Sequence record: NC_070982.1 | Reading direction: 5' to 3' (one strand) | Source of the DNA: Escherichia phage vB_EcoP-101114UKE3 | DNA length: 64,000 bases | In this document: positions 1 to 64,000 of the stretch, piece after piece | How positions within the stretch are numbered: the stretch's first letter is position 1 | Layout of the letters: each line of letters opens with the position of its first letter | Notes under the pieces: model-generated | The model's database searches: none | Seen by the model: only the letters and a program-made list of their open reading frames with translations | Told to the model about the DNA's origin: nothing | Program-made: the position numbers and the translations under genes

Positions 1-59
1 GCCTTTCATCCTTCCTTAACATGAGTAGAAGAAATACGGGTGGGATATTACTGGTTAGA

Positions 60-125
60 TATACATGGGTAAATAATGCATGTGTAATATCAATGGGTAG
101 GGTATTTATGGGTAGGGATACCACT
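60..125. repeat. Cluster of short direct repeats (ATGGGT and GGTAG units) in the non-coding leader
   Basis: ATGGGT at 65-70, 93-98 and 108-113 and several GGTAG copies within about 65 bp; no ORF. Confidence 0.4.
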
Positions 126-265
126 GGTAGCAGGTAGGGCAAGGCTTAGAGCTTAAAGGCTGATTGATTTCCTAAAGGCAATTGCATTGGTAATAACCCT
201 TTTTTAAATGAGGACTCCCCCTTTTTAGGAAACGCGCTCGGAGAGGCTAGGTCCATCCGGTCAAA

Positions 266-290
266 TTGAAATTTTAAACTGTTATATATA
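266..290 (+). promoter_or_regulatory. Candidate host-type promoter with extended -10 (TGTTATATA)
   Basis: TG-n-TATATA at 280-288, about 20 nt upstream of the small ORF at 309; -35 is poor. Confidence 0.3.
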
Positions 291-308
291 AGCATAAGGA
301 ATAACTTA

Positions 309-473
309 ATGTGGAAATTGAAGATGATTATTCGTCAGATCAAATGTCAACATGAATACTACCCGATACGAATATCAAGAGGTGATGAACGATTACACGC
401 TTATTACAAGAGTACATGGAGATGTGCAGACTGTGGTAAGGTGAGGAATAGTAAATGGGTGGATAGGCCTTAA
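309..473 (+). CDS. Small hypothetical protein (54 aa) with C-x-H and C-x2-C motifs, zinc-ribbon-like
   Basis: ATG at 309 with AAGGA 8 nt upstream; open to TAA at 471-473; below the ORF-track size cutoff. Confidence 0.3.
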   Translation: MWKLKMIIRQIKCQHEYYPIRISRGDERLHAYYKSTWRCADCGKVRNSKWVDRP

Positions 474-600
474 CATGACATGGCCTTTATGGGTATGCCT
501 TAATGTGGGGTAGCCTTTATGAAGTCCCCTTTACTTCAGCGTACATGGGTTTATACATGGGTGGGCCTTTAGATGAGTACGCCTTTATGGGTTGATCACT
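466..600. repeat. Array of about 7 degenerate 14-16 bp direct repeats (core CCTTTATGGGT)
   Basis: Units begin with CCTT(T)A and contain ATG(G/T)GG; ATGGGT recurs near 454, 490, 545, 557 and 587. Confidence 0.45.
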
Positions 601-624
601 CTCGTTTATCAGAGGAGAACAAAT

Positions 625-873
625 ATGTTTCTAGACTTTTTATCAGAGGTACTTCCCTACTTCCGCACTGAGAAATGTGCATTTGTATTTGATGAAGGGG
701 AGGAGTCAATGACTTGTTTGGGTAGATTAGTAGACCTAGACGATGATGAAGATTTTGATGCTACGATGGACATTAGTTCATTGGGCTGGTTGTACATGAG
801 ATGCTTTGTAAGTTACAAGGCTGAAACGTTTAAAGATTATCGCTATAGCGCTGAAGGAGAGAATGATGAATAA
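625..873 (+). CDS. Hypothetical acidic protein (82 aa)
   Basis: ATG at 625 preceded by AGAGGAG; ORF-track frame 592..873 trimmed to the first RBS-supported ATG. Confidence 0.5.
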   Translation: MFLDFLSEVLPYFRTEKCAFVFDEGEESMTCLGRLVDLDDDEDFDATMDISSLGWLYMRCFVSYKAETFKDYRYSAEGENDE

Positions 874-1519
874 TATGACAGGAACTAATACACTGAATGC
901 AATCTATGAGAACATGGGATGTAAAGGCGAGGTTGCTTACAATGGCTCACTCCGTCCTTTATCAGAGGACACTTTCTATCTGAATCGTGTTCATGAAACT
1001 ACTGGAGGTAAATCCCGAGTTGAGATGGTAAAACAACTGGCTCATGGTTCTGTGTACGGTTATGCTCCTTCAACCCGTGAAATATGGGAAGGTTTGATTC
1101 CTCGTACAGAAGCTAAAGATGTGAAAGACTATTTCACTGTAGCAAAAGAAGTTAAACGTAAGTGTCCATCCAATTTAGAAGTTGTTCCGTATGTAGCTGA
1201 CAAACATGCACACCTACCGGACTATGCCCGTGAGATGATTGAGATGATTGAAGAAGCCGAGTATGAAGCTCTGAATAATTATTTAAATTCAAAAGATCAA
1301 TGGTCACGTAATGTAGTAATTGATGAAGAAGGTAATGAAGTTGTAACGTGGGTGCATGTTAGTGAACAAGCTCTGGACCCCGAGCTTGAAGAATACAAAA
1401 AATTTTTGGCGTCCTCTTCTTTTGAGGTAGAGAATGACAAATCTATTCCAGTTGGCTGGGAAGGTGAAACTGTAGCTCTCCAGACTTTGTTCAACCTACA
1501 CGTAGGTGATGTAGATTAA
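863..1519 (+). CDS. Hypothetical protein (218 aa)
   Basis: ORF with AAGGAGAG RBS; start overlaps the upstream stop. Confidence 0.55.
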   Translation: MMNNMTGTNTLNAIYENMGCKGEVAYNGSLRPLSEDTFYLNRVHETTGGKSRVEMVKQLAHGSVYGYAPSTREIWEGLIPRTEAKDVKDYFTVAKEVKRKCPSNLEVVPYVADKHAHLPDYAREMIEMIEEAEYEALNNYLNSKDQWSRNVVIDEEGNEVVTWVHVSEQALDPELEEYKKFLASSSFEVENDKSIPVGWEGETVALQTLFNLHVGDVD

Positions 1520-1530
1520 TAAAAGGCGTT

Positions 1531-1557
1531 GCCTCCTCTCGTGGGAGGCTTTTTGTT
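1531..1557 (+). terminator. Rho-independent terminator
   Basis: GCCTCC / GGAGGC stem with 7-nt loop followed by TTTTTGTT. Confidence 0.5.
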
Positions 1558-1573
1558 ATAATGATAATGTAGA
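1554..1573 (+). promoter_or_regulatory. Candidate promoter: TGTTATAAT followed by TAATGTAGA
   Basis: Extended -10-like TGTTATAAT at 1554-1562 and a near-copy of the recurring TAATGTATA element at 1565-1573, 12 nt upstream of the ATG at 1585. Confidence 0.35.
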
Positions 1574-1584
1574 AGGAGTATAAG

Positions 1585-2052
1585 ATGTTTGGAGAAAAAG
1601 GAGAACTCACGCCTGCACAGGTAGCTGAGATTACAGGAAGACTGCCCGGAGTAACGGAAGAACTTGAATCCAAGGGCATGGAACCAAGCACAGGGAAGTT
1701 CACTAAAGGTAATAAATTTGGACGTCCCAAAGGTAGTAGAGGTAAATTGACACAGCTCATGCTCGATCGTGTTGCTGCTAGTCATCTGTCTCCCGATGAA
1801 GTGTTGATTCAGATTTATGAAGATCCAAATATTCCACCCGATCTTAGATTCAAGGCTGCAAGTAAAGTCGCTGATCTGGTATATCCTAAGGCAGCTTCTG
1901 TTGAGGTTAAGATTGAGGAAGAGAATGTAATCAATGAAGAATCACTGAACGCACAGATTCGAGACTTCTTGACTGGTGCACTGAAAGTGGATGTGCTACC
2001 TCCAGAGGACTCTGAGGACGCTGAAAAGGAGGAGGAAGCGGACGAGAGTTAA
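1585..2052 (+). CDS. Putative terminase small subunit (155 aa)
   Basis: Directly upstream of the large terminase; basic segment KGNKFGRPKGSRGK and acidic C-terminus; RBS GAAGGAG; assigned by position. Confidence 0.4.
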   Translation: MFGEKGELTPAQVAEITGRLPGVTEELESKGMEPSTGKFTKGNKFGRPKGSRGKLTQLMLDRVAASHLSPDEVLIQIYEDPNIPPDLRFKAASKVADLVYPKAASVEVKIEEENVINEESLNAQIRDFLTGALKVDVLPPEDSEDAEKEEEADES

Positions 2053-2080
2053 TAGGAATAGAGGGGAGGGTTCTTTTCGC

Positions 2081-2104
2081 GAGGGATCTCTCCCTTTTTT
2101 ATTT
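2081..2104 (+). terminator. Possible rho-independent terminator or attenuator
   Basis: Short AGGGA / TCCCT hairpin followed by TTTTTTATTTT. Confidence 0.3.
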
Positions 2105-2118
2105 TATTGGAGGAATAT

Positions 2119-3660
2119 ATGTCGTTAGATAAAGAAATCTATGAAGCTCTAACTGGAGACAAGTTGAGTATAGAGGAAAAGAAAGCTTTGCTCAATATGT
2201 TAAAAGAAAGGGACCAGTGGAGAAAATATAACAAGATGTTGGCTTTTAAAGCTTACGACTTTCAGAAGAAATTCTATGCAGCAGGGTTGAAGCATCGCTT
2301 TCGATTCCTGTGCGCAGCTAACCGTGTTGGTAAATCTTACAGCGAGGCATACGAGTTTGCTTGTCATGTCACAGGTCGCTATCCAACTTGGTGGACAGGT
2401 TACAGATTTAATCGACCTATATTGGCTTGGGCAGTAGGGATTACAGGGGACTCTACAAGAAAGGTATTGCAAAAGGAGTTGTTTGGAACACCTATCGGAA
2501 AGGATATGAATCTAATAGGAACAGGTGTTATTCCTCGTGATGCTATCGTATTGGACACGATAGAACGAGATGGGAACAAATTACAGATTGTACAAATTAA
2601 GCATCAAAACGCGAGAGGCGAGTTTGACGGTTTAAGTACATTAGAGTTCCGTTCTACCCAACAGGGTGAACATACATTGATGGGTGCTACAGTTGATTAT
2701 ATTTGGCTGGACGAAGAAGATCCATATGAATCTATGGCAATCTTCTCTCAGTGCGTAACACGTACACTTACAACTAAAGGTTTAGTTACTATTACAGCTA
2801 CACCAGAGAACGGTTTAACAGAGCTGGTGGATAAGTTTATGAAAGGTGAAGGAGATGAGAACACAGGTTCTCTGTATTTCCAGAATGCTTCTTGGTGGGA
2901 TGCTCATGTAGATTTAGGTGGACATATCACTGACCAAGATATTAAAGACATGACTGAAGGTATTCCAACATGGCAGTTAGAGATGCGTTCAAAAGGTATG
3001 CCGTTGCTTGGTTCTGGTTTGATTTATGATGTATCAGATGACATGATTAAGTGTGATCCCTTTGAGATACCTGATACGTGGAAACGTGTTTGTGCTATTG
3101 ATATTGGTATCGATCACCCGACAGCCGCTGTTTGGACAGCATATGATGCTAACACTGATACGATTTATGTTTATGACTGCTATAAAGAAGGTGGGTTTAC
3201 TCCGGTGTACCATGCACCAGCTATTAATGGTCGTGGTCAGTGGATTCCAGTTATTCTTCCTCACGATGCCGATAATATTGAGAAGGGAAGTGGTTCGTCT
3301 GTTGCTCAATTCTATAAGAATGCAGGGGTTAATGTACAGAGTGAGACCTTCTACAACAAGATTGGAATGGATGGTAAGAAGAACTTCTTTGTAGAGCCGG
3401 GAATTACTGATATTCGTGAACGTATGATGTCAGGTCGTTTTAAAATCTTTAACATTGCTTCGTGTGCTAAACTCTTTGAAGAGAAAGCTCGCTATCACCG
3501 TAAGGTTGGCAAGATTGTTAAGGAACATGATGACTTGATGGATGCTATGCGATATTCAGCTTGTTCTGTAACACATCGTGGACGTAGTAAGCATGATGCT
3601 AGTTATGGTAGTTCATCGCTTTATCAAGACAATATTAACAGATGGAATCAGACCTACTAA
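2119..3660 (+). CDS. Terminase large subunit
   Basis: ATG at 2119 with GGAGG RBS (the ORF-track start at 2107 is TTG); Walker A-like RVGKS and Walker B-like IWLDEED; typical size and position. Confidence 0.8.
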   Translation: MSLDKEIYEALTGDKLSIEEKKALLNMLKERDQWRKYNKMLAFKAYDFQKKFYAAGLKHRFRFLCAANRVGKSYSEAYEFACHVTGRYPTWWTGYRFNRPILAWAVGITGDSTRKVLQKELFGTPIGKDMNLIGTGVIPRDAIVLDTIERDGNKLQIVQIKHQNARGEFDGLSTLEFRSTQQGEHTLMGATVDYIWLDEEDPYESMAIFSQCVTRTLTTKGLVTITATPENGLTELVDKFMKGEGDENTGSLYFQNASWWDAHVDLGGHITDQDIKDMTEGIPTWQLEMRSKGMPLLGSGLIYDVSDDMIKCDPFEIPDTWKRVCAIDIGIDHPTAAVWTAYDANTDTIYVYDCYKEGGFTPVYHAPAINGRGQWIPVILPHDADNIEKGSGSSVAQFYKNAGVNVQSETFYNKIGMDGKKNFFVEPGITDIRERMMSGRFKIFNIASCAKLFEEKARYHRKVGKIVKEHDDLMDAMRYSACSVTHRGRSKHDASYGSSSLYQDNINRWNQTY

Positions 3661-3666
3661 AAATAG

Positions 3667-3690
3667 GGGAGGCTTTGTCCTCCCTTTAGT
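3667..3690 (+). terminator. Weak terminator-like hairpin
   Basis: GGGAGG / CCTCCC stem with CTTTGT loop followed by only TTT. Confidence 0.3.
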
Positions 3691-3725
3691 AGTTCCTTCC
3701 AAGCTATCACCGAGGGAGAGATTAG

Positions 3726-5969
3726 ATGGCTAAGAAGAAATTTAGTGAAGATGTTTTGGATGAATTACGCGTTGACCTTCAACGTCGATTCAATTATGCT
3801 CAAGGTTATGTAGACTTAGCTGTAAAAGGCTATGCTCGTGAGGCTTGGGAATACTTCTATGGGAACCTTCCTGCTCCAGTTACTGCTGGTAGCTCTAGTT
3901 GGGTAGACCGTACAGTATGGGAATCAGTGAATGGTACGCTCCAAGATATCATTAACGTGTTCTGTTCTGGTGACGAAGCGGTAACTTTCGTAGCCGATAA
4001 CCAAGAAGATAGTGATGCTGCTGACGTAGCCACTAAACTTGTCAACCAAATTTTGTTACGTGATAATCCGGGATACAATATTATCTCTTCAGCGGCACAA
4101 GAGTGTCTGGTTACACGTAACTCTTTTATTAAATATTATTGGGATGAACAAACTTCTACCCAAACAGAAGAAGCAGAGGGTGTTCCTCCGGAAGCTTTGG
4201 CTGCATATGTCCAAGGTTTAGAAGCTGGTGGGCTTCAAGATTTAGAAATCTTTACCACTGACAACGAAGATGGTACAGTGGATGTTAAAGTAACTTACAA
4301 ACAAACAGTAAAACGCGTTAAAGTAGAATATGTTCCTTCAGAACAGATTTTTGTTGACGAACATGCTACCTCTTTTGCAGATGCTCAGTATTTCTGTCAT
4401 CGCACACGTAAATCTAAAGAAGATCTGGTTGCTATGGGCTTCCCTAAAGATGAAATTGAAGCTTTTAATGACTGGACTGATACAATGGACACCACTCAAT
4501 CTACTGTTGCATGGTCACGTACTGACTGGCGTCAGGATATAGATTCAGATATCGGTGTAGACACTGATGATATCGCTTCTATGGTTTGGGTTTACGAGCA
4601 TTACATCCGTACTGGTGTACTGGATAAGAATAAAGAAGCAAAACTCTATCAAGTTATTCAAGCAGGTGAGCATATTCTCAGTTGTGAAGAAGTAACTAGC
4701 ATTCCTTTTGTAACATTCTGCCCTTATCCTATTCCGGGTTCATTCTATGGACAATCTGTTTATGATATCACCAAAGATATTCAGGATTTGCGTACCGCTT
4801 TGGTTCGTGGTTATATCGATAACGTAAACAATGCTAACTATGGTCGATATAAGGCGCTTGTAGGCGCGTATGACCGTCGTTCTTTGCTAGACAACCGTCC
4901 GGGCGGTGTAGTAGAAATGGAGCGTCAGGATGCGATTGATCTCTTCCCTTACCACAATCTACCTCAGGGTATTGATGGCTTACTAGGAATGTCAGATGAG
5001 TTGAAAGAGACTCGTACTGGTGTTACTAAGCTTGGTATGGGCATTAACCCTGATGTGTTTAAGAATGATAACGCATATGCAACTGTTGGATTGATGATGA
5101 ATGCTGCTCAGAACCGTCTCCGTATGGTCTGTCGTAACATTGCTCACAACGGTATGGTTGAATTGATGCGTGGTATTTATAATTTAGTCCGAGAAAATGG
5201 TGAGGTTCCTTTACAAGTACAAACCCCTCGTGGTATGGTTCAGGTTCATCCTAAACAACTGCCTGCTCGTCACAATCTACAAGTTGTTGTAGCTATCTCT
5301 CCTAGCGAGAAATCAGAACGTGCACAGAAACTCATTAGTCTGAAGCAATTAATTGCTGCTGATGCTCAGTTAGCACCTCTGTTTACTCTGGAGCAAGATC
5401 GTTACATGACTGCACAGATCTTCGAGTTGATGGGAATTAAAGACACTCACAAATACTTAATGCCTCTGGAACAGTATCAACCGCCAGAACCTTCTCCGAT
5501 GGAAATCCTCCAGCTTGAGATGACTAAAGCACAGGTTGAGAACGTACAGGCTTCTTCTCAGAAGATGATTGCTGATGCATTCGACCAGCGTGAACGTACT
5601 ACGTTTGAACAGCAGAAAGCTGCGGACGAGTTCAGCTTACGTCAAGAAGAACTGCAATTTAAGCAAGAGAATGCTGCTGATCAGATGACTTTGGAGAATC
5701 GTAAAGAAGACAACAGTGCTACACTTGAACAGGCTAAGCACAAGTTGGCTCTGCTCCAGCAACAGGTCCGTCAGTATGAATCTGTACTTAAAGAATTGCA
5801 GATGACTCTTAACCATCAGGTTGATGTTGAGAAAGTTGCAAATCAGGCTAAAATTCAAGATAAGACTTTGGAACTCCAAAAGAAAGAAGCAAATGAAACT
5901 AAGAAAGAACAGCAAAGTTCAATCAAAGATTCACGGATTCCTAACCGTCGTCTTGGTAGTAGAAAATAA
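3726..5969 (+). CDS. Putative portal protein (747 aa)
   Basis: Large protein immediately after the large terminase; coiled-coil Q/E/K-rich C-terminus; RBS GAGGGAGAG. Confidence 0.65.
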   Translation: MAKKKFSEDVLDELRVDLQRRFNYAQGYVDLAVKGYAREAWEYFYGNLPAPVTAGSSSWVDRTVWESVNGTLQDIINVFCSGDEAVTFVADNQEDSDAADVATKLVNQILLRDNPGYNIISSAAQECLVTRNSFIKYYWDEQTSTQTEEAEGVPPEALAAYVQGLEAGGLQDLEIFTTDNEDGTVDVKVTYKQTVKRVKVEYVPSEQIFVDEHATSFADAQYFCHRTRKSKEDLVAMGFPKDEIEAFNDWTDTMDTTQSTVAWSRTDWRQDIDSDIGVDTDDIASMVWVYEHYIRTGVLDKNKEAKLYQVIQAGEHILSCEEVTSIPFVTFCPYPIPGSFYGQSVYDITKDIQDLRTALVRGYIDNVNNANYGRYKALVGAYDRRSLLDNRPGGVVEMERQDAIDLFPYHNLPQGIDGLLGMSDELKETRTGVTKLGMGINPDVFKNDNAYATVGLMMNAAQNRLRMVCRNIAHNGMVELMRGIYNLVRENGEVPLQVQTPRGMVQVHPKQLPARHNLQVVVAISPSEKSERAQKLISLKQLIAADAQLAPLFTLEQDRYMTAQIFELMGIKDTHKYLMPLEQYQPPEPSPMEILQLEMTKAQVENVQASSQKMIADAFDQRERTTFEQQKAADEFSLRQEELQFKQENAADQMTLENRKEDNSATLEQAKHKLALLQQQVRQYESVLKELQMTLNHQVDVEKVANQAKIQDKTLELQKKEANETKKEQQSSIKDSRIPNRRLGSRK

Positions 5970-5978
5970 GGATACTGA

Positions 5979-6215
5979 ATGAATACAAGACAGCAATTCA
6001 ATAAAGAGCACGCCGCCGCTTTGGCGGCTCTCAATCACAACGGCATTCTTGACGCAGCATTAGAGGCATTAAAAGAAACCCTCATGAGAGATATTGTATT
6101 AACCGAGGCTCATGAGAATAAGAAACGCGAAGAGTGTTATCAAAAGTATAAAATGGTTGGTAGCTTAAAAGAGGTCATAAAAGCTGCTATCAATAATGCA
6201 GGAGATAATTCCTAA
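5979..6215 (+). CDS. Hypothetical protein (78 aa)
   Basis: ORF between portal and scaffold genes. Confidence 0.45.
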   Translation: MNTRQQFNKEHAAALAALNHNGILDAALEALKETLMRDIVLTEAHENKKREECYQKYKMVGSLKEVIKAAINNAGDNS

Positions 6216-7297
6216 TGGCAAATGATTATATTGACCCGAACGATTTTAAATCTTTCCTCCAACTAGACGACTTAAAAGGCTCCTTCAAAGAAGAGCTTAG
6301 TCAATTAGAATCAGAACGTGAACCAGAAGTGAACATTGATGATGAATTCCCAGAACAGTCTGAGACTTTTGATCTTGATGCTTCCGACCTTCTCGGTGAT
6401 GACGATACGTTAGCGTTCGAAGATGAAGATGGTTGGGAAGATCGTGAAGAGGAAGGCGAAGAAGAAGAGGAAGAGTCTGAGTTCTCTGATGAAGACGATG
6501 AAGAAGATGATTCCGGTGAAGCAGATCACGATGAAGCTGCTAACAGTGATGAAGATGGCGAAGAAGGTGAAGTCTTTGACGTAGATTATGAAACTGTTAT
6601 CACCCTTCCTGATGGTCGTGAGATGACTATTGAAGAGTTGTCTAATGGCTATTTGACTGGTGCAGAAATGTCCGAACGTGAGACTACTTTGCAGCGTCAT
6701 GTTGAAGCTTTTGAAGAACGTGTTTCTGGCTTGGGTGATGTATTAGAACTAGCTGCCCTAGAAGCAGACCGAGTAATTGAAGATTACAACGGTTTTGATT
6801 GGGACAAACTCGCACAAGAAGATCCTCAAGCTTATGTAGAAAATAAACGTTTCTTAGAAAAATATACAGCTCGTCGCCAACAGCTTGAACAAGCTCAGCT
6901 TAAAATCAAGCAAGAAGCACTAGCAAAAGAACAACAGCTCTTCCAAGCTAAATGTACTGAGTGTGTAAGCGTACTTAAACGTGAGATTCCTAATTGGGAT
7001 GACAACTTGTATCAGAACCTGATGCAGTATGCAATCGACTTAGGTGCTACAGAAGAAGAAGTGCTGAAAGAGAACCGTCCGTCAATCTTCCTAGCTCTAC
7101 ACAAAGCATACCAGTTTGATAAAGGTAAGCAGCAGGTGATGGCTAAGATTAAACGTCCCGGCTCTCCACGCAAGGTTGTGAAGTCCGATGCTTCTAAGTC
7201 TCGTTCTTCCAATACGCCAGACAACGCTAAGGTTGCCAAGGCATTCTCAGAGGGTCGTATTCGTCACGAAGATGCATTTAAGTATCTCGTAGATTAA
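6215..7297 (+). CDS. Putative scaffolding protein (360 aa)
   Basis: Very acidic D/E-rich region plus coiled-coil; lies between portal and capsid; RBS AGGAG. Confidence 0.5.
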   Translation: MANDYIDPNDFKSFLQLDDLKGSFKEELSQLESEREPEVNIDDEFPEQSETFDLDASDLLGDDDTLAFEDEDGWEDREEEGEEEEEESEFSDEDDEEDDSGEADHDEAANSDEDGEEGEVFDVDYETVITLPDGREMTIEELSNGYLTGAEMSERETTLQRHVEAFEERVSGLGDVLELAALEADRVIEDYNGFDWDKLAQEDPQAYVENKRFLEKYTARRQQLEQAQLKIKQEALAKEQQLFQAKCTECVSVLKREIPNWDDNLYQNLMQYAIDLGATEEEVLKENRPSIFLALHKAYQFDKGKQQVMAKIKRPGSPRKVVKSDASKSRSSNTPDNAKVAKAFSEGRIRHEDAFKYLVD

Positions 7298-7337
7298 TCG
7301 ACAAATTTATTTTTAATAGTATAGGAGCTAATATAAC

Positions 7338-8393
7338 ATGGCAAATCCAACTTTATTTGTATCTTACGACCAGAATGGTAAAAAACTTTCTTTTGCTAAC
7401 TGGATTTCTGTCCTGTCTCCGCAAGACACTCCGTTTGTGTCTATGACTGGTAAAGAGTCTATCAATCAGACTATTTTCAGCTGGCAGACCGATGCTCTGG
7501 CGAGCGTAGATGCTAACAACGCCCACGTCGAAGGCTCTCGTGCTGAAGACGGCGAAATGAAACCGACTGTAATTAAGTCCAACGTTACTCAGATCCTGCG
7601 TAAAGTTGTTCGTGTTTCTGATACTGCTAACACCACCGCTAACTACGGTCGTGGTCGTGAACTGATGTATCAGCTGGAGAAGAAAGGTAAAGAGATTAAA
7701 CGTGACCTCGAGAAAATCTTGCTGTCCGGTCAGGCTCGTACCGATATTCTGGCAGACCAGTATCTGACCAACTCTGCAACTGATCCTGCTGTTGTAGGTC
7801 AGAATGATACCTCAGCTGCTCGTAAGACTGGTGCTTTCCAGTTCCTGTGTGCACACAATGGTGTTGCTGGTGGTGTTGTTAAGAAAGAAGATGGTCCTGC
7901 TGACCCGGATACTGGTGCAGTAACTGTTAAAGTTGCACAGAATGCTTCTAACCCGACTACTAACATCGGTTTTGATGAAGCTGATATCTTTGATATGACT
8001 CTGCAATTATATACCGCTGGTTCTGAAGCAGACATCATCATGATTAACCCTGCTCACGCTAGCATCTTTGCTAAGCTTCAGGAAAACTCTGTTGGCTCTC
8101 GTCAGCGTATCTTTGAGAACACCAAACAGTTCATCTATGAAGTTAACAGCATCACTGACCCGCTGGGCCAGAGCTATAAAATCATCGTTAACCGTTGGAT
8201 GCCTGCTGATGCAGTTTACTTCTTCCGCAGCTCTGACTGGACTCAGATGGTTCTTCGTGCTCCGAAACGTACTGAACTGGCGAAAGATGGTTCTTACGAG
8301 AAATGGATGATCGAAATGGAAGTTGGTCTGCGTCACCGCAACCCGTATGCCTCCGGCGTTCTGTTCACTGCTGCGGGAAAGGTGGCGGCGTAA
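7338..8393 (+). CDS. Major capsid protein, short form (351 aa)
   Basis: Strong RBS TAGGAG; position after scaffold; followed by an in-register -1 ORF and a strong terminator. Confidence 0.65.
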   Translation: MANPTLFVSYDQNGKKLSFANWISVLSPQDTPFVSMTGKESINQTIFSWQTDALASVDANNAHVEGSRAEDGEMKPTVIKSNVTQILRKVVRVSDTANTTANYGRGRELMYQLEKKGKEIKRDLEKILLSGQARTDILADQYLTNSATDPAVVGQNDTSAARKTGAFQFLCAHNGVAGGVVKKEDGPADPDTGAVTVKVAQNASNPTTNIGFDEADIFDMTLQLYTAGSEADIIMINPAHASIFAKLQENSVGSRQRIFENTKQFIYEVNSITDPLGQSYKIIVNRWMPADAVYFFRSSDWTQMVLRAPKRTELAKDGSYEKWMIEMEVGLRHRNPYASGVLFTAAGKVAA

Positions 8394-8917
8394 CAGTAGA
8401 CAGTGTGACTGTTAGCCCTGCGTCTTTAGCAAGTCTAGAGACAGGGGCTACTCGGCAGTTCACTGCAAGCGCGGAGAAAAGTGATGGTTCTACCGAAACA
8501 ACTGGCTTTACTTGGTCAGTGACAGGAGGTGGTTCTATCACTCAGTCGGGTTTGTATACTGCTCCGAGTGCGTCTCAATCCACTGATGTATCCATTACTG
8601 CAACTTTAGAAGGTGTTTCTGGAACAGCAACCATTTCTGAAATTGTTGCTCCTGCTCCTACTATTGTAGCTAAGGGTCCAATTACGGGTAAAACTGGTGG
8701 TTCCTCCACTAATTTCACTACCATGTTTACTGTAACTAATTCTGCTGCTGCGGATTACACGTTTGTTGTAACTCCTACAGAAGCTGGTACAGTAAGTGCA
8801 GCTGGTGCGTTAACCTTAGATGCTGCTGCAAGTGGCGAAGTTACTGTTCAAGCAAGTTTGACAGCTGATCCGTCCATCAATGCAACATGCACTTTTACTG
8901 GTGTAACACCTGCTTAA
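7338..8917 (+). CDS. Major capsid protein, long form: predicted -1 frameshift fusion adding about 178 aa with Ig-like (BIG2-like) domains
   Basis: The -1 frame after the heptamer reads GKGGGVTVDSVTVSPASL...; no separate RBS seen for the downstream ORF 8303..8917. Confidence 0.5.
8375..8381 (+). other. Candidate -1 programmed frameshift slippery heptamer G_GGA_AAG
   Basis: X_XXY_YYZ heptamer in the capsid frame 10 nt before its TAA; the -1 frame stays open to 8917. Confidence 0.5.
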
Positions 8918-8924
8918 AACTAGA

Positions 8925-8950
8925 CCCTGCCTTCGGGCGGGGTTTTTTCG
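8925..8950 (+). terminator. Rho-independent terminator with UUCG loop
   Basis: CCCTGCC-TTCG-GGCGGGG followed by TTTTTT. Confidence 0.6.
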
Positions 8951-8976
8951 TTTTAAGACCTATACAAGCCAGTGTG

Positions 8977-8985
8977 TAATGTATA
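8977..8985 (+). promoter_or_regulatory. Candidate phage promoter element TAATGTATA
   Basis: Exact TAATGTATA 34 nt upstream of the ATG at 9019, just after the capsid terminator. Confidence 0.35.
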
Positions 8986-9018
8986 TTCTTTGTCTACATA
9001 CAACTAGGAGGACAATCT

Positions 9019-9771
9019 ATGGCGATGCCAGACGTTCAAAACCCAATTAATACCTACGGATGGCTTAAGAAGGCTGTGTCCCTCTGGGCTGACCGTGATG
9101 ACCCTGAATTTGTTAATCAAATTCCAAACTTTATTAACTTTGCAGAAAAGGAAATCTACCGTAATTTACGCATTCCTCCTCTGGAAAAAGAAGTCTATTT
9201 AGATATTAAAGATGGAGTAGCTTATATTCCTCCTGATTACTTAGAAGCTCAATGGATGATGAGAGCTAAAGATGGTACAATCTTCCAAGTAACATCTCCG
9301 GAAGAGATTAGCTATCGTAGACAGCATGGAACAATTAACCCATCTCATTGGAATAATCAACCTGTTAATTTTGCTCGTTTCGGTAGTCGTTTCATTTTCT
9401 ATCCTAGTATTGAAGCAGATACTCCGTACTACCCTGATGATGGAAGCCCTTTGATTCCAGCAGAAAACTCAGTGATTCTTAGCTATTATGCAGACCCACC
9501 GGAATTCCATGAAGATACAGATACTAGTACTATTCTTACTATAGCACCGGAACTTCTTCTGTACTTCACCCTACGTCATGCTTGTCTCTTTGTTCAAGAT
9601 GATAATGGTGTTCAGAAATGGTCAGCATTAGGAAAAGCTATCCTTGATGAAATGGTAGAACAGAATAAGAAACAAGAGTACTCAGGTTCACCTATCGCAA
9701 TTCCGAATAACATGACTCGACTTCAGAGCAGCTTGCCTGATATTTATGGTATTCGTACTTCTCGTGTATAA
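9019..9771 (+). CDS. Virion structural protein (250 aa), possibly head-tail adaptor or tail tubular
   Basis: RBS AGGAGG; position between capsid and tail fibre genes. Confidence 0.45.
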   Translation: MAMPDVQNPINTYGWLKKAVSLWADRDDPEFVNQIPNFINFAEKEIYRNLRIPPLEKEVYLDIKDGVAYIPPDYLEAQWMMRAKDGTIFQVTSPEEISYRRQHGTINPSHWNNQPVNFARFGSRFIFYPSIEADTPYYPDDGSPLIPAENSVILSYYADPPEFHEDTDTSTILTIAPELLLYFTLRHACLFVQDDNGVQKWSALGKAILDEMVEQNKKQEYSGSPIAIPNNMTRLQSSLPDIYGIRTSRV

Positions 9772-9780
9772 GGAGATAAT

Positions 9781-12423
9781 ATGATCGTTTATAATAACCA
9801 AGCACCTGATGCAGTGAATAACGTTGGGCAGTTTGGTGCTACTGAAGGCTCTATCGGAGCTTACAAGCAAGCAGCAGAGTATGCAGCTGACTCCAAATAT
9901 TGGGCACTGTTAGCGGAGTCTAAGTTTGGTACAATTGATGACTTGATCGCTGAAGTAGAGCGTCTGTATCAACAGGGTGTTCTGATGAAGCAGGATATCG
10001 AGGATCTTAAGCAGGATTTTAAAGATCAAGATGCTCGTCTGATGAGTTTGATTGCTCAAACTAACGCAGCGGTATCAGATGCGAATAATGCTGTAGCTCT
10101 AATTAATCAGAAACTTATTGAAGTCCAGAACCAGCTTGACGTTCTGTTAGGAATGTCCGTTGATGTAACCACACTTCCTCCGGGAACTCCGGCTACTGGT
10201 TCTTTTAATCCTAACACTGGTGTAGTCTCTCTAGGTATCCCAGAAGGCGAACCCGGAAAGGATGGTTCTGTTAAGGATTTAGACACAGCTCCTACTGGTG
10301 TTCCAGAGCTAGGTGACTTGGGTTTCTATGTTGATAAAGATGACAATACCGTCCATAAAACTACTCTAGAGAATATTGCTAACTTAATCCCATCTGTTCG
10401 TTCTGTTTCTGTTAATGGGGGACCAGCTCTTGATGGAGAGGTTGCTCTAACAATCAACAAAGAGACAGTAGGTTTAGGAAATGTTCTGAATGTTGCTCAG
10501 TACAGTCGTCAAGAGATTAATGACAAATTTGACAAGACTACCAAGACATACCAATCAAAAGCAGAGGCTGATGCTGATGCTCAGTATCGTCAAGTTGGAG
10601 AGAAAGTCTTAGTTTGGGAAGCTACTAAGTATGAATTCTACACTGTTGCTGCTAACAAAACACTAACTCCTGTTAAAACTGAAGGTAGAATCCTTACCGT
10701 TAACTCCCGTTCTCCAGATTCCAGTGGTAACATTGACATTACCATTCCAACAGGAAACCCTTCTCTGTATCTTGGTGAGATGGTGATGTTCCCTTACGAC
10801 CCATCTAAGAATATCTCCTACCCAGGAGTTCTTCCTGCTGATGGTCGTCTGGTATCAAAAGAATCTGCTTCAGATTTAGGCCCATCCCTTGTCAGCGGAC
10901 AGCTCCCTGTTGTTTCAGAAACTGAATGGCAATCGGGGGCTAAACAGTACTTCTCTTGGGGCAAGTTAGCAGACGGTATTACCGATGCGGATTCTACTAA
11001 TTTTATCAACATTCGACTCCCTGATTGGACTGGAGGGGAGGCAATAAGAGCACCAGATTCTGATAAAGACTCTCAGTACAATGGGTCTGTACAGGCTCAG
11101 AAACCTTATGTTGTTACTGTAAATAACCAAGCTCCTGATGAGATTACTGGTAATGTGAACATCTCCAGATCAATTTTAGGTGCTGCTTCTTCTGGAGCAA
11201 ACTCTGACATTACATCTTTATCTGGACTCACAACACCGCTATCCATCTCTCAAGGTGGTACTGGAGCTAAAGATGCTGCTGGTGCTCGTTCTAATTTAGG
11301 TCTAGGCTCAACAGCTACCCTCAATACAATACCTGTAGCCAATGGTGGCACAGGAGCAACTACTGTTGATGTTGCTCGTTCCAATTTATCCATAGACCGA
11401 ATAGATCAAGCCTCCGGGGAGAGTAAATTATTATCCCCTAACAAAGAAACCTACCTCTTTGTGGATAACAATGGGTGGGGCTGTTATAGTACCTCAGCTG
11501 GAAGGGTTGGTGATGTGGCTCTTTCTGTTGAAAGAGGCGGTACTGGAGCTAAAAATGCTGCTAGTGCCCGATCTAACTTGGGGTTGGGGAGTGTTTCCAC
11601 TCTAGATAACGTCCCTATCGCTAGTGGTGGGACAGGGGCTGGAGATGCTGCTGGTGCAAGGTTTAATCTTGGGTTAGGTAACTCAGCCACAATGAATACC
11701 GGAACTAACAGTGATAATGTTCTTAAGGTTGGTGATTTTGGAATTGGAAGACCTGACGGCGCTCTTGTTTTTGATACTACTTCACAAGACCAACTTCTTG
11801 CTGGACTTGACACTTATGGGCTGTGTGTGTTTAGGAATAACCAACAAATAGCAGCACCTTGGGACATATGGAACTACTCCTCAAACCTTTTCTTTAGGGC
11901 GGGTGACACATATAGTATGATAAGTATTCCGTTTGAGTCTGCCGGTAAGATAAAAGTTTTTGGTGGTGCATCAGGCAGTGGGTGGAAAACCTCAAGGACG
12001 GTATATGATACTGTAAATACAACTGTTGACGTCAATGGCTTTATCAAAGCAGCGTCACCAATAGTTAAGGTATTCCATGACGGAAGTTTTGAAACAAACG
12101 AACAATCTGATGGAGTTAGTGTTAAGAAAATCTCCACCGGGGTTTATTTAATTTCAGGGTGTCTTGGTCTTAATTCTGATGCAGGGTGGGGTGGGGTAGA
12201 TGGAGGTTTTGAAATCCCAATAGACCGAAACAAACAACCTAGAGTTTGGCTTGACTATGAGGTTAAAGAGGATGGTTCTCTTTTAATTAAAACTTATCAT
12301 AGAACCCATTCAACATCCCCAGCTTTTGCTAGAAACGAGTTGGAAGGTTTTTCTGACGGAGACCCTGTTGACATTCCTAAGGATGCGTTCATTTCGGTTC
12401 GTGTTGAAATGCCTTCTAAGTAA
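9781..12423 (+). CDS. Tail fibre protein with phage tail-fibre repeats (880 aa)
   Basis: Repeated GGTGA...ARSNLGLGS units and an N-terminal coiled-coil; RBS AAGGAG. Confidence 0.7.
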   Translation: MIVYNNQAPDAVNNVGQFGATEGSIGAYKQAAEYAADSKYWALLAESKFGTIDDLIAEVERLYQQGVLMKQDIEDLKQDFKDQDARLMSLIAQTNAAVSDANNAVALINQKLIEVQNQLDVLLGMSVDVTTLPPGTPATGSFNPNTGVVSLGIPEGEPGKDGSVKDLDTAPTGVPELGDLGFYVDKDDNTVHKTTLENIANLIPSVRSVSVNGGPALDGEVALTINKETVGLGNVLNVAQYSRQEINDKFDKTTKTYQSKAEADADAQYRQVGEKVLVWEATKYEFYTVAANKTLTPVKTEGRILTVNSRSPDSSGNIDITIPTGNPSLYLGEMVMFPYDPSKNISYPGVLPADGRLVSKESASDLGPSLVSGQLPVVSETEWQSGAKQYFSWGKLADGITDADSTNFINIRLPDWTGGEAIRAPDSDKDSQYNGSVQAQKPYVVTVNNQAPDEITGNVNISRSILGAASSGANSDITSLSGLTTPLSISQGGTGAKDAAGARSNLGLGSTATLNTIPVANGGTGATTVDVARSNLSIDRIDQASGESKLLSPNKETYLFVDNNGWGCYSTSAGRVGDVALSVERGGTGAKNAASARSNLGLGSVSTLDNVPIASGGTGAGDAAGARFNLGLGNSATMNTGTNSDNVLKVGDFGIGRPDGALVFDTTSQDQLLAGLDTYGLCVFRNNQQIAAPWDIWNYSSNLFFRAGDTYSMISIPFESAGKIKVFGGASGSGWKTSRTVYDTVNTTVDVNGFIKAASPIVKVFHDGSFETNEQSDGVSVKKISTGVYLISGCLGLNSDAGWGGVDGGFEIPIDRNKQPRVWLDYEVKEDGSLLIKTYHRTHSTSPAFARNELEGFSDGDPVDIPKDAFISVRVEMPSK

Positions 12424-12432
12424 ATTAACAAT

Positions 12433-12451
12433 GCTCCCTTCGGGGAGCTTT
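12433..12451 (+). terminator. Terminator-like hairpin with UUCG loop and short U tract
   Basis: GCTCCC-TTCG-GGGAGC followed by TTT. Confidence 0.3.
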
Positions 12452-12463
12452 AAGGAGATTTTA

Positions 12464-14611
12464 ATGTCTAGAGAACTAATGCCCAAATCTGGCATAATGA
12501 TGCCTCATGTAGTTGTAACCAGAGATGCGGCTGTTGTTGGCGTTTCTACTGTAGATGGGGCCGCTGGTGCTATCAACTTAACAGAAAAATACCTTCAGAA
12601 ATCTGACGCTGAAGCAACCTATCAAACGAAAGCAGAAGGGGCTACTAAGCAATATGTAACCGACGCTATCAACCCCATTATGACAAATGCTCTTTTTAAA
12701 GATGACCCCTTTGTTAATAATGACACACCTATTCGCTCTGGCGGTGGTAATGGTGTTGAATCGGTAGATATGATTAAAGTCACCCCTGAGAACACCATCA
12801 AACTAGGGAGCTATGCTTCTTCTGTTCAGGGGGTTGAGATTCATTCTGCTGGTCGTCTTCAGGTTGTTGATCAGAATGATAGTGGTGTAGAAACTAAATA
12901 CCCTGTGTATTCTAAGCGCTATCGTCCTGAGATTGAAGATTTACCTTTTGCTGCAATCGGTTCTTATGTTAAGGATTCAAAAGGTCGTACTGTTGGTGTA
13001 ACCCGTACCGGTATCAACTCTGATATCAAACAACTTACACAGAAAGTCACTTTTACTCAACCTGTAACCGTAGCCGATGCTGTAGGCGATTATGATGCAG
13101 TGACACTGAGACAGCTTCGTAACAGTGGTGGTGGTTCTGGAGGTCCTACCATGAGTGGTATCTCGAACTTTGGTATCGGTGATTTCCACTTACGCGATAG
13201 TCGTGCTTTTATCCCAGCTTTTGAAGTAGTGTCTGATGGTCAGCTTTTGAATCGTGCTGATTATCCAGATTTGTGGGCTTATGCTCAACTGCTATCTCCA
13301 ATCGAGGATTCTCTTTGGTTATCTAACATCTACCAGAGGGGTAAATACTCTACGGGTAACGGTACAACGACTTTCCGTGTTCCTGACCGAAATGGTATTC
13401 AAGAAGGGTCTCTGAAAGCTCTGTATGGTCGTGGTGATGGTGGAGCTTCGGCTGCTAATGGTCAAATATTTGATTCTGCTGCTCCTAACATTTATGGAGA
13501 TATTGGTGGTGTTGTTGCTTATGGCCAGACTGGAGCTATTCTACGAGGTCAAGAGGAACAACCTCTCGCCCCTCAACCTTCAACTGGAAATGGTGTCTTG
13601 AGAGTTAGTTTAGACGCCTCAAAAGCAAGTCCTGTATATGGTCGTTCCACCGATGAAATCCTAACCCGTAACTTTGTTGGTGTTTGGACTATTCGTGCTC
13701 ATGGTGGTTTTACTGCTGCTAATACTTCTTGGTCTGTTGTTAACAGTGACACAAATCGTCCTCCTAAAGGAACTAAAGCTTCTAGCGGTTCTGTTGTTGC
13801 TGAATATAAAATTGGTTCAGAAGTAGAGGCTTCTACTACGCTCCAAACTGATGCTTATATCGACGGAGCTTATTATGGGATTATCAATGTTTATAATAAA
13901 ACCAAAGGAGTTACCAAGCAATTAGCTTTTGACGATTCTGGAACCCTGAACTCTGATAGATATGTTGCTCGGTTTGGGACATTGATGTCTTGGAGTGAAA
14001 CAGGAAGTCGCAGAGGGACGTTTTCTACAGACAACCAAGGGATCGGTGCTAACTACTCTTTTAACTCTATACTGAGTGCTTCCCAAGCATCCCAAGGTGG
14101 ATACAAAACTACTACCCATGTAGGGATGATTCACAATGATGCTGGAACTTTTGCTGATTCTTGTTGGCACGTAGCTGGGGATGAAGATAACAAGTATGGT
14201 TGTCGTTTAACTCTTCGACCAAACAGAAATGAGATTTATTACTACACTTGGCAGCCAAGTTCAACCGGAACTTATACTCTTGCTATGAATCCTGTATCTG
14301 ATGAAAAGTTGAAACATAACATCCAAGATATCTCTCCTGATGAAGCAATTCGTGCGATAAAAGGTTTGGATTTCAAATCGTTTGTGTACAACAATGATAA
14401 TCAAGGAAGAACTCGTCGTGGTATCATTGCACAGCAGGCAGAGAAAGTTGAACCTCTTTATGTTAAAACTCGTAAATTCCATGACAACGATGGGGTAGAG
14501 CAGGAACAGAAAGAGTTGGATGCAACTCCAATGCTTTTAGATACCATGCAGGTTGTTCAAGATCTGCTGAAGCGTATTGAAGTTCTAGAAGCGAAGTTAG
14601 CAGAGAAGTGA
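12464..14611 (+). CDS. Tail fibre or tailspike with C-terminal intramolecular chaperone (peptidase S74-like) domain (715 aa)
   Basis: ATG at 12464 with AAGGAG RBS (the ORF-track start at 12326 overlaps the previous gene); C-terminal motif VSDEKLKHNI matches the SD-x-LK-x-NI autocleavage signature. Confidence 0.7.
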   Translation: MSRELMPKSGIMMPHVVVTRDAAVVGVSTVDGAAGAINLTEKYLQKSDAEATYQTKAEGATKQYVTDAINPIMTNALFKDDPFVNNDTPIRSGGGNGVESVDMIKVTPENTIKLGSYASSVQGVEIHSAGRLQVVDQNDSGVETKYPVYSKRYRPEIEDLPFAAIGSYVKDSKGRTVGVTRTGINSDIKQLTQKVTFTQPVTVADAVGDYDAVTLRQLRNSGGGSGGPTMSGISNFGIGDFHLRDSRAFIPAFEVVSDGQLLNRADYPDLWAYAQLLSPIEDSLWLSNIYQRGKYSTGNGTTTFRVPDRNGIQEGSLKALYGRGDGGASAANGQIFDSAAPNIYGDIGGVVAYGQTGAILRGQEEQPLAPQPSTGNGVLRVSLDASKASPVYGRSTDEILTRNFVGVWTIRAHGGFTAANTSWSVVNSDTNRPPKGTKASSGSVVAEYKIGSEVEASTTLQTDAYIDGAYYGIINVYNKTKGVTKQLAFDDSGTLNSDRYVARFGTLMSWSETGSRRGTFSTDNQGIGANYSFNSILSASQASQGGYKTTTHVGMIHNDAGTFADSCWHVAGDEDNKYGCRLTLRPNRNEIYYYTWQPSSTGTYTLAMNPVSDEKLKHNIQDISPDEAIRAIKGLDFKSFVYNNDNQGRTRRGIIAQQAEKVEPLYVKTRKFHDNDGVEQEQKELDATPMLLDTMQVVQDLLKRIEVLEAKLAEK

Positions 14612-14616
14612 GATAA

Positions 14617-14636
14617 GCCCCTTCGGGGGCTTTTAG
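14617..14636 (+). terminator. Rho-independent terminator with UUCG loop
   Basis: GCCCC-TTCG-GGGGC followed by TTTT. Confidence 0.5.
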
Positions 14637-14700
14637 GAGTGAAACTGGTGAATAAGTAATGAAACTACTATATCCAAAAGGAAAATGAAAGGAGAAGAAA

Positions 14701-14919
14701 ATGAAAATGATGAAACAGGTAACTTATGGTCTAGCTTGCTTAGGGACAGGTTTTGTGATTTCCACAGCAGTACCTGTAAATGCAGTAGGCTCTCATTCTA
14801 TTATAGAAGCTCCTGTAGAGAAGCTTAGTTCTCAATGTAAACAAAGGACCATTCAAAATAATTTGGTTGTTATTTGCCCAGACGCTCAATCTTCAGCTCT
14901 GAGAAAAATTCTTCCTTAA
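14701..14919 (+). CDS. Small protein with N-terminal signal peptide or membrane anchor (72 aa); holin-like candidate
   Basis: Hydrophobic N-terminus ending VNA; RBS AAAGGAGAAG; sits directly upstream of the lysozyme. Confidence 0.4.
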   Translation: MKMMKQVTYGLACLGTGFVISTAVPVNAVGSHSIIEAPVEKLSSQCKQRTIQNNLVVICPDAQSSALRKILP

Positions 14920-14952
14920 TTGACCTAAAATAACAACAAAAGGAGGTCAAAG

Positions 14953-15444
14953 ATGGACGCTATCGCATTGCCGCCTATACAGATGAGCCTAAGTCCGGCT
15001 GGTATGGAGTTTATCATGAAGCATGAAGGCATGAGAACTAAAGCCTATAAAGACTCCGCTGGAATCTGGACTATATGTGTAGGGGCTACGCGCGATATGA
15101 ATGGGTATCCAGTAAGACAAGGATTAACGTATTCTATAGAGGATTGTCTAGCTCTGCTAGATAGAGACACACAAGACTCTGTTCGTGCTACTCAGAAAAA
15201 CATAAGAGTTCCTATGCTAGCTCATGAATTTGATGCTGTCACTTCTTTCAACTTTAATGTTGGTGGTGGTGCTTTGTCAGCTTCAAAACTTAGGAAAGTG
15301 ATCAACGGAGATGTGAAGGGTGATGTTTACTCAGAGTTCTTACGTTGGGATAAGATAACTGTTAAAGGTGTAAAGCAGCGGAGTCCGGGACTTCACAATC
15401 GCAGGGTTGCAGAAGCAAATCTATACACTACAGGAAAATATTAA
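14953..15444 (+). CDS. Lysozyme (GH24-like) (163 aa)
   Basis: Motifs KHEG, YKDSAG and WTICVG match the Glu/Asp/Thr catalytic pattern of T4-type lysozymes; RBS AAGGAGG. Confidence 0.75.
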   Translation: MDAIALPPIQMSLSPAGMEFIMKHEGMRTKAYKDSAGIWTICVGATRDMNGYPVRQGLTYSIEDCLALLDRDTQDSVRATQKNIRVPMLAHEFDAVTSFNFNVGGGALSASKLRKVINGDVKGDVYSEFLRWDKITVKGVKQRSPGLHNRRVAEANLYTTGKY

Positions 15445-15456
15445 TGGAGGTGCCTT

Positions 15457-16260
15457 TTGGCTATCGAAACAACTGCGGTAGTTACTACCGATTTAAACCC
15501 CCTATACCCACGGGACAGGGATTATCTTTATGAAGGGGCTGCCCAGATACGACTGGTCAAACAAGTATTAATTAACACCTTTCCTAACATCACAGAGCCA
15601 GTTCAACTTGACTCAGATTCTTTCAACATCTTAGCAAACAAGGTTTCCTTTACTGGAGATTCTATGGATGTTGGAGGTTTGATGATCAAAAACTTAACTC
15701 CGGGAACTGGTGATAAAGATGCTGTAACCAAAGGTCAGATGGAAGCTTTCATGTTAAACTGGATGCAGAATAAACTCTATCGTATTGGGGCTTACTATAT
15801 CACTGAAGAAGATATCAACCCCGGAGATTCTAGCTCTCTTGGTTTTGGTTCTTGGGCTAAAGTAACTGGTGTTGTTATGGGTACTGGTGTTGTTAACCCT
15901 GATGGCTCTGTTCCTAATGCTCAGCGTGTAGAGTTCCAAGCAGGTGGTACTGGTGGTCGTGTATTTAACACAATTCGTGCTGACAACATGCCTCTGACTA
16001 CAATCAATGGTTCTAGTTTTCAAGTTAGTTCTTATTCTCACTCACATAATATCACAATGGGTCGTGGAGATGCTAGTGGTCACAACAGCAGTCCTAATTG
16101 GTATAGTCCGGGTGGTGGTTATACTCAGGTAACTGACACTAACACCCACTCTCACTCAATTACAGGTTCTGTTAGTTTTGGACGTGATGATGTATCGAGA
16201 CAACCCATCAACACTTTGCCGCCTTTCAGAGCAGCGCATATCTGGAGACGTATTAGCTAA
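15457..16260 (+). CDS. Tail fibre or receptor-binding protein with His-x-His motifs (267 aa); apparent TTG start
   Basis: SHSHN and THSHS motifs, G/S/T-rich; TTG at 15457 preceded by GGAGG 6 nt upstream; no in-frame ATG near the 5' end. Confidence 0.45.
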   Translation: MAIETTAVVTTDLNPLYPRDRDYLYEGAAQIRLVKQVLINTFPNITEPVQLDSDSFNILANKVSFTGDSMDVGGLMIKNLTPGTGDKDAVTKGQMEAFMLNWMQNKLYRIGAYYITEEDINPGDSSSLGFGSWAKVTGVVMGTGVVNPDGSVPNAQRVEFQAGGTGGRVFNTIRADNMPLTTINGSSFQVSSYSHSHNITMGRGDASGHNSSPNWYSPGGGYTQVTDTNTHSHSITGSVSFGRDDVSRQPINTLPPFRAAHIWRRIS

Positions 16261-16269
16261 GGAGGAACT

Positions 16270-19200
16270 ATGGCGCTTTATCCAATAAAATCTTTAGGGG
16301 CTGTAGGGGTTATTGCTGACCAAGCTCCGACTGATTTAGCACCTAATGCTTTCACTAATGCTATCAATGCCCGCTTTGTAGAGCAAAGAGTTTTTAAGAC
16401 GGGGGGCAATGCCCCTCTTTCTTATGTAGAAGAAGATAAAGAGATTACACCACTTTCTTTTATATCAATGCCTTTTGACTACTATAGTGCAGGTAATAGC
16501 TTTCTGATTGTTGGTACAGACAAAAAGCTATACAAGCTAACAGATGAAAGTTTGACAGATATTAGCCGAAAGGTTGCTACTGTCACAAAAAGAGCTTCCG
16601 CTTCTATTAAGATATATCCGGTTGTTTCTCAGATTGTTCCTAAAGAAACTTCTATTTCAATGAATTTCAATCAAACTAAAACCTTGGAAGTTTCTATTCT
16701 TCCTGAAGATGCTAATAACACAGCTTTAGTTTGGGAGGTTAGTAATTCTTCTTATGGTAAAGTAGAAGCTGACACCGAGAACCCTAAAACTGCAACCTTG
16801 ACGTCTTATGAAAAAGAAGGGAATTTAGTAGTTACTGTATCAACAGCTGATAAATCTATTAGTGCTCAGATTGCAGTAAACATCATAGATGGTGATTCTG
16901 GTATCTTCTTAAGTCAGGATACAATAACTGTCCGCAAAGGTGGTAACACAACACTAACTGCTGTTACTGGAAAAACTCCTGTAACTTGGGTCTCTAGTAA
17001 TGCTTCTGTTGTGTCTGTAACACCTAATGCTAATACACTGACAGCTACTTTGTCTGCTAATGGTGAGGGTACTGTAACAATAACTGCTGATAACGGAACT
17101 AAGAGTGCTTCTTGTCAAATTACTGTTATACCTCAGATAGACAGTATCACTCTGAGTCAGACAAGCGTTCAAATGAGCAGGGGTACTCAGTATGTTTTAA
17201 CTGCTACGGTTAATCCTTCAGATGCTCCCAATAAAAGCATAACTTGGACTTCCTCTAATCCTGCCATTGCCACAGTTTCTGGAAATAGTACAGAAGCGGT
17301 AATAACAGGGTTACTAGCTGGGTTTACTGAAATCACAGCTGTTACTCAAGAGGGTGATAGATCAGCAACCTGTACAGTGAGAGTTGATTTAGCTGGGAGA
17401 ATGATGCGAACTTCTGCAATGGCTTTATCAGAACCTGTTGTAGATTCTATACAAGAAGAAGAAACCAATAATACTCCTATCGAATCAGAAGAGGTTTTAT
17501 ATTTTGTTAATGAGCCATCTGGAGTTGATACCTCAGGGATGTATGAAGGTAACAACTTCTATGATTACTCAAACGTCAATGATATGGAAGGTTTTGCACG
17601 AGCTGCACTTATGTCCAGCGATACTCCGTTGCAATCTTTATCACTAGATATCATCGATGCCTCTCTTGATGTTGGGGAAGATATTGTAATTACAGCCAAT
17701 GCTTTGCCTGAGGGAGAGTATTTCTATCAGTGGACAGTGGACAAAGCAGGATATGTTTCAACCACATCTACTACCGGGAAATCTCTAAAACTGACAGCTA
17801 TTCGTAAAGGTGAGATCAAAGTTACTTGTACTGCTAGTCAAATGACTCAGAAAGATTATGATGCTTTTGACGACTATCCTTGGTATCACACCATAATCTC
17901 TAACTGTGCAGTGGCTACCACTCACTATGAAACACCACAGGTCAAAGAATTTGAATCTGAGTATTTCGTAGATCTTCCGGGATGGGGTGAGCAAACAGTC
18001 GTTGATAATGATGGCAACCCTTCTGTTAAGAAATTTAACTGGAAGTGTGAGCGTATTCGTGCATTCAACAACAGACTTTTTGCTCTGAATATGAGGGAAT
18101 CTAATGCATCTGGTGTAACTACTCACTACCCTCTAAGACTTCGGTGGTCGAATTTCGCTAACGAAAACAAAGCTCCATCTCTTTGGGATGATTATGCTTA
18201 TGATCGTTTAACAACTTCAGACCTATCAGCAAACATTGTTGGTCAAACTGAGGCTTTGGAAAATGGGTACGCTGGGTATATAGATTTAGCAGATTCTAAC
18301 GGAAGCTTGATTGATGTACTTCCTCTGAAAGATTACCTTTTTGTTTACACGGAGTTCGAAACCTACATTGGTTCTCCAACCAATAACACATATCAGCCTC
18401 TTATGTTTAAGAAGCTGTTTAATGACTCTGGCATACTTGCTCCTGAGTGTGCAGTTGAAGTCGAAGGTGGACACTTCGTAGTAACTCAAAATGATGTGAT
18501 CTTACACAATGGTGCATCTAAAAAATCTATAGCATCTAACCGAGTCAAGAATCTTCTCATTAATGAGATCTGTCTAGTAAACCCTCTAGCTACTAGAGTT
18601 CACCTACACCAAGACAAGAAAGAGGTTTGGGTTTTATATGTAGGTCCGGGAGAGCCTAAAGAGAGTTTTGCTTGTAATAAAGCCGCTGTTTGGAATTATG
18701 AGTTTGACACTTGGTCTTTCCGTACAATACCATATGCTCAGTGTATTGGGTTAGTCGATCCACCAGTTCTTGAGAGAGGTCCAATCTGGGCAGATTTTCA
18801 AGAGATCACTTGGGATGATCCCTCTATTAACCAATTAGTCTGGAGAAAGGATGCTAATAACTTCCGTCAAAGGATTACAATAGTTGGCTCTTTCCTGAAA
18901 GGATTCTATCAAGTGGATGTTGGTGCTCTGGATTACATCTATGATAGAACCAACGATAGGATTATAGAAAAACCTTTAGAAATGAGGCTAGAAAGAACTG
19001 GTATTGATTTTGATAGTGTCACTAACGAGTGGAATCAAAAACATATTAATAGATTTAGACCTCAAGTCACTGGTACGGGTACCTATACTTTTGAAGTCGG
19101 TGGAAGTCAATTCTCAAACGAGTATGGACATAATCACTCAACTAAAGAGTTTAGGGTAGGCTCAGATCGTCATGTATCCGTGAGACTGAACCATCCATAC

Positions 19201-19290
19201 CTATTCTATAATGTTATAGATAATGATGTTAACAGTAATGCTTCTATGAATGGTTTAACTATAGAGTTTAGTGTTGGCGGTCGAAGATAA
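16270..19290 (+). CDS. Large virion or tail protein with multiple Ig-like (BIG2-like) domains (1006 aa)
   Basis: Several repeats of the VTW-SSN-x-VATV...TAT type; RBS AAGGAGG. Confidence 0.6.
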   Translation: MALYPIKSLGAVGVIADQAPTDLAPNAFTNAINARFVEQRVFKTGGNAPLSYVEEDKEITPLSFISMPFDYYSAGNSFLIVGTDKKLYKLTDESLTDISRKVATVTKRASASIKIYPVVSQIVPKETSISMNFNQTKTLEVSILPEDANNTALVWEVSNSSYGKVEADTENPKTATLTSYEKEGNLVVTVSTADKSISAQIAVNIIDGDSGIFLSQDTITVRKGGNTTLTAVTGKTPVTWVSSNASVVSVTPNANTLTATLSANGEGTVTITADNGTKSASCQITVIPQIDSITLSQTSVQMSRGTQYVLTATVNPSDAPNKSITWTSSNPAIATVSGNSTEAVITGLLAGFTEITAVTQEGDRSATCTVRVDLAGRMMRTSAMALSEPVVDSIQEEETNNTPIESEEVLYFVNEPSGVDTSGMYEGNNFYDYSNVNDMEGFARAALMSSDTPLQSLSLDIIDASLDVGEDIVITANALPEGEYFYQWTVDKAGYVSTTSTTGKSLKLTAIRKGEIKVTCTASQMTQKDYDAFDDYPWYHTIISNCAVATTHYETPQVKEFESEYFVDLPGWGEQTVVDNDGNPSVKKFNWKCERIRAFNNRLFALNMRESNASGVTTHYPLRLRWSNFANENKAPSLWDDYAYDRLTTSDLSANIVGQTEALENGYAGYIDLADSNGSLIDVLPLKDYLFVYTEFETYIGSPTNNTYQPLMFKKLFNDSGILAPECAVEVEGGHFVVTQNDVILHNGASKKSIASNRVKNLLINEICLVNPLATRVHLHQDKKEVWVLYVGPGEPKESFACNKAAVWNYEFDTWSFRTIPYAQCIGLVDPPVLERGPIWADFQEITWDDPSINQLVWRKDANNFRQRITIVGSFLKGFYQVDVGALDYIYDRTNDRIIEKPLEMRLERTGIDFDSVTNEWNQKHINRFRPQVTGTGTYTFEVGGSQFSNEYGHNHSTKEFRVGSDRHVSVRLNHPYLFYNVIDNDVNSNASMNGLTIEFSVGGRR

Positions 19291-19296
19291 CAAATA

Positions 19297-19322
19297 GGGG
19301 CTTCGGCCCCTTTTATTGTTTT
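19297..19322 (+). terminator. Rho-independent terminator with UUCG loop
   Basis: GGGGC-TTCG-GCCCC followed by TTTTATTGTTTTT. Confidence 0.55.
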
Positions 19323-19337
19323 TAATTGGAGGTACTT

Positions 19338-20306
19338 ATGGGTGCTGGAGGTTTTCGAAAGAATACTGGTAGAAACAACACCACACTTCCGTACAATGTT
19401 GGTTTTCTAAACAATGTGCAGGATACAGAAACTTACAACGTTGCCGTCTATGATGAACTACAAAAAGTTAGTACAGCAACTAATCAGATGTTTCAAGCCA
19501 TTGATGAAATACATGAAGAAATTGATGTTAGGATTAAAGCTCTTAATGCAATGAATCTTCAATTTGATGAACTTGAAAACAGAATTACTACAGAGATCGA
19601 AACAGCTATTGCTGATATTCAAACACAGATGGGCAATCTGTCCACTGAAGATATTTGGGATAATTCAGTACAACCGCCAGTTAAGCTAGAAAGTTCTATG
19701 GCAGGGTTTAAAACTTCTATAGAAGGTAATGAGGTTAAGATACAATCTGTTGAGGGAATCGTAAACCAGCAGGGAGAGGAAATTGGCTTAGTTCAAACAG
19801 AGATCTCTAATATCAATAGCAGCCTATCTTCTTATATGAAGCTATCTGACTACGAGGCTACGTGGGGGGTTAACTCAAATGTCAACGGTAGGTATGCTGG
19901 TGTCAAACTAACTAACAATGGCACGAACAGTCAGTTCCAAGTTACGGCTGATAAGTTTGTTGTGGGTGACGGTAACTCAGGTAATACACCTTTTGTGTTT
20001 GAAGGAGGTCGAGCTAAGATAGAGTTTGCTGATATTAAGAATGTCAATATCACAACTGCTCAGATTGCTAATGCTCGTATCCAGTTTGCTCAGATAGATA
20101 ACGTGTGGATTACTGATGGTCAGATTGCCAATCTTACAGCTAACAAGATCACTGCTGGCTCTATGTCCGGTTCTAACTGGAGACTTACAGTAGGTGGAGA
20201 TTTTGTAATGGGTGGTACAGGCGGTTCTCAGTTATGGATGAACGGTAATAGAATAGATTTTTATGATGGGAGTGGAACTCTTCGCATAAGAATAGGGAGT
20301 TGGTAA
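19338..20306 (+). CDS. Tail or virion structural protein with coiled-coil N-terminus (322 aa)
   Basis: ATG at 19338 with GGAGG RBS; position in the tail module. Confidence 0.5.
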   Translation: MGAGGFRKNTGRNNTTLPYNVGFLNNVQDTETYNVAVYDELQKVSTATNQMFQAIDEIHEEIDVRIKALNAMNLQFDELENRITTEIETAIADIQTQMGNLSTEDIWDNSVQPPVKLESSMAGFKTSIEGNEVKIQSVEGIVNQQGEEIGLVQTEISNINSSLSSYMKLSDYEATWGVNSNVNGRYAGVKLTNNGTNSQFQVTADKFVVGDGNSGNTPFVFEGGRAKIEFADIKNVNITTAQIANARIQFAQIDNVWITDGQIANLTANKITAGSMSGSNWRLTVGGDFVMGGTGGSQLWMNGNRIDFYDGSGTLRIRIGSW

Positions 20307-20307
20307 T

Positions 20308-21342
20308 ATGGCATATGGAATATGGACAAGACCTGTTGGTCCGGGTCCGGCGGCACCTGCTGACATTTACATTGATAGTGGTAGCACGTTTCCTCAACTC
20401 AAGAATAGAGTTAGCGGTAACTTTGCATTTAGTGGAAACATTTGTGACCTCCCTATAAACGGGTGGGATGGAAGTGGTCAAATAGTTATTGTCCCAACAG
20501 GCTCTGTGGTATGGGAAAGATACATACCGCCTAATGTGACCTCTGACGTATACTGGATAAATAACATCTCAGTTATTAATAACTCTACTTTTCGAGTTAC
20601 TATGGATTATAATGTTAATGGGTGGATATTTGATATGGCTTTTAATGTGTATCAGATATGGCCTAGAGCTAATAGAAACTACGGAATTACTTTTTCTAAC
20701 ACAGCTGATTACTTCTCTATTTCTGACTCTGGTACTGTTGGTCAGTGTATCTGGGCTTGGGAAGGTGACATAAACGGCTCTCTTCAGATACCAGATATTG
20801 GAGGTTTTGATATGAGCCGGGCAACTGTTTATGCAAACTGGAGTCACGGAGGGGCTGGGTTGTTATATAACCCGTCTAACAGGGTTGTTTATGTGTACCA
20901 AAACAGGTCTCACGATAACAGTAACACAAACCAAACAGGATATATTGGTGGTGTTAGGATTGCTGTTTTCTGCGATGGTTCTGTGGTACCAACTCACAAC
21001 GGTGGCCTAAATATCTTTTCCCCAAATGGGTCTCAGTGCGTATTCTCTACCTACAGAACCCCTTTTAGTGTTGAGGGGTTTATGCCTATGAGTGGAGGTA
21101 ATACATCTCTGGCCTATCCAATGATACCACTGTCTTATGGGGCTGGGGCTATACGAGGAAGTGCTAGTGGTTGGTACTTTCAACACACAAGATCTCATAT
21201 GATGAATGGATCTTCTTTTGGGACAGGGTATGGAAGAATGATATACTCTTGGTCAAATCAGTATGATCTCGGTGGTGGGGGTGCTCTAGGATTAAGTATT
21301 CCGGTATTAGACGCCAAGAAGATTTTTAGAAGCATACAATAA
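20308..21342 (+). CDS. Virion structural protein (344 aa)
   Basis: ORF tightly packed within the tail module. Confidence 0.5.
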   Translation: MAYGIWTRPVGPGPAAPADIYIDSGSTFPQLKNRVSGNFAFSGNICDLPINGWDGSGQIVIVPTGSVVWERYIPPNVTSDVYWINNISVINNSTFRVTMDYNVNGWIFDMAFNVYQIWPRANRNYGITFSNTADYFSISDSGTVGQCIWAWEGDINGSLQIPDIGGFDMSRATVYANWSHGGAGLLYNPSNRVVYVYQNRSHDNSNTNQTGYIGGVRIAVFCDGSVVPTHNGGLNIFSPNGSQCVFSTYRTPFSVEGFMPMSGGNTSLAYPMIPLSYGAGAIRGSASGWYFQHTRSHMMNGSSFGTGYGRMIYSWSNQYDLGGGGALGLSIPVLDAKKIFRSIQ

Positions 21343-21351
21343 GGAGAGGAT

Positions 21352-22149
21352 ATGGATAGGATTTTAGGAGTTTCAGAACTAGACCCACTGGTTCAACAAG
21401 CTGCTAAGAAGTATGGTATTCCTGCTGCTCTTGTTCATGCGGTGATTCAGAGGGAGTCTAGTGGTAAACCCTCTGCCGCTTCAGGAACAGGGCCAGTAGG
21501 ATTGATGCAGATTAGTAAAGGCTTGGCTAAAGATTATGGATATAAACTTGAAGATAGGTTAGACCCTGCAAAGAATATTGACATGGGTGCTAGATATTTA
21601 AGAGATAACCTGAAAGCTTTTGACGGCGATGTGAGGAAGGCTTTGGTGGGGTATTCAGAAGGGACTGGTGGTGCTAAGCAAATGTTTGCTGGTAAGAAAG
21701 GGTTTACACCTCAAGCTTTAGATTCAATGAATAATAAGCTGTTCCTACCATTCTTTGATAAGAACACAGCAGCGGCACAAGTGGCTAATCCTGTAGGTGC
21801 TTTGAAAGCAGTACAGCCTGTGGACCAGTTTGATTCTAATACGCTGACTAGAGAAGGTGCTGCAAATGCTCCCACTCAAGCAGAGATGGCTGCAAGCAAG
21901 GCTGGGGCTTTGGGTGGTCGTCCTGTAGAGTTTTACTCTGATGAACAACAGTCTGGAGAAGATCAAAAACCTCAACAGAACTTTGGTAATGCTGTGTTGG
22001 CAGCTGCTTCTATGCTTGCAGGAAAACAGCCTAACTCTCAAACTGTACAGAGAGCACACGCCCCTACTCAAGCAGGTTCTCGATATAGTCCACAAACACA
22101 AGCTGTGCTGAGACGTCTGTCTAGCATAGGTACTGACATTTACAGATAA
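21352..22149 (+). CDS. Lytic transglycosylase (SLT domain) virion protein (265 aa)
   Basis: N-terminal motif VHAVIQRESSGKPSAASGTGPVGLMQIS resembles the SLT catalytic region; RBS AAGGAGAGG. Confidence 0.65.
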   Translation: MDRILGVSELDPLVQQAAKKYGIPAALVHAVIQRESSGKPSAASGTGPVGLMQISKGLAKDYGYKLEDRLDPAKNIDMGARYLRDNLKAFDGDVRKALVGYSEGTGGAKQMFAGKKGFTPQALDSMNNKLFLPFFDKNTAAAQVANPVGALKAVQPVDQFDSNTLTREGAANAPTQAEMAASKAGALGGRPVEFYSDEQQSGEDQKPQQNFGNAVLAAASMLAGKQPNSQTVQRAHAPTQAGSRYSPQTQAVLRRLSSIGTDIYR

Positions 22150-22158
22150 GGAGGACTT

Positions 22159-23211
22159 ATGTCTCTTTTCGGTTCTGCTCCTAAATCTAAGACTACGGTA
22201 GCTCCGTCTTCTCAGGTTGATGCTCTTCTGAAACAGATTGTAGCAAATGCTCAGGCTATGAATCAAAACGATCAAGGTTTTATTAATCGTAACATAGCAG
22301 GTTTTAATGAAAATCAAACAGCAGCTCTTTCTAATTTAGCAAATTCTAACACACTCAACCAACTCAGTCAGATGTACACCCCTAGAACTCAACAAGGGTT
22401 GGACCAGATGAATGAGTTGGCTCAGAAATATCAAAACCTAGTTAATAAGGGTGGTATCTCCGCTCAAGATGTTAATAATTTTAGCTCTGGACTGAATAAC
22501 TCTGCACTAGCTAAGTCTACAGGTAAAGCTGCTGCTAATATATCTCTTGGTAATGGCTCTGATTCAGGTTCTCTGAGACGTGCTGCTGCTCAAGGTGCTG
22601 CTCTCTCTTCAGCGAATACAAATCTTTCTCGTTCTATTCAAGGTAAGAATATGGGTGTTAACACTCTTCTGAATAACAACTCCTATCAGCAAGGTTTGCT
22701 CAATGCTCAGTCTGGTTTAGCAAATCAGAACCTGAATCTAGGAGCTGCTGGGGTACAAGCTGGTCAACAGGCAATACATAATCAGCTCACTGCCGGGAAT
22801 CTTCAACAGCAGCAAGATCAACTCCAAGCTAACAACAATTGGGAGAATGCTATTGGCAATCAGCAGTATGGTTGGAATCAGCTTAACAATCAGCTTAATG
22901 TATTAAACTCAGTAAGTCCAATGGCTGGGTACACTATTACTAATAGAGGTGCTGCCCCTAATGCTTCACAACAAATCCTTGGTGCTGGGGTTACTGGTCT
23001 TGGTATTGCTGGTCGTCTAGGTGCTTTTACCCCTAACCAGCAAACTACTAATGCTTGGAATTCGTACAATGCTTCTGGAGGTCAAGCTGGGATGGCTGGT
23101 CCTATGATTGGTGGCTCAAACCTGTCTCAACAGAACGGTCAGAGCAACTGGTTATCTACCGCAGGGAGTAATATCTTAGGTGGTGTTCTAGGAGCCTTTG
23201 GAGCAAATTAA
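22159..23211 (+). CDS. Q/N/G-rich low-complexity virion protein, internal or ejection-type candidate (350 aa)
   Basis: Paralogous to the next gene; RBS AAGGAGG. Confidence 0.5.
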   Translation: MSLFGSAPKSKTTVAPSSQVDALLKQIVANAQAMNQNDQGFINRNIAGFNENQTAALSNLANSNTLNQLSQMYTPRTQQGLDQMNELAQKYQNLVNKGGISAQDVNNFSSGLNNSALAKSTGKAAANISLGNGSDSGSLRRAAAQGAALSSANTNLSRSIQGKNMGVNTLLNNNSYQQGLLNAQSGLANQNLNLGAAGVQAGQQAIHNQLTAGNLQQQQDQLQANNNWENAIGNQQYGWNQLNNQLNVLNSVSPMAGYTITNRGAAPNASQQILGAGVTGLGIAGRLGAFTPNQQTTNAWNSYNASGGQAGMAGPMIGGSNLSQQNGQSNWLSTAGSNILGGVLGAFGAN

Positions 23212-23220
23212 GGAGGAGCT

Positions 23221-24189
23221 ATGGCTTTATTTGGTGGTGGGAGTAGCAAGACTACTTCTAAAATGACAAGACCTGACTACATTCAATCCTATATTGATCA
23301 GTTGGTCAATCAGGTTAATAACACTAGTTCAGGCGATTATGTGTATCGAGAAAATGTTGGACTTAATCAAAACCAGCAAGAAGCTCTGAATAATCTATCA
23401 CAATCTGGTGCATTAGGTGCACTTTCTTCTCAGTATATGGATGCTGCTCAATCTGGCTTAGGTTATCTAGATAATGCATACTCTGGATATAACAACCTGT
23501 CTAACTCTGGTCAAATCACTGGGGAACAGATTGGTGCTCTTGCAGGCCAGCTCTATGACGATGAGGCTGTGCAAGCAGCTATTGCAGCGAATAATGAACA
23601 AACCCAACAGAGTTTGGCTAGGAATGCACTTCCTCAAATCTCTCAGCAGTTTGCTGGTCAGCAAGGTTCTGGTGCACGTATGGCTAAATCTTTTGCTCAG
23701 GGTGATGCTCTGAACCAGATGCAGAACACAGCAACTAATATTACTAATAGTGCCTATGACTCCGCTCTAACTCAAGCACAGAACATTCTTTCTGGTAATA
23801 GACAAACACAAGCATCTGCTTTAGGTGGTTTATCTAACATTGGCTCCAATCTTGCTAATCTAGGAAACCAAGCTGGTCAGTTATCACAACAGCAAATGAT
23901 GAATCAGTGGAATGCAGGACTGCAACAGCAGCAACAACAGCAGTCTGATTTGAACAATGCTTATGAGAATGCTCAGAATGCTGCTAATTGGGGTTGGCAG
24001 GATATTAACAATCAACTAGGTGCTGCCGGGGTTCTTAATGGAGCTTTAGGGACAACCACAACTACTAAAACATCTGGTGGTAGTGGAGGCTTCCTAGGTG
24101 GTGCTGCGAGTGGTGCTGCTGCTGGTTCAGCTTTTGGCCCTTGGGGTGCTTTAGCTGGCGGTGTTATCGGTGGATTAGCTAGCTCTTAA
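23221..24189 (+). CDS. Q/N/G-rich low-complexity virion protein, paralog of 22159..23211 (322 aa)
   Basis: Similar N-terminus (M-x-LFG) and shared NQ-rich blocks; RBS AAGGAGG. Confidence 0.5.
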   Translation: MALFGGGSSKTTSKMTRPDYIQSYIDQLVNQVNNTSSGDYVYRENVGLNQNQQEALNNLSQSGALGALSSQYMDAAQSGLGYLDNAYSGYNNLSNSGQITGEQIGALAGQLYDDEAVQAAIAANNEQTQQSLARNALPQISQQFAGQQGSGARMAKSFAQGDALNQMQNTATNITNSAYDSALTQAQNILSGNRQTQASALGGLSNIGSNLANLGNQAGQLSQQQMMNQWNAGLQQQQQQQSDLNNAYENAQNAANWGWQDINNQLGAAGVLNGALGTTTTTKTSGGSGGFLGGAASGAAAGSAFGPWGALAGGVIGGLASS

Positions 24190-24203
24190 TTAGGAGAATA
24201 ATT

Positions 24204-25871
24204 ATGCAACAAACTTCTTATGCGTATCTTCGCAGTCAAGACCCAAGAAATCAGATTTATGGTGTTAAACAAGGGGCCGCTTCGGCCTCTCCATACATGG
24301 CAAGACCTGCTTATCCAGCTGCTGATGTTTCTATGTATAACCGGAGACCTCCTGCTTCTCCTGTAGGTTTGTCTTCTCTTGTTGCCAATGCTCAAGAAGA
24401 CCAAGAAGCTATGTTAAATCCGGGATTTAGACAGCGCCTTATGGAAGCAGAGAATCAAGGAACTCCTACAAGCCTTCAGGGTATTGATATTGGTGAACCA
24501 GCTCCTGCTATGAATAACCCAGATCTATCCTCTGATGAGGGTCTACAAGCTGCTGGGTTGATGCCTAGTGACCCACTTCCTGTTACTCCTCCTCGTAAAC
24601 CTCTGGAAGAAACAGATAAAGAGTTCTCTCCAGTTCAGGTGGAACAGGCTCAGAATGTTATTAACACTTTAGCTAATAGTAATCCAGCTCCTGAAGGTAT
24701 GGCTGGTGCAACTCGTGCTAAAGATCAAGAACGTATTAATAATGATATTATGGAAGTAGCTAAAGCTAAAGACCCAGCACAAGCTTGGAATGAGCTTCAG
24801 AAGCAACCGTTCTATCAGAAGTCTAGTTTCTACACTGGCTTAATGGGTGTTGGTCTTTCTATCATGTCAGGTAAATCCCCTATTGAAGCTTTCCAGATTG
24901 GTTCTGGCTTAGCTGCTCAGGATGAAACTAAACAACAACTAGAAGCCAATCGCGATGCTCTGTTAGAACAAGGCTACTCTCAAGATTCAGTTGCTGCTGC
25001 AATTGCTTCGGGAGATCCTTCTCTTCTCAAGATGCGTCAGATGAGTCCTCAGGAGAAAATGGCTCTTGCTGCTCAGGATGAAGAACGTGCCAATCGTGAG
25101 TGGGATAGACGTCAACAGATTCAAGAGAATTCGATGCGGGAACGTGCTGCTGAAACTCGTCGTGCTGCTGAAGAACGTGCTAATGCTCAGTTCGAGAAAC
25201 AGAAAGAACTTATTGGATATCGTGATCAAGTTAAAGCAGAGCGTGCAGAGAAAGCTGCTCAGAGCTTTACTTTCAACCCTAAAGAAGTTCGTCTGGCTCA
25301 GAATACAGCAGAAGGTACTGTTGCTAAACAGTGGGCAGAAAAAGCAGGTCTGTTTAATCAGTCTCACAAAGACTTGGATTTAGCTGACAAAGCTATTAAA
25401 GATAAGGATTATCAAACTGCTCGTTCTGCTTACATGCAGGCTATCATGAACTCCGCAAGGGCAGAAATTGGTGCTAACCGCTCTCTCCAAGCTGATGACT
25501 TGGCTCACTTTGCAGAAGACCCGTCAATCTTTGTTAAGGTTGGTAATACTTGGTCCCTTAAAGCAGGCTATCGTCCTTCTGATGCTGCTCTGTCATATGC
25601 TCGTAAGCAGGCAACTGTTGGTGCTACTTCCGCTGAGAAAGGTGTGAAGGATGCTAAGAAAGCAACAATTGAGGCATATATCGGTTCTGGTATGGATAAG
25701 AAACGAGCGACAGCTCTTGTCAACCGTGCTATTCCTTCTGCTGGTTTCTATGACCCATTCGGTACGTTTGAGAGTGAAGCTGAAGCAGCTGTTGGTGGAG
25801 ATGCTACAAATCCTCGATTAACAGGTGCTCTTTCTTCTTCAGCGGCAGATACGAGTTGGATGTTCCAGTAA
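24204..25871 (+). CDS. Internal virion protein candidate with a central hydrophobic segment (555 aa)
   Basis: Coiled-coil and charged regions with one transmembrane-like stretch; RBS AGGAGA. Confidence 0.5.
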   Translation: MQQTSYAYLRSQDPRNQIYGVKQGAASASPYMARPAYPAADVSMYNRRPPASPVGLSSLVANAQEDQEAMLNPGFRQRLMEAENQGTPTSLQGIDIGEPAPAMNNPDLSSDEGLQAAGLMPSDPLPVTPPRKPLEETDKEFSPVQVEQAQNVINTLANSNPAPEGMAGATRAKDQERINNDIMEVAKAKDPAQAWNELQKQPFYQKSSFYTGLMGVGLSIMSGKSPIEAFQIGSGLAAQDETKQQLEANRDALLEQGYSQDSVAAAIASGDPSLLKMRQMSPQEKMALAAQDEERANREWDRRQQIQENSMRERAAETRRAAEERANAQFEKQKELIGYRDQVKAERAEKAAQSFTFNPKEVRLAQNTAEGTVAKQWAEKAGLFNQSHKDLDLADKAIKDKDYQTARSAYMQAIMNSARAEIGANRSLQADDLAHFAEDPSIFVKVGNTWSLKAGYRPSDAALSYARKQATVGATSAEKGVKDAKKATIEAYIGSGMDKKRATALVNRAIPSAGFYDPFGTFESEAEAAVGGDATNPRLTGALSSSAADTSWMFQ

Positions 25872-25894
25872 TCTAAGACCTAAGTCCTATCTCT

Positions 25895-25905
25895 TATAAT
25901 GTATA
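25895..25905 (+). promoter_or_regulatory. Candidate promoter element TATAATGTATA
   Basis: TATAAT overlapping TAATGTATA, 37 nt upstream of the ATG at 25942. Confidence 0.35.
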
Positions 25906-25941
25906 TAGGAGGTAGGACATTTTTATTTATAAGGAGACGTT

Positions 25942-28900
25942 ATGGCTAATTTAAAATCGTGGGAAGAAGCTTCCAAAGCTCCTGCGTATCTGAACGCCTC
26001 TCCAGAGCAACAGGCTCAAATGAGAGAACAATACAAGGCAGCAGGGGGCACTATTCCTGAGACTCAACCACAAGAGCAACCACAACAAGAAGAACGAGGT
26101 GCTATTGGGGAGTTTGCTCAAGGTGTGTCTAACGCTCTTCAATCAGGTGGTGCTAACATTGCAGCTAGTGCTGCTAAAGGTTTAGGTGGGCTGGTAGAGA
26201 TTGGTGAAAACTTAACTGGTTCGGAAACAAGCTATGGTAAGCGCATTCAAGAGAACTCTAAACAGTTGCTGGAAGAACGCTTATCTAAGATAGAAGATGG
26301 TTTTGGTAAAACAGCTGGTCAGTATGCTGGTGTTGCTGCTGATATTGGTTTGACAGTTGCAAACCCTGCTGTTGCTGCTGCTGTTATCGCAGCTCGTGAA
26401 ACAGGTCGTGCTTATGCTGATCAAACTCCTAAAGAAGATGAAGATAAATCAGTCTTAGATGCTGCTCTTGTTGGTGGTGCTAACTACGCTGCTCAGAAGA
26501 TCCTTCCGGGCATGACTGGTACAGCTTCTACTACTCTTGGTCGTGTAGGACAAAGCGTAGCCTCTAACGCAGTTGCTGGTGCTAAGGGTGGTGCTATTGT
26601 TGGTGCTGCTGAAGCTCAGAACAAATATGGGGATGACACTACTCTAGCTAACGTATTAGAAGGGGCTATTGAAGAGGGTGCACTCGGTGCTGCTTATGGT
26701 GGGGCGATTGGTGGGGTTCATGGGTTAATAAGCCGTCCTAGCCCTCAAGTGTTTGATCGTACTCCTGAGCATGTTAAGACTGACATTGCTGCTGAAGATG
26801 AGGCTATTCGTAAAGCTGCTAACGCTGATGAACTTCGTGAAGCCTATGCTAAAGCTGAGAATGCTAATGCTGCCTCTGCTTTAAACCTTCTGGATGAAAA
26901 TGGTTTCCGAATCACAGATGCAGTTGCTATGGACTCTCCTGCTGTTCAGCGTATATTAAATACAGACCAAAGTCGTGCAGAGAAAGCTGCTACGGTTCAG
27001 AAAGATAGCTCTAATGTTCCCGGTCTCAATCCTCTCGCTTCTCCTAAGAAGACTCAAGGTAAAGCTTTTGCTGACAATGAGTACAACCAGAAACAAGCTG
27101 TGGCAATGAAAGATGCAATGGCTGACTACACTAAAGATAACACCAAAGCCCTTACTGATGTTCTAGACAACCTAGACCGAGAGTTAGTAGCTCTGAGAGC
27201 AAGTGGTGATTTTACTGGTAGTGCTATTGACATTAAAAACCGTACTCAAGCTGATCGTGATTTTATTGATGCTTATAAAACTTTTTACAGTGAAGCTAAT
27301 CGTTTCAAAGCTCGTGATGGTGAAGACCTAAACAACTTCATTGATAAAGCTACTCAGTTGCAGAAGCTATCTGAAAATGTTTCTCCAGAAATGAAGAAGG
27401 CCATTGGTGGATTAAAGAAACTAAAAGGTATGCCTGAAGGTTTTAACCCTATCCAAGATGCTTTCACTCTGAATAATACAGCTAAGTTCATGAGTAACCA
27501 AGACCGTGGTTGGACCTCTCTGACTGATGACGGTTTTCGTGAAGCTCCGGCTCCTGTGTTAGTTAAGAATCCTCTCGGTGCAGCCAAGTATGTACTTAAC
27601 CGCTTTACTTCCGATCGTGCTCGTGCTCAACGTGAGAAGCAACAGTCAGCTAATAGTGAAGCTATCCGCTCTTTGGCTAGGGCTGATTTAGAAGTACAAC
27701 GAGCTAGGACTCAGGCTGAAGAAGCAAGAGCAAAAATGGAAGAAGAACCAACCACAGAAGACATCAAATTCCGTACTCAAAATGATGCACCTTCCGAACC
27801 GGTTCGTGAGGAGCCTTCTGCTACTACTGTGACGGAAGAAATTCCGTCCTCTCCAGCTCCAACTGAAACACCTCTTACTGCGAGGGATTTGGTTGCTCAA
27901 AGACGTGCTCTCCAACAAGCAGAGCTTAGACGTCAAGAAGCTGAAGCTGCTCAGGCTCAAGAAAGTGCTACACCAGAACCTGAACCACAGCAAGAAGCTC
28001 TTACAGCTAGAGAATTAGTAGCTCAGCGTAGGGCTGTAGCAGAGGCTAAGAAACGTCAAGAGGCAGAAGAAGCAGAACGTGCTAAAGAAGCTCCTGAGGA
28101 AGCCGTAGAAGAGCCTAAAGAGAAACCTGAGCCATTACCTGCTCGTGCTCCTAAAGCTCCTGAGAAGGCTCCTGAGCCTGTTAAACCGTCACTTGGTGTA
28201 GAGCGTCTAGCTTCTATGTCAACTGCTGCTCGTCAAGCAACGAAAGACCGTGCTGATCGATTTGCTCGTTCTTTGTATTCGGCTGCTGCTAAAGCTAAAG
28301 CCACTGCGGAAAATTTCCTTTCTTACAAGGGAGATCCTAAAGAGCTTATGCGTCGTATCCGTCAGGAAGACCAAGCAAACAACACACAGCGTCATGAAGA
28401 GATGGCTAGAAACCAACTAGCTTCACAGCAAGGCATTGCTTCTGCTAAATCTCAACATGTTCGTGCTTCTTTTGCTGATTGGGTGAAAGAACGTGGGTTG
28501 CCTTCTGATATTGCTACTAAGGCTTTACGGGCTGAAGAGAAAGGTTTAGGTGGGAACGTCACAAGTCTAGATTCACTGAAGCGAAGAGCTGAGCGTTTAT
28601 ATCAGAAACAAAGAGATGATGAGTTTGACCGTCTCTATCGAGAGGCTCTGGAAGAGAATAAAGCTTTTGATAAGAGAGATGCTCCTAAACTGGTAGACCA
28701 GAAGAAAGAGCTTCAGGATGAAATTGGTGCGTTGCTTGATGCTGAACCGTTACGTCCTGCTCAGAAAGATGCTATGCGTAGGATTATGGAAGACTTCGTG
28801 GAGAGTAAGTTTAAATCTTCAGAGAAAGCTGGAAGGGTTGAGGCTTTGGAAGTTGGTCAGATGAAGGATGTGTGGGATGGGTTTATTAATACCTATAACC

Positions 28901-30387
28901 GAGAAGTTAACATGTTCAACAAGGCTAACAAGAATTCTCAATACGAAGCAGCAGCTAAACACTTGCAAGCACGTCAAGAACGTCTTGAGACGCTCCGTAA
29001 CAGAGCTAAAGCTCGCAGTGATGCTAAGGCAGCCATGGAGGCTGAGAAGCAGTCCTTGGAGGCTATAGCGGCTCAGAAATCAGAGATAGAGAAGATGTTC
29101 AAAGAATTGCCTGAAAGTGTCAGAGAGGCTCAGGAAGGGCGTACTTTGAAACAGCTTGCTGCTCACCATGATAAGAACTCTCCAGTACCACCAGAGCGTT
29201 TCCGTAGTATCATTGAACGTATTCACAACGCTGAGAGTGATTACCTCGATCGCAAACGTCGTTTGACCGAAGCAGAGGAAGATGCTCGTGAAGCTAAGTG
29301 GAATAGGATGTATGAACAGGCTGAGGAAATGAACCGTAAGTTTGATATCGATGCTAGAGTGAAGAGAGATAAGGCTCTGAAGGAAGCTCAAGAACGAGAG
29401 AATGACTTAATGGCAGTTCAACGTCAGCGTGACGACATTCATAAGCGTTTGGTCAATACTCTGGAAGAGAAGGGAGTTTCTAGAGAAGATGCTGAAGCAT
29501 ATGCTGGGTCTTATATGGATAATCGGTATGCTTTGTTAGAGAAACCAATGACTCCAGTGGAACATCAGAATGCTCGTGCTCGTATCGAATCTGACGTAGA
29601 GAAGTTTGTTAAGAAATACGAAACAGCTACTCCAATCGAAAGAGAGATTGCTAAAGCAACTGGTGATGCAGATGGGAAACCTTCTGACTTAGATGCAGAA
29701 ACATTAAAAGCTATCGAAGATGCTCGTAAAGTTGATTCCGATTTTAAGAAACTCTTAGATGAAGAGAAGGAAATGGAGAAGATTCGTTCAGCTCTACCTG
29801 AAGATGAAAGATCTCAGGCGAACTCTGATATTCTGGAAAGTATTAAGAAACAGGAAGATGATTTTGCTAGCAAAGCAGAGAAAGCTTTTATTGAAGGGAA
29901 GGACTTGCAGGAGTTAGCGAGTGTTGCAGAAGTTCTAGATAGGGTTCATGGTGCAGACAAGGCTGGTAACAACCGTCGATTTGTACGTGCTCTACAGACT
30001 GCTGCCGAGAACAAGAAACGTTATGGGGATAATCCAGTGGCTTGGTTTAGTGCTGATGATTACTCTGCTATTGCGAAACTTGGTGCTGCTTCGGCAGGTG
30101 GTAACAAATCTCGAGCACTTGAGAAAATCTTTGGTTCTACAGCAGAACAAGCTAAAGGGAAACTTTTAGGGCGGGATGATGTAGCTAAGATTAGACGTGT
30201 GATTGAAGCGAATCCCAATGTTAAGATTCCTTCTTACAAGACAACTACTCGACAAGAGTACATGCAGTTCTTGGAGAAGTATAATGACGAGGGAGAGTTG
30301 AAAGTCAAACGTGGTTCTCTGTCTGACAAGTTGGAGAGAGGTAAGCGTCAAGCTAAACTCCGTGTTAGAGTTCGAGCTAAGGAGTAA
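25942..30387 (+). CDS. Giant coiled-coil virion protein, internal or ejection protein or tape-measure-like (1481 aa)
   Basis: A/E/K/R-rich helical repeats; last gene of the plus-strand module; RBS AAGGAGA. Confidence 0.55.
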   Translation: MANLKSWEEASKAPAYLNASPEQQAQMREQYKAAGGTIPETQPQEQPQQEERGAIGEFAQGVSNALQSGGANIAASAAKGLGGLVEIGENLTGSETSYGKRIQENSKQLLEERLSKIEDGFGKTAGQYAGVAADIGLTVANPAVAAAVIAARETGRAYADQTPKEDEDKSVLDAALVGGANYAAQKILPGMTGTASTTLGRVGQSVASNAVAGAKGGAIVGAAEAQNKYGDDTTLANVLEGAIEEGALGAAYGGAIGGVHGLISRPSPQVFDRTPEHVKTDIAAEDEAIRKAANADELREAYAKAENANAASALNLLDENGFRITDAVAMDSPAVQRILNTDQSRAEKAATVQKDSSNVPGLNPLASPKKTQGKAFADNEYNQKQAVAMKDAMADYTKDNTKALTDVLDNLDRELVALRASGDFTGSAIDIKNRTQADRDFIDAYKTFYSEANRFKARDGEDLNNFIDKATQLQKLSENVSPEMKKAIGGLKKLKGMPEGFNPIQDAFTLNNTAKFMSNQDRGWTSLTDDGFREAPAPVLVKNPLGAAKYVLNRFTSDRARAQREKQQSANSEAIRSLARADLEVQRARTQAEEARAKMEEEPTTEDIKFRTQNDAPSEPVREEPSATTVTEEIPSSPAPTETPLTARDLVAQRRALQQAELRRQEAEAAQAQESATPEPEPQQEALTARELVAQRRAVAEAKKRQEAEEAERAKEAPEEAVEEPKEKPEPLPARAPKAPEKAPEPVKPSLGVERLASMSTAARQATKDRADRFARSLYSAAAKAKATAENFLSYKGDPKELMRRIRQEDQANNTQRHEEMARNQLASQQGIASAKSQHVRASFADWVKERGLPSDIATKALRAEEKGLGGNVTSLDSLKRRAERLYQKQRDDEFDRLYREALEENKAFDKRDAPKLVDQKKELQDEIGALLDAEPLRPAQKDAMRRIMEDFVESKFKSSEKAGRVEALEVGQMKDVWDGFINTYNREVNMFNKANKNSQYEAAAKHLQARQERLETLRNRAKARSDAKAAMEAEKQSLEAIAAQKSEIEKMFKELPESVREAQEGRTLKQLAAHHDKNSPVPPERFRSIIERIHNAESDYLDRKRRLTEAEEDAREAKWNRMYEQAEEMNRKFDIDARVKRDKALKEAQERENDLMAVQRQRDDIHKRLVNTLEEKGVSREDAEAYAGSYMDNRYALLEKPMTPVEHQNARARIESDVEKFVKKYETATPIEREIAKATGDADGKPSDLDAETLKAIEDARKVDSDFKKLLDEEKEMEKIRSALPEDERSQANSDILESIKKQEDDFASKAEKAFIEGKDLQELASVAEVLDRVHGADKAGNNRRFVRALQTAAENKKRYGDNPVAWFSADDYSAIAKLGAASAGGNKSRALEKIFGSTAEQAKGKLLGRDDVAKIRRVIEANPNVKIPSYKTTTRQEYMQFLEKYNDEGELKVKRGSLSDKLERGKRQAKLRVRVRAKE

Positions 30388-30396
30388 ACAAGAAAA

Positions 30397-30434
30397 GCCC
30401 CCAACCTGTAAAAAGGAAGGGGGCTTCTTTATTT
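30397..30434. terminator. Bidirectional terminator between the convergent gene blocks
   Basis: GCCCCCAACC...GGAAGGGGGC hairpin flanked by T-rich tracts on both strands. Confidence 0.5.
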
Positions 30435-30504
30435 CTAGATGTTAGAATCCATCAAATTCATCATACATCCCAATTTTCTTCTTCAAAGTCAATCATAAAA
30501 CCTC

Positions 30505-30804
30505 CTAGATTAAATCGTAATACTTAATAATATCAGAGAGCTTAAACTCTCTAATGTCATTCTTGTCATTATCCCAAGCAGTCATTATCCAACAAGGTTT
30601 GCCCCCATTATGATAAGGGGAAGAAGCAACTGAGGTTCGTATAGGAATAACGGAGCGGTCTGCAATCTCGCCTCTCCAATTACGATAGCTAAAGCGAAGA
30701 ATTTGTTTCGTAGATACTTGATCATTTGTGCTTTCCTTGTTCATTGATTCAAAGACTTCTTTTTCTTCAGGAGTCTCTAGATTTTTTAAATTCACGTCTT
30801 GCAT
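30505..30804 (-). CDS. Hypothetical protein (about 100 aa)
   Basis: ORF-track frame 30505..30927 trimmed to the ATG at 30804 with AGAGGA RBS; 38-nt overlap with the upstream gene. Confidence 0.4.
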   Translation of the reverse strand: MQDVNLKNLETPEEKEVFESMNKESTNDQVSTKQILRFSYRNWRGEIADRSVIPIRTSVASSPYHNGGKPCWIMTAWDNDKNDIREFKLSDIIKYYDLI

Positions 30805-31171
30805 CGTTTTCCTCTTTAGTTTTAATCTTATGGCATGGTTCTTTACATAAGACCTGAAAGCCATCTTTCTCAACCAAAGCTCTCTCAATAATCTCATCCC
30901 AAGTAGCTTCATGGTCCACTGGAACAATAGGCTCGATGTGGTCGACAGCCACCTCTTTCAGAGGAGAGTCATTACCGCACATGGCACACTTGTAGTGCAT
31001 TGCCAGCTTGCCAGTCTTAGGATTGATTTTACGTTCTGTCTGAGCTTCTTTGAGAGCATCAAACATAGGCTTCCACTTTCTAGTCAGAGAACGAATCCCT
31101 GACTTAATGAAGGAGTTGTAACGTGCTTCAGTCCACTGATTTGAACATCTTGTCTTCTCAGCCTTCGCCAT
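30767..31171 (-). CDS. HNH endonuclease (134 aa)
   Basis: Motifs CAMCG, DHIEP and CHKIK fit the HNH fold. Confidence 0.6.
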   Translation of the reverse strand: MAKAEKTRCSNQWTEARYNSFIKSGIRSLTRKWKPMFDALKEAQTERKINPKTGKLAMHYKCAMCGNDSPLKEVAVDHIEPIVPVDHEATWDEIIERALVEKDGFQVLCKEPCHKIKTKEENDARREFKKSRDS

Positions 31172-31349
31172 AACCTACATCCATATCAGCGTCTTCCCAA
31201 ATGCGTTTATTGACTCGGTGTGATTCTTTATCAGCACGAGGGATACGACCTGTGCGACGATCAAATGCTTGGTGCTTAATCTTTTGATCTTTACGAGATT
31301 CACGAGTAGAGAAGTTTTCATCATACGAACGATAGTCAAATTTACCCAT
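31158..31349 (-). CDS. Hypothetical basic protein (63 aa)
   Basis: RBS AAGGA; stop overlaps the HNH start. Confidence 0.4.
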   Translation of the reverse strand: MGKFDYRSYDENFSTRESRKDQKIKHQAFDRRTGRIPRADKESHRVNKRIWEDADMDVGYGEG

Positions 31350-31359
31350 TATAATATCC

Positions 31360-32181
31360 TTATTCCCAAGTTTTATCTAACCATGACCAATCAAAGAGGT
31401 CACCTTCAGCTTGTCCAACGAAGAGCAATCGAGCGTTTTCTAACATCTTATCTTCTGCTTCTTCCTCGAACCTCTTATAGTATTCCATTCGTATAATATG
31501 ATAAAGAGTCCACTTATCGAATACCTTCTCAATAAGTTTGATTGCAGCCTTGCTACCAATGCCTTTACGGCGCATAACCAAGTTGCCACCCCACATCATT
31601 TCAACCTTCTCACCACAACCGGGAATATTATCTGTATTATCCCCAATCAACATTTGGTAGAAGAAATTCTGCCATGCTACTTCTTCTGATACATAATGAG
31701 GAGGTACTTCTTTCTGTCTTTCTCCACAAGCCCAACGATAATGCCATCCGGGAGTGATTAACAAATCTTTATCACGAGTACAGATAATCGTATTCTTATC
31801 TCGTCTCTGTCTTTCAGCTAGGGCATCATCTGCCTCTCTCCCAAAGACTTCTACATACTCGTAATTTTCTTTAATATAATCACTAACGTTCTGCCAGTGG
31901 TGGGGTCTTTCTCCCGGTGGGCGATTAGCTTTGTAGCCTTGCTGTTTAGCAATGTTAAATCGAAAGTTACCACCTTCACTGAAGTAAAAGATTGTTTTCT
32001 CACAACCTGACCTTGCAATGATTACATCAATTTTGTGTTGAAGTCGTTCAATCAAGAATCCATAATCAACTGGAACACGACCTGTGTCTAGAAAAGGATG
32101 CTCTTGTGTAAGAGCACCGACTTCATATCGCAGAACATCTGCATCCACAATTGCTACTTCAGGATAGATTACATCAGACAT
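31360..32181 (-). CDS. Flap endonuclease / 5'-3' exonuclease (274 aa)
   Basis: GREADD and IGDNTDNIPG motifs typical of phage FEN / RNase H-type nucleases; ATG at 32181 with GGAGAG RBS. Confidence 0.65.
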   Translation of the reverse strand: MSDVIYPEVAIVDADVLRYEVGALTQEHPFLDTGRVPVDYGFLIERLQHKIDVIIARSGCEKTIFYFSEGGNFRFNIAKQQGYKANRPPGERPHHWQNVSDYIKENYEYVEVFGREADDALAERQRRDKNTIICTRDKDLLITPGWHYRWACGERQKEVPPHYVSEEVAWQNFFYQMLIGDNTDNIPGCGEKVEMMWGGNLVMRRKGIGSKAAIKLIEKVFDKWTLYHIIRMEYYKRFEEEAEDKMLENARLLFVGQAEGDLFDWSWLDKTWE

Positions 32182-32770
32182 AGAGTTCTCTCCGTGTCCG
32201 TACAACAATCCAGTTTAAATAATCTACTGCATCTTCTACAGTAGAATTATTCGCTAGGTAGTATGTATTTCTCTGACTACCTTCAATGTAGGAACGAGAA
32301 TCTCCTTTAAAATCACAACCTTCACGAATCACCTGAATTACCTGAACATGGAAATGTTTCTCTAGTTCTTCAACTTCGGCTTTGAACCCACCATCAGAGA
32401 AGACGATAACATCATTCTGTGATGGGATACGTTGTTGAATACTGCTAACAGCAAGTTTACCCATGCAGGTCTCACCAAACATAGGCTTCAGGTAATTCTC
32501 GCTAGTTGCAATCATCAAGTCTCGAACTGACTTACCGTCCCATTCAGGACGGCTATGTTCTTTCCACTCACGATCGTTGTACAGCTCCATGAACTCATAA
32601 AGAGGTAGACCTAATGCAGCAGCAGCCACTCGATACATAGGCTCCTTAAAAGCCTTTACATGAGGCCTAAACTCGGTGTTACCAAGTGTTTTCTCTAACC
32701 AAGAATTAGCGATTGTATCTTTACCACAACCCGGTGGTCCATTCAGAATTACTACTAATGGTTTACTCAT
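32174..32770 (-). CDS. P-loop kinase, deoxynucleoside monophosphate kinase-like (198 aa)
   Basis: N-terminal P-loop GPPGCGKDT. Confidence 0.5.
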   Translation of the reverse strand: MSKPLVVILNGPPGCGKDTIANSWLEKTLGNTEFRPHVKAFKEPMYRVAAAALGLPLYEFMELYNDREWKEHSRPEWDGKSVRDLMIATSENYLKPMFGETCMGKLAVSSIQQRIPSQNDVIVFSDGGFKAEVEELEKHFHVQVIQVIREGCDFKGDSRSYIEGSQRNTYYLANNSTVEDAVDYLNWIVVRTRRELYV

Positions 32771-33420
32771 TATTGAATCATCCCTTGAAGATCTTCTTTA
32801 TCAAAGTGCTTCTCTACTACCGCTTCATACAGATCACGATTCTCTGAATAACGACGATAGAAGGTTCCGTGTGAAATTCCCAACTCTTGCTGGATGTGAT
32901 CATGTGGGATGCCGAGAAAGAGCATTGAGAACATGCTTGCCATCTTACGGTTTTCCATAATGTCACTCAGGTCTTGGAAGAAGAAAAAGATTCTAGATTC
33001 CAAGAACGGGTCTCCAGTAGAATCATGCTTATCCATCGCAATCTCTAAAGGACTTTCCCATGAATTCATCTCAGGAGGTCTAAACATATCAGCCTCTGGA
33101 ATAGAGTAGATACGTCGGTCTCCAACTGTCTGGCGATTAGAACGAATCGACCAGATGATATTCTTGACACGATAAGTCATGTGCTCAATATCTTTTTCAT
33201 CAGTGAGCAGAAGTTCTTCTTGCTTTGCAAACACAAAACGCCAAGCGTTCAGTAATACTTCCTGAGCAACATCCTCTGCCTCGTGATAGTCTTTAATGTC
33301 ATACATAAAATACTTATGCACAACTTTCCAATTCTCTCGATAGAATTCATCGAAGGTTGGGTAGTACTTAATAGGTATGCCATGAATACGATAGCGTGTG
33401 GGTGTTGTCTTTTTCTTCAT
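32770..33420 (-). CDS. Sigma-70 family (ECF-like) sigma factor (216 aa)
   Basis: Region 2-like [15 protein letters not shown] and region 4-like [29 protein letters not shown]. Confidence 0.55.
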
Positions 33421-33444
33421 AAGTCATCCTTAACTTACTTTACA

Positions 33445-33669
33445 TTAAACTACACAGAATAAATACATTGCTGTTTCAGGGGAAGGTATGTGGTCACTAG
33501 GATATCTAACCCTAATCCACTCATCATCTTCTGCTACATAATAAGCCCAATAAGACCCATTTTCATTAATAAAGAACTTGAAGGTACAACCAAAGATTTG
33601 GTTATTGTGTTCCCATACTGCATGAAACTGAGTAACACCTTCTGGTATTGTAAGTTCCGCTCTGATCAT
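33445..33669 (-). CDS. Hypothetical protein (74 aa)
   Basis: ORF whose start overlaps the o-spanin stop. Confidence 0.4.
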   Translation of the reverse strand: MIRAELTIPEGVTQFHAVWEHNNQIFGCTFKFFINENGSYWAYYVAEDDEWIRVRYPSDHIPSPETAMYLFCVV

Positions 33670-33926
33670 TGTATTCCTCTCTCCTTTAGAGCTTTAAGCA
33701 AACCGTTGTGGTTAGCGGCACAGGTTGTATAAGTGTCCTGATACCACTCGAGTGTTGTTGCAAGTGCTACTCCCTGTCCACTCTGAAGTAAAGGGAGGTC
33801 TACATCACATTCAGCTTTTAGGTTTGTTGGTAAGGGCATTAGCTGCCTGCTGTTGTCGCTCGTTGAACAAGCTGACATACTCATCACTAGCACACACATT
33901 GTAAAAAACTGGCTTAGTCTTTTCAT
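33666..33926 (-). CDS. o-spanin candidate (Rz1-like outer-membrane lipoprotein, 86 aa)
   Basis: Signal peptide ending MSAC (lipobox-like), proline-rich mature part with Cys; embedded in the 3' end of the i-spanin gene in another frame. Confidence 0.5.
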   Translation of the reverse strand: MKRLSQFFTMCVLVMSMSACSTSDNSRQLMPLPTNLKAECDVDLPLLQSGQGVALATTLEWYQDTYTTCAANHNGLLKALKERGIQ

Positions 33927-34158
33927 AATGCATCTCTTTGTAAATAGTTTCCGTGTTCTTCTTCCAGTTAGATAAACCAGTCAGAACTTTCTGAGCCACT
34001 TCATCAGCAGCCTTAGCTCTCTCAACCTCAATCTCTTGCTGTTTCTTCTCATGGTCAAGAGCATTACTATCACTTCTGTATTGCTCAAACTTGACACCAC
34101 CAAAGAAAATAATAGCTGTGAAAATAAGAAAGCCTATATTGTTTTGAAGCTTTTCCAT
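33811..34158 (-). CDS. i-spanin candidate (Rz-like, about 115 aa)
   Basis: N-terminal transmembrane helix IGFLIFTAIIFFGGV followed by coiled-coil; ATG at 34158 with GGAG RBS. Confidence 0.5.
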   Translation of the reverse strand: MEKLQNNIGFLIFTAIIFFGGVKFEQYRSDSNALDHEKKQQEIEVERAKAADEVAQKVLTGLSNWKKNTETIYKEMHYEKTKPVFYNVCASDEYVSLFNERQQQAANALTNKPKS

Positions 34159-34171
34159 TTTAACTCCAACG

Positions 34172-34197
34172 AAAAAAGCCACCCGAAGGTGGCTAAG
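34172..34197 (-). terminator. Rho-independent terminator with UUCG loop (minus strand)
   Basis: Minus-strand RNA reads AGCCACC-UUCG-GGUGGCU followed by UUUUUU. Confidence 0.5.
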
Positions 34198-34217
34198 CTA
34201 TTACAAGGAGAGATTCA

Positions 34218-34958
34218 TTAGAAAGGGCTGTCATCTTCTTCAAAGGTAGACTGCGGCTCTTCGTTAATAGTAGGGATACTTGGAGTAGCATCTTTCTGTT
34301 CAGTATCAGAAGCTTTAGTAACTTCACGACCAGCCAGAGGGATGTTCTTAGCATCATTAGCTTGGGTCAGAAGATTACGTTGGAATGGGAAGATTGCTTG
34401 ATAAGCAGCCAAGTTAGCATCAGTCTCAGCATACGGTTCGAAGAAGATCAACTCACTACGAGGGGCACCTACAGCATCACGATATTTGGTAGGGATTGGA
34501 GTGATACTCTTAATGGAGTTTTTCTTCTCACCAGCTTTGTTTACATAGGAATTAACCAGAATGTTAACAGGCTGACCTAGCAGCATATCTTTAAACCAAC
34601 CCAAATCACCTTTCAGTGCTTGAACACTTGGGTCGATCATTTTAATCAGATTCAGAATACCAGAGTTCTTAGCTCGTGGGTTTACGTCGAAAGTTTTAAA
34701 CTGGCAAGCAGGACGAGGGTCCAGAGGTTTGCCTTCATTATCAGTCCCTGTTGCATCTACGCCAATCAGCTCAAAAGCTAAGTCCATACGGAAAGCTGGG
34801 TTCTTAGGGGTAACTGCTTTGGTCTTAGGGTCAATCCAAGGGTCACGATTGTGAACACCTAAACCTACAACACGAACAATACGTGCTTCGTACTCACCAT
34901 CAGGGATTACATCGTAGTTGGATTTACGGGATACAGACAGTTCAGGGATCATAGACAT
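34218..34958 (-). CDS. ssb: Single-stranded DNA-binding protein (246 aa)
   Basis: Acidic C-terminal tail EEDDSPF resembling the SSB DDDIPF-type tail; position in the replication module. Confidence 0.55.
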   Translation of the reverse strand: MSMIPELSVSRKSNYDVIPDGEYEARIVRVVGLGVHNRDPWIDPKTKAVTPKNPAFRMDLAFELIGVDATGTDNEGKPLDPRPACQFKTFDVNPRAKNSGILNLIKMIDPSVQALKGDLGWFKDMLLGQPVNILVNSYVNKAGEKKNSIKSITPIPTKYRDAVGAPRSELIFFEPYAETDANLAAYQAIFPFQRNLLTQANDAKNIPLAGREVTKASDTEQKDATPSIPTINEEPQSTFEEDDSPF

Positions 34959-35017
34959 ATTAATATTTCCTTATATAAATTTAAGATTGTTGCTCTCTTT
35001 GAGCGGTTTGTATACTA

Positions 35018-35026
35018 TATACATTA
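35018..35026 (-). promoter_or_regulatory. Candidate promoter element TAATGTATA upstream of the SSB gene
   Basis: Minus strand reads GTGTAATGTATATA about 60 nt upstream of the SSB ATG. Confidence 0.3.
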
Positions 35027-35087
35027 CACTTATACAGATAAGGTTCTATTATACTATAACCTTTTTGGTAGTAGATAATGACAAGTA

Positions 35088-35096
35088 GTAATGTAT
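35088..35096 (+). promoter_or_regulatory. Plus-strand copy of TAATGTATA in the AT-rich intergenic region
   Basis: GTAGTAATGTATATATGG on the plus strand, divergent from the minus-strand copy at 35018-35026. Confidence 0.25.
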
Positions 35097-35372
35097 ATAT
35101 GGTATAGCTAGTAAAGCTATTGCAGGCTTGTATATTGGGCAATCATTGTAACCCTTGCAAGTACCGAAGGGCAGGAGACACCTGCGAGATAAAATAGAGA
35201 ATTAAGGAAATCCTTGATTTAGGTTGTAGGGACTCCTAGGGACTTTGATTCTCTATTTAAAAGAATATTAATTACTTACTACCTAAATAATTAACTAACT
35301 TACTTAAACCAAACTCAAGAATAATAGATAAAAAGATTATTCCTAAGAAAGCTAAAAAGTAAAGGATATAAG

Positions 35373-35993
35373 TTACCATTCAAGTAAACCTTTAAAGTTA
35401 GTTTGTTCTACTATCCTCTGATAAGGTAAGTTAGATTCTGCTTGTTTGCTTAACACCTCTTGTACTTTATCAGTAATTGAATAATCTTTTTGTAATAAAG
35501 AAGCTACCCACTCTTTCCTACTTTCCAGTTCTTTTCTAATCTCTTGCAGAGACACAGCTCTGTAATCAATTTGTTCCATAGAAGTACAGAAGTATCTCCA
35601 ATCTCTGATAGTAGAATTATGAGTATGAGCATAGATATTATACTTTCCTCTCATTTCATCAGAGTGAATAGGAATATGAGTTACCCAAAACTCTTTGTAC
35701 TTATAATCACCACTGATGTGTCTAAAGACTTTCATCATATCAGGGAGAAGTTCTAATCTGTCATGGTTTCCTAAGACAAGATGTTTCTCTCCTTTTACTT
35801 CAGCGATAATATCAAGTGCATATTTCTCAAACACCCAATCACCTGTAAAGAAAGTTTTATCACGTTTAGTAACATGGTCAAACGCTGCTAAGATAGCTTT
35901 GTCGTGTTCTTCAATACTACTAAACTTCTTCCTAAAGTTACAGATGTTACGATGGCCTAGGTGACCATCACCTGCAAAATAAACTTCAGCCAT
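35373..35993 (-). CDS. Calcineurin-like metallophosphoesterase (206 aa)
   Basis: GDGHLGH and GNHD motifs. Confidence 0.6.
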   Translation of the reverse strand: MAEVYFAGDGHLGHRNICNFRKKFSSIEEHDKAILAAFDHVTKRDKTFFTGDWVFEKYALDIIAEVKGEKHLVLGNHDRLELLPDMMKVFRHISGDYKYKEFWVTHIPIHSDEMRGKYNIYAHTHNSTIRDWRYFCTSMEQIDYRAVSLQEIRKELESRKEWVASLLQKDYSITDKVQEVLSKQAESNLPYQRIVEQTNFKGLLEW

Positions 35994-36153
35994 TCTCGTA
36001 TGTGTCCTCGTAATATGAGTAGTTGAAGGATTCAGCTTTCGTTTCAGCCTCCTCCCTATCGTCTGTTTCTAAAATAACTCTCCAGCCAAAACCCTCAGGA
36101 TACTCAGCCCCTTCGTCTAGCCAGACTTTATATCGTTTAGATAGTGCAACCAT
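35986..36153 (-). CDS. Small hypothetical protein (about 55 aa), paralog of 36721..36900
   Basis: Start placed at the ATG at 36153 by alignment to the paralog (K-x-W...GW-x-IL-x-TDD-x-EEAE). Confidence 0.3.
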   Translation of the reverse strand: MVALSKRYKVWLDEGAEYPEGFGWRVILETDDREEAETKAESFNYSYYEDTYENG

Positions 36154-36340
36154 CGCAGATGTAATCTCCACTGAGTGACTCTTGTAGGAGGCGAGATTGT
36201 TCATCTGACACCAGTTTGTCAACCTCCTCTTTCAGAGCCATAAGGTCAACAAAGGTTAGTAGCTCATGCCGGTCAGCAATTATTTGGTATTTGTAATCAC
36301 TGATGTGCCCTACGGTTTGTGCGACGTAAATATTAGACAT
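36137..36340 (-). CDS. Hypothetical protein (67 aa)
   Basis: RBS AGGGAG; start overlaps the upstream stop. Confidence 0.4.
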   Translation of the reverse strand: MSNIYVAQTVGHISDYKYQIIADRHELLTFVDLMALKEEVDKLVSDEQSRLLQESLSGDYICDGCTI

Positions 36341-36564
36341 TATAAGATCTCCCTTTGTTTAGCGTTAATGACTGACATTGCTGTGATTGGATTATTTGTT
36401 CCGAGATACTCTAGAACAGGTGGACTGCTAACTGGTTTATCAGCCTCCACATAATTCTTAACCTTGCCACCAAGAACCGCTAGAGAAGCCTGAGCTTCCG
36501 CTTCATCATAGTGAATTCGGTCAACTGTTTTCTTTCCAATCCTATAAGTGTGAACGTAAATCAT
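36340..36564 (-). CDS. Hypothetical protein (74 aa)
   Basis: ORF in a tightly packed operon. Confidence 0.4.
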   Translation of the reverse strand: MIYVHTYRIGKKTVDRIHYDEAEAQASLAVLGGKVKNYVEADKPVSSPPVLEYLGTNNPITAMSVINAKQREIL

Positions 36565-36767
36565 TTAACTTCCTCAATATCAACTAATTCAAAACTTCCT
36601 ATTTCTTCAAGCTTAATAATCTCTTTAACTTTCTCAACAGCTTTAATAGGGTTTTCTTCTTCTACAACTTTACACCCTGATACTTCAAGACTGCCTGTTC
36701 CACGAAGGTATAAATTCAACTTATAAACTACTTTGTAGTATCTCATCGTGCTCCCAATTTCTTTCAT
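36561..36767 (-). CDS. Hypothetical protein (68 aa)
   Basis: ORF in a tightly packed operon. Confidence 0.4.
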   Translation of the reverse strand: MKEIGSTMRYYKVVYKLNLYLRGTGSLEVSGCKVVEEENPIKAVEKVKEIIKLEEIGSFELVDIEEVK

Positions 36768-36900
36768 AATATCCAGAGTTGTAGTTTAGGGCGCATTTCT
36801 CGGCCTCTTCTATGTCGTCTGTGTTTAGGATATTAACCCAACCACCAACTTCATCAAAACCCTCTTCTACCTCATTGAACCACACGCTGTATTTCTTCAT
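36721..36900 (-). CDS. Small hypothetical protein (59 aa), paralog of 35986..36153
   Basis: Starts MKKYSVWFNEVEEG; shared GW-x-IL-x-TDD-x-EEAE motif. Confidence 0.35.
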   Translation of the reverse strand: MKKYSVWFNEVEEGFDEVGGWVNILNTDDIEEAEKCALNYNSGYYERNWEHDEILQSSL

Positions 36901-37072
36901 CTTGATAAGACCCTTCCCCAATCCTTGATGTAACATCGACCATCAACCCACTTGGTCTCTGATTTAAACTTTTGAGAGATTCTTGTTTCACAGTCTTCTT
37001 TACTGTAATCACCAAGAGCATCCATCACCCAAAGAAACAGAGCAATTACAATAGACCAGATTAGAAACTTCT

Positions 37073-37465
37073 TCATCGTATCACCAGAGGCTCTTCAGAG
37101 TACACAGGAGAGGTTATTTCTACCGGAGGTGCTGCTCTAAGGTCATTAAGCCTTACGCCCTTCAGCATACCATCTAGGTGGTCCATTTTAGGGATACCTA
37201 CAGGGAAGTCATCAATCCAAACATCCACAAAGAAACCCAAGCTCTGAGTGACGGAATCCTTCTGAACACCATTGCAAAAGATAACAGGAATATCTAGACT
37301 TGCTGCATCTGCTAGAAGCTCCTCATTTGAATACCCATTAGGTTGAGCAAAACGATAGGTGACAATACGTACATCATGTCCACGAGATTTCATAAGACCT
37401 ACAATGTGGGTCCACATCTCTTTGTCCACTGTAAAAGTGTCATCATAATCTAAACCAATATTCAT
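37073..37465 (-). CDS. HAD-like hydrolase, possible nucleotidase (130 aa)
   Basis: N-terminal motif I IGLDYDDTFT (DxDxT). Confidence 0.45.
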   Translation of the reverse strand: MNIGLDYDDTFTVDKEMWTHIVGLMKSRGHDVRIVTYRFAQPNGYSNEELLADAASLDIPVIFCNGVQKDSVTQSLGFFVDVWIDDFPVGIPKMDHLDGMLKGVRLNDLRAAPPVEITSPVYSEEPLVIR

Positions 37466-37487
37466 ATTAGCCTCTTAGACAAGAAAA

Positions 37488-37503
37488 GCCACCCGAAGGT
37501 AGC
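37488..37503 (-). terminator. Terminator hairpin with UUCG loop (minus strand)
   Basis: Minus-strand RNA reads GCUACC-UUCG-GGUGGC followed by UUUUCUU; abuts the stop of 37504..37749. Confidence 0.45.
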
Positions 37504-37749
37504 TTATTTATTCTGTGTTTCCAGTTCGCTGATACGAACTTTCAAACCGTTAATCTCAGCCTGAGCAGCTTCTAGTTTAATTAGAGCTTCTTCAGCGTCA
37601 GCTTCTGTTTGAAGAACCGCAGTGGTTAGTTCGTATAAAGCTTGGCGGAGAGAATCTTTTCCCATAGCATGAATCTGTGCAACAAAGAATTGCTTACCTT
37701 CCGTGGTTTCCAAAGTCTCTTTTAATTCTTTAGATGTTAAAGTCATCAT
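37504..37749 (-). CDS. Coiled-coil hypothetical protein (81 aa)
   Basis: ORF followed by a terminator. Confidence 0.45.
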   Translation of the reverse strand: MMTLTSKELKETLETTEGKQFFVAQIHAMGKDSLRQALYELTTAVLQTEADAEEALIKLEAAQAEINGLKVRISELETQNK

Positions 37750-37916
37750 TACTCCCTTTCATAAATTTTAAGAACTGTACCGCCATCTGCTTCAATCTGA
37801 GCAACTACTTCATCGCGCTCTTCATCAGAATAAACCAGTTGGTTGTGAAATTTGCCTGTACTATCTTGGAAATACACATTCCATTTTGGAGCAGGTTTAC
37901 GAATCAAATCCATCAT
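37749..37916 (-). CDS. Small hypothetical protein (55 aa)
   Basis: ATG at 37916 with GAGAGGAG RBS; stop overlaps the next ATG; below the ORF-track cutoff. Confidence 0.35.
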   Translation of the reverse strand: MMDLIRKPAPKWNVYFQDSTGKFHNQLVYSDEERDEVVAQIEADGGTVLKIYERE

Positions 37917-38128
37917 TGATCTTTCTCCTCTCGTTCAACCCATGTATGGAAAAGCTCCCCATACACTTTGGCATCATCAAAACGTCCTTCTTCCTGTGCG
38001 AGTTTTTGTTGCTTCAAGCACCATTCAGAACTTTTTACTTCTTCCACTTCCTTGTCTCCTTAAAAAGAACTAATCAATAAGACTAGTTCATTTCATAATA
38101 CGATTCAGCTCTTCCACTGAACTAATCA

Positions 38129-38440
38129 CTACTTCTCCACCACAAAGAGGTTAACTTCAATGAAAGTTTCGTATTGTGTTGACTCCTGCTTACGGGTGTA
38201 GTAGAAATGACGACCTTCTAATGCACCTCCGTACTGAGTGGCACATCTTTTAACCATCTCTTTTATCACATCTACAACTGATTCGCCTTTCCACGGACGT
38301 AACCCCTGAGTTGGGACTTTTGCTGTACAGGTTACTTGTGTGTAACCTACATCTTGTAGAGATATCTCAAGAATCAGCTTTGCCCAAGCATCAAAATTAA
38401 GCTTGGGGTTATATTTAACTTCAGTTTTGATATCAATCAT
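38129..38440 (-). CDS. Hypothetical protein (103 aa)
   Basis: Start overlaps the DNA polymerase stop. Confidence 0.45.
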   Translation of the reverse strand: MIDIKTEVKYNPKLNFDAWAKLILEISLQDVGYTQVTCTAKVPTQGLRPWKGESVVDVIKEMVKRCATQYGGALEGRHFYYTRKQESTQYETFIEVNLFVVEK

Positions 38441-40284
38441 TAGTGAGTATGATTCCAGTTTAATCCAATCTTACAATCTGATGCAAGAGGACATTCCATC
38501 TTGAGGTATTCCCCTGCTTTACGAACACATTCTTCAGTGAGGGTACGAAGTTTGTTAACATCATCACGATGTACAGTGAACTGTCCTTCATCATGCATGT
38601 CAATAACCTTCGCACAACGAACACCATCCCGCTCAATCCATTTATTGAGGAATAGCATTGCATACTTCATAACAATCGCCCCAGCGCTCTGTAAGAGTGT
38701 ATTTAAGGCTTTATGGACCATAACCTTTCCAGTTGCATCTCTTCTCATTGTAATACGACGTCCATCCACACCGTAGATATATCCACTTTGCGCTTTCTCT
38801 GTCATACGTTCAATAAGGATTGCAATACAAGGGTTCTCTGCTAAGAATCTTGCTCTCATGATAGCCCCTTCGTCAGAGCCACCACCTACAATACTTCCTA
38901 ACTTAGCGTCACCTGCCCCATAGTTAAAGGCATAGATAAACGTTTTAGCATTATCACGAGTAGGAAGGCCAGCAAGTTTTTGGTTATGTGAGTGAATATC
39001 TCCTTCTAAAAGAATATCTCTATACATAACAGCAGAAGCTAGACCACGTTCAGCTTCTCGTTTCTTAGCCGGGTTGTTTTCTCGCTCTGCTTCAGCGAGC
39101 ATCTCACGACATTCTTTAATAAGGTAGTGAGCTAGCATCCTCAGCTCAAGACCAGAGCCATCGTAACCTAAGAAGATTTCACGACCAGCAGGAACATAGA
39201 ACTTATAGGCACCTACGGGTTTGTCTTTCTTGCCCGGTTTTCCCACTTCGTAGATAATGTTAGTACCCTTTCGTACGTAACACCCATCAGGGATATGGTT
39301 GGTAATGATGAAAGGATGGTTATGACTATCGTCTGAGGAATAGTCAGATTGAAAAAGACTGCGGCACTCGTGACCAAACAAACCGCGAGAAGGAATATTA
39401 ACAACAATGCGATGTTTAAAACGAAATGTCGGAGTAGCGCAGCTATTAGCTTCGGCGGACAACTTACCATCTTTACGTTCCTTGTCGATAAGCCCGCTAA
39501 TCAAACCTAGCCTGTGAGCCGCTACAACGCGTCTCTTAAGCAAACTTCCTACACCCCCTAGCTCACCCCCAAGCCCCTCTTCAAGAGTCTCCTCAAGGTT
39601 TGTAGGGGCTGTGGGCCACTTGTTTGATGTAGCCAAAGCTTTTTTGATTTCATCAAAGGTTACAGGTTTCTTCCTATTCGGATTAAGACCTAAACCACTG
39701 ACGTAGGCTTTCATGTAGTTGACAGTGTGATAACGGAAATGTTTATCCAAAAATCTTCGGATATCAGCATCTATCATCTCCGCTGTCTGTTTCTCTTTAG
39801 CATTACCTCGAATCCAAGCAGAATACCATGCAGAGTATGTACCATACTTCTTCATAGCTCTACGGATTTCAAATGTATTCCAAGGTTTCTTAGAATAATT
39901 CCACTCTGGAGGTATGAAGCCCTCATCCATCAAGGCTTCTTTAATACGTGCATCTTTCGATGGGTCGAAGTCTACATACTCAACGCAAGTAAACGCCCCA
40001 CCGATATCTTCTCTTTTAAGACCAACCCTATCGCAATAGAGCTGAGGCCACTTCTGTAAAGCACCTGATTTCTTAAAAGGCTTAGCATAAGTTGAACCAT
40101 CCACCCGCATTTTAGGGAGGAGAGGAATCAGTTCTTTATCAATATTGACAATAATCTCTTTGAGAAGGTGAACAAACCACCGAGCGTTTCTTCTGTTGAA
40201 GTTGACTCCATGCTTCGCTTGTTTTGAGATTATATCAGCGACTGTCATCTCCGTTATGAAAGGTAACTTATCAGGGTTATCCAT
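38440..40284 (-). CDS. DNA polymerase, family A, polymerase domain only (614 aa)
   Basis: Motif A DGSGLELR, motif B RDNAKTFIYAFNYGAG, motif C IDMHDEGQ; ATG at 40284 with AAGGAG RBS; no 3'-5' exonuclease domain in this ORF. Confidence 0.8.
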   Translation of the reverse strand: MDNPDKLPFITEMTVADIISKQAKHGVNFNRRNARWFVHLLKEIIVNIDKELIPLLPKMRVDGSTYAKPFKKSGALQKWPQLYCDRVGLKREDIGGAFTCVEYVDFDPSKDARIKEALMDEGFIPPEWNYSKKPWNTFEIRRAMKKYGTYSAWYSAWIRGNAKEKQTAEMIDADIRRFLDKHFRYHTVNYMKAYVSGLGLNPNRKKPVTFDEIKKALATSNKWPTAPTNLEETLEEGLGGELGGVGSLLKRRVVAAHRLGLISGLIDKERKDGKLSAEANSCATPTFRFKHRIVVNIPSRGLFGHECRSLFQSDYSSDDSHNHPFIITNHIPDGCYVRKGTNIIYEVGKPGKKDKPVGAYKFYVPAGREIFLGYDGSGLELRMLAHYLIKECREMLAEAERENNPAKKREAERGLASAVMYRDILLEGDIHSHNQKLAGLPTRDNAKTFIYAFNYGAGDAKLGSIVGGGSDEGAIMRARFLAENPCIAILIERMTEKAQSGYIYGVDGRRITMRRDATGKVMVHKALNTLLQSAGAIVMKYAMLFLNKWIERDGVRCAKVIDMHDEGQFTVHRDDVNKLRTLTEECVRKAGEYLKMECPLASDCKIGLNWNHTH

Positions 40285-40300
40285 CACCCACTCCTTATAG

Positions 40301-40654
40301 TTATTGGTATATTAAGTCTGTGAATGCTTGGTTGTCTTCAACAATATCTAAAGCTTCATATGAATCAGACAATTCATCCACATAAAAGACTGCTGGAATA
40401 TCTTCTGCTCGCTGTCTACGAGATTCCCTTTGTTCATTGATATTTCTTTGAACCTGTGCAAGTTTCATACCCCACACCTGCTCATACAACTCTGGATATT
40501 TGTCACTAACCACTACATAATTTCGAGCTGGTTGGTTTCTATTAATCTTCGCTGTCAACTCAATAAACTGGCGAAACTCTTGAATAGAGAGGTTGTCATG
40601 AATATTATCCCATTTGAGAACGCAGTGACGTTCTAGGCATTGAGGTACTGGCAT
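40301..40654 (-). CDS. Hypothetical protein (117 aa)
   Basis: RBS GTGGAG. Confidence 0.45.
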   Translation of the reverse strand: MPVPQCLERHCVLKWDNIHDNLSIQEFRQFIELTAKINRNQPARNYVVVSDKYPELYEQVWGMKLAQVQRNINEQRESRRQRAEDIPAVFYVDELSDSYEALDIVEDNQAFTDLIYQ

Positions 40655-40657
40655 AAC

Positions 40658-40915
40658 TTACTCCACTGTCGGGAATGGTTTTAGGTTGTTCATGGCTGTA
40701 CGAACATCAGCACAGATTTCAGGATCACGATAAGAGAGGAATTTACCATCCTTACCACGAATCATTACATTAGTCCGTGATGTTTTATTAGGCAATAAAG
40801 AAATCCCTCCAATAAGATGGTTGGTAGGGTGTTGTCCTTGATTAACCTTGTAGTCATGAGTCTGAGCGTCACCATTAAAGAGATGATCACGAATTTGGAT
40901 TAAGCTAATCTTCAT
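40658..40915 (-). CDS. Small hypothetical protein (85 aa), tandem paralog of 40917..41168
   Basis: ATG at 40915 coupled to the upstream stop (TAATATG); shared RTNV-x-RG-x-DGKF-x-S-x-RD...NLKPFP motif. Confidence 0.45.
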   Translation of the reverse strand: MKISLIQIRDHLFNGDAQTHDYKVNQGQHPTNHLIGGISLLPNKTSRTNVMIRGKDGKFLSYRDPEICADVRTAMNNLKPFPTVE

Positions 40916-40916
40916 A

Positions 40917-41168
40917 TTATGCACCAAAGTTAGGGAAAGGTTTCAGATTTTCAATAGACTTAGCAATACGCTTAGGAACAGCCTTATCACGGAAGGAGAT
41001 GAACTTTCCATCAGGACCACGAAGGGCTACATTAGTACGAGCTGTTGTTTTGTTAAACTGAATCATCTCAACAGAGCTTGTAACATTTTCTACAGGAAAA
41101 GTATAGCTCTCAGTTGTGTTCAGAGAAGGGAGGAAATCAGTTACAGTGATGTAAGTTACTTTAGACAT
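40917..41168 (-). CDS. Small hypothetical protein (83 aa), tandem paralog of 40658..40915
   Basis: ATG at 41168 with AAGGT RBS; the ORF-track start at 41204 lies inside the terminator hairpin. Confidence 0.45.
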   Translation of the reverse strand: MSKVTYITVTDFLPSLNTTESYTFPVENVTSSVEMIQFNKTTARTNVALRGPDGKFISFRDKAVPKRIAKSIENLKPFPNFGA

Positions 41169-41198
41169 ATTTATTACCTTAGGTTCTATAAAAGAAAA

Positions 41199-41220
41199 GG
41201 CCACCCGAAATGGGTAGCCT
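41199..41220 (-). terminator. Rho-independent terminator (minus strand)
   Basis: Minus-strand RNA reads GGCUACCC-AUUUC-GGGUGGCC followed by UUUUCUUUU. Confidence 0.45.
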
Positions 41221-41224
41221 TATA

Positions 41225-41539
41225 TCAACTTGAGCTTAAAGCTCCTTTGCGACCGCCTGCTGATTTTCCAGCACGATCTCCACTTTTGCCGCCGTTCGAG
41301 CGATTTCGAGAGACTGATTCAACACGTAAGTTACTTGACGCATTAGAACCTCCCGACTTGATTGATCGTTTGTGTCCAACATCTTTACCTCGGACAGCAG
41401 CTTTTCCATCGCGCTTTTCAACGATGCGACGTGCACGGTGGCGCTGAGCATCTCCGCTCTTGCTACCAACGCCGGTCTCACCCCTTGCGATTGCAGTTCT
41501 TCGTTCTTGTGCATAATCACGTTTCGCCTTATCGGTCAT
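41225..41539 (-). CDS. Highly basic low-complexity R/K/G/S-rich protein (about 104 aa), candidate nucleic-acid binder
   Basis: Strong AAGGAG RBS, its own TAATGTATA element and terminator; local GC is visibly higher and an alternative-frame ORF 41236..41520 is also open. Confidence 0.4.
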   Translation of the reverse strand: MTDKAKRDYAQERRTAIARGETGVGSKSGDAQRHRARRIVEKRDGKAAVRGKDVGHKRSIKSGGSNASSNLRVESVSRNRSNGGKSGDRAGKSAGGRKGALSSS

Positions 41540-41574
41540 CATAACTCCTTAATATATCAGTGTACACTAAGGAG

Positions 41575-41583
41575 TATACATTA
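41575..41583 (-). promoter_or_regulatory. Candidate promoter element TAATGTATA upstream of the basic-protein gene
   Basis: Minus strand reads CATAATGTATACTCC about 35 nt upstream of the ATG; overlaps an 8-bp inverted repeat ACTCCTTA / TAAGGAGT that includes the RBS. Confidence 0.35.
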
Positions 41584-41586
41584 TGT

Positions 41587-42324
41587 TTATGATTTTTCAG
41601 ATTCCATTGCTTTAACAATAGCTTTACAGAAACCTGAACGAACAATATCATCCGATTCGCCATCTACTAGAGCGGCAAATTCAAATAACTGGTGACGGTA
41701 GATGAAATCAGTAGCCCAATCAAGACCGCTCTCACCACGCATGTCGTGCTGGTTAGTGTCCCCCATGCAGAACATCTGAGAGGTTTCACCAAGACGTGTC
41801 ATGATTGAATATGCTTCATCAGGAGTAGTGTTCTGGAACTCATCAACAATCACGATAGCATCGTTGAACGAGCGACCACGTAGATATTCCAGAGGTACGA
41901 ACTCAATATTACCATTACCTACTTGACATTCGTAGAAACCTTTACCGTAGCGCTGAGTAATAACATCAACGATTGGCATTAGGTATGGTTCAAACTTCTC
42001 ACGAAGCCCACCGGGAAGTAATCCAAGACTATTACCCATACCAACAGCAGGTCGGCTTAGGATAATCTTCTCAATCTTCCCACTCTTCAGAGCATCAATC
42101 ACTGTAGAAGTGATTACGAAGGTCTTACCACAACCAGCAGGAGCATCTGTGAATACAACCTGTTTGGTTTTAATTGCATCAAGCAGCTCACTCTGGAATT
42201 GGTTCTGAGGTACTACCGGCTTAGCAAGAACTACTTCTTCAAATTCCCGCTTTCCTTTCTTGGTGACGAGAGCTTCACGACGTAATTCTCTCCGTGATGC
42301 TTTCCGAGATTCTCTACGACTCAT
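41587..42324 (-). CDS. phoH: PhoH-like ATPase (245 aa)
   Basis: Walker A-containing FTDAPAGCGKTF and PhoH-like downstream blocks; RBS GGAGG. Confidence 0.8.
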   Translation of the reverse strand: MSRRESRKASRRELRREALVTKKGKREFEEVVLAKPVVPQNQFQSELLDAIKTKQVVFTDAPAGCGKTFVITSTVIDALKSGKIEKIILSRPAVGMGNSLGLLPGGLREKFEPYLMPIVDVITQRYGKGFYECQVGNGNIEFVPLEYLRGRSFNDAIVIVDEFQNTTPDEAYSIMTRLGETSQMFCMGDTNQHDMRGESGLDWATDFIYRHQLFEFAALVDGESDDIVRSGFCKAIVKAMESEKS

Positions 42325-42502
42325 TTCCTACCTCCGTGTTCTTCATATAAGAAGCTACAGGATTTACACTCTGAGCAATGGATACCTATAACCTTAATTT
42401 CGACAAACTTCTTATTCTTCCCTTTAGTCGGGGAGCCTTTGGCAAGCTCCCGTATTACTTTCGAGTCCAAATGGAGAAGAGTTGATTCACATTTAAAACA
42501 TT

Positions 42503-42823
42503 TCAGATTGATTTGTCCTTATGTAAACGGTATACTTCAGTAGCCATACAAGCTATACGCTCGTCATGTGGGAGATGCATACCAGTAGAGCCGTTCCATC
42601 CTTCGAACTCTGAATCAAAGAATCCAATAGGCTCGGGATACATCTCTTGCAAGGTGGTTAAGTCATCAGCCACTTGTTGCCACTTATCGTCAGACCAGAT
42701 TGGGTCATCCAACCAATAATACAAATAGGAGTGGATAAGCATCTGTGTTCTATGTCGTTTAATCACTTCAGCAGGACTGATTTCATTTCCGTTACCAGTC
42801 CTAAATGTATTATTGTTGATCAT
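42503..42823 (-). CDS. Small protein resembling the N-terminal Ia domain of NAD-dependent DNA ligase (106 aa)
   Basis: YLYYWLDDPIWSDDKWQQVADDLTTLQEMYPE parallels the LigA pattern YLYHV-D-P-I-D-EYD-L...LE-HPEL; no KxDG adenylation motif. Confidence 0.35.
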   Translation of the reverse strand: MINNNTFRTGNGNEISPAEVIKRHRTQMLIHSYLYYWLDDPIWSDDKWQQVADDLTTLQEMYPEPIGFFDSEFEGWNGSTGMHLPHDERIACMATEVYRLHKDKSI

Positions 42824-43299
42824 TCCAAAACCCTTTCTTCTAAATCATAAAAGATTTGATTTGTCCCATTATTCTCAACAAGCACTGTTCCATTATCTAG
42901 CAGGGTAGCAACTTGGGAATAAGGAATGTTCTTTAACATCAGAGCATTAATGGTCGGCTTGTTTTTGAAGTAAGCGACAGGCTCAACATAGAAGGAAATC
43001 CCACGACTTCCTTTAATTGGGGTGCTTGAAGATAGAACCCAAATTGTTTCTGGCTTGTCTATTTCCTTTTCAACACCAACCTCAACAAGAGAGTCAGCAG
43101 CGAAACCTACAGGACGCCTAGAAGAACCAAGCAACCGAACATATCCCGGTAATTTTGACATATTAGACCAACTACCAGTGTTTTCATTAAACACAGGTCT
43201 TACATCACCATATGCCCAAACCAGATTATCATAGTCACGGGCTATGTATTTAACCCAATCAGGAACATCATACTCCCTTCCTTCAAAAATAGCTTTCAT
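42820..43299 (-). CDS. Hypothetical protein (159 aa)
   Basis: RBS AAGGT. Confidence 0.45.
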   Translation of the reverse strand: MKAIFEGREYDVPDWVKYIARDYDNLVWAYGDVRPVFNENTGSWSNMSKLPGYVRLLGSSRRPVGFAADSLVEVGVEKEIDKPETIWVLSSSTPIKGSRGISFYVEPVAYFKNKPTINALMLKNIPYSQVATLLDNGTVLVENNGTNQIFYDLEERVLE

Positions 43300-43494
43300 T
43301 TAGATAACCTTGTGCTTATAGATGTTAGGGTTGTAGTAATGCAACCAGTTTATGTATTGTTTCTGTTCAAGGTAGTGTCTGCAATCATGACAAAAAGCAT
43401 GACCCAAACCTGTTTCCTCGTTCAGCTTGAAGTTGATAAGAAGCTTCTGCTTTTGACAGAAGCTACATGCTTTAGTGGGCTTCACGTAATGCAT
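43300..43494 (-). CDS. Small Cys/His-rich protein, possible zinc ribbon (about 64 aa)
   Basis: C-x2-C ... C-x2-C pattern; start uncertain because the ORF-track frame overlaps the ThyX-like 3' end and the RBS is weak. Confidence 0.25.
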   Translation of the reverse strand: MHYVKPTKACSFCQKQKLLINFKLNEETGLGHAFCHDCRHYLEQKQYINWLHYYNPNIYKHKVI

Positions 43495-44122
43495 CCCATG
43501 AGATTGGGAAAAGTTTACGAAGCTCTTCATCAACAGTTGATGCGAACACTCGTACTTCATACTGAGCATGGTCGGACAGTCGCTGACGACATAACTCTGA
43601 CCAGCCATATAAAGAACCTGTCCACACCCACTCAGTGATCATACCTTGAGGTAGAACGAATCGGGCTTGCTCTGGAGCAATAAACTTAATCAACTCATCA
43701 TATGACTCAAGAGCTGTTTCATATGCCCGATTAATCAGAACTAGTGCAGAGTTTTGCGCTCCCGTGGTGAGGAGATTCCCCGCACCTGCATGGAGGTCCG
43801 AAGGTCTTTCAAAAATCTCTTTAGGGATGAAGAGTTCAACTGCTCCATCTTTATACCGCCGGGACATTTCGTTCCACGAGAATCCAACTTGATGCTTGCC
43901 CAGCTGTCTCGCAATTGCGATTGGCGCTTTGCATCGGAAGCTAATTGTCGGATGGCGGAATGGTGTGACATGCTTTTCTCTGGCAAGGAACTTGATAAGG
44001 CGTTCATCTCGTTCATTTAACTCTCCTTCACGAGTAACCCCAAAGGAAACTCGAGCTGCATTAACAACAGATTTATCAGAACCCATTGCTTCAATTAGTG
44101 TTGCTTGTAATTGTTCGTTCAT
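43472..44122 (-). CDS. thyX: ThyX-like flavin-dependent thymidylate synthase homolog (216 aa), divergent
   Basis: ARVSFG, ARQ...NE-S-RRY and LPQG-x-T blocks fit the ThyX fold, but the RHR signature position reads KHQ. Confidence 0.5.
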   Translation of the reverse strand: MNEQLQATLIEAMGSDKSVVNAARVSFGVTREGELNERDERLIKFLAREKHVTPFRHPTISFRCKAPIAIARQLGKHQVGFSWNEMSRRYKDGAVELFIPKEIFERPSDLHAGAGNLLTTGAQNSALVLINRAYETALESYDELIKFIAPEQARFVLPQGMITEWVWTGSLYGWSELCRQRLSDHAQYEVRVFASTVDEELRKLFPISWDALREAH

Positions 44123-44136
44123 CCTTGAATTCTTCC

Positions 44137-44352
44137 TTAGTAATGAATCTTTTTATAAATCAGGTTGCTTCCACTTTCTGTTTCAATCCCTTTCTGGATT
44201 GTAATCTTAGAAGCACCGGTATTAGCAATTTTTAAAGCTCGTTTAAAGCGGCGAGCCTCTCTCCGTGTTGTGTATGAGGAGAAGCTAGGGATTGTACTAT
44301 CAAAATTAAACCACTTAACTACCCAAAAAGTAATCCAAGGTTTCTTTTCCAT
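44137..44352 (-). CDS. Small hypothetical protein (71 aa), member of a three-gene paralog family
   Basis: Shares W-x-W...TRREAR...KITI-x-K...Y-x-K-x-HY with 46217..46432 and 46432..46629. Confidence 0.45.
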   Translation of the reverse strand: MEKKPWITFWVVKWFNFDSTIPSFSSYTTRREARRFKRALKIANTGASKITIQKGIETESGSNLIYKKIHY

Positions 44353-44353
44353 A

Positions 44354-44629
44354 TTAAATACCTTTCAGAGCTGTATCTAAAAACGCACGGAGGTTTGATT
44401 CAGTTTGCATACCGGACAAGCTGTAGTGAGCACCACTGTTCATGTTAGGAACCACAAAGGCTGGGATACTGCGAACACCATATTCAATGGCTCGCTCTCG
44501 ACCATTACCTTCAGAGATATTTACTTCTTCAACTTCTACGTTGTAATCAGCTACAACTTTCTTAAACACAGGAGCCATAGCTGCACACGGAGCACAGGAA
44601 TTACTATAAAACTTAATTACTTTACTCAT
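44354..44629 (-). CDS. Thioredoxin-like protein with CAPC active site (91 aa)
   Basis: FYSNSCAPCAAMAPVFKKV resembles the thioredoxin WCGPC region; ATG at 44629 with AAGGA RBS. Confidence 0.6.
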   Translation of the reverse strand: MSKVIKFYSNSCAPCAAMAPVFKKVVADYNVEVEEVNISEGNGRERAIEYGVRSIPAFVVPNMNSGAHYSLSGMQTESNLRAFLDTALKGI

Positions 44630-44819
44630 TTTATTCCTTGTTAATAAACAGATTGATATGACGTTGGGTAGCAGGAACAACAATAAAAGATTTATACTGA
44701 CCTTTTGCTAAGTCATGAGCAATCTTCTTTGTCTGACTAAGACCCATTACACAGCCACTAACAATAATAGCATGTGCTTGTAGCTCTTCAGGTAGGTTTA
44801 GTTTCACTCTTTGGGTTCC

Positions 44820-45005
44820 TTATAGCATACAAAGAATAATAACAAGAGGTAGTGTTATAGCAAAATGTACCAGAACAACACTACCTAGCTTGATAGCTTT
44901 AACATCCTCTTCTGCTGGGTTTTCTTTAATTGCTAAATTTCGAGCTTTATATATAACAGTACCAACTATTAACGACCACACGGCCCACACAATCAGTGAA
45001 ATCAT
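44820..45005 (-). CDS. Small two-TM membrane protein (61 aa), tandem paralog of 45015..45194
   Basis: Two hydrophobic helices flanking a KENP-containing loop. Confidence 0.4.
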   Translation of the reverse strand: MISLIVWAVWSLIVGTVIYKARNLAIKENPAEEDVKAIKLGSVVLVHFAITLPLVIILCML

Positions 45006-45014
45006 ATCAAACCC

Positions 45015-45194
45015 TTATGCAGTCAACAGGTGGAGAAGGAAAGGAATGACAACAGAGAAGACTACCAGAGCAATGCTGCCATGTTTAATGGGTTTAGCGT
45101 CATTCGGGTTCTCTTTAAGCATCTGTTTCTGAGCTACATAAACGATACCGCCAACAAAAATTGCCCATACAGACCATACGATTGCTGAAAACAT
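45015..45194 (-). CDS. Small two-TM membrane protein (59 aa), tandem paralog of 44820..45005
   Basis: ATG at 45194 with AAGGA RBS; same helix-LKENP-helix layout. Confidence 0.4.
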   Translation of the reverse strand: MFSAIVWSVWAIFVGGIVYVAQKQMLKENPNDAKPIKHGSIALVVFSVVIPFLLHLLTA

Positions 45195-45257
45195 ACTCAT
45201 ATCCTTATAAAGAAGTTCGCCCCACCTCTTGAACAAAGAGACAGGGCGGAGGTTTGA

Positions 45258-45824
45258 TTAGTAAGACACATCACCACTGGAGTGGGACATGTTGCTCTTG
45301 ACGAAGTAACAGAACTTGCCAAGACCTTCATTAATTTCTTGAAGCATACTCTGGTCCACTGGATAGGTGCACAAGTCTGAATCAAACTCATCCATCTTCT
45401 CAATGATACACATAAGAGTCATGCACATGTCGGAAAGCATACCGTCCATGTCAAGATCAGCGTTACCTTCTCGGAACCAAGCATGACCTAAATAATTACT
45501 AGCAGTAGCATCCACTTTAACACAATGAAAGCGCATACGCTCTGCTATTCGGTCGCCTGCCTCACGAGCATAATCTTCTAGTTCATCGAACATACCATGA
45601 ACACCTTGGAAACCAGCTCCAGAGACGTTCCAGTGGTAGTTCTTTGCTTTGATGTGTAGAAGTTCAAGGTTAGCTTGCACACCACACAAGATGTGTTCTA
45701 AGCTGTTACCGCTAATCAGTTTATTCATTCCCTCAAGACGAGAGATAGAAGAGTCAGTAGCAGAGAATGGGTTGCTAGAACCCACTCGTGTTAGTTCTGG
45801 TAAGTCGAAGACATTATTATGCAT
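45258..45824 (-). CDS. Dps-like ferritin-fold protein (188 aa)
   Basis: KNYHWNVSGAGFQGVHGMFDELEDYAREAGDRIAERM matches the Dps pattern HW-x-V-x-G-x-F...H...F-x-E...D-x-IAER. Confidence 0.65.
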   Translation of the reverse strand: MHNNVFDLPELTRVGSSNPFSATDSSISRLEGMNKLISGNSLEHILCGVQANLELLHIKAKNYHWNVSGAGFQGVHGMFDELEDYAREAGDRIAERMRFHCVKVDATASNYLGHAWFREGNADLDMDGMLSDMCMTLMCIIEKMDEFDSDLCTYPVDQSMLQEINEGLGKFCYFVKSNMSHSSGDVSY

Positions 45825-46146
45825 TAGGTGCATCCCCTTCTAAGTTAGTTGAATTAGCTACATTACGAGCAATGTTATCCATGACCTGCTGTGTAATAAC
45901 AATGCAATTCTGAGGGTCTACTGATTTAGAACGCCCCATCTCAGGGTCATAGACTTTGACTCGCTTGGCTGTTGAGCCAGTAACTTGCAACACTTTGAGA
46001 AGATAGCCTTGGTTTCCAATAGACCATGCAACAACATCACGATTCTTGATATAACGACCAAGCATGTCACGATGATAGAACTGCTGCATAACTTTAGCTT
46101 TGCTAATCTCTTCAGATGGCGGGGCCACTTTACTCAAATCTAACAT
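45817..46146 (-). CDS. Hypothetical protein (109 aa)
   Basis: ATG at 46146 with AGGAGAG RBS; a near-copy of the TAATGTATA element lies about 40 nt upstream. Confidence 0.4.
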   Translation of the reverse strand: MLDLSKVAPPSEEISKAKVMQQFYHRDMLGRYIKNRDVVAWSIGNQGYLLKVLQVTGSTAKRVKVYDPEMGRSKSVDPQNCIVITQQVMDNIARNVANSTNLEGDAPNA

Positions 46147-46216
46147 AACTCTCTCCTGTTTCATACAATATTCTTATACTGTATATACATTTGAGAGTTA
46201 TCATATCTACTACCAA

Positions 46217-46432
46217 CTAGTAATAAACCTTGCTGGATATGAATCCAGCACTGTTATGGATATTTTCAATCCAACGATGAATCTCCACCTTTTCAGCGAT
46301 TCCTAAAGCTTTTGTAGCTTTTATAGTTTTCTTAGCAAGACGAGCCTCTTGTCTTGTGTTGAATAATTGAATACAATCACCACCAAGAGCTTTGTTAGCC
46401 CATTTAGTACGAACTGCCCATAATTTATCCAT
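46217..46432 (-). CDS. Small hypothetical protein (71 aa), paralog family member
   Basis: NTRQEAR and SSKVYY motifs shared with 44137..44352 and 46432..46629. Confidence 0.45.
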   Translation of the reverse strand: MDKLWAVRTKWANKALGGDCIQLFNTRQEARLAKKTIKATKALGIAEKVEIHRWIENIHNSAGFISSKVYY

Positions 46433-46629
46433 TAGTAATGTACCTTTCCGCTGATATAGAAACGACCTGATTTAAAGTCTTGAGCTTTGTGGATAGTGAT
46501 CTTATTAATTGTGCTTTCACAACTTAATAAGAACTTCTTATGAGCGCGAGCTTCTTGACGGGTATTCCTAATACCCATTGACTCTGTACCACTGCTCCAG
46601 TGAATACGAACTACCCAACGTCTTTTCAT
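46432..46629 (-). CDS. Small hypothetical protein (65 aa), paralog family member
   Basis: ATG at 46629 with GTGGAG RBS; NTRQEAR...ITIHK...SGKVHY. Confidence 0.45.
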   Translation of the reverse strand: MKRRWVVRIHWSSGTESMGIRNTRQEARAHKKFLLSCESTINKITIHKAQDFKSGRFYISGKVHY

Positions 46630-46643
46630 TGTTCCAAACTCCA

Positions 46644-46835
46644 CTATCTGTCAACCGATTTAGGGACAAACTGCATTACACAGACCTGACTACGAGGGAG
46701 ATTTATTTCACAAGCGGCTCTTCTCGTCTCAATCTTAACGCTAGAATCTGGACCAACGTTAGATATAAATACTCCCATAGCAAATGCCCCAACTACAAAA
46801 CCTATAGCTAAGTAAGTAGCTTTTTCTTCTTTCAT
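46644..46835 (-). CDS. Small membrane protein (63 aa)
   Basis: N-terminal hydrophobic helix; weak RBS. Confidence 0.35.
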   Translation of the reverse strand: MKEEKATYLAIGFVVGAFAMGVFISNVGPDSSVKIETRRAACEINLPRSQVCVMQFVPKSVDR

Positions 46836-46840
46836 CTTGG

Positions 46841-47374
46841 TTATACACCCTTAGATGCAACTACACCATTACTGCCGTTGTATCGACCCTTCACTGCATA
46901 AGAGTCATCACCAGCGTGAGAGTGTTCGAACATAACCATTTGACCAACACGCATCCCAGCACGAACTCGTAAGCTATGATTATGGGTAACGTTATGAAAT
47001 TCAAAGGTTAGTTTACTGCTGTTAAACCCTGCATCAGCCCAACCAGCATGGAGGTGGTTTAAACCACAACGAGCCATTGAGGAGCGAAGTACAAACAGGC
47101 TTGAGATGTTATCTGGAAGGTTAAACTCTTCCATTGAGTGCGCTAAGAAGAATTGCCCCGGAGTGATAACAATACCATCTTCAGGGATTTTTACTTCTTT
47201 CCACTTGAGGTTTTCTTTAGCATCAATGTCAACAATTCCGTCAGCCTGTTCTTCAACAAGGATAGTATCACCAATACGGATATCCACGCTAGCAGCGTTA
47301 ACATATTTATGCTCCGCATCTAAAAAGCCATTATCAATAACGCTGTGTAATTCTTGAGAACCTAAAAGACTCAT
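46841..47374 (-). CDS. dcd: dCTP deaminase / dUTPase-family enzyme (177 aa)
   Basis: SSMARCGL and GWADAGFNSSKLTFEF blocks typical of the dCTP deaminase family. Confidence 0.7.
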   Translation of the reverse strand: MSLLGSQELHSVIDNGFLDAEHKYVNAASVDIRIGDTILVEEQADGIVDIDAKENLKWKEVKIPEDGIVITPGQFFLAHSMEEFNLPDNISSLFVLRSSMARCGLNHLHAGWADAGFNSSKLTFEFHNVTHNHSLRVRAGMRVGQMVMFEHSHAGDDSYAVKGRYNGSNGVVASKGV

Positions 47375-48819
47375 GAGTTTCTGTTTCCTTGTACAGATGA
47401 TGCCAAATTATTAATCATGTTACGAGCTGTTTCACGAGATAGTGTAACACCTGCTAAGTTGTTATGAAGCTCACCAGATAGCTCACGAGCAGCAGCTCGA
47501 AGTTCTGTACCAAGTGTAGTATCGGAGTGAGCCAAACCATTACGACGACTATAAGGTCGAGGAGCTTCGTTAGCGTCATTAGCCAATGATGCAAAACCAA
47601 TATGAGCAGCTTCACGAGACGCTATAGTTGACACTCGATCTTCCGTAGGGGTTGGCAAATCACCAACTTCTACACGTTCTATATCACCAGCACGTAGACC
47701 CTGAACGACTGAGCTTACTGTTTCCCATGAACGACGAGAACGCTGTAAATCACCCATTGACGGAGAAGAAGCAGGTCGAACAGTTACTCCACCTGTATCA
47801 TGAGTGACATGCCATGTACGAGTATCCATTCCAGAAGAGCGTGCACTACCAAAACTGCCAGTGAAAGTGTCACGAGGTGCCATTGTAGGAGGAACTGCGA
47901 ATCTTTCCTGTTGCCAAGAATCGCGTCTGTTAGTTCCCGGAGTCCAAGGCTGCGTGATTGCTTCAGCACCTATAGTGGTTAATCCGCTAGACCATTCTGT
48001 CTGTAGGTTAACTTCCTCGTCCAGATAACTACGACCCCTTTCCTGAGGAATGTTTAATATAGTTTCCATCATCTTCAGGGTATAATGACGACGCTGATTC
48101 TGATATAAATTTACACCAGCCATAGGTCCAACTAAATCACTAATCAGGTGAACTTCTGGCTCACCGAAAGCTCCCATTGCAAGGTGCATATATTCGGTAG
48201 AACTGCTATAAACTGCAACAGTTGCTTCAGGCCACTTCTTGTGAACATACTTCATTTCACGACCAGATACCACAGGAATGTCACGAGTGTATGACATTGC
48301 AAACAAACCTTCGTTTGACACATACATGTCATCAAGAGACATGAACCCCTGACAGATCATAGGAAAGCGACGGCTTAAAGTATCCATATCCAAAGGTAGA
48401 TTAATCATCATCTGGATTTTAACTTGATCAATCTCAATTTCCAGAATCTCTTGGAAAGTGAAAAGTGCTTCAGCGTAAGTTGTCCCACTAACAGGCTGAA
48501 CTAGGCGAGATGTAGTTTGAAGCCCTTTACTCTCTGTCCAAGACAAGAAGTTGTCAAGGAACAGTGCAGCATTCATCACGTTAGCAGGGTTGTTTTCCTG
48601 ACGGGTGTTCCAACGAAACCCTCCTTGGACTAGGAAGATATCCACATCATTCGGAGTTCGGTTCTGGAAGAACGTATCACGGATAGCACCACCTGCAATA
48701 ACAGGGTAGATACCATCAGGAACTACGTTGTCTCTGATCAGATTGCGAATCAGATCAAGCCCTACGCTGAGGGCTTCTCCTTCTTGAAGGTTTAATTCAG
48801 ACAATGGAATCTTAATCAT
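47371..48819 (-). CDS. Nucleotidyltransferase-fold protein with long S/T/R/G-rich C-terminal region (about 482 aa)
   Basis: GG-x13-DVD pattern (VIAGGAIRDTFFQNRTPNDVDIF) fits Pol-beta-type NTase; ATG at 48819 sits 2 nt after the exonuclease stop. Confidence 0.5.
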   Translation of the reverse strand: MIKIPLSELNLQEGEALSVGLDLIRNLIRDNVVPDGIYPVIAGGAIRDTFFQNRTPNDVDIFLVQGGFRWNTRQENNPANVMNAALFLDNFLSWTESKGLQTTSRLVQPVSGTTYAEALFTFQEILEIEIDQVKIQMMINLPLDMDTLSRRFPMICQGFMSLDDMYVSNEGLFAMSYTRDIPVVSGREMKYVHKKWPEATVAVYSSSTEYMHLAMGAFGEPEVHLISDLVGPMAGVNLYQNQRRHYTLKMMETILNIPQERGRSYLDEEVNLQTEWSSGLTTIGAEAITQPWTPGTNRRDSWQQERFAVPPTMAPRDTFTGSFGSARSSGMDTRTWHVTHDTGGVTVRPASSPSMGDLQRSRRSWETVSSVVQGLRAGDIERVEVGDLPTPTEDRVSTIASREAAHIGFASLANDANEAPRPYSRRNGLAHSDTTLGTELRAAARELSGELHNNLAGVTLSRETARNMINNLASSVQGNRNS

Positions 48820-48821
48820 TT

Positions 48822-49370
48822 CTACATTTTCCAATTTAGAGATGGGGGATTCTTATAATCAAATCCAGCCATTTGGCAAAGACACATGTAAACCTTAACT
48901 GTCAAGTTAACGTCTTGCTCACAATACGTGAACATGTCTTCAGTGAATGCATCCCATGCTTCTTCCTGTTCACCATAATCACCCTTCAGCTCTCCCAGAA
49001 ATTCGCCCCATTGCTTGAGGCCATGACCGCGAGGGCCATGTCTAGGGTCGCCTTTGGGGTATTCTGGACTATCACCAATACGGTCAGGCTTGAGATATCT
49101 ACTCAGGCACAAAGTATCGAAGACGTTAAAGCGAAAAGGTATCACATGAGAATAAAACTTAAACAAAGCAGGAAGGTCAAAATCAATAATATTGTGACCT
49201 ATTACTACATCAGCTTCTTTCAGTTTGTGTAGTGCTTCTTCAATTTGGTGAGGGCGATACCCCCACCGCTCTCCAGATAATACATCAAATATCCAGATAC
49301 ACCAGACATTCTGAATACCATCATAGAGATTATCACCCTCGATATCAAACGCATACAGTTTCTTTACCAC
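48822..49370 (-). CDS. DnaQ-like 3'-5' exonuclease, stand-alone proofreading domain (182 aa); GTG start
   Basis: Exo I FDIE, Exo [13 protein letters not shown], Exo III YCEQD; GTG at 49370 preceded by GGAGG. Confidence 0.65.
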
Positions 49371-51154
49371 GGACGTGCCTCCCCTTCCTGTGCAAGTAAG
49401 GAAGCTGCATCCTCTCCATTGGTAACGGTAAAAGGATGCTCTTCATCAACTTCATGATCTTCTCGTTCTACAAGACGACCTGTTTCGTTAATGTATTTGG
49501 TATAGCAAACCCCTGTCTGTCCATAGTTACGCTCTTTGAGCAGTCGTATGATTGACAAGTTTTTACCTAACCCATCCGCTTGTTTGTTACGTTCAAAACC
49601 AATAATACACTGACACCAGCGCATCAATGAACGTGAACCAGTAAACTGTACTTCTTTAACCTGACCACCTTCTTCGTGAGGTGCACCACCTGCCGGAGCG
49701 TTCAAGTGAGATAATACAAAAGCAGTGAAGTCTAATTCCTTACACATACCAGCAAGCTCTGAAGCAATCTTGCTGATTTCTGTGTTTACCTCAGATGGGG
49801 TTAAGTGAGATACCAATGCAGTGATGTTATCAAGAATGATAAATTTACACTGATTCTCAACTACCCAAAAGCGAATACACTGCTTAATGTCTTCCCACTC
49901 GTTCTGCCCAAAGTTGTCATACAAGAAAAACTTATCAGCGTATCGAAGTGCTTCATCTCGTAGCTGGCTTTCTTCGTACTCAACATCTGGTCGGTGGAAT
50001 GGAATAGATGCAGATTTACCTGCAATGTTCTTAACAGACATGCCTACCTTCTCTTCCAAGAAGAAGCCACCACCATTAAAACCATGCTCAAGGCAAAGCC
50101 ATGCTACTAGTTCGTGTGCGATTAAGGTTTTACCTGAACCAACACCACCGCCGATTGCAACCATCTCTCCCCAACGAATACCAAAGGTCATGTCGTTAAG
50201 AGTTTTCCACGGATAAGGAATACCCCATTCCGCTTTCTTCAGAGCATCTTCGAGGCAATCAAAAACTGTAACAGCTCCAGCAGGAGATTCCCGCTTAGCT
50301 GAATATTTCAGATTGTTGAAAAGCTCTTGACCTCTCCCTGCAAGTAACATGTCGTTTGCATCTTTGATTTCCTTTTCTTGTCCGTTATAAGTGAACGTAC
50401 CTTTTGGAATCCTTGCAAACTTAACATGCGGGTACAGAGAACGACCCTTAGTTAAAGCAATCTCACCTGCATCATCATTGTCCATGCAGAGTACAATCTC
50501 CTCGAAACCATTAATAAAATCACGGTTTCTTGATAATACAGAAGAGATTGAACCTGCACCGAACGGAAGAGAGACGCAAGCAGGTTTGATGTTAGTTGCG
50601 TTTGTAAACGCGGTAAGTACGTGGAACCCAGACATACAAGAGAGAGGATCTTCAAAGATGAAGAGTTTCTTGTTGTATACGTCACCACGTTGTGCTTGAG
50701 CCATACCAAACAAGTCGGCTTCTTTCACATTACCTACATAATAGAACTTCTTGCTGTCTAGAAGTTTTACTTCATATCCAACAATGTTCCCATCACGTTC
50801 ACGAGGGAAGAAGTAGCTGTCAGGAGTTTGACCATCTGTTTGGCTTAAACCGATACGGCATCCATAACGTTCAGATACAGCTTTAGGAATTAAGCGACGA
50901 GTCAACTCTCCCTGAGGAAGCTCTAAGCAATCGTCTAAGACTTCTCGGAGTTCTTCAGGGGACAGCTCTTTCTTTTCATTAGGAGTGGGCGTCGTTCCTT
51001 TCTCGAAGATTTCATACGCACCACATCTGTTACATGAACCCCACTCCTCACCGGACTCTTCATTTCGGAAGAGAATCATGTGATTGCGGGTCTTATCACG
51101 ACCATGAGAGATACACTCTTTACAGCCTGTGTCTCCCAAAATGATCTTTGACAT
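49364..51154 (-). CDS. Primase-helicase (596 aa)
   Basis: N-terminal C-x2-C...C-x2-C zinc ribbon, central primase-like region, C-terminal Walker [10 protein letters not shown]; RBS AAGGAGG. Confidence 0.8.
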
Positions 51155-51189
51155 GCTCTATCCTCCTTGGAATTCCTTGAGCAATCTTC

Positions 51190-51396
51190 TTAGTAAAACG
51201 ATCGTATTTCTTCCCACACATCATCTTGCAAGTTTCTAAAACCCTGCAAGGTTTGCTTTGTTCTGTGAATAAATTCTTCAGAGTGCTTATCAGGTGTGAG
51301 CATACTGACAAACTTTTCATAGCGATTAATCTTCCACCGCATCTTCAAGTAGTCAGATTCCAGCTTTCTTAACTTCTGCCTGTCAGTTACTGTCAT
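51190..51396 (-). CDS. Small hypothetical protein (68 aa)
   Basis: ORF-track frame 51190..51492 trimmed to the ATG at 51396. Confidence 0.35.
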   Translation of the reverse strand: MTVTDRQKLRKLESDYLKMRWKINRYEKFVSMLTPDKHSEEFIHRTKQTLQGFRNLQDDVWEEIRSFY

Positions 51397-51814
51397 CCTT
51401 CTCACCTGCCAGATATGCTGTCCAGTCACCAGATTCAACCAGAACATCTTGTTCTTCGTCGATGTGATAAATCCACGCTTCCACAGTTTCACCGCTGTCC
51501 AATAATACTGGAATCAGTGTACGCTTGTAAAAGGTGTATGGGTTATCATTACCACGATGACCTTCCAGACCGTCATACGGACCTTCCAGACCAGCTTGGG
51601 TTGTTTCAAAGACTTCTACACGAACAGGCTTACCATTGCTGTCATGCTCCAAAGATACACTTGGGAAGTATGCTGTGCAATACTGATACAGGTTACAGTT
51701 GTTTACTGTCCACCCTTCACCAATAGACACACCACCTGCACGAGCATTGATAGCGTGGTTGTGTTGACCTTTACGAAGAGAACCATACGTTGCAACTAAT
51801 ACTTTATCAGACAT
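51383..51814 (-). CDS. AIG2 / gamma-glutamyl cyclotransferase-like protein (143 aa)
   Basis: N-terminal YGSL motif (VATYGSLRKG) with downstream acidic residues; RBS AAAAGG. Confidence 0.55.
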   Translation of the reverse strand: MSDKVLVATYGSLRKGQHNHAINARAGGVSIGEGWTVNNCNLYQYCTAYFPSVSLEHDSNGKPVRVEVFETTQAGLEGPYDGLEGHRGNDNPYTFYKRTLIPVLLDSGETVEAWIYHIDEEQDVLVESGDWTAYLAGEKDDSN

Positions 51815-51818
51815 TACA

Positions 51819-52016
51819 TTACCTTTTGTTTAAAATTTCTTTTGTACAAGAAGTCCCGTTACACACGAGAACTGTTTGAGTTATAGAATCGACAACTGTT
51901 ACATGGCTGCCGCATTGAGTTATGATTTGACCTCTCCCTGAATCTTTAGAGATGCATTCATCAGCGGCGATCGCTGACACACTGAATAAGGAGAGGAAAA
52001 ATAGAATCTTTTTCAT
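51819..52016 (-). CDS. Small secreted cysteine-rich protein (65 aa)
   Basis: Signal peptide MKKILFFLSLFSVSAIA followed by about 48 residues with 4 Cys. Confidence 0.45.
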   Translation of the reverse strand: MKKILFFLSLFSVSAIAADECISKDSGRGQIITQCGSHVTVVDSITQTVLVCNGTSCTKEILNKR

Positions 52017-52022
52017 GGCTGC

Positions 52023-52439
52023 TTACCAATCATGTTGGAAACCAGAATATCCAGAGAAGATGATTGATCGGATTGGCTTTTCAGGGAATCCTTCAAAACA
52101 TCCCTTAATGGCTTTCTTGGTTTCATCAGAAATTGACTCTTTTTCACCAAACCAATATTCTTCAAAAATATCAGAGAAGATATAAGTTCGGTATCTTTCC
52201 AAGTCATAAAAACCTTCCACTGCACTTGTAACAGCTCTACTAATTACACTTGAAGCTACAGGAAATAAGTCACCGTGTTCCAGAAACAAGCACCAACGAT
52301 CAAAGAGAGGAATCTCTTCATCTTTCAGAAGACTTTCTAACTCTTCCTTTGCCTCTTTCTTGTGCTTCTCAAAGAGGTTTTTGGAATACTCTACATCTAA
52401 GATACGACTTTTAAACATATCCAGTTTATTATTAACCAT
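52023..52439 (-). CDS. Hypothetical protein (138 aa)
   Basis: RBS AGAGG. Confidence 0.45.
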   Translation of the reverse strand: MVNNKLDMFKSRILDVEYSKNLFEKHKKEAKEELESLLKDEEIPLFDRWCLFLEHGDLFPVASSVISRAVTSAVEGFYDLERYRTYIFSDIFEEYWFGEKESISDETKKAIKGCFEGFPEKPIRSIIFSGYSGFQHDW

Positions 52440-52496
52440 TTTACAACCTCTAGTTAAATTCGAACTAGCCTCCTCTTTCGAAGAGGCTAAAGCAAA

Positions 52497-52682
52497 TTAT
52501 TCTACTTCGAAGTGTTTGATCACACCAGTCAGTACATCAGATTGGAATGTACCCACTAGCTCTGTACCTCGGAAAAAGTTAACACTTGTTCCAAGTGATT
52601 CAAAGCGATCTGCTTGAATGTCCAGAGATTGAATATTTCCTTCTGCTGACATTGTACGAAACATGATTGTGTATTTATTCAC
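52497..52682 (-). CDS. Small hypothetical protein (61 aa), GTG start
   Basis: GTG at 52682 with AAGGGAG RBS, overlapping the upstream stop. Confidence 0.35.
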   Translation of the reverse strand: MNKYTIMFRTMSAEGNIQSLDIQADRFESLGTSVNFFRGTELVGTFQSDVLTGVIKHFEVE

Positions 52683-52921
52683 AGACTCGTTACTCCCTTA
52701 TCTGCTTGTGCAATTGCGATGATACGCTCAGCACATTCCATTGAATACTTATCACCTCGTTTGAGGAAGGTGATGATTGCAGAGAACTGATTACCAATCA
52801 TTCTCTTATTTGTGATACCAAACTCTTCACAGAGTTGGTTGATAGCTTTACGAGAGCCTACAATCAGAGGCTCTTTTTCTTCGGTCATTCCACGGCTGAT
52901 CAAATCTTCGATAGACAACAT
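52679..52921 (-). CDS. Small hypothetical protein (80 aa)
   Basis: ORF in the operon. Confidence 0.4.
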   Translation of the reverse strand: MLSIEDLISRGMTEEKEPLIVGSRKAINQLCEEFGITNKRMIGNQFSAIITFLKRGDKYSMECAERIIAIAQADKGVTSL

Positions 52922-52947
52922 TACAAATTCCTTTTTGTTTAATTTAA

Positions 52948-54183
52948 TTACAGAGTTACTGCTACTTCGCTACCTTCAACATTGACAGACTCTAACTTGC
53001 GAGGGTTATGAATCTGGACTGGATTGACCGGAACGTTCCAACCACTGCGGTAGAAGTTACGACCATCACAGAACAAAATGACATTGGCAGACATTGCATT
53101 CGGTTGAAGGTTGTTGTGGACGTGACGGATATCTGCAATCCAGTAACCACGAGACAAAGTGTAACCAGTAGGTGCATTACGAATAGTTTGAGTATTCATC
53201 TGACCTTCTAGCTGCATTTCTTCAGGAACTACATCTACCGAATCAACCGGCTGTGCTACTTGTCCTTCCAGTGCAAAGTTTTCATCATCAGCACTTTCAA
53301 TATCATCCACTAACTCACCGTCTCCATCTTCAATCGGAGTCTGGTAAACCACTTTATACTGAGGAGTATAGAGAGGGTTCTGAGCTTTAACAAACTCAAG
53401 AATGTTATGACGGTAGGTATCCAGAGTTGTACCAGTCAGGCCCGGTGCTGTATTAACTTCCAGTACCCACGCTTCTTGACCTTTGGTGATAATATCAACT
53501 GCACCGAAATCCAGACCCATTGATTCAACAGCTTTCACTGCATTGATCAGAGAGGCGTCATTCGGAGCATCTGTGAAGGAGCTTGAGTAAACCCAGCCAG
53601 TGTGGTGATTACGAATATCTTCACGATAGTTAGGGTCTTCGCGATAACCATTGCGACGAATCTTCTTCTGAACATAGGTGATTACACCTTTGAACACATG
53701 GACACGCCACTCACGACGTGGGCCTTGAATGCCTTTAGTGTACAGTTCAGCTCGACCAAGACCATCACCCGGTTCTACAACAACAATGCCCGAACCAGAG
53801 TGACCAGTCAGCTCATGGCGCTCATACACAATATTACCAGTGTTTGACCACTCTTGAGCAGTCTCTTGAACATCTGTGTATTCCACAGTTTTAACACCTG
53901 CTTGGTCCATCACGCTGAAAGCACGACGTTTGTTCGCTGCCATATGTAAGGCTGCGGTACGGTTAAGGACGGTTGCAGAACCAAAGAATGATTCAGGATA
54001 GCGACGGTTCCCGTAGTTAACAACCACATCACCTTCACGAGAACGCCAGCGGCTATTCTCTGAAAGAAGACCCATCACGTTAGCATTGATGCGTTCATCA
54101 CGGATAGTATCACTGATAGCAGATACTAGAGCGTTAACAGAATCAGACGGGCCATACGGAAGAACACGGATACGAGTAGTCAT
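52948..54183 (-). CDS. ATP-grasp ligase (411 aa)
   Basis: Glycine-rich GHSGSGIVVV loop and C-terminal VLEVNTAPGLTG motif typical of ATP-grasp enzymes. Confidence 0.7.
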   Translation of the reverse strand: MTTRIRVLPYGPSDSVNALVSAISDTIRDERINANVMGLLSENSRWRSREGDVVVNYGNRRYPESFFGSATVLNRTAALHMAANKRRAFSVMDQAGVKTVEYTDVQETAQEWSNTGNIVYERHELTGHSGSGIVVVEPGDGLGRAELYTKGIQGPRREWRVHVFKGVITYVQKKIRRNGYREDPNYREDIRNHHTGWVYSSSFTDAPNDASLINAVKAVESMGLDFGAVDIITKGQEAWVLEVNTAPGLTGTTLDTYRHNILEFVKAQNPLYTPQYKVVYQTPIEDGDGELVDDIESADDENFALEGQVAQPVDSVDVVPEEMQLEGQMNTQTIRNAPTGYTLSRGYWIADIRHVHNNLQPNAMSANVILFCDGRNFYRSGWNVPVNPVQIHNPRKLESVNVEGSEVAVTL

Positions 54184-54185
54184 TT

Positions 54186-54416
54186 TTAGATACCTTTTAG
54201 TTTAAGAATTTCGTTACGACAGGATTGAATTTTAGCTTCGATTGCCCAATACTCAGCGAACATTTCGTCTTCTTGGGCATCGCTTGGAGAGTCGATTAAG
54301 TTAAAAGCAAACGGATACAGCTTTCGCTGCTCCGTTACCAGTTGTTGAAGTCGGAGTTGTTGATACTCCAGCATTGTCAGGTGAGGCTTAGCTCCCTTGC
54401 TTGACATGAGGCTCAA
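54186..54416 (-). CDS. Small hypothetical protein (about 76 aa), possible TTG start
   Basis: TTG at 54416 with AAGGGG RBS; the first ATG is at 54407. Confidence 0.35.
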   Translation of the reverse strand: MSLMSSKGAKPHLTMLEYQQLRLQQLVTEQRKLYPFAFNLIDSPSDAQEDEMFAEYWAIEAKIQSCRNEILKLKGI

Positions 54417-54621
54417 CTTTAATCCCCTTCATTTTAACATAGTCAGCCAACACGTTATTGATAACGGTTGGAAAAGGGATTTCTACTGGAGAGTCAACCA
54501 GCTTCCCAATACCTTCTTGCATCCACTTCTGGATTGCTCGGAGGTTATCACATCCTGTGCTTGTCATCGGAATACGGCGGGTAGTTACCACGTTATCCAA
54601 CATCAGTTTACGAACTTCCAT
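54388..54621 (-). CDS. Small hypothetical protein (77 aa)
   Basis: RBS AAGAGG. Confidence 0.4.
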   Translation of the reverse strand: MEVRKLMLDNVVTTRRIPMTSTGCDNLRAIQKWMQEGIGKLVDSPVEIPFPTVINNVLADYVKMKGIKVEPHVKQGS

Positions 54622-54632
54622 AACTATACCTC

Positions 54633-56666
54633 TTAGTGTTTACCTTTACAGTAATCTGAATTACAGATCACCCTGTTTTCTTTGTTCAGTGAGCAAGTTT
54701 CTGCATCACGCCACGGAATTTGTTTATAACAGACTGCACAAAACCCAATTGAAGTCCAGAGGGCTTTTGTAAACTCAGCTGTTCGTTGTCCATCGTAACT
54801 GACAACTGTTTTTCGGAGAGAGGTTGACTTTTCTGGAAATGTCTCCGCTTTCTCAGCGGGTACCTCCTTTGGGGCATTCTTTGGACCATAAACAGAGATG
54901 GCATAAGTATCACCACCACGTTTTTCCAAATACGAATTAGGAACATCTGCAAGTGTGATGTCCCCTGAACGTTTTGCTGAGCTGACCATTACAATCATAC
55001 GGCTAAGCATACGTTCATCAACACGAACAGCTACTTCAGGACGACGTGGGTTGGTTGTGTCTACTGCTTTAGTCCAAATATAACCTTCAGATAGAGTAAC
55101 ATTCTTTACTTTATCTTTGATTTCTTTGGAGCAGATATAACAAACGTCTTCACCACGAAGTTTACTCATTTCGTTGTCAAACTCGAAATCAGTCTTGACT
55201 TCACCACAGATAGCACATACACCCAAAGGCACATCTTCTTCCTCTTCAGAGGTTTTAGATAACGCTTCGAAGCATTCTGGATGCCAGTATGCCTGATAAG
55301 CAAACACAGCCTTACGAGCATCTTTCCAGTCAATGTGCTTATCACAACCACCACAGTCACCATGAGAGTGAGATTCCCAGAACTTACGAGTGACTTCTAC
55401 ACCATTCTTAGTGATGAAGGAGTCCTCTGCATCAAAAGGGATATCATCATCAAAATCAGCAGTAGTGCTTTGAGGCTCCTTATCTGTAGCATCAACAAAC
55501 AGCCCTGAAGTTAGTACGAGGCGAATCATACTGTCCACTTCGGAGATACAAGCAATCGTCCCGCGATATACTACCTTTGGGTTTTCAAGAGCCTTAAGAT
55601 ATTCATCTTTGGCTACGTTGTGAACATCCCCTTCGACATACTCTTGAGCTTTATCATCGTAGATGTAACCAACCATCTTACCACGATCTGTGTTGTTATA
55701 AGCATGGAACTCGTGAGGAATAATATCCACACGACCATCACGACGATAAGGAAGACCGCGATCGGCAGCCAGTTTGTTCTGGTCTTCAATCGCTTTACGA
55801 CGACGAATGTCTCCGCTTGTCACGCCGGGCTTGTCGTCTTTGTTTCCGTAAATGTCGCTTGTGCTGCTGCTTGATTTGTTTGTCTGTTGGTTCTGATAAA
55901 GAGAGGAGTTCGAGTAATAGCCGCCCCAGCGACTCGTTACCGTAAAAACCGGAAGCGTGTGCTCCACCTCTTGAACCAGAGTCATACGACTGTTAGACAC
56001 ATCAAAGATATACTCAGTTCCCACTTTACATTCGAAGTGGTCATTGATATGGTTCTTATGGGACTTAGAACGCTCTAAAATCCACATAAGCATAGCTTCT
56101 TCAGAAGCTCCAAACCAATCCAAACCACAGCGGGCTAGGTGGAAAGGACGCTCATCATTACGGATAATGTGAAGTGTGTTGTCTTTAGCATCATGCCAAA
56201 TCAAAGTGAATGCACCATCCAGTTTTTGGATAGTCTCTGCTGCTCCAATGGTGTTAATTGAGTGGCAGATGTTTTCACTATCAACTTCGAAACGCTTACT
56301 GTCAGGAAGGAGATCTTGATCTAACAGGGTTCCATTATGAACCAGAGTAATATCCCCGTGAGTAAATGGGTGAGCATTTCGAGCATTGACAGCCCCACGA
56401 GTGGCATGTCGGCTGTGACCAACAATCCACGAAGGAGGAACTACGTAGTTCGTAAGCCCTTTGGTAATATTTGTATATTCTGTCTGGAGCATAAAAGCAT
56501 AAGAAGGAAGAGCTTCTTTATAAGAGAAGACTTGCTTTTCACCTTTACGCTGACCAAACACACCAGTTGAGTGCTGTCCACGGAAAACACCAGCATACAG
56601 AAGTTGGTTGAAAATGTCCAAATCTGCTGAGGTCATGTTGCCGCCAGCTAATACGATACCACAAAT
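54633..56666 (-). CDS. Ntn-hydrolase / class-II glutamine amidotransferase-like protein fused to a CxxC-rich C-terminal region (about 677 aa); predicted AUU start
   Basis: The frame upstream of the first ATG reads stop-K-I-CGIVLAGGNM..., giving the GAT-II N-terminal Cys; ATT at 56664-56666 has AGGTGG 8 nt upstream; RHATRG and NAHPF blocks; at least five C-x2-C pairs in the C-terminal third. Confidence 0.65.
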   Translation of the reverse strand: MCGIVLAGGNMTSADLDIFNQLLYAGVFRGQHSTGVFGQRKGEKQVFSYKEALPSYAFMLQTEYTNITKGLTNYVVPPSWIVGHSRHATRGAVNARNAHPFTHGDITLVHNGTLLDQDLLPDSKRFEVDSENICHSINTIGAAETIQKLDGAFTLIWHDAKDNTLHIIRNDERPFHLARCGLDWFGASEEAMLMWILERSKSHKNHINDHFECKVGTEYIFDVSNSRMTLVQEVEHTLPVFTVTSRWGGYYSNSSLYQNQQTNKSSSSTSDIYGNKDDKPGVTSGDIRRRKAIEDQNKLAADRGLPYRRDGRVDIIPHEFHAYNNTDRGKMVGYIYDDKAQEYVEGDVHNVAKDEYLKALENPKVVYRGTIACISEVDSMIRLVLTSGLFVDATDKEPQSTTADFDDDIPFDAEDSFITKNGVEVTRKFWESHSHGDCGGCDKHIDWKDARKAVFAYQAYWHPECFEALSKTSEEEEDVPLGVCAICGEVKTDFEFDNEMSKLRGEDVCYICSKEIKDKVKNVTLSEGYIWTKAVDTTNPRRPEVAVRVDERMLSRMIVMVSSAKRSGDITLADVPNSYLEKRGGDTYAISVYGPKNAPKEVPAEKAETFPEKSTSLRKTVVSYDGQRTAEFTKALWTSIGFCAVCYKQIPWRDAETCSLNKENRVICNSDYCKGKH

Positions 56667-56743
56667 TTTCTAATCCACCTGAAGGGTAAACCCTTTCATC
56701 TAATTAACCTTTAAATGCGCCCTGTATAAGAGCGCCCGTTGTG

Positions 56744-57844
56744 TTACAGCAGTCGTTCTAATTGCATTTCCAGATGGTCTGGAATATAACCAGTGACGTT
56801 ATCATCACTGCTACCTGATTCACGCATCAATGCAAACATGTGACGAATTTCACGAACCGTTGCGATTCGAGTGCTTTCAATCTGAGGGGTGTAGTAGGTC
56901 ATGATCTCTTCGTAGACACTGTTGGCATTACCGCGCACATATCCCAAGAAACCATAGAAGTCATTCATATCACGTAAGTTGATAAGGACTTCACCATCAG
57001 GGCCAGTCTGTTGCACACGAACACGACCAACCAAAGTTACAGATTGCTCACGACAGAAGAGAATATCACGAGCAAGACGATACCCTTCAGTGAGATCACT
57101 GTCTCTTGGAGTATAGTCTAGGGGTAGATGTTGAATCATAGGAGCGAAGCGCAGCTCATTCAACTTCTCAACATAAGCTTCATTGTCTAAATCTGCATAT
57201 TCAACAGCCAGTTTCTTGAGAACCAAGAAGCGGTTGACCAGATTCAGAAGTTGGCTCTTTTTCCACTTCGGCTCTGAGATACGGAACTCAACAGAACCAA
57301 ATTGAGATAGAGGCAAAAGATTAAGGGAGGTGTATTTATCCCAGCTATTAACAAGAGAGTGGAAGAAAGCTTCCCCGTCTCGGTTGAACGCTGACGAAGC
57401 ATTCATAACTTGTGCTTGAACGACAGCAAAAGCTGGACAGAAGTTGCTACGATAGCGATGGTATCCAGAACATTTGAACATCATCTTTTCATAGAACGTC
57501 CATCCAAGAATAACTTTCTTAAGGATATTACTATCAGCGTCACGCATATCCATATGAACGTGAGTGGAGCAGCGCCAAGTTCCCTCGGCTCCAGAATCCT
57601 GTACTGCTTCACTCAGATTGTTAATAGCACGAAGTAATTCTTCACCGTTGTAAGGTCGTGCACATACTAATTCACAACCATCACGAAGAGAGCCATCTTC
57701 AGTACAAACCCACATATCAGCGTCAATGTCAGTTGTACCTTCGACTTCTAACTCAATACCAACACCACACTGAAAAGCAATACTTGGATGCGGTTCAGAT
57801 AAGCGAGGGTTACGGTATCCAAAAACTTGTGCTACGGTTGTCAT
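56744..57844 (-). CDS. Amidoligase-like (carboxylate-amine ligase, glutamine synthetase-like fold) protein (366 aa)
   Basis: GVGIELEVEG near the N-terminus and a downstream STHVHMD motif; genomic context with GAT-II-like and AIG2-like genes. Confidence 0.45.
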   Translation of the reverse strand: MTTVAQVFGYRNPRLSEPHPSIAFQCGVGIELEVEGTTDIDADMWVCTEDGSLRDGCELVCARPYNGEELLRAINNLSEAVQDSGAEGTWRCSTHVHMDMRDADSNILKKVILGWTFYEKMMFKCSGYHRYRSNFCPAFAVVQAQVMNASSAFNRDGEAFFHSLVNSWDKYTSLNLLPLSQFGSVEFRISEPKWKKSQLLNLVNRFLVLKKLAVEYADLDNEAYVEKLNELRFAPMIQHLPLDYTPRDSDLTEGYRLARDILFCREQSVTLVGRVRVQQTGPDGEVLINLRDMNDFYGFLGYVRGNANSVYEEIMTYYTPQIESTRIATVREIRHMFALMRESGSSDDNVTGYIPDHLEMQLERLL

Positions 57845-58467
57845 AATGATTCCACCAACTCTACATTATATGATGACAGGTCTGAAGAAATATGCTTGAA
57901 CTTCTCCAGAAGGTTTAAAGATTGACGACCATTGTCGCCATAACCAGCTTCAAGAAGCACGTTTCCAACGTAAGCCCCTTTGTAATAAACTTTTCCATCG
58001 ACAGGATTGATATAGATGAAACGAGTAACCAACCCTTCAAACTCTGGATTAAACAGGTTATACACCAAATCACCCGGAATCGAACGTCCGAGAGAAGGTG
58101 GAGTACCACGAAGTTTATTCCCCATCAAGCCTTTAGCTCGCTGACGAACAGGGTTGATATGGGTCCAGCTCACCACGTTATTACCATGCTGAAGGTATCC
58201 TACATCTGGAGACTCCAGAATGAGGCTGTGATCAAACACTGGGATATTACTAACAATCTGACGTTCAAACTGACCTTCGGAGTTTTTAGTCCAGCGTTCC
58301 GCCTCAAACACTAAAGACATTTCAGCGTCGTGTGAGTAGTCGTCGATATCAAAGTTACCTTGCTGACGAACATCAAGCACATATAGAGGGAGGTTTTTAC
58401 CATCAGGTGATCGCTGAGCAATCCATGTTCCACAATAATAGTGTTGAAAATCTCTTAACAAGCTCAC
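57841..58467 (-). CDS. Hypothetical protein (208 aa), GTG start
   Basis: GTG at 58467 with AAGGTGA RBS; no early in-frame ATG. Confidence 0.45.
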   Translation of the reverse strand: MSLLRDFQHYYCGTWIAQRSPDGKNLPLYVLDVRQQGNFDIDDYSHDAEMSLVFEAERWTKNSEGQFERQIVSNIPVFDHSLILESPDVGYLQHGNNVVSWTHINPVRQRAKGLMGNKLRGTPPSLGRSIPGDLVYNLFNPEFEGLVTRFIYINPVDGKVYYKGAYVGNVLLEAGYGDNGRQSLNLLEKFKHISSDLSSYNVELVESL

Positions 58468-58476
58468 AATATCACC

Positions 58477-59283
58477 TTATACAATCTGGAGTTTAGAGGA
58501 GAATTTATCTGCTTCTTTAACATCGTTACTGTTGATGATGTTGTGAAGCTTTTCAATTGGAAGGCGAGAGTGAAGTGACATCAATACTTCCATATCACAG
58601 CCTTGAACAACCTTATCAACTTGCTCATAAACAAACTTGCGGGTTGACTTCTCGCCAATCCAGAAGTTAGAAAGAGAACGATATTCAATACCGTAATCCT
58701 TGTAACGAATGGCAGAAGCCTTTCCGTATAACTCTTTACGACGAGTGTCTTTATCCATGATTACAGCTGGCAAGGACAGGAAATAATCACACAACACACC
58801 CAACATCATTTGAGTTTGTCGAGTAATCTCTAAAGTCCCGGAGACACCAAGGTGCACATGACCCCCAGCAGTACGCAAACCCTTATTAGTTGCGACCGGT
58901 GAAGGGTTCTTTTGTCCAGTGAAGGCATTGAAATCAGGAGTACAACCAAATACAAAGGCTGACGGATGGAAAGATTCAAGCTCTTCTGAAGTGAACACAT
59001 GAGAGCTAATCCCAAGTGCTGCCTCCATGCCACGTTCATTGAGAACTTTGTTAGTCAGATCAATACCACGCTGAATGTTATCATCAAACGCTTCAAACCC
59101 TTCCTGTGGGTTAATATCAAACTCGGCCAGAACGTTGTCTTCTTGAAGACGAACATCAGGAGCCAGATCAATTTTATTGTCTTTAGAACAGCCCAGCTTA
59201 CCAGCCACAGAGGTGATAATACCGGAAGCAGTACGAACAAACATTTCAGGGTCAGAGCCAATAAGGAAAGCGCGCTTAGTCAT
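58477..59283 (-). CDS. Second amidoligase-like protein candidate (268 aa)
   Basis: ATG at 59283 with GGAG RBS; LIGSDPEMFV and GGHVHLG motifs parallel the E-rich and HVH motifs of 56744..57844. Confidence 0.35.
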   Translation of the reverse strand: MTKRAFLIGSDPEMFVRTASGIITSVAGKLGCSKDNKIDLAPDVRLQEDNVLAEFDINPQEGFEAFDDNIQRGIDLTNKVLNERGMEAALGISSHVFTSEELESFHPSAFVFGCTPDFNAFTGQKNPSPVATNKGLRTAGGHVHLGVSGTLEITRQTQMMLGVLCDYFLSLPAVIMDKDTRRKELYGKASAIRYKDYGIEYRSLSNFWIGEKSTRKFVYEQVDKVVQGCDMEVLMSLHSRLPIEKLHNIINSNDVKEADKFSSKLQIV

Positions 59284-60226
59284 TGTAATACTCCACGAGT
59301 TCATCAAAAAGGGAAACAACACGAGCACCAGCTTCTTCTGGTGTCATTGAGGAAGGTACTGCTTGCATCAGACGTTCGATAAAACTTTGAACAGTAATTC
59401 TGTCCATACGCTGATCTAATACTTCTCGCTTGTGACCTGCACAAGTTGACCAGAGACGTAACCACTCACTCATACTCTCATAATGGTCAGGGTCTTGGTC
59501 ACGACGACGTGCCATACGACGGAGAACTCCATCATTATGGTTTCGTACATAACCATCTCGGTTGTCATCAACACCGAATACATTCTGAACCCATACGTTT
59601 TCAGAAAATTCATCAGTGGTGCAAATTAATGGCAGAAATGCAATTGCACTCATGTCGCCATCAAAATAAGTCGCTGCTGACTCATCGGTTGAGTCTACGT
59701 CATTACTATAACACCAGCGACCAAAGAAGTTACGACTTAAACCAGCTAAGCGTAGAGCTAAACCGATTCGTTGTCGCTTAAGCAACTCTTCCTTGTCTTG
59801 TACGCCTTCCTGAAGGAACTCCATTCCATTAAAATCACCATCCAAATAGCTACGGATGGTCATTAGTCCAGTAAACACCTTGTCTGCTGGATGGTTTCGA
59901 AGGTTCACGGCAATAGAGTTCACCGAAGTGACAGAGAACATATCTTTATAGCAAGACATTGAGTTAAAAATGTCTGTTGCTTCAACTAAAGCTCTTTCGA
60001 TATCTTTAGCTGGTACGCCATAAAAATTGTGAGGCCAGAAGTTAATAACTTCAATTTCTGAAGTTCTGTCACGAAGGCTTGTTCGGTTACGACTTTCACC
60101 GTTAATGTCTGTAACAGAATACATGTGCATACAGTTAAAAGTACCAAAGCAAGCTCTTCCTTTGAACACTGACTCACCGAAATCCTCTGCCGGTGTTACC
60201 GGAGCAATCGATGCGGAGATTGACAT
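59276..60226 (-). CDS. Hypothetical protein (316 aa)
   Basis: RBS AGAGG; part of the operon. Confidence 0.5.
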   Translation of the reverse strand: MSISASIAPVTPAEDFGESVFKGRACFGTFNCMHMYSVTDINGESRNRTSLRDRTSEIEVINFWPHNFYGVPAKDIERALVEATDIFNSMSCYKDMFSVTSVNSIAVNLRNHPADKVFTGLMTIRSYLDGDFNGMEFLQEGVQDKEELLKRQRIGLALRLAGLSRNFFGRWCYSNDVDSTDESAATYFDGDMSAIAFLPLICTTDEFSENVWVQNVFGVDDNRDGYVRNHNDGVLRRMARRRDQDPDHYESMSEWLRLWSTCAGHKREVLDQRMDRITVQSFIERLMQAVPSSMTPEEAGARVVSLFDELVEYYND

Positions 60227-60234
60227 ATTCGCCT

Positions 60235-61452
60235 CTATTTATTAAAGAATAATTTTTCCATAATGGTTTCCCACTCTTCTGAGGGGAGGGTTGAGAACCC
60301 GTTTCCGTGAAGCCTGTTTGTCATGCAACTAATAATATTGTACATGTTGTAGCTTCGGGTGGATTCTGTTCCATTGTTCCAGTTATAACCGAAAACAATT
60401 TTATCGAAGGAGGTTTTATCCGTAGTTACTTCTCGGATGAACTCAACCAAGAGCGATTTCTCTGTGATGACCGCACGTTCACCATCTGGCAGATTACAAT
60501 ACTGAGGAAGAAGAATTGGTAAGAACATCGAATTGTTCACTCGACAATCACGAACATCTTCACTGCGATAGATTAGGCTTGAGAAGTCTTCATCACGCAG
60601 GTGTCCTTCACCTTCAGTGTATTCACACTGTCGCCATTTGGTCTGACGAGGTTCAATCATTGTACTACCAACGCCTACTGTATACAGAGACGCTTGGAAG
60701 ATACACGAGTCGTAATCATTCCCTGTTAAAGCAACTTGCTCATTGCCGAACACATCCACTGAAGAGTTAATCAGTCGGCTGAATGCAAGAGAGGCTAGTG
60801 GAGACCAACCTTTCTTATACATCTTGTTCAGCATTTCATACACAGCAGATTTTTCATCATCTGTATAGAATGTACGATTCAGCATCAGATAGAACAGAGC
60901 GCGATCAGCAGGACAACCATCAGTACAAACACCCATGAATCCTACTTCATGCCATACCAGACATGAGTCAGAATCTTTATCCATGAATGCTTCAAAGGCT
61001 TCCATTACAGCCCTGTCAGTAACATCAGGACGGTTGTTTTCTTCTGCCCATGTTTCTACATGAGAAGGAGGACGAGGGTCTCCATTCTCCACCCCTTCGC
61101 GGAAATATTGAGTGGTAATAGGCTTTTTATCACCATAACGTTTTACACCATAAGCGGGAAGGTGTGTACCAGAGTTCCAGATGTACTTAATTTCGGACAT
61201 AGGCATCATGTTTTCGAGAACGTTCTCTTCAGCAGTGCCTTGACGAACCATCATATTTTCACTCCACACCTTAATGCGGATATTCCAGCCGTAGTTGCTG
61301 TCATACGTGTTATAATAATCAGGATCACCATCTTCATCTTCATCATAATCACCACCCTGATAGTAACCTGCTTTCAGGAAACCATAACAAGGAGGCCAGA
61401 CGGTTACAACATCATCTGATTCTTTCCAGCTTTGAAGTGTTACAGGGAACAT
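60235..61452 (-). CDS. Hypothetical protein (405 aa)
   Basis: RBS AAGAGG; first large gene of the operon. Confidence 0.5.
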   Translation of the reverse strand: MFPVTLQSWKESDDVVTVWPPCYGFLKAGYYQGGDYDEDEDGDPDYYNTYDSNYGWNIRIKVWSENMMVRQGTAEENVLENMMPMSEIKYIWNSGTHLPAYGVKRYGDKKPITTQYFREGVENGDPRPPSHVETWAEENNRPDVTDRAVMEAFEAFMDKDSDSCLVWHEVGFMGVCTDGCPADRALFYLMLNRTFYTDDEKSAVYEMLNKMYKKGWSPLASLAFSRLINSSVDVFGNEQVALTGNDYDSCIFQASLYTVGVGSTMIEPRQTKWRQCEYTEGEGHLRDEDFSSLIYRSEDVRDCRVNNSMFLPILLPQYCNLPDGERAVITEKSLLVEFIREVTTDKTSFDKIVFGYNWNNGTESTRSYNMYNIISCMTNRLHGNGFSTLPSEEWETIMEKLFFNK

Positions 61453-61463
61453 CTTTTACCTCT

Positions 61464-61826
61464 TTACTCTGCTACCAAAAGGCTCAGAGATTTGCGAATG
61501 TAGTCAATACTACGGAAGTTTCGATAGTTCTCTTGGAAGCGCATTTTTTCAAACTCTGCTTCCTGAAGCTCTACCTCTGCTGCTTTATATCCTGATAAAG
61601 CTAAACTTACCACATCCTGAGGTAAGGTATTACGACGGCGAATAAGATATTTATTCGCTTTTAGTTTACCTTGTGCACGAGCCATTTTGGCCTTTGCCGC
61701 CTTGATACCATGAGAAATCCAAAGCAGTTGCTGTTTCAGATCTTCCTCATCCATACCACCTAAATCATTTGCTACTTTATGCAGCGTAGACAGGTTCACA
61801 TGGCCTTTAATGGGGCGTAGGTTCAT
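61464..61826 (-). CDS. Hypothetical coiled-coil protein (120 aa)
   Basis: Start overlaps the stop of an upstream small ORF (ATGA). Confidence 0.45.
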   Translation of the reverse strand: MNLRPIKGHVNLSTLHKVANDLGGMDEEDLKQQLLWISHGIKAAKAKMARAQGKLKANKYLIRRRNTLPQDVVSLALSGYKAAEVELQEAEFEKMRFQENYRNFRSIDYIRKSLSLLVAE

Positions 61827-61990
61827 AACTTCTCCTGTTTGTCACATTGATTGGTTAGCCAGTTGTAAGACCCACTGTTGTTCTTGCTTAACTCGCAAGA
61901 TGCAAAAGAGTACATCCTGACAAACCCCACAGTGGCTAAGCAAATAAAGATTGCTGCCAATAAGAATTTAGCTTTCAACTTATTATCCAT
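61823..61990 (-). CDS. Small membrane or secreted protein (55 aa)
   Basis: ATG at 61990 with AGAAGAGG RBS; hydrophobic N-terminus KFLLAAIFICLATVGFV; below the ORF-track cutoff. Confidence 0.35.
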   Translation of the reverse strand: MDNKLKAKFLLAAIFICLATVGFVRMYSFASCELSKNNSGSYNWLTNQCDKQEKL

Positions 61991-62231
61991 ACAACCTCTT
62001 CTTTGAGCTTAAAAAAGGACTCTCCTAAGAGAGCCAAGCTTTAAGGCCAATTAAATAGATATCACCCAATATCTGTGGATAACCTGCTCTTAAAATATTC
62101 TATCCGACGGATGTTCGAGGATTATTCCTCTCCCTAGCATCGGCCCCATACGGGAAAGATTAAATTAAGTTTAGGTTAGTTGAGCCAGAATAGCTCACAT
62201 AGCCCTCTGATACTCACAAGGGCTATAGATG

Positions 62232-62480
62232 TTACTCTGTGGCTCCGTCGAATCGGAGGATTGCTGCTGGAACAGGGTATGCTTCCAGATCTTCATCCAG
62301 TCGGTATAGATGCCCTGTACTTAAATTTACAGCTGTTACTGGCTTAGAGTGGCCTCCAGCCTGTATGGAAGGAACTCTGATAAAGAACTCTTCTGGATAT
62401 TCAACAGAGTGGAACACACTTCCTGAATAAAGATCTTTTATTTTAGAAGTTTGTTTAGGAGTTTTATCAGCAATTTTCAT
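62232..62480 (-). CDS. Hypothetical protein (82 aa)
   Basis: RBS AAAGG. Confidence 0.4.
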   Translation of the reverse strand: MKIADKTPKQTSKIKDLYSGSVFHSVEYPEEFFIRVPSIQAGGHSKPVTAVNLSTGHLYRLDEDLEAYPVPAAILRFDGATE

Positions 62481-62713
62481 TACAGACCTTTCTTAGCACG
62501 ATCTTTGGCAGTTTTGCCAGTGCGGATACGATGGGAAACATTAACCAGCTCGCCACCTTCGACGATGGTTACGCTTTTGTTTTTCGCAATATCAAACACA
62601 GTTTTCTCTGTGCCGCCCAGACGAATCTGTTTAGGCTCACTGTGGGTCTGAGTTGATTTAGACTGGAACTGGAACGGCTGACGGATGGCATCAATTGCGC
62701 TAACTTTAGACAT
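62480..62713 (-). CDS. Hypothetical protein (77 aa)
   Basis: ORF with a TAATGTAA-like element about 20 nt upstream. Confidence 0.4.
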   Translation of the reverse strand: MSKVSAIDAIRQPFQFQSKSTQTHSEPKQIRLGGTEKTVFDIAKNKSVTIVEGGELVNVSHRIRTGKTAKDRAKKGL

Positions 62714-62741
62714 GTTTTTATTACCTTACATTAAAGAGAGA

Positions 62742-63155
62742 TTAAACAACGAATTGGAACGCTTCGTATCCAAACTTGTATAAGAAATCGTGTTTGAACT
62801 TTACTACACGACCACGATCGCGGAAAGCTTTCAGGCGACTGCTGAACCCAACCATTGGCTCAGGGTCAATAGGGCTACGAATCTTCATAGCTACAGAGTG
62901 CAGCTTGAAGCGTTTACCAGTGCTACAGGCCATCATCACATACTCCATACGAGTAGTCCAGATGTTGAGCACCATGCTTGTTTTCTCCGCTGACCAACCA
63001 GTCTTGCGGGCGATTTCTTTATGGACATTAAGCTCCAAAGGAAGAGGGAATTGCTTGTTGAATGAAGCCGGATATAGCTTGACCAGAAGGTCAATGTTTT
63101 CTTTATACGTTAAGTAAGCCAATTTCTTGCTTACGTTAGGGAATTTCCCAGACAT
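62742..63155 (-). CDS. Hypothetical protein (137 aa)
   Basis: RBS GGAG. Confidence 0.45.
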   Translation of the reverse strand: MSGKFPNVSKKLAYLTYKENIDLLVKLYPASFNKQFPLPLELNVHKEIARKTGWSAEKTSMVLNIWTTRMEYVMMACSTGKRFKLHSVAMKIRSPIDPEPMVGFSSRLKAFRDRGRVVKFKHDFLYKFGYEAFQFVV

Positions 63156-63353
63156 TTTTGAAGCTCCAAAACAGCGCCGAAAAGAGAGGCGTCATAGTAG
63201 CTAAAAGGAGGAGAGAAGAGGGCTTATTTACTTGCCTTTTTCTGTCCGTTAATGTACCAGATAACTGAACCGTCAGGCTGTCGTTGACCGAAGCCTTTCA
63301 AGTTAACCATTTCTTCTTCAGAGTAGGCACGTTTTCTCACTGATTTTCTCCTG

Positions 63354-63611
63354 TCAGTAGAAGGTGTGTGTAGAGTCGTCGTTCATAGATAACCAAACGA
63401 AGAAGACAATCACACAGAAAGCAATAATACCGAGAGTTGCAAGGATTATAGTGTTAGCTAATGTGATATCTAACACGCTTTGCAGATATATAAAGAACTG
63501 TACGACACCACATACCATCAGCACAACCCCAACGACAATGAGGAGCCAATATGTGCAGAGAAGGACTGCATCTAATAGTGATACATACTTTGGATGATCT
63601 TTATGTCTCAC
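63354..63611 (-). CDS. Small membrane protein with two hydrophobic helices (85 aa)
   Basis: Hydrophobic stretches LLCTYWLLIVVGVVLMVCGVV and IILATLGIIAFCVIVFFVWL; apparent GTG start. Confidence 0.35.
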   Translation of the reverse strand: MRHKDHPKYVSLLDAVLLCTYWLLIVVGVVLMVCGVVQFFIYLQSVLDITLANTIILATLGIIAFCVIVFFVWLSMNDDSTHTFY

Positions 63612-63867
63612 TGATCTTTTCCACTAAATCCAGAGTTGCTGATTCAAATACAACACCAACTACCATATTAGGTGCCATATTACGAACGTATCCGCTCTGC
63701 ATAGACACGGCCCGAGAGTATTCAGAACCGTTAGAACTTTTGTTTACCTTCATGTAAAGGGTTTGCTCTTTATCTTCTTTCAGAGTAAAGAAAGAGCCGG
63801 GAAGAAGCCTCTGAACAGTCAGAGGGATATCTGCAACATGAGTCTTATTGATAGTAAGAACTGTCAT
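63601..63867 (-). CDS. Hypothetical protein (88 aa)
   Basis: RBS AAGGA. Confidence 0.4.
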   Translation of the reverse strand: MTVLTINKTHVADIPLTVQRLLPGSFFTLKEDKEQTLYMKVNKSSNGSEYSRAVSMQSGYVRNMAPNMVVGVVFESATLDLVEKISET

Positions 63868-63870
63868 TGC

Positions 63871-64000
63871 TTATTCCTTAATAGTTGCTTCAGCTTTAAT
63901 AGGAATAACAGCAACATCTTTACGAGGTGCTGTCGCTCGACCTGTGTTAAGGCAGGCTACAAGTCTATGCTCGTCCGCACCCTTGATGCAGAGTCGAGTT
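63871..64000 (-). CDS. Partial CDS, 5' end beyond the window edge
   Basis: Open frame on the minus strand from the window end to TAA at 63871-63873. Confidence 0.35.
   Translation of the reverse strand, partial: TRLCIKGADEHRLVACLNTGRATAPRKDVAVIPIKAEATIKE

Follow-up and report, generated by a model that had tools for sequence, protein, structure and literature searches.

Genes A and B, two small adjacent genes that precede the DNA polymerase gene of Escherichia phage vB_EcoP-101114UKE3, are anciently diverged tandem paralogs of a phage-only protein family, PHROG 6814. The explanation that we put forward, tentatively, is that their products may serve as non-enzymatic accessory proteins of the phage DNA-replication machinery. 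The window analyzed here, the whole stretch of 64,000 nucleotides (nt) from sequence record NC_070982.1, comes from a phiEco32-like podophage of the C3 morphotype, subfamily Gordonclarkvirinae. Over the 4 kb around the pair, DNA comparison gives 100% identity to Escherichia phage vB_EcoP-101114BS3 and 95-99.8% identity to phages SU7 (genus Suseptimavirus), IME267, ECBP2, and Bas87. The same 4-kb query finds 97 phage records, which belong to the Gordonclarkvirinae wherever the taxonomy line was read.

The gene pair and its surroundings

The initial annotation had proposed that A and B are paralogs, given a motif that they share, with pairwise alignment as the check. BLASTP aligns the two proteins along their full length (35% identity and 57% positives over 83 residues, E=6e-15), a similarity far above chance. 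In addition, each protein independently matches the PHROG 6814 profile end to end: residues 1-81 of A align with profile positions 1-85/86 (E=2.4e-30) and residues 1-84 of B with positions 2-85/86 (E=6e-31). The motifs that had been quoted are present, TTARTNVALRGPDGKFISFRD...NLKPFP in A and KTSRTNVMIRGKDGKFLSYRD...NNLKPFP in B, and both proteins contain the core motif of the family, T-A-R-T-N-V-x2-[RK]-[GD]-x-x-G-[KR]-F-x-S, together with a C-terminal L-x-P-F-P. A and B are direct members of this family, as are their counterparts in phiEco32 (gp57/gp56) and SU10 (CDS54/CDS53); the alleles in the window are of the Suseptimavirus types and are ~40% identical to those of phiEco32. Both sequences are in the databases already, deposited under "hypothetical proteins" and catalogued in PHROG 6814, whose label is "unknown function." The literature searched holds no paper characterizing phiEco32 gp56/gp57 or phrog_6814, and the phage gene-essentiality screens examined do not cover these phages.

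The local order of genes and signals is PhoH, the TAATGTATA motif, the gene for a 105-aa protein, a hairpin, A, B, the gene for a 117-aa protein, and the family-A polymerase gene (Table 1). The coordinates first reported for the pair are exact. Its placement "just upstream of the DNA polymerase" is right in that the polymerase gene is the last of the same A-B-117aa-pol string, but the 117-aa gene intervenes. Gene A has an AAGG Shine-Dalgarno sequence 8-9 nt before its ATG. At the A/B junction (TAA-T-ATG) gene B starts 1 nt past the stop codon of A, with only a weak GGTG upstream of the start; the junction between B and the 117-aa gene is TAA-GTT-ATG, and the polymerase gene has its own ribosome-binding site, AAGGAG. 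Because these junctions are so tightly packed, translational coupling of B to A, as noted initially, is plausible.

Table 1. Positions of the gene pair and of neighboring features in the window
Feature	Position	Strand	Family match	Remarks
Gp36-sigma middle/late promoter element TAATGTATA	41575-41583	minus		Perfect match; between the PhoH and 105-aa genes
Gene for very basic 105-aa protein	41225-41542	minus	phrog_4590 (PHROG match E=3.4e-40)	Directly upstream of the pair
Terminator-like hairpin	41221-41197	minus		GC-rich stem followed by a U-run; between the 105-aa gene and gene A
Gene A, upstream copy, 83 aa (MSKVTY...)	41168 to 40917	minus	phrog_6814	Position of phiEco32 gp57
Conserved hairpin motif TTARTNVALRGPDGKFISFRD of gene A	40986-41048
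Gene B, downstream copy, 85 aa (MKISL...)	40915 to 40658	minus	phrog_6814	Groups with phiEco32 gp56
Motif KTSRTNVMIRGKDGKFLSYRD of gene B	40724-40786
117-aa gene	40654 to 40301	minus	phrog_11427, labeled "unknown function" (PHROG match E=1.5e-50)
Family-A DNA polymerase gene, 615 aa	40287 to 38440	minus	phrog_17	Pfam DNA_pol_A on residues 363-612 only
3'-5' exonuclease subunit gene	48822-49370			Encoded apart from the polymerase

The pair had also been called early genes. However, A and B lie in a block homologous to SU10 CDS25-68 and to the middle (replication and nucleotide-metabolism) genes of phiEco32, and it is by this homology to the phiEco32 and SU10 clusters that they are assigned to the middle class. 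By the same homology their location falls outside the early host-takeover class, which is characterized by a place in the early cluster and by sigma-70 early promoters. The nearest promoter-like element upstream of the pair found by pattern search is TAATGTATA, which matches the gp36-sigma promoter consensus taken from PMC8948821; in SU10, a promoter lies at the corresponding site, between CDS56 and CDS57. Since motifs of the TAATGTATA type are not enriched across the window (24 matches versus 18 expected), the argument for a promoter rests on its position and on the exactness of the match.

Between the 105-aa gene and gene A, a terminator scan identifies a hairpin of 10 base pairs, 6 of them GC, with an RNA folding energy of -20.5 kcal/mol (z=-3.0), and the record of phage SU7 annotates a terminator at the same place. 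An Rfam scan of positions 39800-42200 returned nothing at the gathering score. The pair begins 29 nt past this hairpin, and the A, B, 117-aa, and polymerase genes are presumably transcribed by reading through it. Read-through of such an attenuating terminator, together with coupled translation, would result in the production of A and B along with the polymerase.

The polymerase itself is without exonuclease domains, and the phiEco32 record describes its polymerase in the same way ("lacks 5'-3' and 3'-5' exonuclease domains"). Elsewhere the window encodes the primase/helicase (49364-51154), a thioredoxin (44354-44683), and a DNA-binding protein of phrog_3636 (45258-45833). In the alignment, the 117-aa protein has a conserved domain at its N terminus and, past a variable linker, an invariant tail at its C terminus, EDNQAFTDLIYQ, a layout that we take to resemble the docking tails of known replisome proteins. 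The protein is 46-50% identical to the other Gordonclarkvirinae counterparts compared, in phages whose polymerases are 86-88% identical, and 33% identical to the counterpart on metagenome contig L006; its AlphaFold2 model (pLDDT 40) is unusable. The 105-aa protein, which has a degenerate HNH-like motif, is 88-92% identical to the other Gordonclarkvirinae counterparts compared. By tblastn it is present in 248 phage records, usually beside polymerase genes.

Distribution, predicted fold, and divergence of the family

Queried with A or B, tblastn detects the family in 97 phage records, all from Escherichia or Shigella phages, with the same number and the same organism and host breakdown as the records that contain the polymerase region. 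These records hold 175 matching places, and at least 78 of them have two separate matches. Wherever gene order was read within the Gordonclarkvirinae, the pair sits between the 105-aa protein and the polymerase; phages EP335, Bas89, and Bas92-94 carry only one copy, which is of the gp57 type. More remote cultured members are found in E. coli phage PJNS034, Pantoea phage TacPo2, and the Aeromonas Lahexavirus phages. In addition, the Grimontviridae phages Salmonella SE131 and Cronobacter A24 have truncated, motif-bearing relatives at the syntenic site, between the 105-aa homolog and PolA.

Members of PHROG 6814 have about 77-107 residues. Of 5.8 billion proteins searched with a profile, 121 were hits, and those listed are 62-103 aa long and have no Pfam domain. 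A second, exhaustive profile search, against 1.84 billion representative proteins, yielded 39 clusters, of which two large repeat proteins, an SH3b-repeat protein and a kinesin-like protein, are chance matches on a short GxxxSYRD motif; the other matches are proteins of 55-107 aa only. A search of the genomes of 185,579 bacterial and archaeal species found no relatives and thus no hint that prophages or cellular genomes carry the family. So far, the family has been seen in phage genomes and phage-like metagenome contigs alone, and the cultured carriers are all lytic. Its distribution is narrow, and its origin predates the Gordonclarkvirinae.

An AlphaFold2 model of A, built from an alignment of 41 sequences, has a pLDDT of 91.2 and a pTM of 0.81, scores that point to a folded domain rather than a disordered peptide. 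The predicted topology is beta-beta-alpha-beta-(short beta bridge)-alpha. In the model the C-terminal LKPFP packs on the domain, and since residues 71-80 are modeled at pLDDT 91, this sequence is not a candidate for a disordered docking peptide of the clamp-binding or SSB-tail type. The alignment contains eight invariant columns (T42, R44, T45, V47, G54, S58, F78, and P79), and the mean frequency of the commonest residue is 0.67 at residues 41-80 versus 0.39 at residues 1-40. The second hairpin is nearly invariant (T-A-R-T-N-V-x-x-R-G-x-D-G-K-F-I-S-Y-R), a motif of ~20 residues that recurs across phages of several gammaproteobacterial genera. No His, Asp, Glu, or Cys is invariant in the 41 aligned members, which, together with the conservation within residues 41-80, makes an enzyme unlikely and favors a binding surface. 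Both proteins are basic (A has a pI of 9.7 and a net charge of +4; B, 9.3 and +3). Across the family the pI ranges from 5.2 to 10.2; thus net charge is not conserved, which weakens a general argument for DNA binding.

Searches for known relatives covered both sequence and structure. Pfam gave nothing significant for A or B at E<=10 or for the 41 family members at E<=1, NCBIfam and PADLOC gave no match, and neither single-protein nor profile searches found a relative among PDB sequences; the best PDB sequence hit, SpoIID (E=0.02), is a chance motif match. The best structural neighbors are non-significant; Dmd and p56, an inhibitor of uracil-DNA glycosylase (UDG), both of them small phage inhibitors, are among these. 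Pfam and structure searches revealed no known fold for binding nucleic acids, whether helix-turn-helix, ribbon-helix-helix, KH, or another. Consequently, the homology and structure searches proposed at the outset found members of PHROG 6814, all in phages, but no characterized relative by sequence or by fold, and the predicted fold appears to match nothing solved.

Several specific candidates can be set aside. An HNH or beta-beta-alpha-Me nuclease is contradicted by the lack of invariant catalytic His or metal-ligand residues among the 41 members and of a Pfam HNH match, and an OB-fold SSB by the model (three strands, a short beta bridge, and two helices) and by the lack of an SSB match in Pfam, PHROGs, or PDB. 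The V-x-h-R-D-x-x-G-[KR]-F-h-S motif, as we take it, recalls NUMOD1/AP2-like modules, but the likeness is superficial (a beta-hairpin with a Gly-Lys/Arg-Phe turn, then Ser and a helix), and for the homing-endonuclease modules IENR1/NUMOD1 and for AP2-like domains there was no Pfam NUMOD/AP2 match (E<=10 for A and B, E<=1 for the 41 members) and no structural match. An internal beta-beta-alpha repeat is not indicated by hhalign of the N-terminal against the C-terminal half (probability 0.8%). Finally, A and B are basic rather than acidic and are not similar to a solved member of the DNA-mimic inhibitors (Ocr, ArdA, Ugi, and p56), and fold similarity to the Dmd-type antitoxins of T4/RB69 was not found either.

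The pair and the 117-aa gene together form a fast-diverging island between conserved flanks. Between the window and phiEco32, A is 42%, B 40%, and the 117-aa protein 49% identical, versus 86% for the polymerase, 90% for the 105-aa protein, and 89% for PhoH; in general, A and B are ~40% identical between genera with polymerases that are 86-88% identical. Even phiEco32 and Bas91, with flanks that are 98-100% identical, have upstream copies that are only 67% identical, and the authors of the SU10 study list CDS53 and CDS54, the homologs of the pair, as outliers. A and B are nevertheless under purifying selection, which is weaker than that on the polymerase or PhoH: dN/dS is 0.07-0.29 for the family genes among relatives versus 0.00-0.08 for the polymerase or PhoH. 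Such values indicate that A and B are real, constrained proteins. Synonymous divergence of A and B is raised too, which points to an exchange of old alleles rather than to positive selection in place.

In a neighbor-joining tree, which is only indicative given the shortness of the sequences, B groups with the Kuravirus downstream copies, the copies of the single-copy phages group with the gp57 type, and A stands apart. The tandem pair of contig L017 consists of copies that are closer to each other (55 bits) than to their nearest relative, on contig L010. It thus looks like a separate duplication in a distant lineage, which would fit selection for two differentiated copies.

A possible accessory role in phage DNA replication

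The main argument for a role linked to replication is the company that the family keeps when genomes are rearranged. When family members and replisome genes were mapped onto all of the loci fetched, four distinct gene orders were seen. In order I, the 105-aa gene is followed by one or two family members, a gene of the 117-aa type, and PolA; this is the order of the window, the Gordonclarkvirinae, and contigs L006, L008, and L029/L030. In order II (PJNS034, TacPo2, and contig L018), a family member lies between the primase/helicase and 3'-5' exonuclease genes. One or two members lie upstream of the primase/helicase gene in order III, either adjacent to it (L010), separated by one homing-endonuclease gene (L019), or separated by two genes (Aeromonas phage LAh_9); contig L017 has the upstream genes of this order, and no primase/helicase gene is present on the contig. 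Order IV has a member upstream of PolA, either adjacent (L016) or three small genes away (L012). Thus, the family shifts its place among genomes yet stays near a gene for a polymerase, a primase/helicase, or a 3'-5' exonuclease. A further point for a replication role is that all 97 of the 97 records with this polymerase region contain the family, within the middle block.

A link to replication drawn in this way would be guilt by association: in phages, proximity within a replication module is a weak argument, since such modules also harbor small takeover genes, for example genes 5.5-5.9 of T7. In addition, the fast divergence and allele exchange of A and B are unusual for a core replisome subunit. 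The Bruynoghevirus (PaP3-like) phages lack a member of PHROG 6814 even though their polymerase is split in the same way and they possess the exonuclease subunit and a homolog of the 105-aa protein; a split family-A polymerase therefore does not require the family, which would be accessory there, not obligatory. No hypervariable patch that co-varies with the family alleles is seen in the polymerase, whose conservation is uniform.

If A and B are indeed replisome accessory proteins, each would be a single compact alpha/beta domain in which the near-invariant hairpin and the C-terminal L-x-P-F-P form a positively charged binding face. The conserved partner of this face could be fork DNA or one of three replisome enzymes that are encoded separately, namely the family-A polymerase without exonuclease domains, the 3'-5' exonuclease subunit, and the primase/helicase. 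Lineage-specific contacts would be made through the N-terminal half, which is poorly conserved. The two copies might then represent either a heteromer derived from a homomer or two specialized roles.

Small accessory proteins of this general kind exist: theta, of E. coli Pol III, and its phage P1 homolog, Hot, are small, all-alpha replisome proteins. A and B may be likened to them in size (~80 aa), in being non-catalytic, and in working, if they do, with a polymerase whose proofreading exonuclease is a separate polypeptide. The analogy would be one of role only, since there is no similarity in sequence or structure and the A model is beta-beta-alpha-beta-(beta)-alpha. Perhaps, then, A and B constitute a previously unrecognized subunit class of the split family-A polymerase replisome in C3-morphotype podophages, an idea that we hold with less than even confidence.

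Host-directed inhibition and other alternatives

The initial annotation had pointed to host-interaction or anti-defence factors, a claim that is only weakly supported in light of the middle-cluster location, the presence of the family throughout the subfamily, its linkage to replisome genes, and the basic pI of 9.3-9.7. A role in host takeover or anti-defence is less likely than one in replication. On this view, the target of the conserved hairpin would be a conserved host protein or a component of a defence system, and the variable N-terminal halves and the duplicated copies would be the product of an arms race. Such a race could account for an island that diverges far faster than its flanks (40-49% versus 86-90% identity), for the outlier status of the SU10 homologs, for raised synonymous divergence suggestive of allele swapping between lineages, and for a copy number of one or two with recurrent tandem duplication. 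The structural neighbors named above, Dmd and p56, although non-significant, are themselves small inhibitors from phages, and the T7 proteins gp5.5, gp5.7, and gp5.9, T4 Dmd, and phi29 p56 are likewise small, encoded near a polymerase gene, fast-evolving, and without homologs outside phages. Furthermore, the Gordonclarkvirinae are strongly resistant to restriction-modification and to other tested defence systems, with no known cause (PMC11990801). However, A and B are of the middle class, downstream of a perfect gp36-type motif, rather than early. Every record of the subfamily has the family, which is found beside replisome genes in phages of E. coli, Pantoea, Aeromonas, Salmonella, and Cronobacter. 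In addition, dN/dS is well under 1, with no positive selection at the level of whole genes; the proteins of the window, being basic, are not DNA mimics; and PADLOC has no match for them.

A more specific version of this inhibitor reading, which we consider improbable, is that A and B, possibly together with the 117-aa protein, are an inhibitor module of new fold behind part of the unusually broad resistance of the Gordonclarkvirinae to restriction-modification and other defence systems. Here a conserved component, of the host or of a defence system, would be the docking site of the invariant hairpin, while fast-diverging, recombining N-terminal halves and the presence of two copies would track variable targets.

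Podophages of the Gordonclarkvirinae type are common, have a broad host range, resist most tested defence systems, and are candidates for phage therapy. The family is thus of interest as a candidate for either a new accessory factor of the "split" family-A polymerase replisome or a new host-directed inhibitor. These two options can be separated experimentally because the BASEL phages Bas86-88, which are close relatives, plate on engineered E. coli K-12. Bas87 does so on K-12 in which the O16 antigen is restored, and its versions of A and B are ~98-99% identical to those of the window, differing by one or two substitutions each. If A and B prove dispensable, the finding would be only a well-described family of unassigned function.

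A third reading, to which we give little credence, is that A and B are small nucleic-acid-binding regulators of the replication operon, which would act on read-through of the terminator or on translation of the polymerase message. The pair begins just past a strong terminator-like hairpin that precedes the polymerase gene, the hairpin motif of the proteins is rich in Arg, Lys, Thr, Asn, and Ser, and the basic pI, small size, tight gene packing, and copy number of one or two are in keeping with such a function. Against it, no known nucleic-acid-binding fold was detected in the searches described above, and the net charge varies across the family. Moreover, a terminator-specific role is unlikely to be general, given that elsewhere the family lies beside primase/helicase or exonuclease genes. 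Finally, the notion that A and B are chance open reading frames or decaying duplicates without function, which their small size and lack of annotation might suggest, is refuted by full-length conservation in 97 phage genomes and in metagenomes, by the dN/dS values, and by a confident predicted fold with a near-invariant motif of 20 residues.

Genes next to the tandem pair

The 105-aa product of phrog_4590, encoded upstream of the paralogs, contains a degenerate HNH-like stretch, DVGHKRSIKSGGSNASSNLRVESVSRNRSNG, which lacks the usual cysteines; some GenBank records label the protein "HNH endonuclease". Its conservation within the subfamily (88-92%) is far above that of its neighbours, and the gene is preceded by a perfect gp36-type promoter motif and followed by a strong terminator. 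By tblastn, the protein is matched in 248 phage records, including those of Bruynoghevirus, Grimontviridae and Lahexavirus, and in these records split polymerase genes usually adjoin it. CDS56 of phage SU10, which we take to be the homolog given its gene position and mass (10.8 kDa), has been detected in the SU10 proteome.

On the other side of the pair, the 117-aa protein of phrog_11427 consists of a conserved N-terminal domain, a variable linker that is either basic or proline-rich, and a C-terminal tail. This tail, EDNQAFTDLIYQ, is strictly invariant across alleles that are otherwise ~50% identical, and it looks like a docking peptide. An AlphaFold2 model of the protein was unusable (pLDDT 40). 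In metagenome contig L006 the N-terminal domain sits inside a 269-aa protein, and in contig L008 a DprA-like protein occupies the place of the 117-aa protein.

Features of the window and of related loci
Feature	Coordinates	Strand	Remark
5'-3' exonuclease	31360-32208	-	separate gene
Family-A polymerase	38440-40287	-	without exonuclease domains
117-aa protein	40301-40654	-	phrog_11427
105-aa protein	41225-41542	-	phrog_4590; very basic, low-complexity
106-aa protein	42503-42823	-	PF22745, E=8e-34
3'-5' exonuclease subunit, 182 aa	48822-49370	-	separate gene
Primase/helicase	49364-51154	-	
Ligase/transferase-type genes	51383-59328	-	conserved cluster
Second tandem family pair, 90 + 95 aa	L017:4585-5137		metagenome contig SRR31677053_114967
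Salmonella phage SE131 gp083, ~90 aa	L031:5620-5889		between 105-aa protein and polymerase
Cronobacter phage A24 protein, ~90 aa	L032:4986-5261		syntenic site, 105-aa protein/polymerase
Aeromonas phage LAh_9 gp077, 76 aa	L022:7003-7233		between primase/helicase and exonuclease subunit

Other members of the family and their annotation

Within the second tandem pair, whose genes overlap by 8 nt, the two copies resemble one another more closely than they do members from other lineages, and this pair apparently arose independently. The SE131 and A24 proteins are probably truncated, divergent relatives: the family motif closes both (...RTNVSVRDTKTGRFVKW and ...RTNIAIRDPKTGRFLPW, respectively), neither has the C-terminal helix or the PFP segment, and a second GRFV-like turn lies close to the N-terminus. 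LAh_9 gp077 bears a weak resemblance to the motif (E ~0.04-0.4) and may represent a second, highly diverged family copy at the type-II position.

In several deposited genomes, among them the GenBank relatives ES17, CHD5UKE1, 172-1, EcoN5 and XT73, orthologs of the upstream copy (40917-41168) are called "autotransporter adhesin". Nothing in the sequence or structure supports an adhesin; thus, the label looks like an artefact of annotation pipelines.

Replisome pieces and enzyme-like genes

The replisome of the window is encoded as separate pieces, with the gene for the 3'-5' exonuclease subunit overlapping the end of the primase/helicase gene. The polymerase gene is intact in the window and is interrupted by homing-endonuclease insertions in SU7, ECBP2, KBNP1711 and contig L006.

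The 106-aa protein is a lone Ia domain, the NAD+-binding N-terminal part of NAD-dependent DNA ligase. In related phages it is annotated as "DNA ligase", an identity for which the protein is far too short; it may modulate host LigA.

The ligase/transferase-type cluster encodes a gamma-glutamyl cyclotransferase, an S6-glutaminyl-transferase-like ATP-grasp protein, a GlmS-like amidotransferase, an amidoligase and a COOH-NH2 ligase, and might conceivably serve in peptide or nucleotide modification. PaP3-like Pseudomonas phages, as well as the distant contigs L010, L017 and L019, carry parts of it alongside the replication genes. Near the cluster, at 46841-48834, lie genes for a dCTP deaminase and for a nucleotidyltransferase of 487 aa.

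Follow-up and report, generated by a model that had tools for sequence, protein, structure and literature searches.

We identified three genes in the DNA of Escherichia phage vB_EcoP-101114UKE3 (NC_070982.1) whose products, judged by their sequences, are diverged paralogues (31–37% identity) of a single family of stand-alone proteins found only in viruses, phrog_4939. Our preferred, though tentative, interpretation is that they bind nucleic acid (a polyanion) and serve the replication module as accessory proteins. The stretch that we analysed (64,000 nucleotides; hereafter, the window) is 100% identical to Escherichia phage vB_EcoP-101114BS3, a phiEco32-like Kuravirus, and all three genes are annotated as hypothetical proteins in its GenBank record (MZ234015.1).

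The three ORFs lie on the minus strand at the positions given in the initial annotation. Paralogue C (46432..46629; 65 aa, MKRRW...SGKVHY) and paralogue B (46217..46432; 71 aa, MDKLW...SSKVYY) are the first and second genes of a tandem pair, in which the stop codon of C and the ATG of B share one base (46432). We placed the translation start of C at ATG 46629 rather than at an upstream GTG (46644), as this start matches the M-K-K-x-W N terminus of the family and has a GGAG nine bases upstream. Paralogue A (44137..44352; 71 aa, MEKKPW...KKIHY) is separated from the pair by around 1.9 kb that contains a gp68-like gene, a ferritin/Dps-like gene (PF00210), two small membrane proteins, a 58-aa ORF and thioredoxin (PF00085), an arrangement that had been correctly described as two tandem copies and a third some 2 kb away. 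The neighbourhood is a cluster for DNA replication and nucleotide metabolism, encoding primase/helicase, a polymerase exonuclease subunit, nucleotidyltransferase, dCTP deaminase, the Dps-like protein, thioredoxin, ThyX and PhoH. C and B correspond in position to phi32_70 and phi32_69 of phiEco32, respectively, with dCTP deaminase on one side and the gp68-like and Dps genes on the other, and A occupies a variable slot between the thioredoxin and thyX genes; a phi32_71-type copy is missing from this phage. Six-frame HMM searches of the window and the remaining 11.7 kb of the genome revealed no fourth copy, and the family is thus exactly three-membered in this phage, as had been proposed; that count does not extend to its relatives, which carry one to five copies.

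We found a candidate promoter on the minus strand in the interval separating B from the gp68-like gene (46182..46192, AAATGTATATA); it matches the motif of the phiEco32 gp36 sigma factor, tAATGTATAtA, at 10 of 11 positions. This motif and its place upstream of CDS68 were described in phage SU10 (PMC4281155), and the annotation of SU7 has a promoter at the equivalent position. If active, the candidate would make C and B the 3'-terminal genes of the transcription unit that precedes it. The only candidate terminator after B was inside coding sequence and had a poor T-run, and we discarded it. Sources disagree on the temporal class of these genes: the replication cluster is assigned to the middle class in phiEco32-like phages in the studies of YF01 and 7-11 (PMC9965538, PMC8948821), whereas CDS69 onward was counted as early in SU10 (PMC4281155). 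Mass spectrometry of SU10 lysate preparations detected 34 proteins, and the phrog_4939 family was not among them (PMC4281155). Small Lys/Arg-rich proteins are easily missed by this technique.

The initial annotation had grouped the three genes into one family of roughly 70-aa proteins on the basis of shared motifs, and formal comparison found the similarities to be significant. Pairwise BLASTP gave 31% identity for A and B (E 2e-5), 37% for A and C (E 2e-9) and 32% for B and C (E 6e-10). All three matched phrog_4939 (PHROGs v4) end to end, over profile positions 1–67 of 67 (E 5.9e-22, 2.6e-22 and 3.5e-26 for A, B and C), and this profile was independently built. It includes phi32_69, phi32_70 and phi32_71 of phiEco32, which are encoded at the same locus, and the window proteins are therefore members. 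The motif signature held: N-terminal Trp residues, the central TR(Q/R)EAR and the C-terminal K(V/I)-x-Y are present, and KITI-x-K is found in A and C, with KVEIHR in its place in B. Chance similarity, or ORFs that are not genes, has a next to negligible probability. The pairwise E values (2e-5 to 6e-10), the independent HMM matches (1e-22 to 1e-26) and the conservation of orthologues with omega below 1 (0.05–0.6 in close orthologue pairs) refute it, and a confident AlphaFold model also speaks against it; we found no support for it. All three ORFs are genuine coding genes, and purifying selection acts on them. The family had not been recognised initially and indeed has no assigned function, but it is already known to databases, where it is catalogued as phrog_4939 and where about 97 Kuravirus-like genomes list its members as hypothetical proteins; it is an ordinary phage ORFan family. 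The literature that we searched contained no account of phrog_4939 proteins as a multi-copy family and no discussion of these genes.

None of the 97 Kuravirus-like records lacks the family altogether, and even Bas93, with its reduced genome of 68.9 kb, retains a copy. The C-type orthogroup (phi32_70-like) was found in all eight Gordonclarkvirinae genomes and all three related metagenomic contigs examined, and it is the sole copy that Bas93 keeps. B belongs to a separate B-type orthogroup (phi32_69-like). The thioredoxin–thyX slot that holds A is empty in phiEco32 and Bas93, and contains an HNH endonuclease in SU7 and EP335, another family member in KBNP1711 and L007, and two members together with an HNH endonuclease in Bas87, a phage with four copies in all. 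A Salmonella phage of the Grimontviridae also has a thyX-adjacent copy. Only phiEco32-like C3 podophages carry the family, whose proteins are 64–82 residues long. An exhaustive profile search of 1.84 billion representatives returned 19 hits, one of which (P0019) was a spurious eukaryotic tandem repeat, and a word-indexed search with a 33-sequence profile returned 61 clusters, every one of 48–82 aa, none with a Pfam domain and none a fusion. The sole match in IMG/VR was ECBP2 itself, a tblastn search with P0022 found no match in cultured phages, and no members were detected in bacteria or archaea (185,579 species, one genome each). Searches for known domains were similarly negative: A, B and C had no Pfam match at E ≤ 10, 33 members gave scattered single Pfam matches only (E ≥ 0.04), NCBIfam gave noise only (E ≥ 0.02), PADLOC gave no match, and two profiles searched against PDB sequences gave only chance matches to Sec3 (E ≥ 0.16).

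Every member that we recovered (15 loci) is strongly basic, with a pI of 9.6–11.0 and a net charge of +5 to +13 (A, pI 10.3 and +9; B, 9.9 and +7; C, 10.8 and +10). Across more than 100 distinct sequences, ORF length and the M-K-K-x-W start are kept. We computed conservation on 40 members with a mutual identity of less than 75%. W5, T23, R24, R28 and the C-terminal Tyr (Y65) are 100% conserved, K31 98% and A27 95%. A basic residue is retained at position 48 in 98% of members, at 32 in 92%, at 2 in 91%, at 8 in 78%, at 3 in 76% and at 43 in 65%, with K35 at 60% (58% Lys) and H47 at 68%; in total, the family has 10–11 conserved basic positions. The AlphaFold model of C (pLDDT 94) predicts a compact two-layer β1-β2-α-β3-β4 sandwich with strands at 2–11, 16–21, 41–51 and 57–59 and a helix at 24–37. 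Helix positions 27, 30, 34 and 37 are hydrophobic and 24, 28, 31, 32 and 35 are basic, a periodicity from which we infer one buried face and one exposed basic stripe.

This fold did not lead to a known function. Significant Foldseek matches in BFVD were solely uncharacterised proteins of phiEco32-like phages, and known nucleic-acid-binding folds (HU/IHF, Alba, dsRBD, KH, RRM, OB, Sso7d and others) gave no match clearly above background. Generic two-layer α/β sandwiches (the PsaD core, nucleotide-cyclase and reverse-transcriptase palm domains, PII/SbtB and ERH) matched at 4–20% identity, without shared motifs and with scores typical of unrelated small sandwiches, and the family has a β-β-α-β-β order as opposed to the ferredoxin-like β-α-β-β-α-β; functional inference from such matches is not justified. 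The T4 antitoxin Dmd (5hy3_B) and AcrIIC3 (6je4_I), which are small phage-encoded inhibitors, ranked 32nd and 47th among these generic matches. They have a similar sandwich without sequence similarity, but the phrog_4939 family differs in being uniformly very basic, and we found neither homology nor a specific fold match to these characterised anti-defence inhibitors. HicB-like/DUF2188 small domains have a Trp/aromatic β-hairpin, T-x-x-EA at the start of the helix and then β-strands. The family calls to mind this hairpin–T-x-x-EA–helix–strand pattern, but there was no profile match and no preferential fold match to solved HicB/UPF0150-type structures. The arginine-rich-motif RNA-binding helix of lambda N (...QTRRRERRAEKQ...) likewise brings to mind the Thr-capped, Arg/Lys-rich helix of the family (TRREARRFKR in A); the family helix, by contrast, is predicted to be amphipathic and to lie within a folded domain with one face buried.

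We propose that the family protein may be a scaffold, held together by W5, A27 and the C-terminal Tyr, that displays a conserved cationic surface. The helix would contribute a Thr-capped basic stripe of R24, R28, K31, K/R32 and often K35, and the sheet and N terminus would add K/R2, K/R3, K/R8, K43, H47 and K/R48. This surface would bind a polyanion, most likely DNA or RNA, in the replication phase of infection. The paralogues would be accessory versions with diverged target preference, of which the C-type is kept in every genome examined and the others are freely gained and lost. The high pI of all members and the conserved basic positions give indirect support to nucleic-acid binding, and the location in the replication cluster and the presence of at least one copy in every Kuravirus-like record also support it. 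Several observations count against nucleic-acid binding. Neither sequence nor fold searches linked the proteins to a known DNA- or RNA-binding family, and the family was not among the 34 proteins of the SU10 lysates. The conserved positive charge would equally suit an acidic protein partner, and each of the seven invariant or near-invariant residues could have a structural role alone; R28 or K31, for example, might pair with the terminal carboxylate. Finally, variation in copy number and rapid divergence fit genes for host interaction better than genes for housekeeping DNA-binding proteins.

This divergence is pronounced. Between clades, identity is 35–56% for the family versus 86–100% for the flanking dcd and gp68, and dN of family orthologues is about eightfold that of flanking genes (about 0.45–0.5 versus 0.06). 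We considered whether the low identity reflects allele replacement from distant phages and dropped this idea; dS of the flanking genes is also about 1.0–1.3, and vertical descent with an approximately eightfold higher dN is thus the simpler reading. The paralogues differ in constraint, with omega in close pairs of 0.05–0.11 for the C-type and about 0.5–0.6 for the B-type, and in one case B was exchanged between lineages (phiEco32 and KBNP1711 are 97% identical in B and 55% in C). These features suggest the main rival to nucleic-acid binding, which we consider a real but weaker possibility: that the paralogues are fast-evolving protein-binding modulators, each of which inhibits or redirects a different acidic host or defence protein, with the conserved core serving only as a scaffold. 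The variable copy number, the tandem arrays, a gain-and-loss slot shared with a homing endonuclease and the restriction of the family to viruses all fit such a role, as does the report that Gordonclarkvirinae resist restriction-modification without a known inhibitor (PMC11990801). However, the genes lie in the replication module, outside the early host-takeover cluster, and all paralogues have remained strongly basic, an observation that favours a shared anionic ligand over diverse protein targets. PADLOC and other databases also offered no link, and an inhibitor made after DNA entry would not alone be enough to explain restriction resistance. We also considered, and dropped, a common origin with gp79, the sigma-70 inhibitor: locus L003 contains phi32_79, which the family HMM does not match. 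It is unlikely, in our estimate, that the family consists of lineage-specific, fast-diversifying polyanion-binding effectors, each paralogue of which neutralises a different host nucleic-acid-targeting defence or host factor.

Gene order raises a further alternative, in which the proteins are accessory subunits or regulators of the class-II CCA-adding-like nucleotidyltransferase, dCTP deaminase or ThyX, for example as adaptors for a tRNA or DNA substrate. Wherever it occurs, the tandem array comes after the nucleotidyltransferase and dcd genes, and the dispersed copy sits immediately before thyX, a position that recurs in the Grimontviridae Salmonella phage. The locus has one other hypervariable gene, that for the nucleotidyltransferase, whose sequences fall into four groups that match the four of the C-type. 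This grouping also follows the phylogeny of dcd and gp68, however, so that a functional link is not needed to account for it, and we dropped that argument. Gene order in these phages is inherited as a block, phiEco32, SU7, EP335 and Bas93 keep thyX without a thyX-adjacent copy, and none of the 61 database clusters is fused to an enzyme domain. We regard an enzyme partner as quite improbable.

T-even phages carry internal-protein (ip) loci, which are polymorphic, partly tandem sets of genes for small basic proteins. The phrog_4939 genes share these traits, and the family proteins could by analogy be packaged in the virion like T4 IP and injected with the DNA, for example to protect it on entry. 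We judge this to be very improbable, even though the restriction-modification resistance of the subfamily is unexplained (PMC11990801). The genes are surrounded by replication genes, and the late structural genes are on the other strand; the proteins are absent from those found in SU10 particle preparations. There is no evident cleavable targeting peptide, such as the capsid-targeting sequence that the prohead protease removes in T4-type internal proteins, as the conserved N terminus is the predicted strand β1. The ip loci also belong to another genomic module, probably with other timing, and have no known sequence similarity to the family.

Three Kuravirus hypothetical proteins are now tied to each other, to phi32_69–71 of the model phage phiEco32 and to one PHROG, and the family has gained a confidently predicted fold, a small set of invariant residues and a map of copy number. 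Gordonclarkvirinae are common among the coliphages that are candidates for therapy, and most of their middle and early genes are unexplored; the family proteins are small, easy to express and easy to delete. The findings would gain weight if experiments showed the ligand of the conserved cationic surface. Were the paralogues indeed effectors against host defences or host factors, they would help to explain how Gordonclarkvirinae resist restriction-modification without a known modification pathway or inhibitor, and would represent a new anti-defence or host-takeover family built on a fold so far unlinked to such a role.

Three open reading frames on the minus strand of the vB_EcoP-101114UKE3 window, A (44137-44352, 71 aa), B (46217-46432, 71 aa) and C (46432-46629, 65 aa), encode a real family of paralogues. 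BLASTP aligned A with B at 31% identity (E = 2e-5), A with C at 37% (E = 2e-9) and B with C at 32% (E = 6e-10), and a three-way alignment contained 15 invariant columns, including the Trp, TR(Q/R)EAR and C-terminal Tyr motifs described in the initial annotation. An independent HMM, phrog_4939, matched all three over their full length (E = 5.9e-22 to 3.5e-26), which together with the pairwise E values excludes chance similarity. The initial annotation had correctly observed the family and left it unrecognized, a cautious reading that is supported; the family is already catalogued under this profile with no assigned function. Six-frame HMM searches of the window and of the remaining 11.7 kb of the genome found no fourth copy.

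The phage is a phiEco32-like podophage of the C3 morphotype. Escherichia phage vB_EcoP-101114BS3 (MZ234015.1; Gordonclarkvirinae, Kuravirus), in which A, B and C are each labelled hypothetical protein, is 100% identical across 43000-48000, and several relatives are 92-99% identical. The ATG of B and the stop codon of C share one base, and two bases separate the thioredoxin stop codon from the start of A. C most likely starts at the ATG at 46629, giving 65 aa, because that codon has a GGAG nine bases before it and family members begin with M-K-K-x-W. Between A and B we confirmed the thioredoxin (PF00085, E = 3.9e-12), a ferritin/Dps-like protein (45258-45833, minus; PF00210, E = 7e-8) and two small membrane proteins (44820-45005 and 45015-45194, minus), and added a 58-aa ORF and a conserved 109-aa gp68-like protein (45817-46146, minus; phrog_10984, no assigned function). 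The membrane proteins form a second tandem paralogue pair (45% identity, E = 3e-17) of about 60 aa with two hydrophobic segments each, both matching phrog_9296, which has no assigned function. MZ234015.1 and several related records call the ferritin/Dps-like gene an 'integrase', which looks like an annotation error passed between records. With 89-100% identity and an omega of about 0.05, the gp68-like gene is among the best conserved of the locus, and its product was detected by SU10 proteomics (PMC4281155).

To count copies, we searched 15 loci with HMMs and found that copy number varies: one in Bas93, of the reduced 68.9-kb clade; two in SU7; three in vB_EcoP-101114UKE3, ECBP2, phiEco32 and EP335; four in Bas87, KBNP1711 and metagenomic contig L004; and five in contigs L005 and L007. 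Clustering resolved conserved orthogroups. The C-type (signature ...SGRxYISGKVHY) is present in all genomes examined and is the sole copy of Bas93; the B-type always lies directly downstream of it; the D-type (phi32_71), upstream of C, is absent from vB_EcoP-101114UKE3; and A belongs to the thyX-adjacent types. The thioredoxin-thyX junction (44123-44353; compare 4116-5034 in locus L002, 5546-6028 in L013 and 5783-6274 in L014) is a site of gain and loss and an insertion hot spot. No gene occupies it in phiEco32 or Bas93; SU7 and EP335 have an HNH homing endonuclease there, vB_EcoP-101114UKE3 and KBNP1711 one family member, and Bas87 two family members plus HNH. Between dcd and the array lies a 63-aa predicted membrane protein (46644-46835, minus; phrog_7508), also found in KBNP1711 (62% identity) alongside the D-type paralogue and absent from phiEco32, EP335, SU7 and Bas93.

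Close orthologue pairs with unsaturated dS gave omega values of 0.05-0.11 for the C orthogroup, 0.14-0.34 for D, 0.20-0.31 for the A-types and about 0.5-0.6 for B; these are functional genes. The family is under purifying selection yet evolves fast. Between clades its members share 35-56% amino-acid identity, compared with 86-100% for dcd and gp68, which flank the array. For dcd and gp68, dS between vB_EcoP-101114UKE3 and the other clades is about 1.0-1.3; for the family genes, between-clade dS is about 1-3, which is saturated. The family has a dN of about 0.45-0.5 and the flanking genes one of about 0.06, so protein-level evolution in the family is about eight times faster, within a vertically inherited locus. 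The B-types of phiEco32 (Kuravirus; L003 6195-6404) and KBNP1711 (Nieuwekanaalvirus; L012 3701-3910) are 97% identical, but the neighbouring C-types only 55%, which indicates a recent recombination ending inside the array; lineages occasionally exchange family genes. The main rival to the function that we propose below, a possible but somewhat doubtful one, is that the fold scaffolds rapidly evolving inhibitors that act on host or defence factors through protein-protein contacts. It accounts better than polyanion binding for the evolutionary rate and the copy-number data, and less well for the basic charge shared by all members and for their position within the replication module. The BASEL paper reports that Gordonclarkvirinae resist restriction-modification systems with no known mechanism (PMC11990801).

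The family genes sit within a replication and nucleotide-metabolism cluster, and it is unlikely that their products are partners of the neighbouring enzymes. Secondary sources place this cluster in the middle temporal class of phiEco32 (PMC8948821, PMC9965538), whereas the SU10 paper sets the early/middle boundary at a promoter upstream of CDS68 instead (PMC4281155). In the gap between B and the gp68-like gene, whose start at 46146 is 36 nt downstream, AAATGTATATA (46182-46192, minus) agrees in 10 of 11 positions with tAATGTATAtA, the published promoter motif for phiEco32 gp36-sigma, and the SU7 annotation marks a promoter at the equivalent spot; on this basis C and B may belong to an upstream transcription unit and A to one starting at this candidate promoter. 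Exact TAATGTATA also occurs at 35018-35026 and 41575-41583 (minus) and at 8977, 25897 and 35089 (plus). The family is not among the 34 proteins detected in SU10 lysates, a result that is uninformative for small Lys/Arg-rich proteins (PMC4281155); that its members are packaged internal proteins is very improbable.

Elsewhere in the window, a stand-alone 106-aa protein (42503-42823, minus) resembles NAD-dependent DNA ligase in its N-terminal Ia domain alone (PF22745, E = 8e-34) and is called 'DNA ligase' in some records, yet lacks catalytic domains. A 487-aa nucleotidyltransferase (47371-48834, minus; phrog_12715) has a GGAIRD...DVD motif like class-II CCA-adding/poly(A) polymerase heads, an annotation that the SU10 paper also gives its homologue (PMC4281155), and no Pfam match at E ≤ 0.01. 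This protein is hypervariable, with 32-42% identity between clades against 86-100% for the adjacent dcd and 74-100% for the polymerase exonuclease subunit, and its last ~150 residues look low-complexity. ARAGORN found no tRNA or tmRNA genes in 1-64000. The sign of the GC skew flips near 30 kb, consistent with plus-strand late genes giving way to minus-strand middle and early genes.

Searching 1.84 billion representative proteins with a family profile returned 19 matches at E ≤ 1e-3, 18 of them proteins of 65-78 aa and one a spurious repeat protein. A 33-sequence profile recovered 61 clusters, all of 48-82 aa, none with a Pfam domain or fused to other sequence; the long contigs among them have the lengths of phiEco32-like phage genomes, about 76-79 kb or 87 kb. 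Each of the 97 Kuravirus-like records in a phage collection contains one copy or more, and a Grimontviridae Salmonella phage carries two, one immediately upstream of thyX. Bacterial and archaeal genomes, one per species, yielded no member, and an IMG/VR search returned only ECBP2. From these searches the family appears to be virus-only and confined to one lineage. Pfam, NCBIfam, PADLOC and PDB sequence-profile searches found no relative, the significant Foldseek matches among viral models were all uncharacterised proteins from the same phage group, and no paper in the literature searched discusses these genes. Likenesses to HicB/DUF2188-type domains and to arginine-rich RNA-binding helices found support in none of the tests run.

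Across the 15 loci every member is basic (pI 9.6-11.0, net charge +5 to +13). Among 40 members of <75% mutual identity, W5, T23, R24, R28 and the C-terminal Tyr are invariant, K31 (98%) and A27 (95%) nearly so; positions 2, 3, 8, 32, 35, 43 and 48 are mostly basic and position 47 mostly His. AlphaFold with 25 sequences confidently predicted strands at 2-11, 16-21, 41-51 and 57-59 and a helix at 24-37 (pLDDT 94, pTM 0.77); a 10-sequence model had identical topology (pLDDT 80). In the conservation profile, helix positions 27, 30, 34 and 37 are hydrophobic and 24, 28, 31, 32 and 35 basic, which from helical periodicity suggests that the helix buries one face and exposes a stripe of basic residues. 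We tentatively favour a family that binds a polyanion, most likely nucleic acid, which would be contacted by a conserved, positively charged surface of the helix and sheet. This is an ordinary phage ORFan family, of moderate-to-low interest unless an experiment shows a ligand, in which C would be the core paralogue kept everywhere and the diverged copies alongside it would be dispensable.

Follow-up and report, generated by a model that had tools for sequence, protein, structure and literature searches.

A short thioredoxin in a kuravirus that encodes no ribonucleotide reductase, and its possible roles in DNA-precursor supply and at a T7-like polymerase

The kuravirus analyzed here carries a gene (trx) for a truncated thioredoxin (Trx) and no gene for a ribonucleotide reductase (RNR). 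Comparison across phages that share its type of polymerase favors a redox role for Trx in DNA-precursor supply over a role as a polymerase clamp, and as the likeliest reading, which we put forward tentatively, Trx would be a redox-active thioredoxin that is recycled by the host thioredoxin reductase TrxB and aids the host RNR (NrdAB) and dNTP supply. [quoted passage not shown] The kuraviruses, together with the 7-11-like phages, provide a clean natural case in which the thioredoxin is kept and the phage's own RNR is absent, so that the thioredoxin must have as its partner either a host enzyme or the T7-like polymerase. Deciding between the two roles would show either that phages boost host ribonucleotide reduction or that the thioredoxin-clamp trick of T7 has been internalized by a phage. 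Kuraviruses grow on Escherichia coli, which makes the experiments simple.

A truncated thioredoxin in a nucleotide and replication block

The window, by which we mean the whole 64,000-nt stretch of DNA analyzed (Escherichia phage vB_EcoP-101114UKE3, NC_070982.1), is 100% identical over positions 40000 to 50000 to Escherichia phage vB_EcoP-101114BS3 (MZ234015.1, 75,747 bp; Kuravirus, Gordonclarkvirinae, phiEco32 group), and ~20 further kuraviruses are 90 to 99% identical to the same interval. Relative to MZ234015.1 the window is circularly permuted, with window position 1 at record position 54146 and window position 21548 at record position 1, and the 55-bp end overlap of the record is collapsed in it. 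The only part of the record absent from the window is 42454 to 54145, which holds small early ORFs of at most 300 aa.

The coding sequence of Trx (91 aa plus stop) occupies positions 44354 to 44629 on the minus strand, with its ATG at 44629 and its stop codon at 44356 to 44354, and the protein begins with MSKVIKFYSNSCAPCAAMAPVFKK (also given as MSKVIKFYSNSCAPCAAMAP). It is part of a tightly packed gene string comprising orf58, trx, orf71, and thyX. The upstream 58-aa ORF (phrog_19504; 44631 to 44807, minus strand) ends, stop codon included, 1 nt ahead of the trx ATG, and a Shine-Dalgarno-like AAGGA, read directly from the sequence (44635 to 44639, minus strand), lies 5 nt 5′ of that ATG within the 3′ end of the 58-aa ORF. 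The ATG of the downstream 71-aa ORF (phrog_4939; 44137 to 44352, minus strand) comes 1 nt past the trx stop. Scanning for promoters and terminators around trx, and searching there for the phage sigma-factor motif TAATGTAT, yielded nothing specific to trx.

The placement of trx in a nucleotide and replication block, as described in the original prediction, is upheld by its neighbors. The flavin-dependent thymidylate synthase ThyX (43472 to 44122, minus strand; Pfam Thy1, E = 1.1e-42) is encoded two genes downstream, and a Dps/ferritin-like DNA-binding protein (45258 to 45833, minus strand; Pfam Ferritin, E = 7.3e-8; phrog_3636; PMC4281155) and a dCTP deaminase (Dcd; 46841 to 47374, minus strand; Pfam DCD, E = 1.6e-34) lie nearby, as do the polymerase genes treated below. 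The dps gene is mislabeled "integrase" in MZ234015. A dNMP kinase is encoded at 32174 to 32770 (minus strand; GenBank annotation, record 10627 to 11223, offset +21547).

That the 91-aa product has a thioredoxin fold and a C-A-P-C site, as had been proposed, was corroborated by profile and structure searches. The protein matches Pfam Thioredoxin (PF00085) with E = 3.9e-12 and 46.5 bits (cut-off 23.5), PHROG 22 "thioredoxin domain" with E = 1.3e-10, and many thioredoxins of the PDB by sequence, with E values down to 2.7e-8; the assignment is far beyond chance. The AlphaFold2 (AF2) model (pLDDT 92.2) adopts a β-α-β-α-β-β-α topology (strands at 3-8, 32-37, 57-61, and 68-72; helices at 13-26, 43-49, and 77-89), and Foldseek ranks E. 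coli TrxA and further thioredoxins as its best matches (probability 1.00, TM ∼0.8, 26-28% identity). These matches are true thioredoxins, and Foldseek does not place the model with the glutaredoxins. In size (75-91 aa) and in its minimal topology the protein resembles NrdH-redoxins and glutaredoxins; however, its score against Pfam Glutaredoxin (E = 0.055, 14.1 bits) falls below the cut-off of 22.9, its active site reads CAPC rather than CVQC or CPYC, and the thioredoxin-type Pro40 is present.

Trx is 28% identical to E. coli TrxA and aligns to it from residue 23/24 on, and TrxA residues 1-22 (β1/α1) have no counterpart; the sheet is four-stranded, as opposed to the five strands of TrxA. The CxxC motif stands at the N-terminus of the first long helix and the cis-Pro loop is present, whereas the canonical WCGPC, the buried Asp26, and the five-stranded sheet with β1/α1 are missing. 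Since β1/α1 is absent, the motif reads SCAPC, and Asp26 is replaced by Lys6, Trx is a truncated, non-canonical member of the thioredoxin family. Its C12, P14, C15, and P20 correspond to C32, P34, C35, and P40 of TrxA, and its I38, R53, I55, P56, and G73 to I60, R73, I75, cis-P76, and G92, a set that includes the substrate-binding groove (equivalents of Pro34, Ile60, Ile75, Pro76, and Gly92). The active-site codons C12-A13-P14-C15 (44585 to 44596, minus strand), at the N-terminus of helix 13-26, were located from the sequence, the orthologs, and the AF2 model, and the codon for Pro56 in the motif R53-S-I-P56 (44462 to 44464, minus strand) from the ortholog and TrxA alignments. Two positions are substituted relative to TrxA (W31 to S11 and G74 to S54), and the buried pair D26/K57 is K6/E35, which appears to be a charge swap and is consistent with a kept catalytic core. 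Judged from sequence, all catalytic hallmarks are present except Trp31 and Asp26.

The gene was found in ∼96 kuravirus records (at least 60% identity); in one kuravirus, BASEL Bas87, the identity of Trx reaches 98.9%. Among orthologs, dN/dS ranges from 0.03 to 0.21 with saturated synonymous divergence (dS up to ∼1.7); C12, P14, and C15 are invariant in nine of nine, and P20, I38, R53, I55, P56, and G73 are likewise invariant among the kuravirus orthologs. Both cysteines, Pro14, Pro20, the arginine, and the cis-proline are also kept in the 35-50% identical thioredoxins of Proteus phage Privateer (active site CSPC) and Salmonella phage pSal-SNUABM-01 (CAPC). Retention of CxPC and the cis-proline at this degree of divergence suggests selection on redox chemistry. 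Thus trx is a real gene under purifying selection. It belongs to the core middle genes of C3-morphotype podophages, and expression is known for the ortholog of phage SU10, which was detected by mass spectrometry with 52.8% coverage (PMC4281155). Next in similarity to kuravirus Trx, at 35-39% identity, come the "thioredoxin/nrdC" genes of T5-like phages, whose products also have the truncated architecture. Scanning IMG/VR with the Trx alignment returned nine loci, too few for statistics, five of which are kuraviruses.

Ribonucleotide reductase and the company kept by phage thioredoxins

The original prediction had noted that no RNR is encoded in the window, and this holds for the full 75.7-kb genome. 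With Privateer proteins as queries, phmmer found no homolog of NrdA, NrdB, or NrdD at E ≤ 1 among all ORFs of at least 40 aa, while the positive control, Privateer itself, gave E = 0; the annotation of the whole record likewise lists no RNR, and none turned up when the large ORFs were scanned with Pfam and PHROG. A hidden RNR among the large unannotated ORFs was rejected, as Pfam and PHROG gave these other identities: a 667-aa ORF is a class II glutamine amidotransferase, two are amidoligases, and the others are an ATP-grasp enzyme, a nucleotidyltransferase, and structural proteins. The ferritin-like protein was considered as an RNR R2 subunit and rejected, Pfam and PHROG identifying it as Dps. 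The free-standing ATP-cone protein that is present in Privateer and pSal-SNUABM-01 is absent from the kuravirus.

We compared phages that share the polymerase type. The kuravirus combines the short Trx with Dcd, ThyX, and Dps. In pSal-SNUABM-01 (7-11-like, Grimontviridae) there is likewise a Trx and no RNR in 89.5 kb, and the module runs in the order primase/helicase, exonuclease, Dcd, PhoH, and Trx, followed further on by ThyX and Dps and then by the polymerase. Privateer has the order Dcd, Trx, a hypothetical protein, and Dps, and encodes NrdA, NrdB, and NrdD. Aeromonas phage APT65 encodes both NrdAB and NrdDG and a 76-aa short Trx with the motif WCQAC, which lies directly downstream of nrdB-nrdA and matches the kuravirus Trx HMM (E = 2.4e-7); the Dcd/Dps/ThyX module of this phage contains no thioredoxin. 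Pseudomonas phage phiIBB-PAA2 (LUZ24-like) has the split polymerase with the insert resembling the T7 thioredoxin-binding domain (TBD) described below, and encodes no thioredoxin (hmmsearch and phmmer with --max), no RNR, and none of Dcd, ThyX, and Dps. More widely, the polymerase matches 216 Pseudomonas phage records, and Pseudomonas is not among the main carriers in a tblastn search with Trx. The thioredoxin therefore tracks nucleotide-metabolism genes and, where present, RNR, and does not track the TBD-like insert.

Related redoxins are linked to RNR in related phages (the nrdB-nrdA-Trx arrangement of APT65, and Privateer), and kuravirus Trx resembles the thioredoxins that accompany RNR in phages (T4 NrdC, Syn5 TrxA, and those of T5-like phages and APT65) as a small redoxin in a DNA-precursor context; with the T5-like and APT65 proteins it shares detectable sequence similarity and, in both cases, the truncated architecture. 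Unlike the phages of these proteins, the kuravirus and pSal-SNUABM-01 encode no RNR, so that a phage RNR-redoxin module within one genome is not what is seen here. In Privateer and in the T5-like phage examined, trx is not adjacent to the RNR genes, an observation that weighs against the redox reading.

In the redox reading, Trx would be made together with the phage's nucleotide-metabolism enzymes, would be kept reduced by host TrxB and NADPH, and would pass its electrons mainly to ribonucleotide reduction. As the phage has no RNR, any RNR client must be host NrdAB, the class Ia enzyme. The flux of dNDP and dCTP would thereby be raised into a phage pathway that would lead from dCTP deaminase through host Dut to ThyX, on to the phage dNMP kinase, and finally to the T7-like replisome. 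We infer the redox activity, the reduction by TrxB, and the choice of NrdAB as client; in their favor stands the nucleotide-metabolism gene context, with ThyX reached via orf71 and with Dps and dCTP deaminase near. By analogy, the thioredoxin of cyanophage Syn5 may be taken as a precedent: it is redox active and raises phage DNA replication, AlphaFold3 (AF3) docks the host thioredoxin and not the phage one on the polymerase TBD, and the authors favor RNR reduction as its role (2026 preprint, bioRxiv 10.1101/2025.10.05.680603). TrxA and Grx1 already serve the host RNR as reductants, so that the advantage of a second thioredoxin is hypothetical, and with the changes Trp31 to Ser, Gly74 to Ser, and Asp26 to Lys neither activity nor recognition by TrxB and NrdA should be assumed. 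The conserved TBD homolog, for its part, keeps a non-redox role plausible. The redox and polymerase roles are not mutually exclusive and could coexist; E. coli TrxA does both.

The T7-like polymerase and a possible clamp role

The polymerase is a split family A enzyme, as had been predicted, consisting of a 614-aa polymerase subunit (38440 to 40284, minus strand) and a separate 182-aa 3′-5′ exonuclease subunit (48822 to 49370, minus strand; Pfam DNA_pol_A_exo1; phrog_38876 and phrog_403). A T7 gp4-like primase/helicase is encoded at 49364 to 51154 (minus strand; Pfam DnaB_C and Toprim_2). Among solved structures the closest relative of the polymerase subunit is T7 gp5, with a phmmer E value of 5e-33, an hhalign probability of 100 and E = 6.8e-54 for a 53-sequence polymerase profile, and a Foldseek search in which the top 27 matches are all T7 gp5 (best E = 7e-26).

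The original prediction had also proposed a search for a thioredoxin-binding loop in the polymerase thumb, and such a loop is present as a shortened homolog of the T7 TBD. Three alignments (including MAFFT and hhalign) and the AF2 model place an insert between thumb helices H and H1 of this T7-clade polymerase, at residues ∼54-110 (39955 to 40125, minus strand). The insert is ∼56 aa long, compared with 77 aa for the T7 TBD (gp5 residues 262-338), and the ∼22 residues missing from it fall within the N-terminal half of the T7 domain. This agrees with Czernecki et al., who described the TBD of split T7-like PolAs as shortened by about half (PMC10201439). The C-terminal part is clearly homologous to T7 (GGAFTCVEYVDFDPSKDARIKEALMDEGFIPPEW as against GAPYTPVEHVVFNPSSRDHIQKKLQEAGWVPTKY), with the motif GGAFTCVEYVDFDPSK aligned to T7 GAPYTPVEHVVFNPSS; it contains G96-A-F98-T99-C-V-E-Y-V-D-F106-D-P-S-K, in which F98-T99 is aligned to Y326-T327 of gp5. 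We take Thr327 of T7 gp5 to lie against Cys32 of thioredoxin, and T99 is its aligned equivalent. The insert was modeled confidently by AF2 (strands 59-66 and 98-104, with helix 78-87 between them), and its conservation is about that of the catalytic core, with a mean identity of 0.52 as against 0.30 for lineage-specific variable inserts; P54, P57, P69, G74, G96, F98, and F106 are invariant over 53 homologs. A mixed disulfide via Cys100, beside Thr99, was considered and dropped, the residue being Ala, Val, or Gly in homologs.

With the T7 gp5/thioredoxin complex the kuravirus thus has in common a T7-like polymerase, an insert at the TBD position with the C-terminal strand motif, and a gp4-like primase/helicase. 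It differs from T7 in the shorter TBD homolog, in having the exonuclease as a separate protein, in a thioredoxin that is phage-encoded and truncated and is a candidate partner only, and in an insert that also occurs in phages lacking Trx.

A further explanation, and a possible though on balance unlikely one, is that Trx is a self-supplied processivity factor that acts on the shortened TBD as TrxA acts on T7 gp5, making replication independent of host trxA. The idea is not new: it has been a published hypothesis since 2021, when the Privateer paper proposed the thioredoxin of C3 phages as processivity factor of the T7-like polymerase (PeerJ 2021, PMC7881722), and our literature searches found no experimental data on dependence of kuraviruses or phiEco32 on host trxA. 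Several observations are in keeping with it. The TBD homolog carries the strand that in T7 is at the thioredoxin active site and is conserved with many invariant residues, the groove residues of Trx are kept, Trx and polymerase both occur in all C3-morphotype phages examined, their genes, encoded on one strand, are separated by ∼4 kb, and there is no phage RNR to account for the thioredoxin.

However, the insert and its contact motif (SGPFTAIEYIPFDLGK in phiIBB-PAA2) are equally conserved in phages lacking Trx, and the motif does not divide the lineages with Trx from those without it, which is what would be expected if the ligand of the insert, if any, were host TrxA; the simpler candidate for any conserved ligand is thus the host protein. 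Co-occurrence of the insert with a phage thioredoxin, expected of a dedicated ligand, breaks down in phiIBB-PAA2, and APT65, with the same polymerase type, has its short Trx directly downstream of nrdB-nrdA. A T7-type processivity role does not require strict conservation of both cysteines, yet both are strictly conserved in Trx. T7 gp5 is highly specific in its recruitment and makes hardly any use of a thioredoxin that shares 57% identity with E. coli TrxA (PMC8010470), whereas Trx is far more divergent at 28% and carries the Trp31 and Gly74 substitutions. Docking points the same way: with AF2, host thioredoxin failed to dock on one split T7-like polymerase that has a half-size TBD (PMC10201439), and for Syn5 it was the host and not the phage thioredoxin that AF3 placed on the polymerase. 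Of the earlier suggestion that Trx serves the polymerase, the part concerning a TBD homolog stands, but nothing ties the insert to phage Trx rather than to host TrxA.

The corresponding assembly, a three-piece T7-like polymerase made up of the exonuclease subunit, the polymerase subunit with its half-size TBD, and phage Trx as processivity subunit, we consider rather unlikely. If it were true, Trx would be the first phage-encoded thioredoxin shown to be a polymerase accessory factor and not an RNR reductant, replication would be freed from host trxA, and a new processive polymerase and cofactor pair could be a practical payoff.

Antioxidant and remnant explanations

Trx could also be a general antioxidant or disulfide-repair thioredoxin working with the neighboring Dps. 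Its clients would be methionine sulfoxide reductases and Trx-dependent peroxidases of the host, and it would shield replicating phage DNA and enzymes from peroxide. ThyX, which is encoded two genes from trx, might be one source of this peroxide through the H2O2 of an oxidase side reaction. In C3-morphotype phages the pairing of Dps with Trx is conserved, the two being the annotated middle genes common to all five such phages known at the time of the SU10 study (PMC4281155); they are neighbors in Privateer and share a module in pSal-SNUABM-01, and the Privateer authors class the thioredoxin under stress response (PMC7881722). Against this, the Dcd/ThyX/Dps module of APT65 lacks a thioredoxin, the short Trx of that phage being found next to the RNR genes instead, and neither a peroxiredoxin nor a reductase partner was found in the scanned phage ORFs or in the record annotation. 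We therefore regard this explanation as improbable.

ThyX itself was considered as a client of Trx and rejected on general biochemical grounds. The enzyme runs on FAD and NADPH, and we know of no biochemical basis for its reduction by thioredoxin.

Finally, that trx is a functionless, decaying remnant of a lost RNR-thioredoxin module, as might be supposed from the RNR carried by related phages and lacking in this kuravirus, has next to no probability, and the data on selection and expression effectively refute it: the low dN/dS at saturated synonymous divergence with invariant active-site residues, the retention of the gene by kuraviruses, by 7-11-like phages, and by the Privateer lineage, and the SU10 ortholog seen by mass spectrometry.

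Core residues of the short thioredoxin

Alignment of the 91-aa thioredoxin encoded at 44354-44629 (minus strand) with E. coli TrxA places Lys6 and Glu35 at the positions of the buried Asp26/Lys57 pair. Judged from the sequences, the phage residues appear to be a charge-swapped version of this pair, and in the swap one substitution in the protein's catalytic core may have been compensated by the other. Lys6 is shared with the related thioredoxins of Proteus phage Privateer and Salmonella phage pSal-SNUABM-01.

Dps-like gene and ATP-cone proteins of relatives

The gene at 45258-45833 (minus strand) is labeled an integrase in MZ234015, the GenBank record of which the window is a circular permutation. 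We rejected this label, as matches to Pfam Ferritin (E 7.3e-8) and phrog_3636 identify the product as a Dps/ferritin-like protein; it contains the Dps-like motif HWNVSGAGFQGVHGMFDELEDYAREAGDRIAERM. Directly 3′ of the gene lie a strong hairpin and then a T-rich tract (45248-45218). In both Privateer (L014, 20910-21206, E 2e-20) and pSal-SNUABM-01 (L016, 11747-12049, E 1.1e-6), the gene adjoining Dps on its downstream side encodes a free-standing ATP-cone protein (PF03477). No RNR was found in pSal-SNUABM-01, so that its ATP-cone has no RNR of its own to regulate and may instead target the host RNR or NrdR. No ATP-cone counterpart was found in the kuravirus studied here.

Ligase-domain and nucleotidyltransferase-like proteins

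A free-standing protein of 106 aa (42503-42823, minus strand; Pfam Nlig-Ia PF22745, E 8.2e-34) consists solely of domain Ia, the NAD+-binding domain found at the N-terminus of NAD-dependent DNA ligases. Its gene is flanked by PhoH and the ThyX block, a neighbourhood in which no catalytic domain of a ligase was seen. A protein of 487 aa is encoded at 47371-48834 (minus strand), with the gene for the exonuclease subunit on one side and that for dCTP deaminase on the other; it matches phrog_12715, annotated as a nucleotidyltransferase (E 2e-165), and has no Pfam match. At the syntenic position, Privateer and pSal-SNUABM-01 carry neither an annotated nucleotidyltransferase nor a gene of similar large size.

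Polymerase interruptions, record ends and the early-gene block

The T7-like polymerase gene is interrupted in some kuraviruses, the frame stopping and then picking up several hundred bases further on. The break falls at about aa 566 in ECBP2 (L004, about 14781-17260), whose annotation lists two "DNA polymerase" CDSs, and in a second kuravirus locus (L008, about 14900-17400), and at about aa 455 in a third (L007, about 14122-16760); an intron or homing-endonuclease insertion is probably the cause. The first 55 bases of MZ234015.1 recur at the end of the record and are collapsed to a single copy in the window (21548-21602); this repeat reflects the overlapping ends of a circularised contig in the assembly and is not a demonstrated terminal repeat. 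The early-gene block at 52948-60226 (minus strand) includes an ATP-grasp/RimK-like enzyme (411 aa), a class II glutamine amidotransferase (667 aa), an Amidoligase_2 protein and a phiEco32-type COOH-NH2 ligase, a gene set that is syntenic in the LUZ24-like Pseudomonas phage phiIBB-PAA2, Privateer, pSal-SNUABM-01 and Aeromonas phage APT65.

Follow-up and report, generated by a model that had tools for sequence, protein, structure and literature searches.

The locus considered here raises the question of what two adjacent, very short membrane proteins do for the phage that encodes them, and whether they act as a holin and antiholin or serve a purpose other than lysis. The window, which means the whole analysed stretch of 64,000 nucleotides, comes from Escherichia phage vB_EcoP-101114UKE3 (NC_070982.1). 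The 4 kb surrounding the locus are 100% identical to those of Escherichia phage vB_EcoP-101114BS3 and 86–99% identical to those of IME267, Bas87, ECBP2, KBNP1711 and other Kuravirus/Gordonclarkvirinae podophages, and by sequence comparison the window belongs to a Kuravirus, that is, a phiEco32-like phage of E. coli. Kuraviruses are recurrent therapeutic candidates against pathogenic E. coli, and roughly two in three of their genes lack a known function. The locus is compact and tractable, as it combines a universal, fast-diverging hairpin protein with a nearly invariant paralogue that hops among genomes. Few small phage membrane proteins have been characterised so far, and assigning a role to a tail-less hairpin of 59 residues would add to their number. 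Work on the two proteins would also help to decide if the "holin" of kuraviruses, annotated by position, is named correctly.

The two genes occupy positions 44820–45194, exactly where the original prediction placed them, as two minus-strand open reading frames that are both annotated as CDSs in the identical GenBank record MZ234015.1. Gene A (45015..45194, minus strand) encodes a protein of 59 amino acids beginning with MFSAIVW (MFSAIVWSVWAIFVGGIVYVAQKQMLKENPNDAKPIKHGSIALVVFSVVIPFLLHLLTA), and gene B (44820..45005, minus strand) encodes a protein of 61 amino acids (MISLIVWAVWSLIVGTVIYKARNLAIKENPAEEDVKAIKLGSVVLVHFAITLPLVIILCML). The Shine-Dalgarno sequence of A, AAGGA (45202..45206, minus strand), lies 7 nt 5' of the ATG at 45194 and is kept in all aligned relatives. 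A second in-frame ATG is found upstream at 45200, where it is too near the Shine-Dalgarno sequence, and it is not conserved among the relatives. The resulting MSM start occurs only in some of the genomes that carry the allele of A seen in the window (A1); ECBP2, SU7, KBNP1711 and E20-1 have no upstream Met. The MSM extension brings no extra charge, and its distance from the Shine-Dalgarno sequence makes the second ATG the better start, so that A does not show the dual-start motif of lambda-type holins, in which two conserved starts give a longer product with an extra positive charge. The Shine-Dalgarno sequence of B, AAGGG (45012..45016, minus strand), is located 6 nt 5' of the B ATG and overlaps the stop codon TAA of A (45017..45015). 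This overlap suggests that A and B are translationally coupled, and alignment of the B-carrying relatives shows that the junction is kept.

A and B share one reading frame, and the spacer at 45003..45017 (minus strand) reads TAA followed by GGG TTT GAT (stop-GFD). A read-through product of A and B would be a topologically consistent protein with four transmembrane segments. Read-through gains no independent support from the junction, which is invariant in all B-carrying relatives, and TAA-G is not a leaky context.

The two products are related to each other. BLASTP aligned A and B with 26/58 identities (45%) at an E-value of 3e-17, and both proteins match the same PHROG family (phrog_9296); by sequence, the similarity is far past chance and marks them as paralogues, which bears out the earlier description of two paralogous small proteins with two transmembrane segments each. 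Recent gene conversion between A and B was considered as the origin of their common KENP loop, and it was not supported, as the synonymous sites differ in the DNA.

Each protein has two hydrophobic stretches, at about residues 2–21 and 41–59, with Kyte-Doolittle means of 2.0–2.8 taken over 17–19 residues. The polar loop of about 17 residues between them contains all charged residues except one His per protein. N- and C-terminal tails are absent from both proteins; A ends in IPFLLHLLTA and B in LPLVIILCML, and past residue 40 neither carries any charge apart from its one His. AlphaFold2, run on a family alignment of 6 sequences, placed helices at residues 2–28 and 30–58 of A with a one-residue break at N29 (mean pLDDT 90.3, pTM 0.66). 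The topology check that the original prediction had proposed thus points to two predicted membrane segments in each protein and a modelled hairpin. The BFVD model of the B homologue from O18-011 superimposes on the model of A with a TM score of 0.86. Since the modelled break falls at N29, the conserved KENP would form the turn of a tight helical hairpin, and both A and B are modelled as two-TM hairpins that turn at a conserved E-(N/T)-P. The N/T-P followed by an acidic residue can be read as a typical helix N-cap.

The loop was said to contain a conserved LKENP motif, and this was accurate for A alone. The motif takes the form (L/I)KENP in the window, with LKENP in A and IKENP in B, and it is IEETP in the phiEco32-type allele, which leaves E-x-P as the only invariant part. 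The residues that do not vary between the three sequence types are M1, S3, I5, V6, W7, W10, G15, Y19, A21, E28, P30, I36, S40, V44, P51 and L56. Many of them follow an i+4 spacing within each helix (S3, W7, G15 and Y19 in the first; I36, S40 and V44 in the second), while E28 and P30 form the turn. A small-xxx-small motif, (A/S)11-xxx-G15, lies among the conserved residues. Together, the i+4 invariants and the small-xxx-small motif point to a conserved helix-packing face in this family.

The orientation in the membrane was predicted from hydropathy, the number of Lys and Arg residues, and the AlphaFold2 model. The loop contains about 3–5 Lys or Arg residues and the termini contain none, which by the positive-inside rule would put the loop in the cytoplasm and both ends in the periplasm (N-out/C-out). 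The loop of the phiEco32-type allele has a slightly negative net charge, which makes the predicted topology less certain. In the modelled arrangement, the only exposed surface of A and B is a short cytoplasmic knob.

The original prediction leaned towards a holin or antiholin partly on the ground that the window contained no other confidently identified holin. This point was contradicted by the lysis genes found elsewhere. A protein of 72 amino acids annotated as a holin (14701..14919, plus strand; phrog_11161, E 1e-40) is encoded directly upstream of a lysozyme-type endolysin (14953..15444, plus strand), with which it forms a pair, and it is called a holin in the Kuravirus literature (PMC9965538, PMC4281155, PMC7881722, PMC12733307). 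The spanins form a second, separate pair, consisting of an i-spanin of 123 amino acids (33811..34182, minus strand) and an overlapping o-spanin of 86 amino acids (33666..33926, minus strand) with a lipobox ending in SMSAC (PMC6139136). They are located in the middle region, adjoining the homologue of the gp36 sigma factor (32770..33420) and a long way from the endolysin. Lysis in this phage draws on genes from two transcription classes.

The annotation of the 72-aa protein as a holin rests on gene position only. The protein has a single weak N-terminal hydrophobic segment rich in G, A, S and T, with a maximum Kyte-Doolittle value of about 1.7, which is preceded by an MKMMKQ n-region and followed by a signal-peptidase-like VNA|VG site. 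Judged by its sequence, it resembles a holin no more than it resembles a periplasmic part of 43 amino acids with two Cys residues behind a signal peptide or SAR domain. Because the annotation is positional and the segment weak, a residual probability is kept for a real holin elsewhere in the genome. In addition, the endolysin has no hydrophobic N-terminal SAR or signal segment in a by-eye reading of its sequence, which means that a true holin is needed.

A could be that holin, either the real one or a second one, with B as its antiholin or co-holin; the pair would then be a hole former of two transmembrane domains resembling class II holins and encoded apart from the endolysin. Several features favour this reading. 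A and B are the only proteins of the window with two strong transmembrane segments, the lysis genes are scattered already, as the position of the spanins shows, and Ser, Thr, Gly or His occurs in both helices. In the general definition of Young and co-workers, a holin is small and has one or more transmembrane domains, which applies to A and B. The same definition includes a hydrophilic, highly charged C-terminal domain, and this is missing, as both proteins end inside a membrane helix. It also includes clustering with the endolysin and late expression, whereas the genes of A and B are separated from the endolysin by about 30 kb, lie on the strand opposite to it, do not adjoin the spanins and belong to an operon of the middle class (PMC8948821), their timing being taken by homology with phiEco32. 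Neither protein matched a described holin family in Pfam, PHROGs or NCBIfam at E <= 1. The MSM double start, besides being charge-neutral, is missing in most relatives.

Comparison with known holins leads in the same direction. Class II holins and pinholins, such as S68 of phage 21, and the lambda-type pairs are small two-TM proteins like A and B, and a related pair could in principle represent an effector and its inhibitor. Unlike class II holins, A and B have no charged cytoplasmic C-terminal tail, their predicted N-out/C-out topology is the reverse, and their endolysin is distant. A holin role for the pair is consequently unlikely, and A and B are probably not a lysis-timing holin. The structural part of the original prediction stands, while its argument towards a holin fails, as the window has a holin by position and A and B lack several hallmarks of holins. 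The non-lytic options that it also named, namely superinfection exclusion and membrane modulation, are now likelier than a holin and antiholin. A more radical version would make A a true holin that founds a new class, tail-less and N-out/C-out, encoded in the middle operon and throttled by a leaky terminator, with B as an optional antiholin or timing modifier and the 72-aa protein as a secreted or SAR-type regulator; this has only a slim chance of being correct.

The expression of the two genes can be assessed from their surroundings. The locus is part of a leftward block of genes for replication and nucleotide metabolism. Upstream of A, on the same minus strand, are the homologue of phi32_68 at the head of the operon (45817..46146) and a gene for a Dps-like DNA-binding protein (45258..45824). 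Downstream of B, also on the minus strand, are an accessory gene with a GTG start that encodes 58 amino acids (44631..44807; phrog_19504) and travels with B, and a gene for a thioredoxin-like protein (44354..44629). The transcription unit would accordingly run from the phi32_68 homologue through Dps, an RNA hairpin, A, B, the 58-aa gene and thioredoxin, and on to ThyX. In MZ234015, the annotated product of the 58-aa gene is cut down to 38 amino acids.

In phiEco32, promoters of the gp36 sigma factor, with the middle/late consensus tAATGTAtA, have been mapped before genes 6, 13, 26, 40, 58 and 68, and the block of genes 25–68 belongs to the middle class (PMC8948821, PMC4281155). A promoter element, AAATGTATA (46184..46192, minus strand), which matches this consensus at 8/9 positions, is found 38 nt upstream of the phi32_68 homologue. 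By analogy with phiEco32, A and B would be made in the middle phase of infection from a gp36-sigma promoter. A scan of the region for sigma-70 promoters returned fewer matches than shuffled controls and was set aside. No weight was given to the promoters in the annotations of 4E8 and SU7 either, which seem to have been predicted by computer.

The spacer of 63 nt between Dps and A contains a terminator-like RNA hairpin (45218..45248, minus strand) of 13 bp with 7 G-C pairs, followed by AACUUCUUUA. It has a minimum free energy of -18.1 kcal/mol with a z-score of -1.9. A consensus stem of 11 bp is shared by 8 relatives, and the hairpin is kept in all relatives that were examined. O18-011 and Bas93 have a variant with a different stem, in which a by-eye reading finds full pairing restored through changed pairs and a better U-tract. 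Given this conserved hairpin between Dps and A, A and B are probably made by read-through, and their expression is probably damped relative to that of Dps. Four terminators were reported for phage SU10, and the hairpin between Dps and A is not among them.

Low, attenuated expression behind such a hairpin would suit a potentially toxic protein, and it can be cited for a further explanation, in which the hairpin proteins self-assemble into a viroporin-like channel or leak that partly depolarises or re-tunes the inner membrane in mid-infection. Such a leak might shut down host transport or motility, or block a secondary DNA entry that depends on the membrane potential. The (A/S)11-xxx-G15 motif and the invariant i+4 face would suit tight helix packing or oligomerisation, and the shape of the model resembles ring-forming hairpins such as the c subunits of ATP synthase. 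Against this, the helices contain no conserved polar or charged residue that could line a pore, and the His of the second helix differs in position between the proteins. A channel of this type is doubtful, and it is given a small share of belief.

The likeness to subunit c of the F-type ATP synthase concerns form. That subunit is likewise a tail-less transmembrane hairpin; its cytoplasmic loop is short and polar and contains a proline, and its helix 2 has a Pro as well. When the model of A was searched against the PDB with Foldseek, subunit c entries dominated the top of the results, with TM scores up to 0.80 at E-values of 0.8 or higher. Relatedness to subunit c was rejected, as hhalign against E. 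coli AtpE gave a probability of 0.2 and neither helix contains an acidic residue. The notion that A and B are carboxylate-less mimics of subunit c that poison the host c-ring is even less likely than a new class of holin.

How widely the proteins occur was examined with several searches. The profile of phrog_9296 matches A at an E-value of 3e-32, covering residues 3–61 of the 61-aa form and profile positions 1–59 of 59, and it matches B over its full length at 2.3e-30. This is the family of phi32_66 from phiEco32, and PHROGs gives it no function label. Among the families compared, membership has been established for phrog_9296/phi32_66 only, on profile matches. The closest known protein, phi32_66, is like A and B in its family, its position between Dps and thioredoxin, its length and its hairpin anatomy; phiEco32 has one copy, whereas the window has two. 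With tblastn, the family was found at 139 places in 96 phage records, all of them from Escherichia or Shigella phages, a count that includes some genomes twice as GenBank and RefSeq copies. A Dps-like neighbour at >=80% identity was likewise found in 96 records, and the slot directly 3' of the Dps-like gene holds a copy of A in 96/96. This position is the same in phiEco32, NJ01, Bas87, Bas89, Bas93, EP335, Paul, O18-011, SU7, 4E8 and E20-1. Occupancy of the slot throughout these genomes is one more point in favour of a holin, and it would fit other housekeeping roles as well.

Wider searches added little. Among 1.84 billion cluster representatives, an exhaustive HMM search returned 4 real members and 3 spurious long repeat proteins, a word-indexed search for distant homologues returned 4 proteins, and a search of IMG/VR returned three contigs with no new family members. 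In the related but more distant C3 phages SE131, A24, 3H10_20 and BUCT695 (Grimontviridae), the Dps gene is present with no transmembrane hairpin beside it. Pfam, NCBIfam and PADLOC gave no real match for A or B, the sole Pfam match being a spurious one of 13 bits to Insulin_TMD. The family profile found no match among PDB sequences, and fold searches, Foldseek included, gave generic hairpins only. In the literature, homologues of phi32_66 are described no further than as "hypothetical" or as having "two TM helices". To judge from these searches, the phi32_66 family is an orphan innovation restricted to the Kuravirus-like lineage.

The very short length of the frames and the lack of a known domain could also mean that they are non-functional remnants or annotation noise. 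Their products were not detected by proteomics of SU10 virions and lysates, and a published list of 63 core Kuravirus proteins includes thioredoxin and Dps and leaves out the A homologue (YF01 47175..47354; PMC9965538, Supplementary Table S4). Paralogue splitting or the calling of small ORFs probably accounts for the omission from this list, which was made with Roary and Prokka, and proteomics routinely misses small hydrophobic proteins. Moreover, the frames, starts and Shine-Dalgarno sequences are conserved over the 96 genomes, the AlphaFold2 model is confident, and the ratios of nonsynonymous to synonymous polymorphism are low, at 0.2–0.3, with many synonymous changes. The noise explanation is scarcely credible.

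The slot of A is occupied by one of two alleles, A1, which is present in the window, or A2, which is represented by phi32_66 of phiEco32 and has the loop IEETPDKKGEIQTAS. A1 and A2 are 52% identical, the ends of the helices being nearly identical and the loops rewritten. B follows A in 43/96 records, 33 of which encode the identical B protein. The other 53 records have a single copy and no B, which excludes an obligatory pair of holin and antiholin. All four combinations have been seen, that is, A1 or A2 and each with or without B; phiEco32 itself has A2 alone and the window has A1 and B. Of the K-12-infecting BASEL phages with this locus, Bas87 and Bas88 carry A1 and B, and Bas89 and Bas93 carry A2 alone. 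The pN/pS ratios are 0.20 for A1 (pS 0.22), 0.29 for A2 (pS 0.33) and 0.29 for B (pS 0.055), and all three are under purifying selection. From this distribution, the pair of A and B represents an optional state of the locus rather than a fixed two-component system.

The local pattern of divergence differs between the two genes. In comparison with O18-011, which carries A2 and B, the DNA identities are 81.8% for the gp68 homologue, 77.4% for Dps, 62.2% for A, 99.5% for B, 94.4% for the 58-aa gene and 75.7% for thioredoxin. The corresponding values for NJ01, which also carries A2 and B, are 82.4%, 77.6%, 60.6%, 91.4%, 93.8% and 72.1%. A is the most divergent gene locally in both comparisons, with 60–62% DNA identity versus 72–82% in the flanks. 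The cassette of B and the 58-aa gene (44631..45005, minus strand) shows DNA identities of 91–100% for B and 94% for the 58-aa gene with O18-011, NJ01, SU7 and KBNP1711, whereas the flanks in these phages are mostly 60–93% identical; SU7 is higher, and its upstream flank is near-identical. The excess of identity in the cassette over that of the flanks indicates that B and the 58-aa gene are a recently exchanged accessory cassette. By sequence, B is an accessory duplicate, and it passes from phage to phage together with the 58-aa gene. B is missing from E20-1 and EP335, which do have the 58-aa gene.

This combination of a fast-evolving loop, two very different alleles at one locus and an accessory paralogue that spreads horizontally could also mean that A and B bind and neutralise membrane-embedded effectors or sensors of abortive infection, with A1, A2 and B as specificity variants. 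Against the defence systems tested, Gordonclarkvirinae show unusual resistance (PMC11990801). That resistance concerns restriction-modification systems, which are cytoplasmic, neither protein has a PADLOC-related or known anti-defence match, and the literature searched gives no example of a two-TM hairpin with such a role. An anti-defence function is therefore improbable on present evidence.

A conserved core, a fast-evolving loop and a mobile paralogue are features that favour genes of interaction or competition over housekeeping genes. The explanation preferred here, tentatively and with a chance somewhat short of even, is that A and B are non-lytic modulators of the inner membrane, for example an Imm-like superinfection factor or a factor of host interaction. 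They would act within the inner membrane as small-protein modulators, without lysis, and may bind a membrane component of the host or of an incoming phage through helix-helix contacts and through the short, fast-evolving knob in the cytoplasm. They would be produced in mid-infection, at a level damped by the RNA hairpin and with A and B coupled. That the window has a holin-endolysin pair and a spanin pair apart from A and B was counted in favour of this non-lytic reading. The presence of A in all 96 genomes counts against it, as this would fit a housekeeping role too, lysis timing being one example.

The closest analogy for such a modulator would be superinfection immunity of the T4 Imm type, or else a factor of host takeover or host interaction. 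The inner-membrane protein T4 Imm is small, has two predicted membrane segments and is made before the late genes, and the imm gene is embedded among genes for nucleotide metabolism and replication in a virulent coliphage. A and B broadly resemble Imm in their size, their place in the membrane, their timing class and the setting of their genes, a likeness that is one of analogy only. They differ from it in being shorter and tail-less, and they have no sequence similarity to it; the profile Imm_superinfect (PF14373) was not among the Pfam matches of A or B at E <= 1. No report of superinfection exclusion in kuraviruses was found in the papers retrieved.

A and B had already been deposited as hypothetical proteins. 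New here are their paralogy and three-allele structure, the universal slot as opposed to the mobile cassette, the hairpin model, and the context of operon and attenuator. The locus represents a well-defined orphan family, and it holds no surprising finding.

Other small genes of the window may be considered beside A and B. Five further small ORFs with a hydrophobic segment, all on the minus strand, are located at 35272..35379, 36897..37076, 51819..52016, 61823..61990 and 63354..63518, and they encode 35, 59, 65, 55 and 54 amino acids, respectively. In two of the five, an N-terminal anchor or signal precedes two or more Cys residues. All five are further candidates for a role in exclusion or in the regulation of lysis.

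The region of the operon has also undergone recurrent duplication of small genes. Three copies of small paralogues of phrog_4939 (70–71 amino acids) flank the operon at 44137..44352, 46217..46432 and 46432..46644, all on the minus strand. They share ends of the form TRxEAR...K(I/V)(H/Y)Y, and their pairwise BLASTP E-values range from 2e-9 to 6e-5. Lastly, two misannotations in public records concern the neighbours of A and B. The Dps/ferritin-like protein is called an "integrase" in several Kuravirus records (e.g., locus L001, MZ234015.1, 3259..3825), and in E20-1 the thioredoxin-like gene beside the A/B locus is called a "holin" (locus L002, OP293233.1, 2704..2979).
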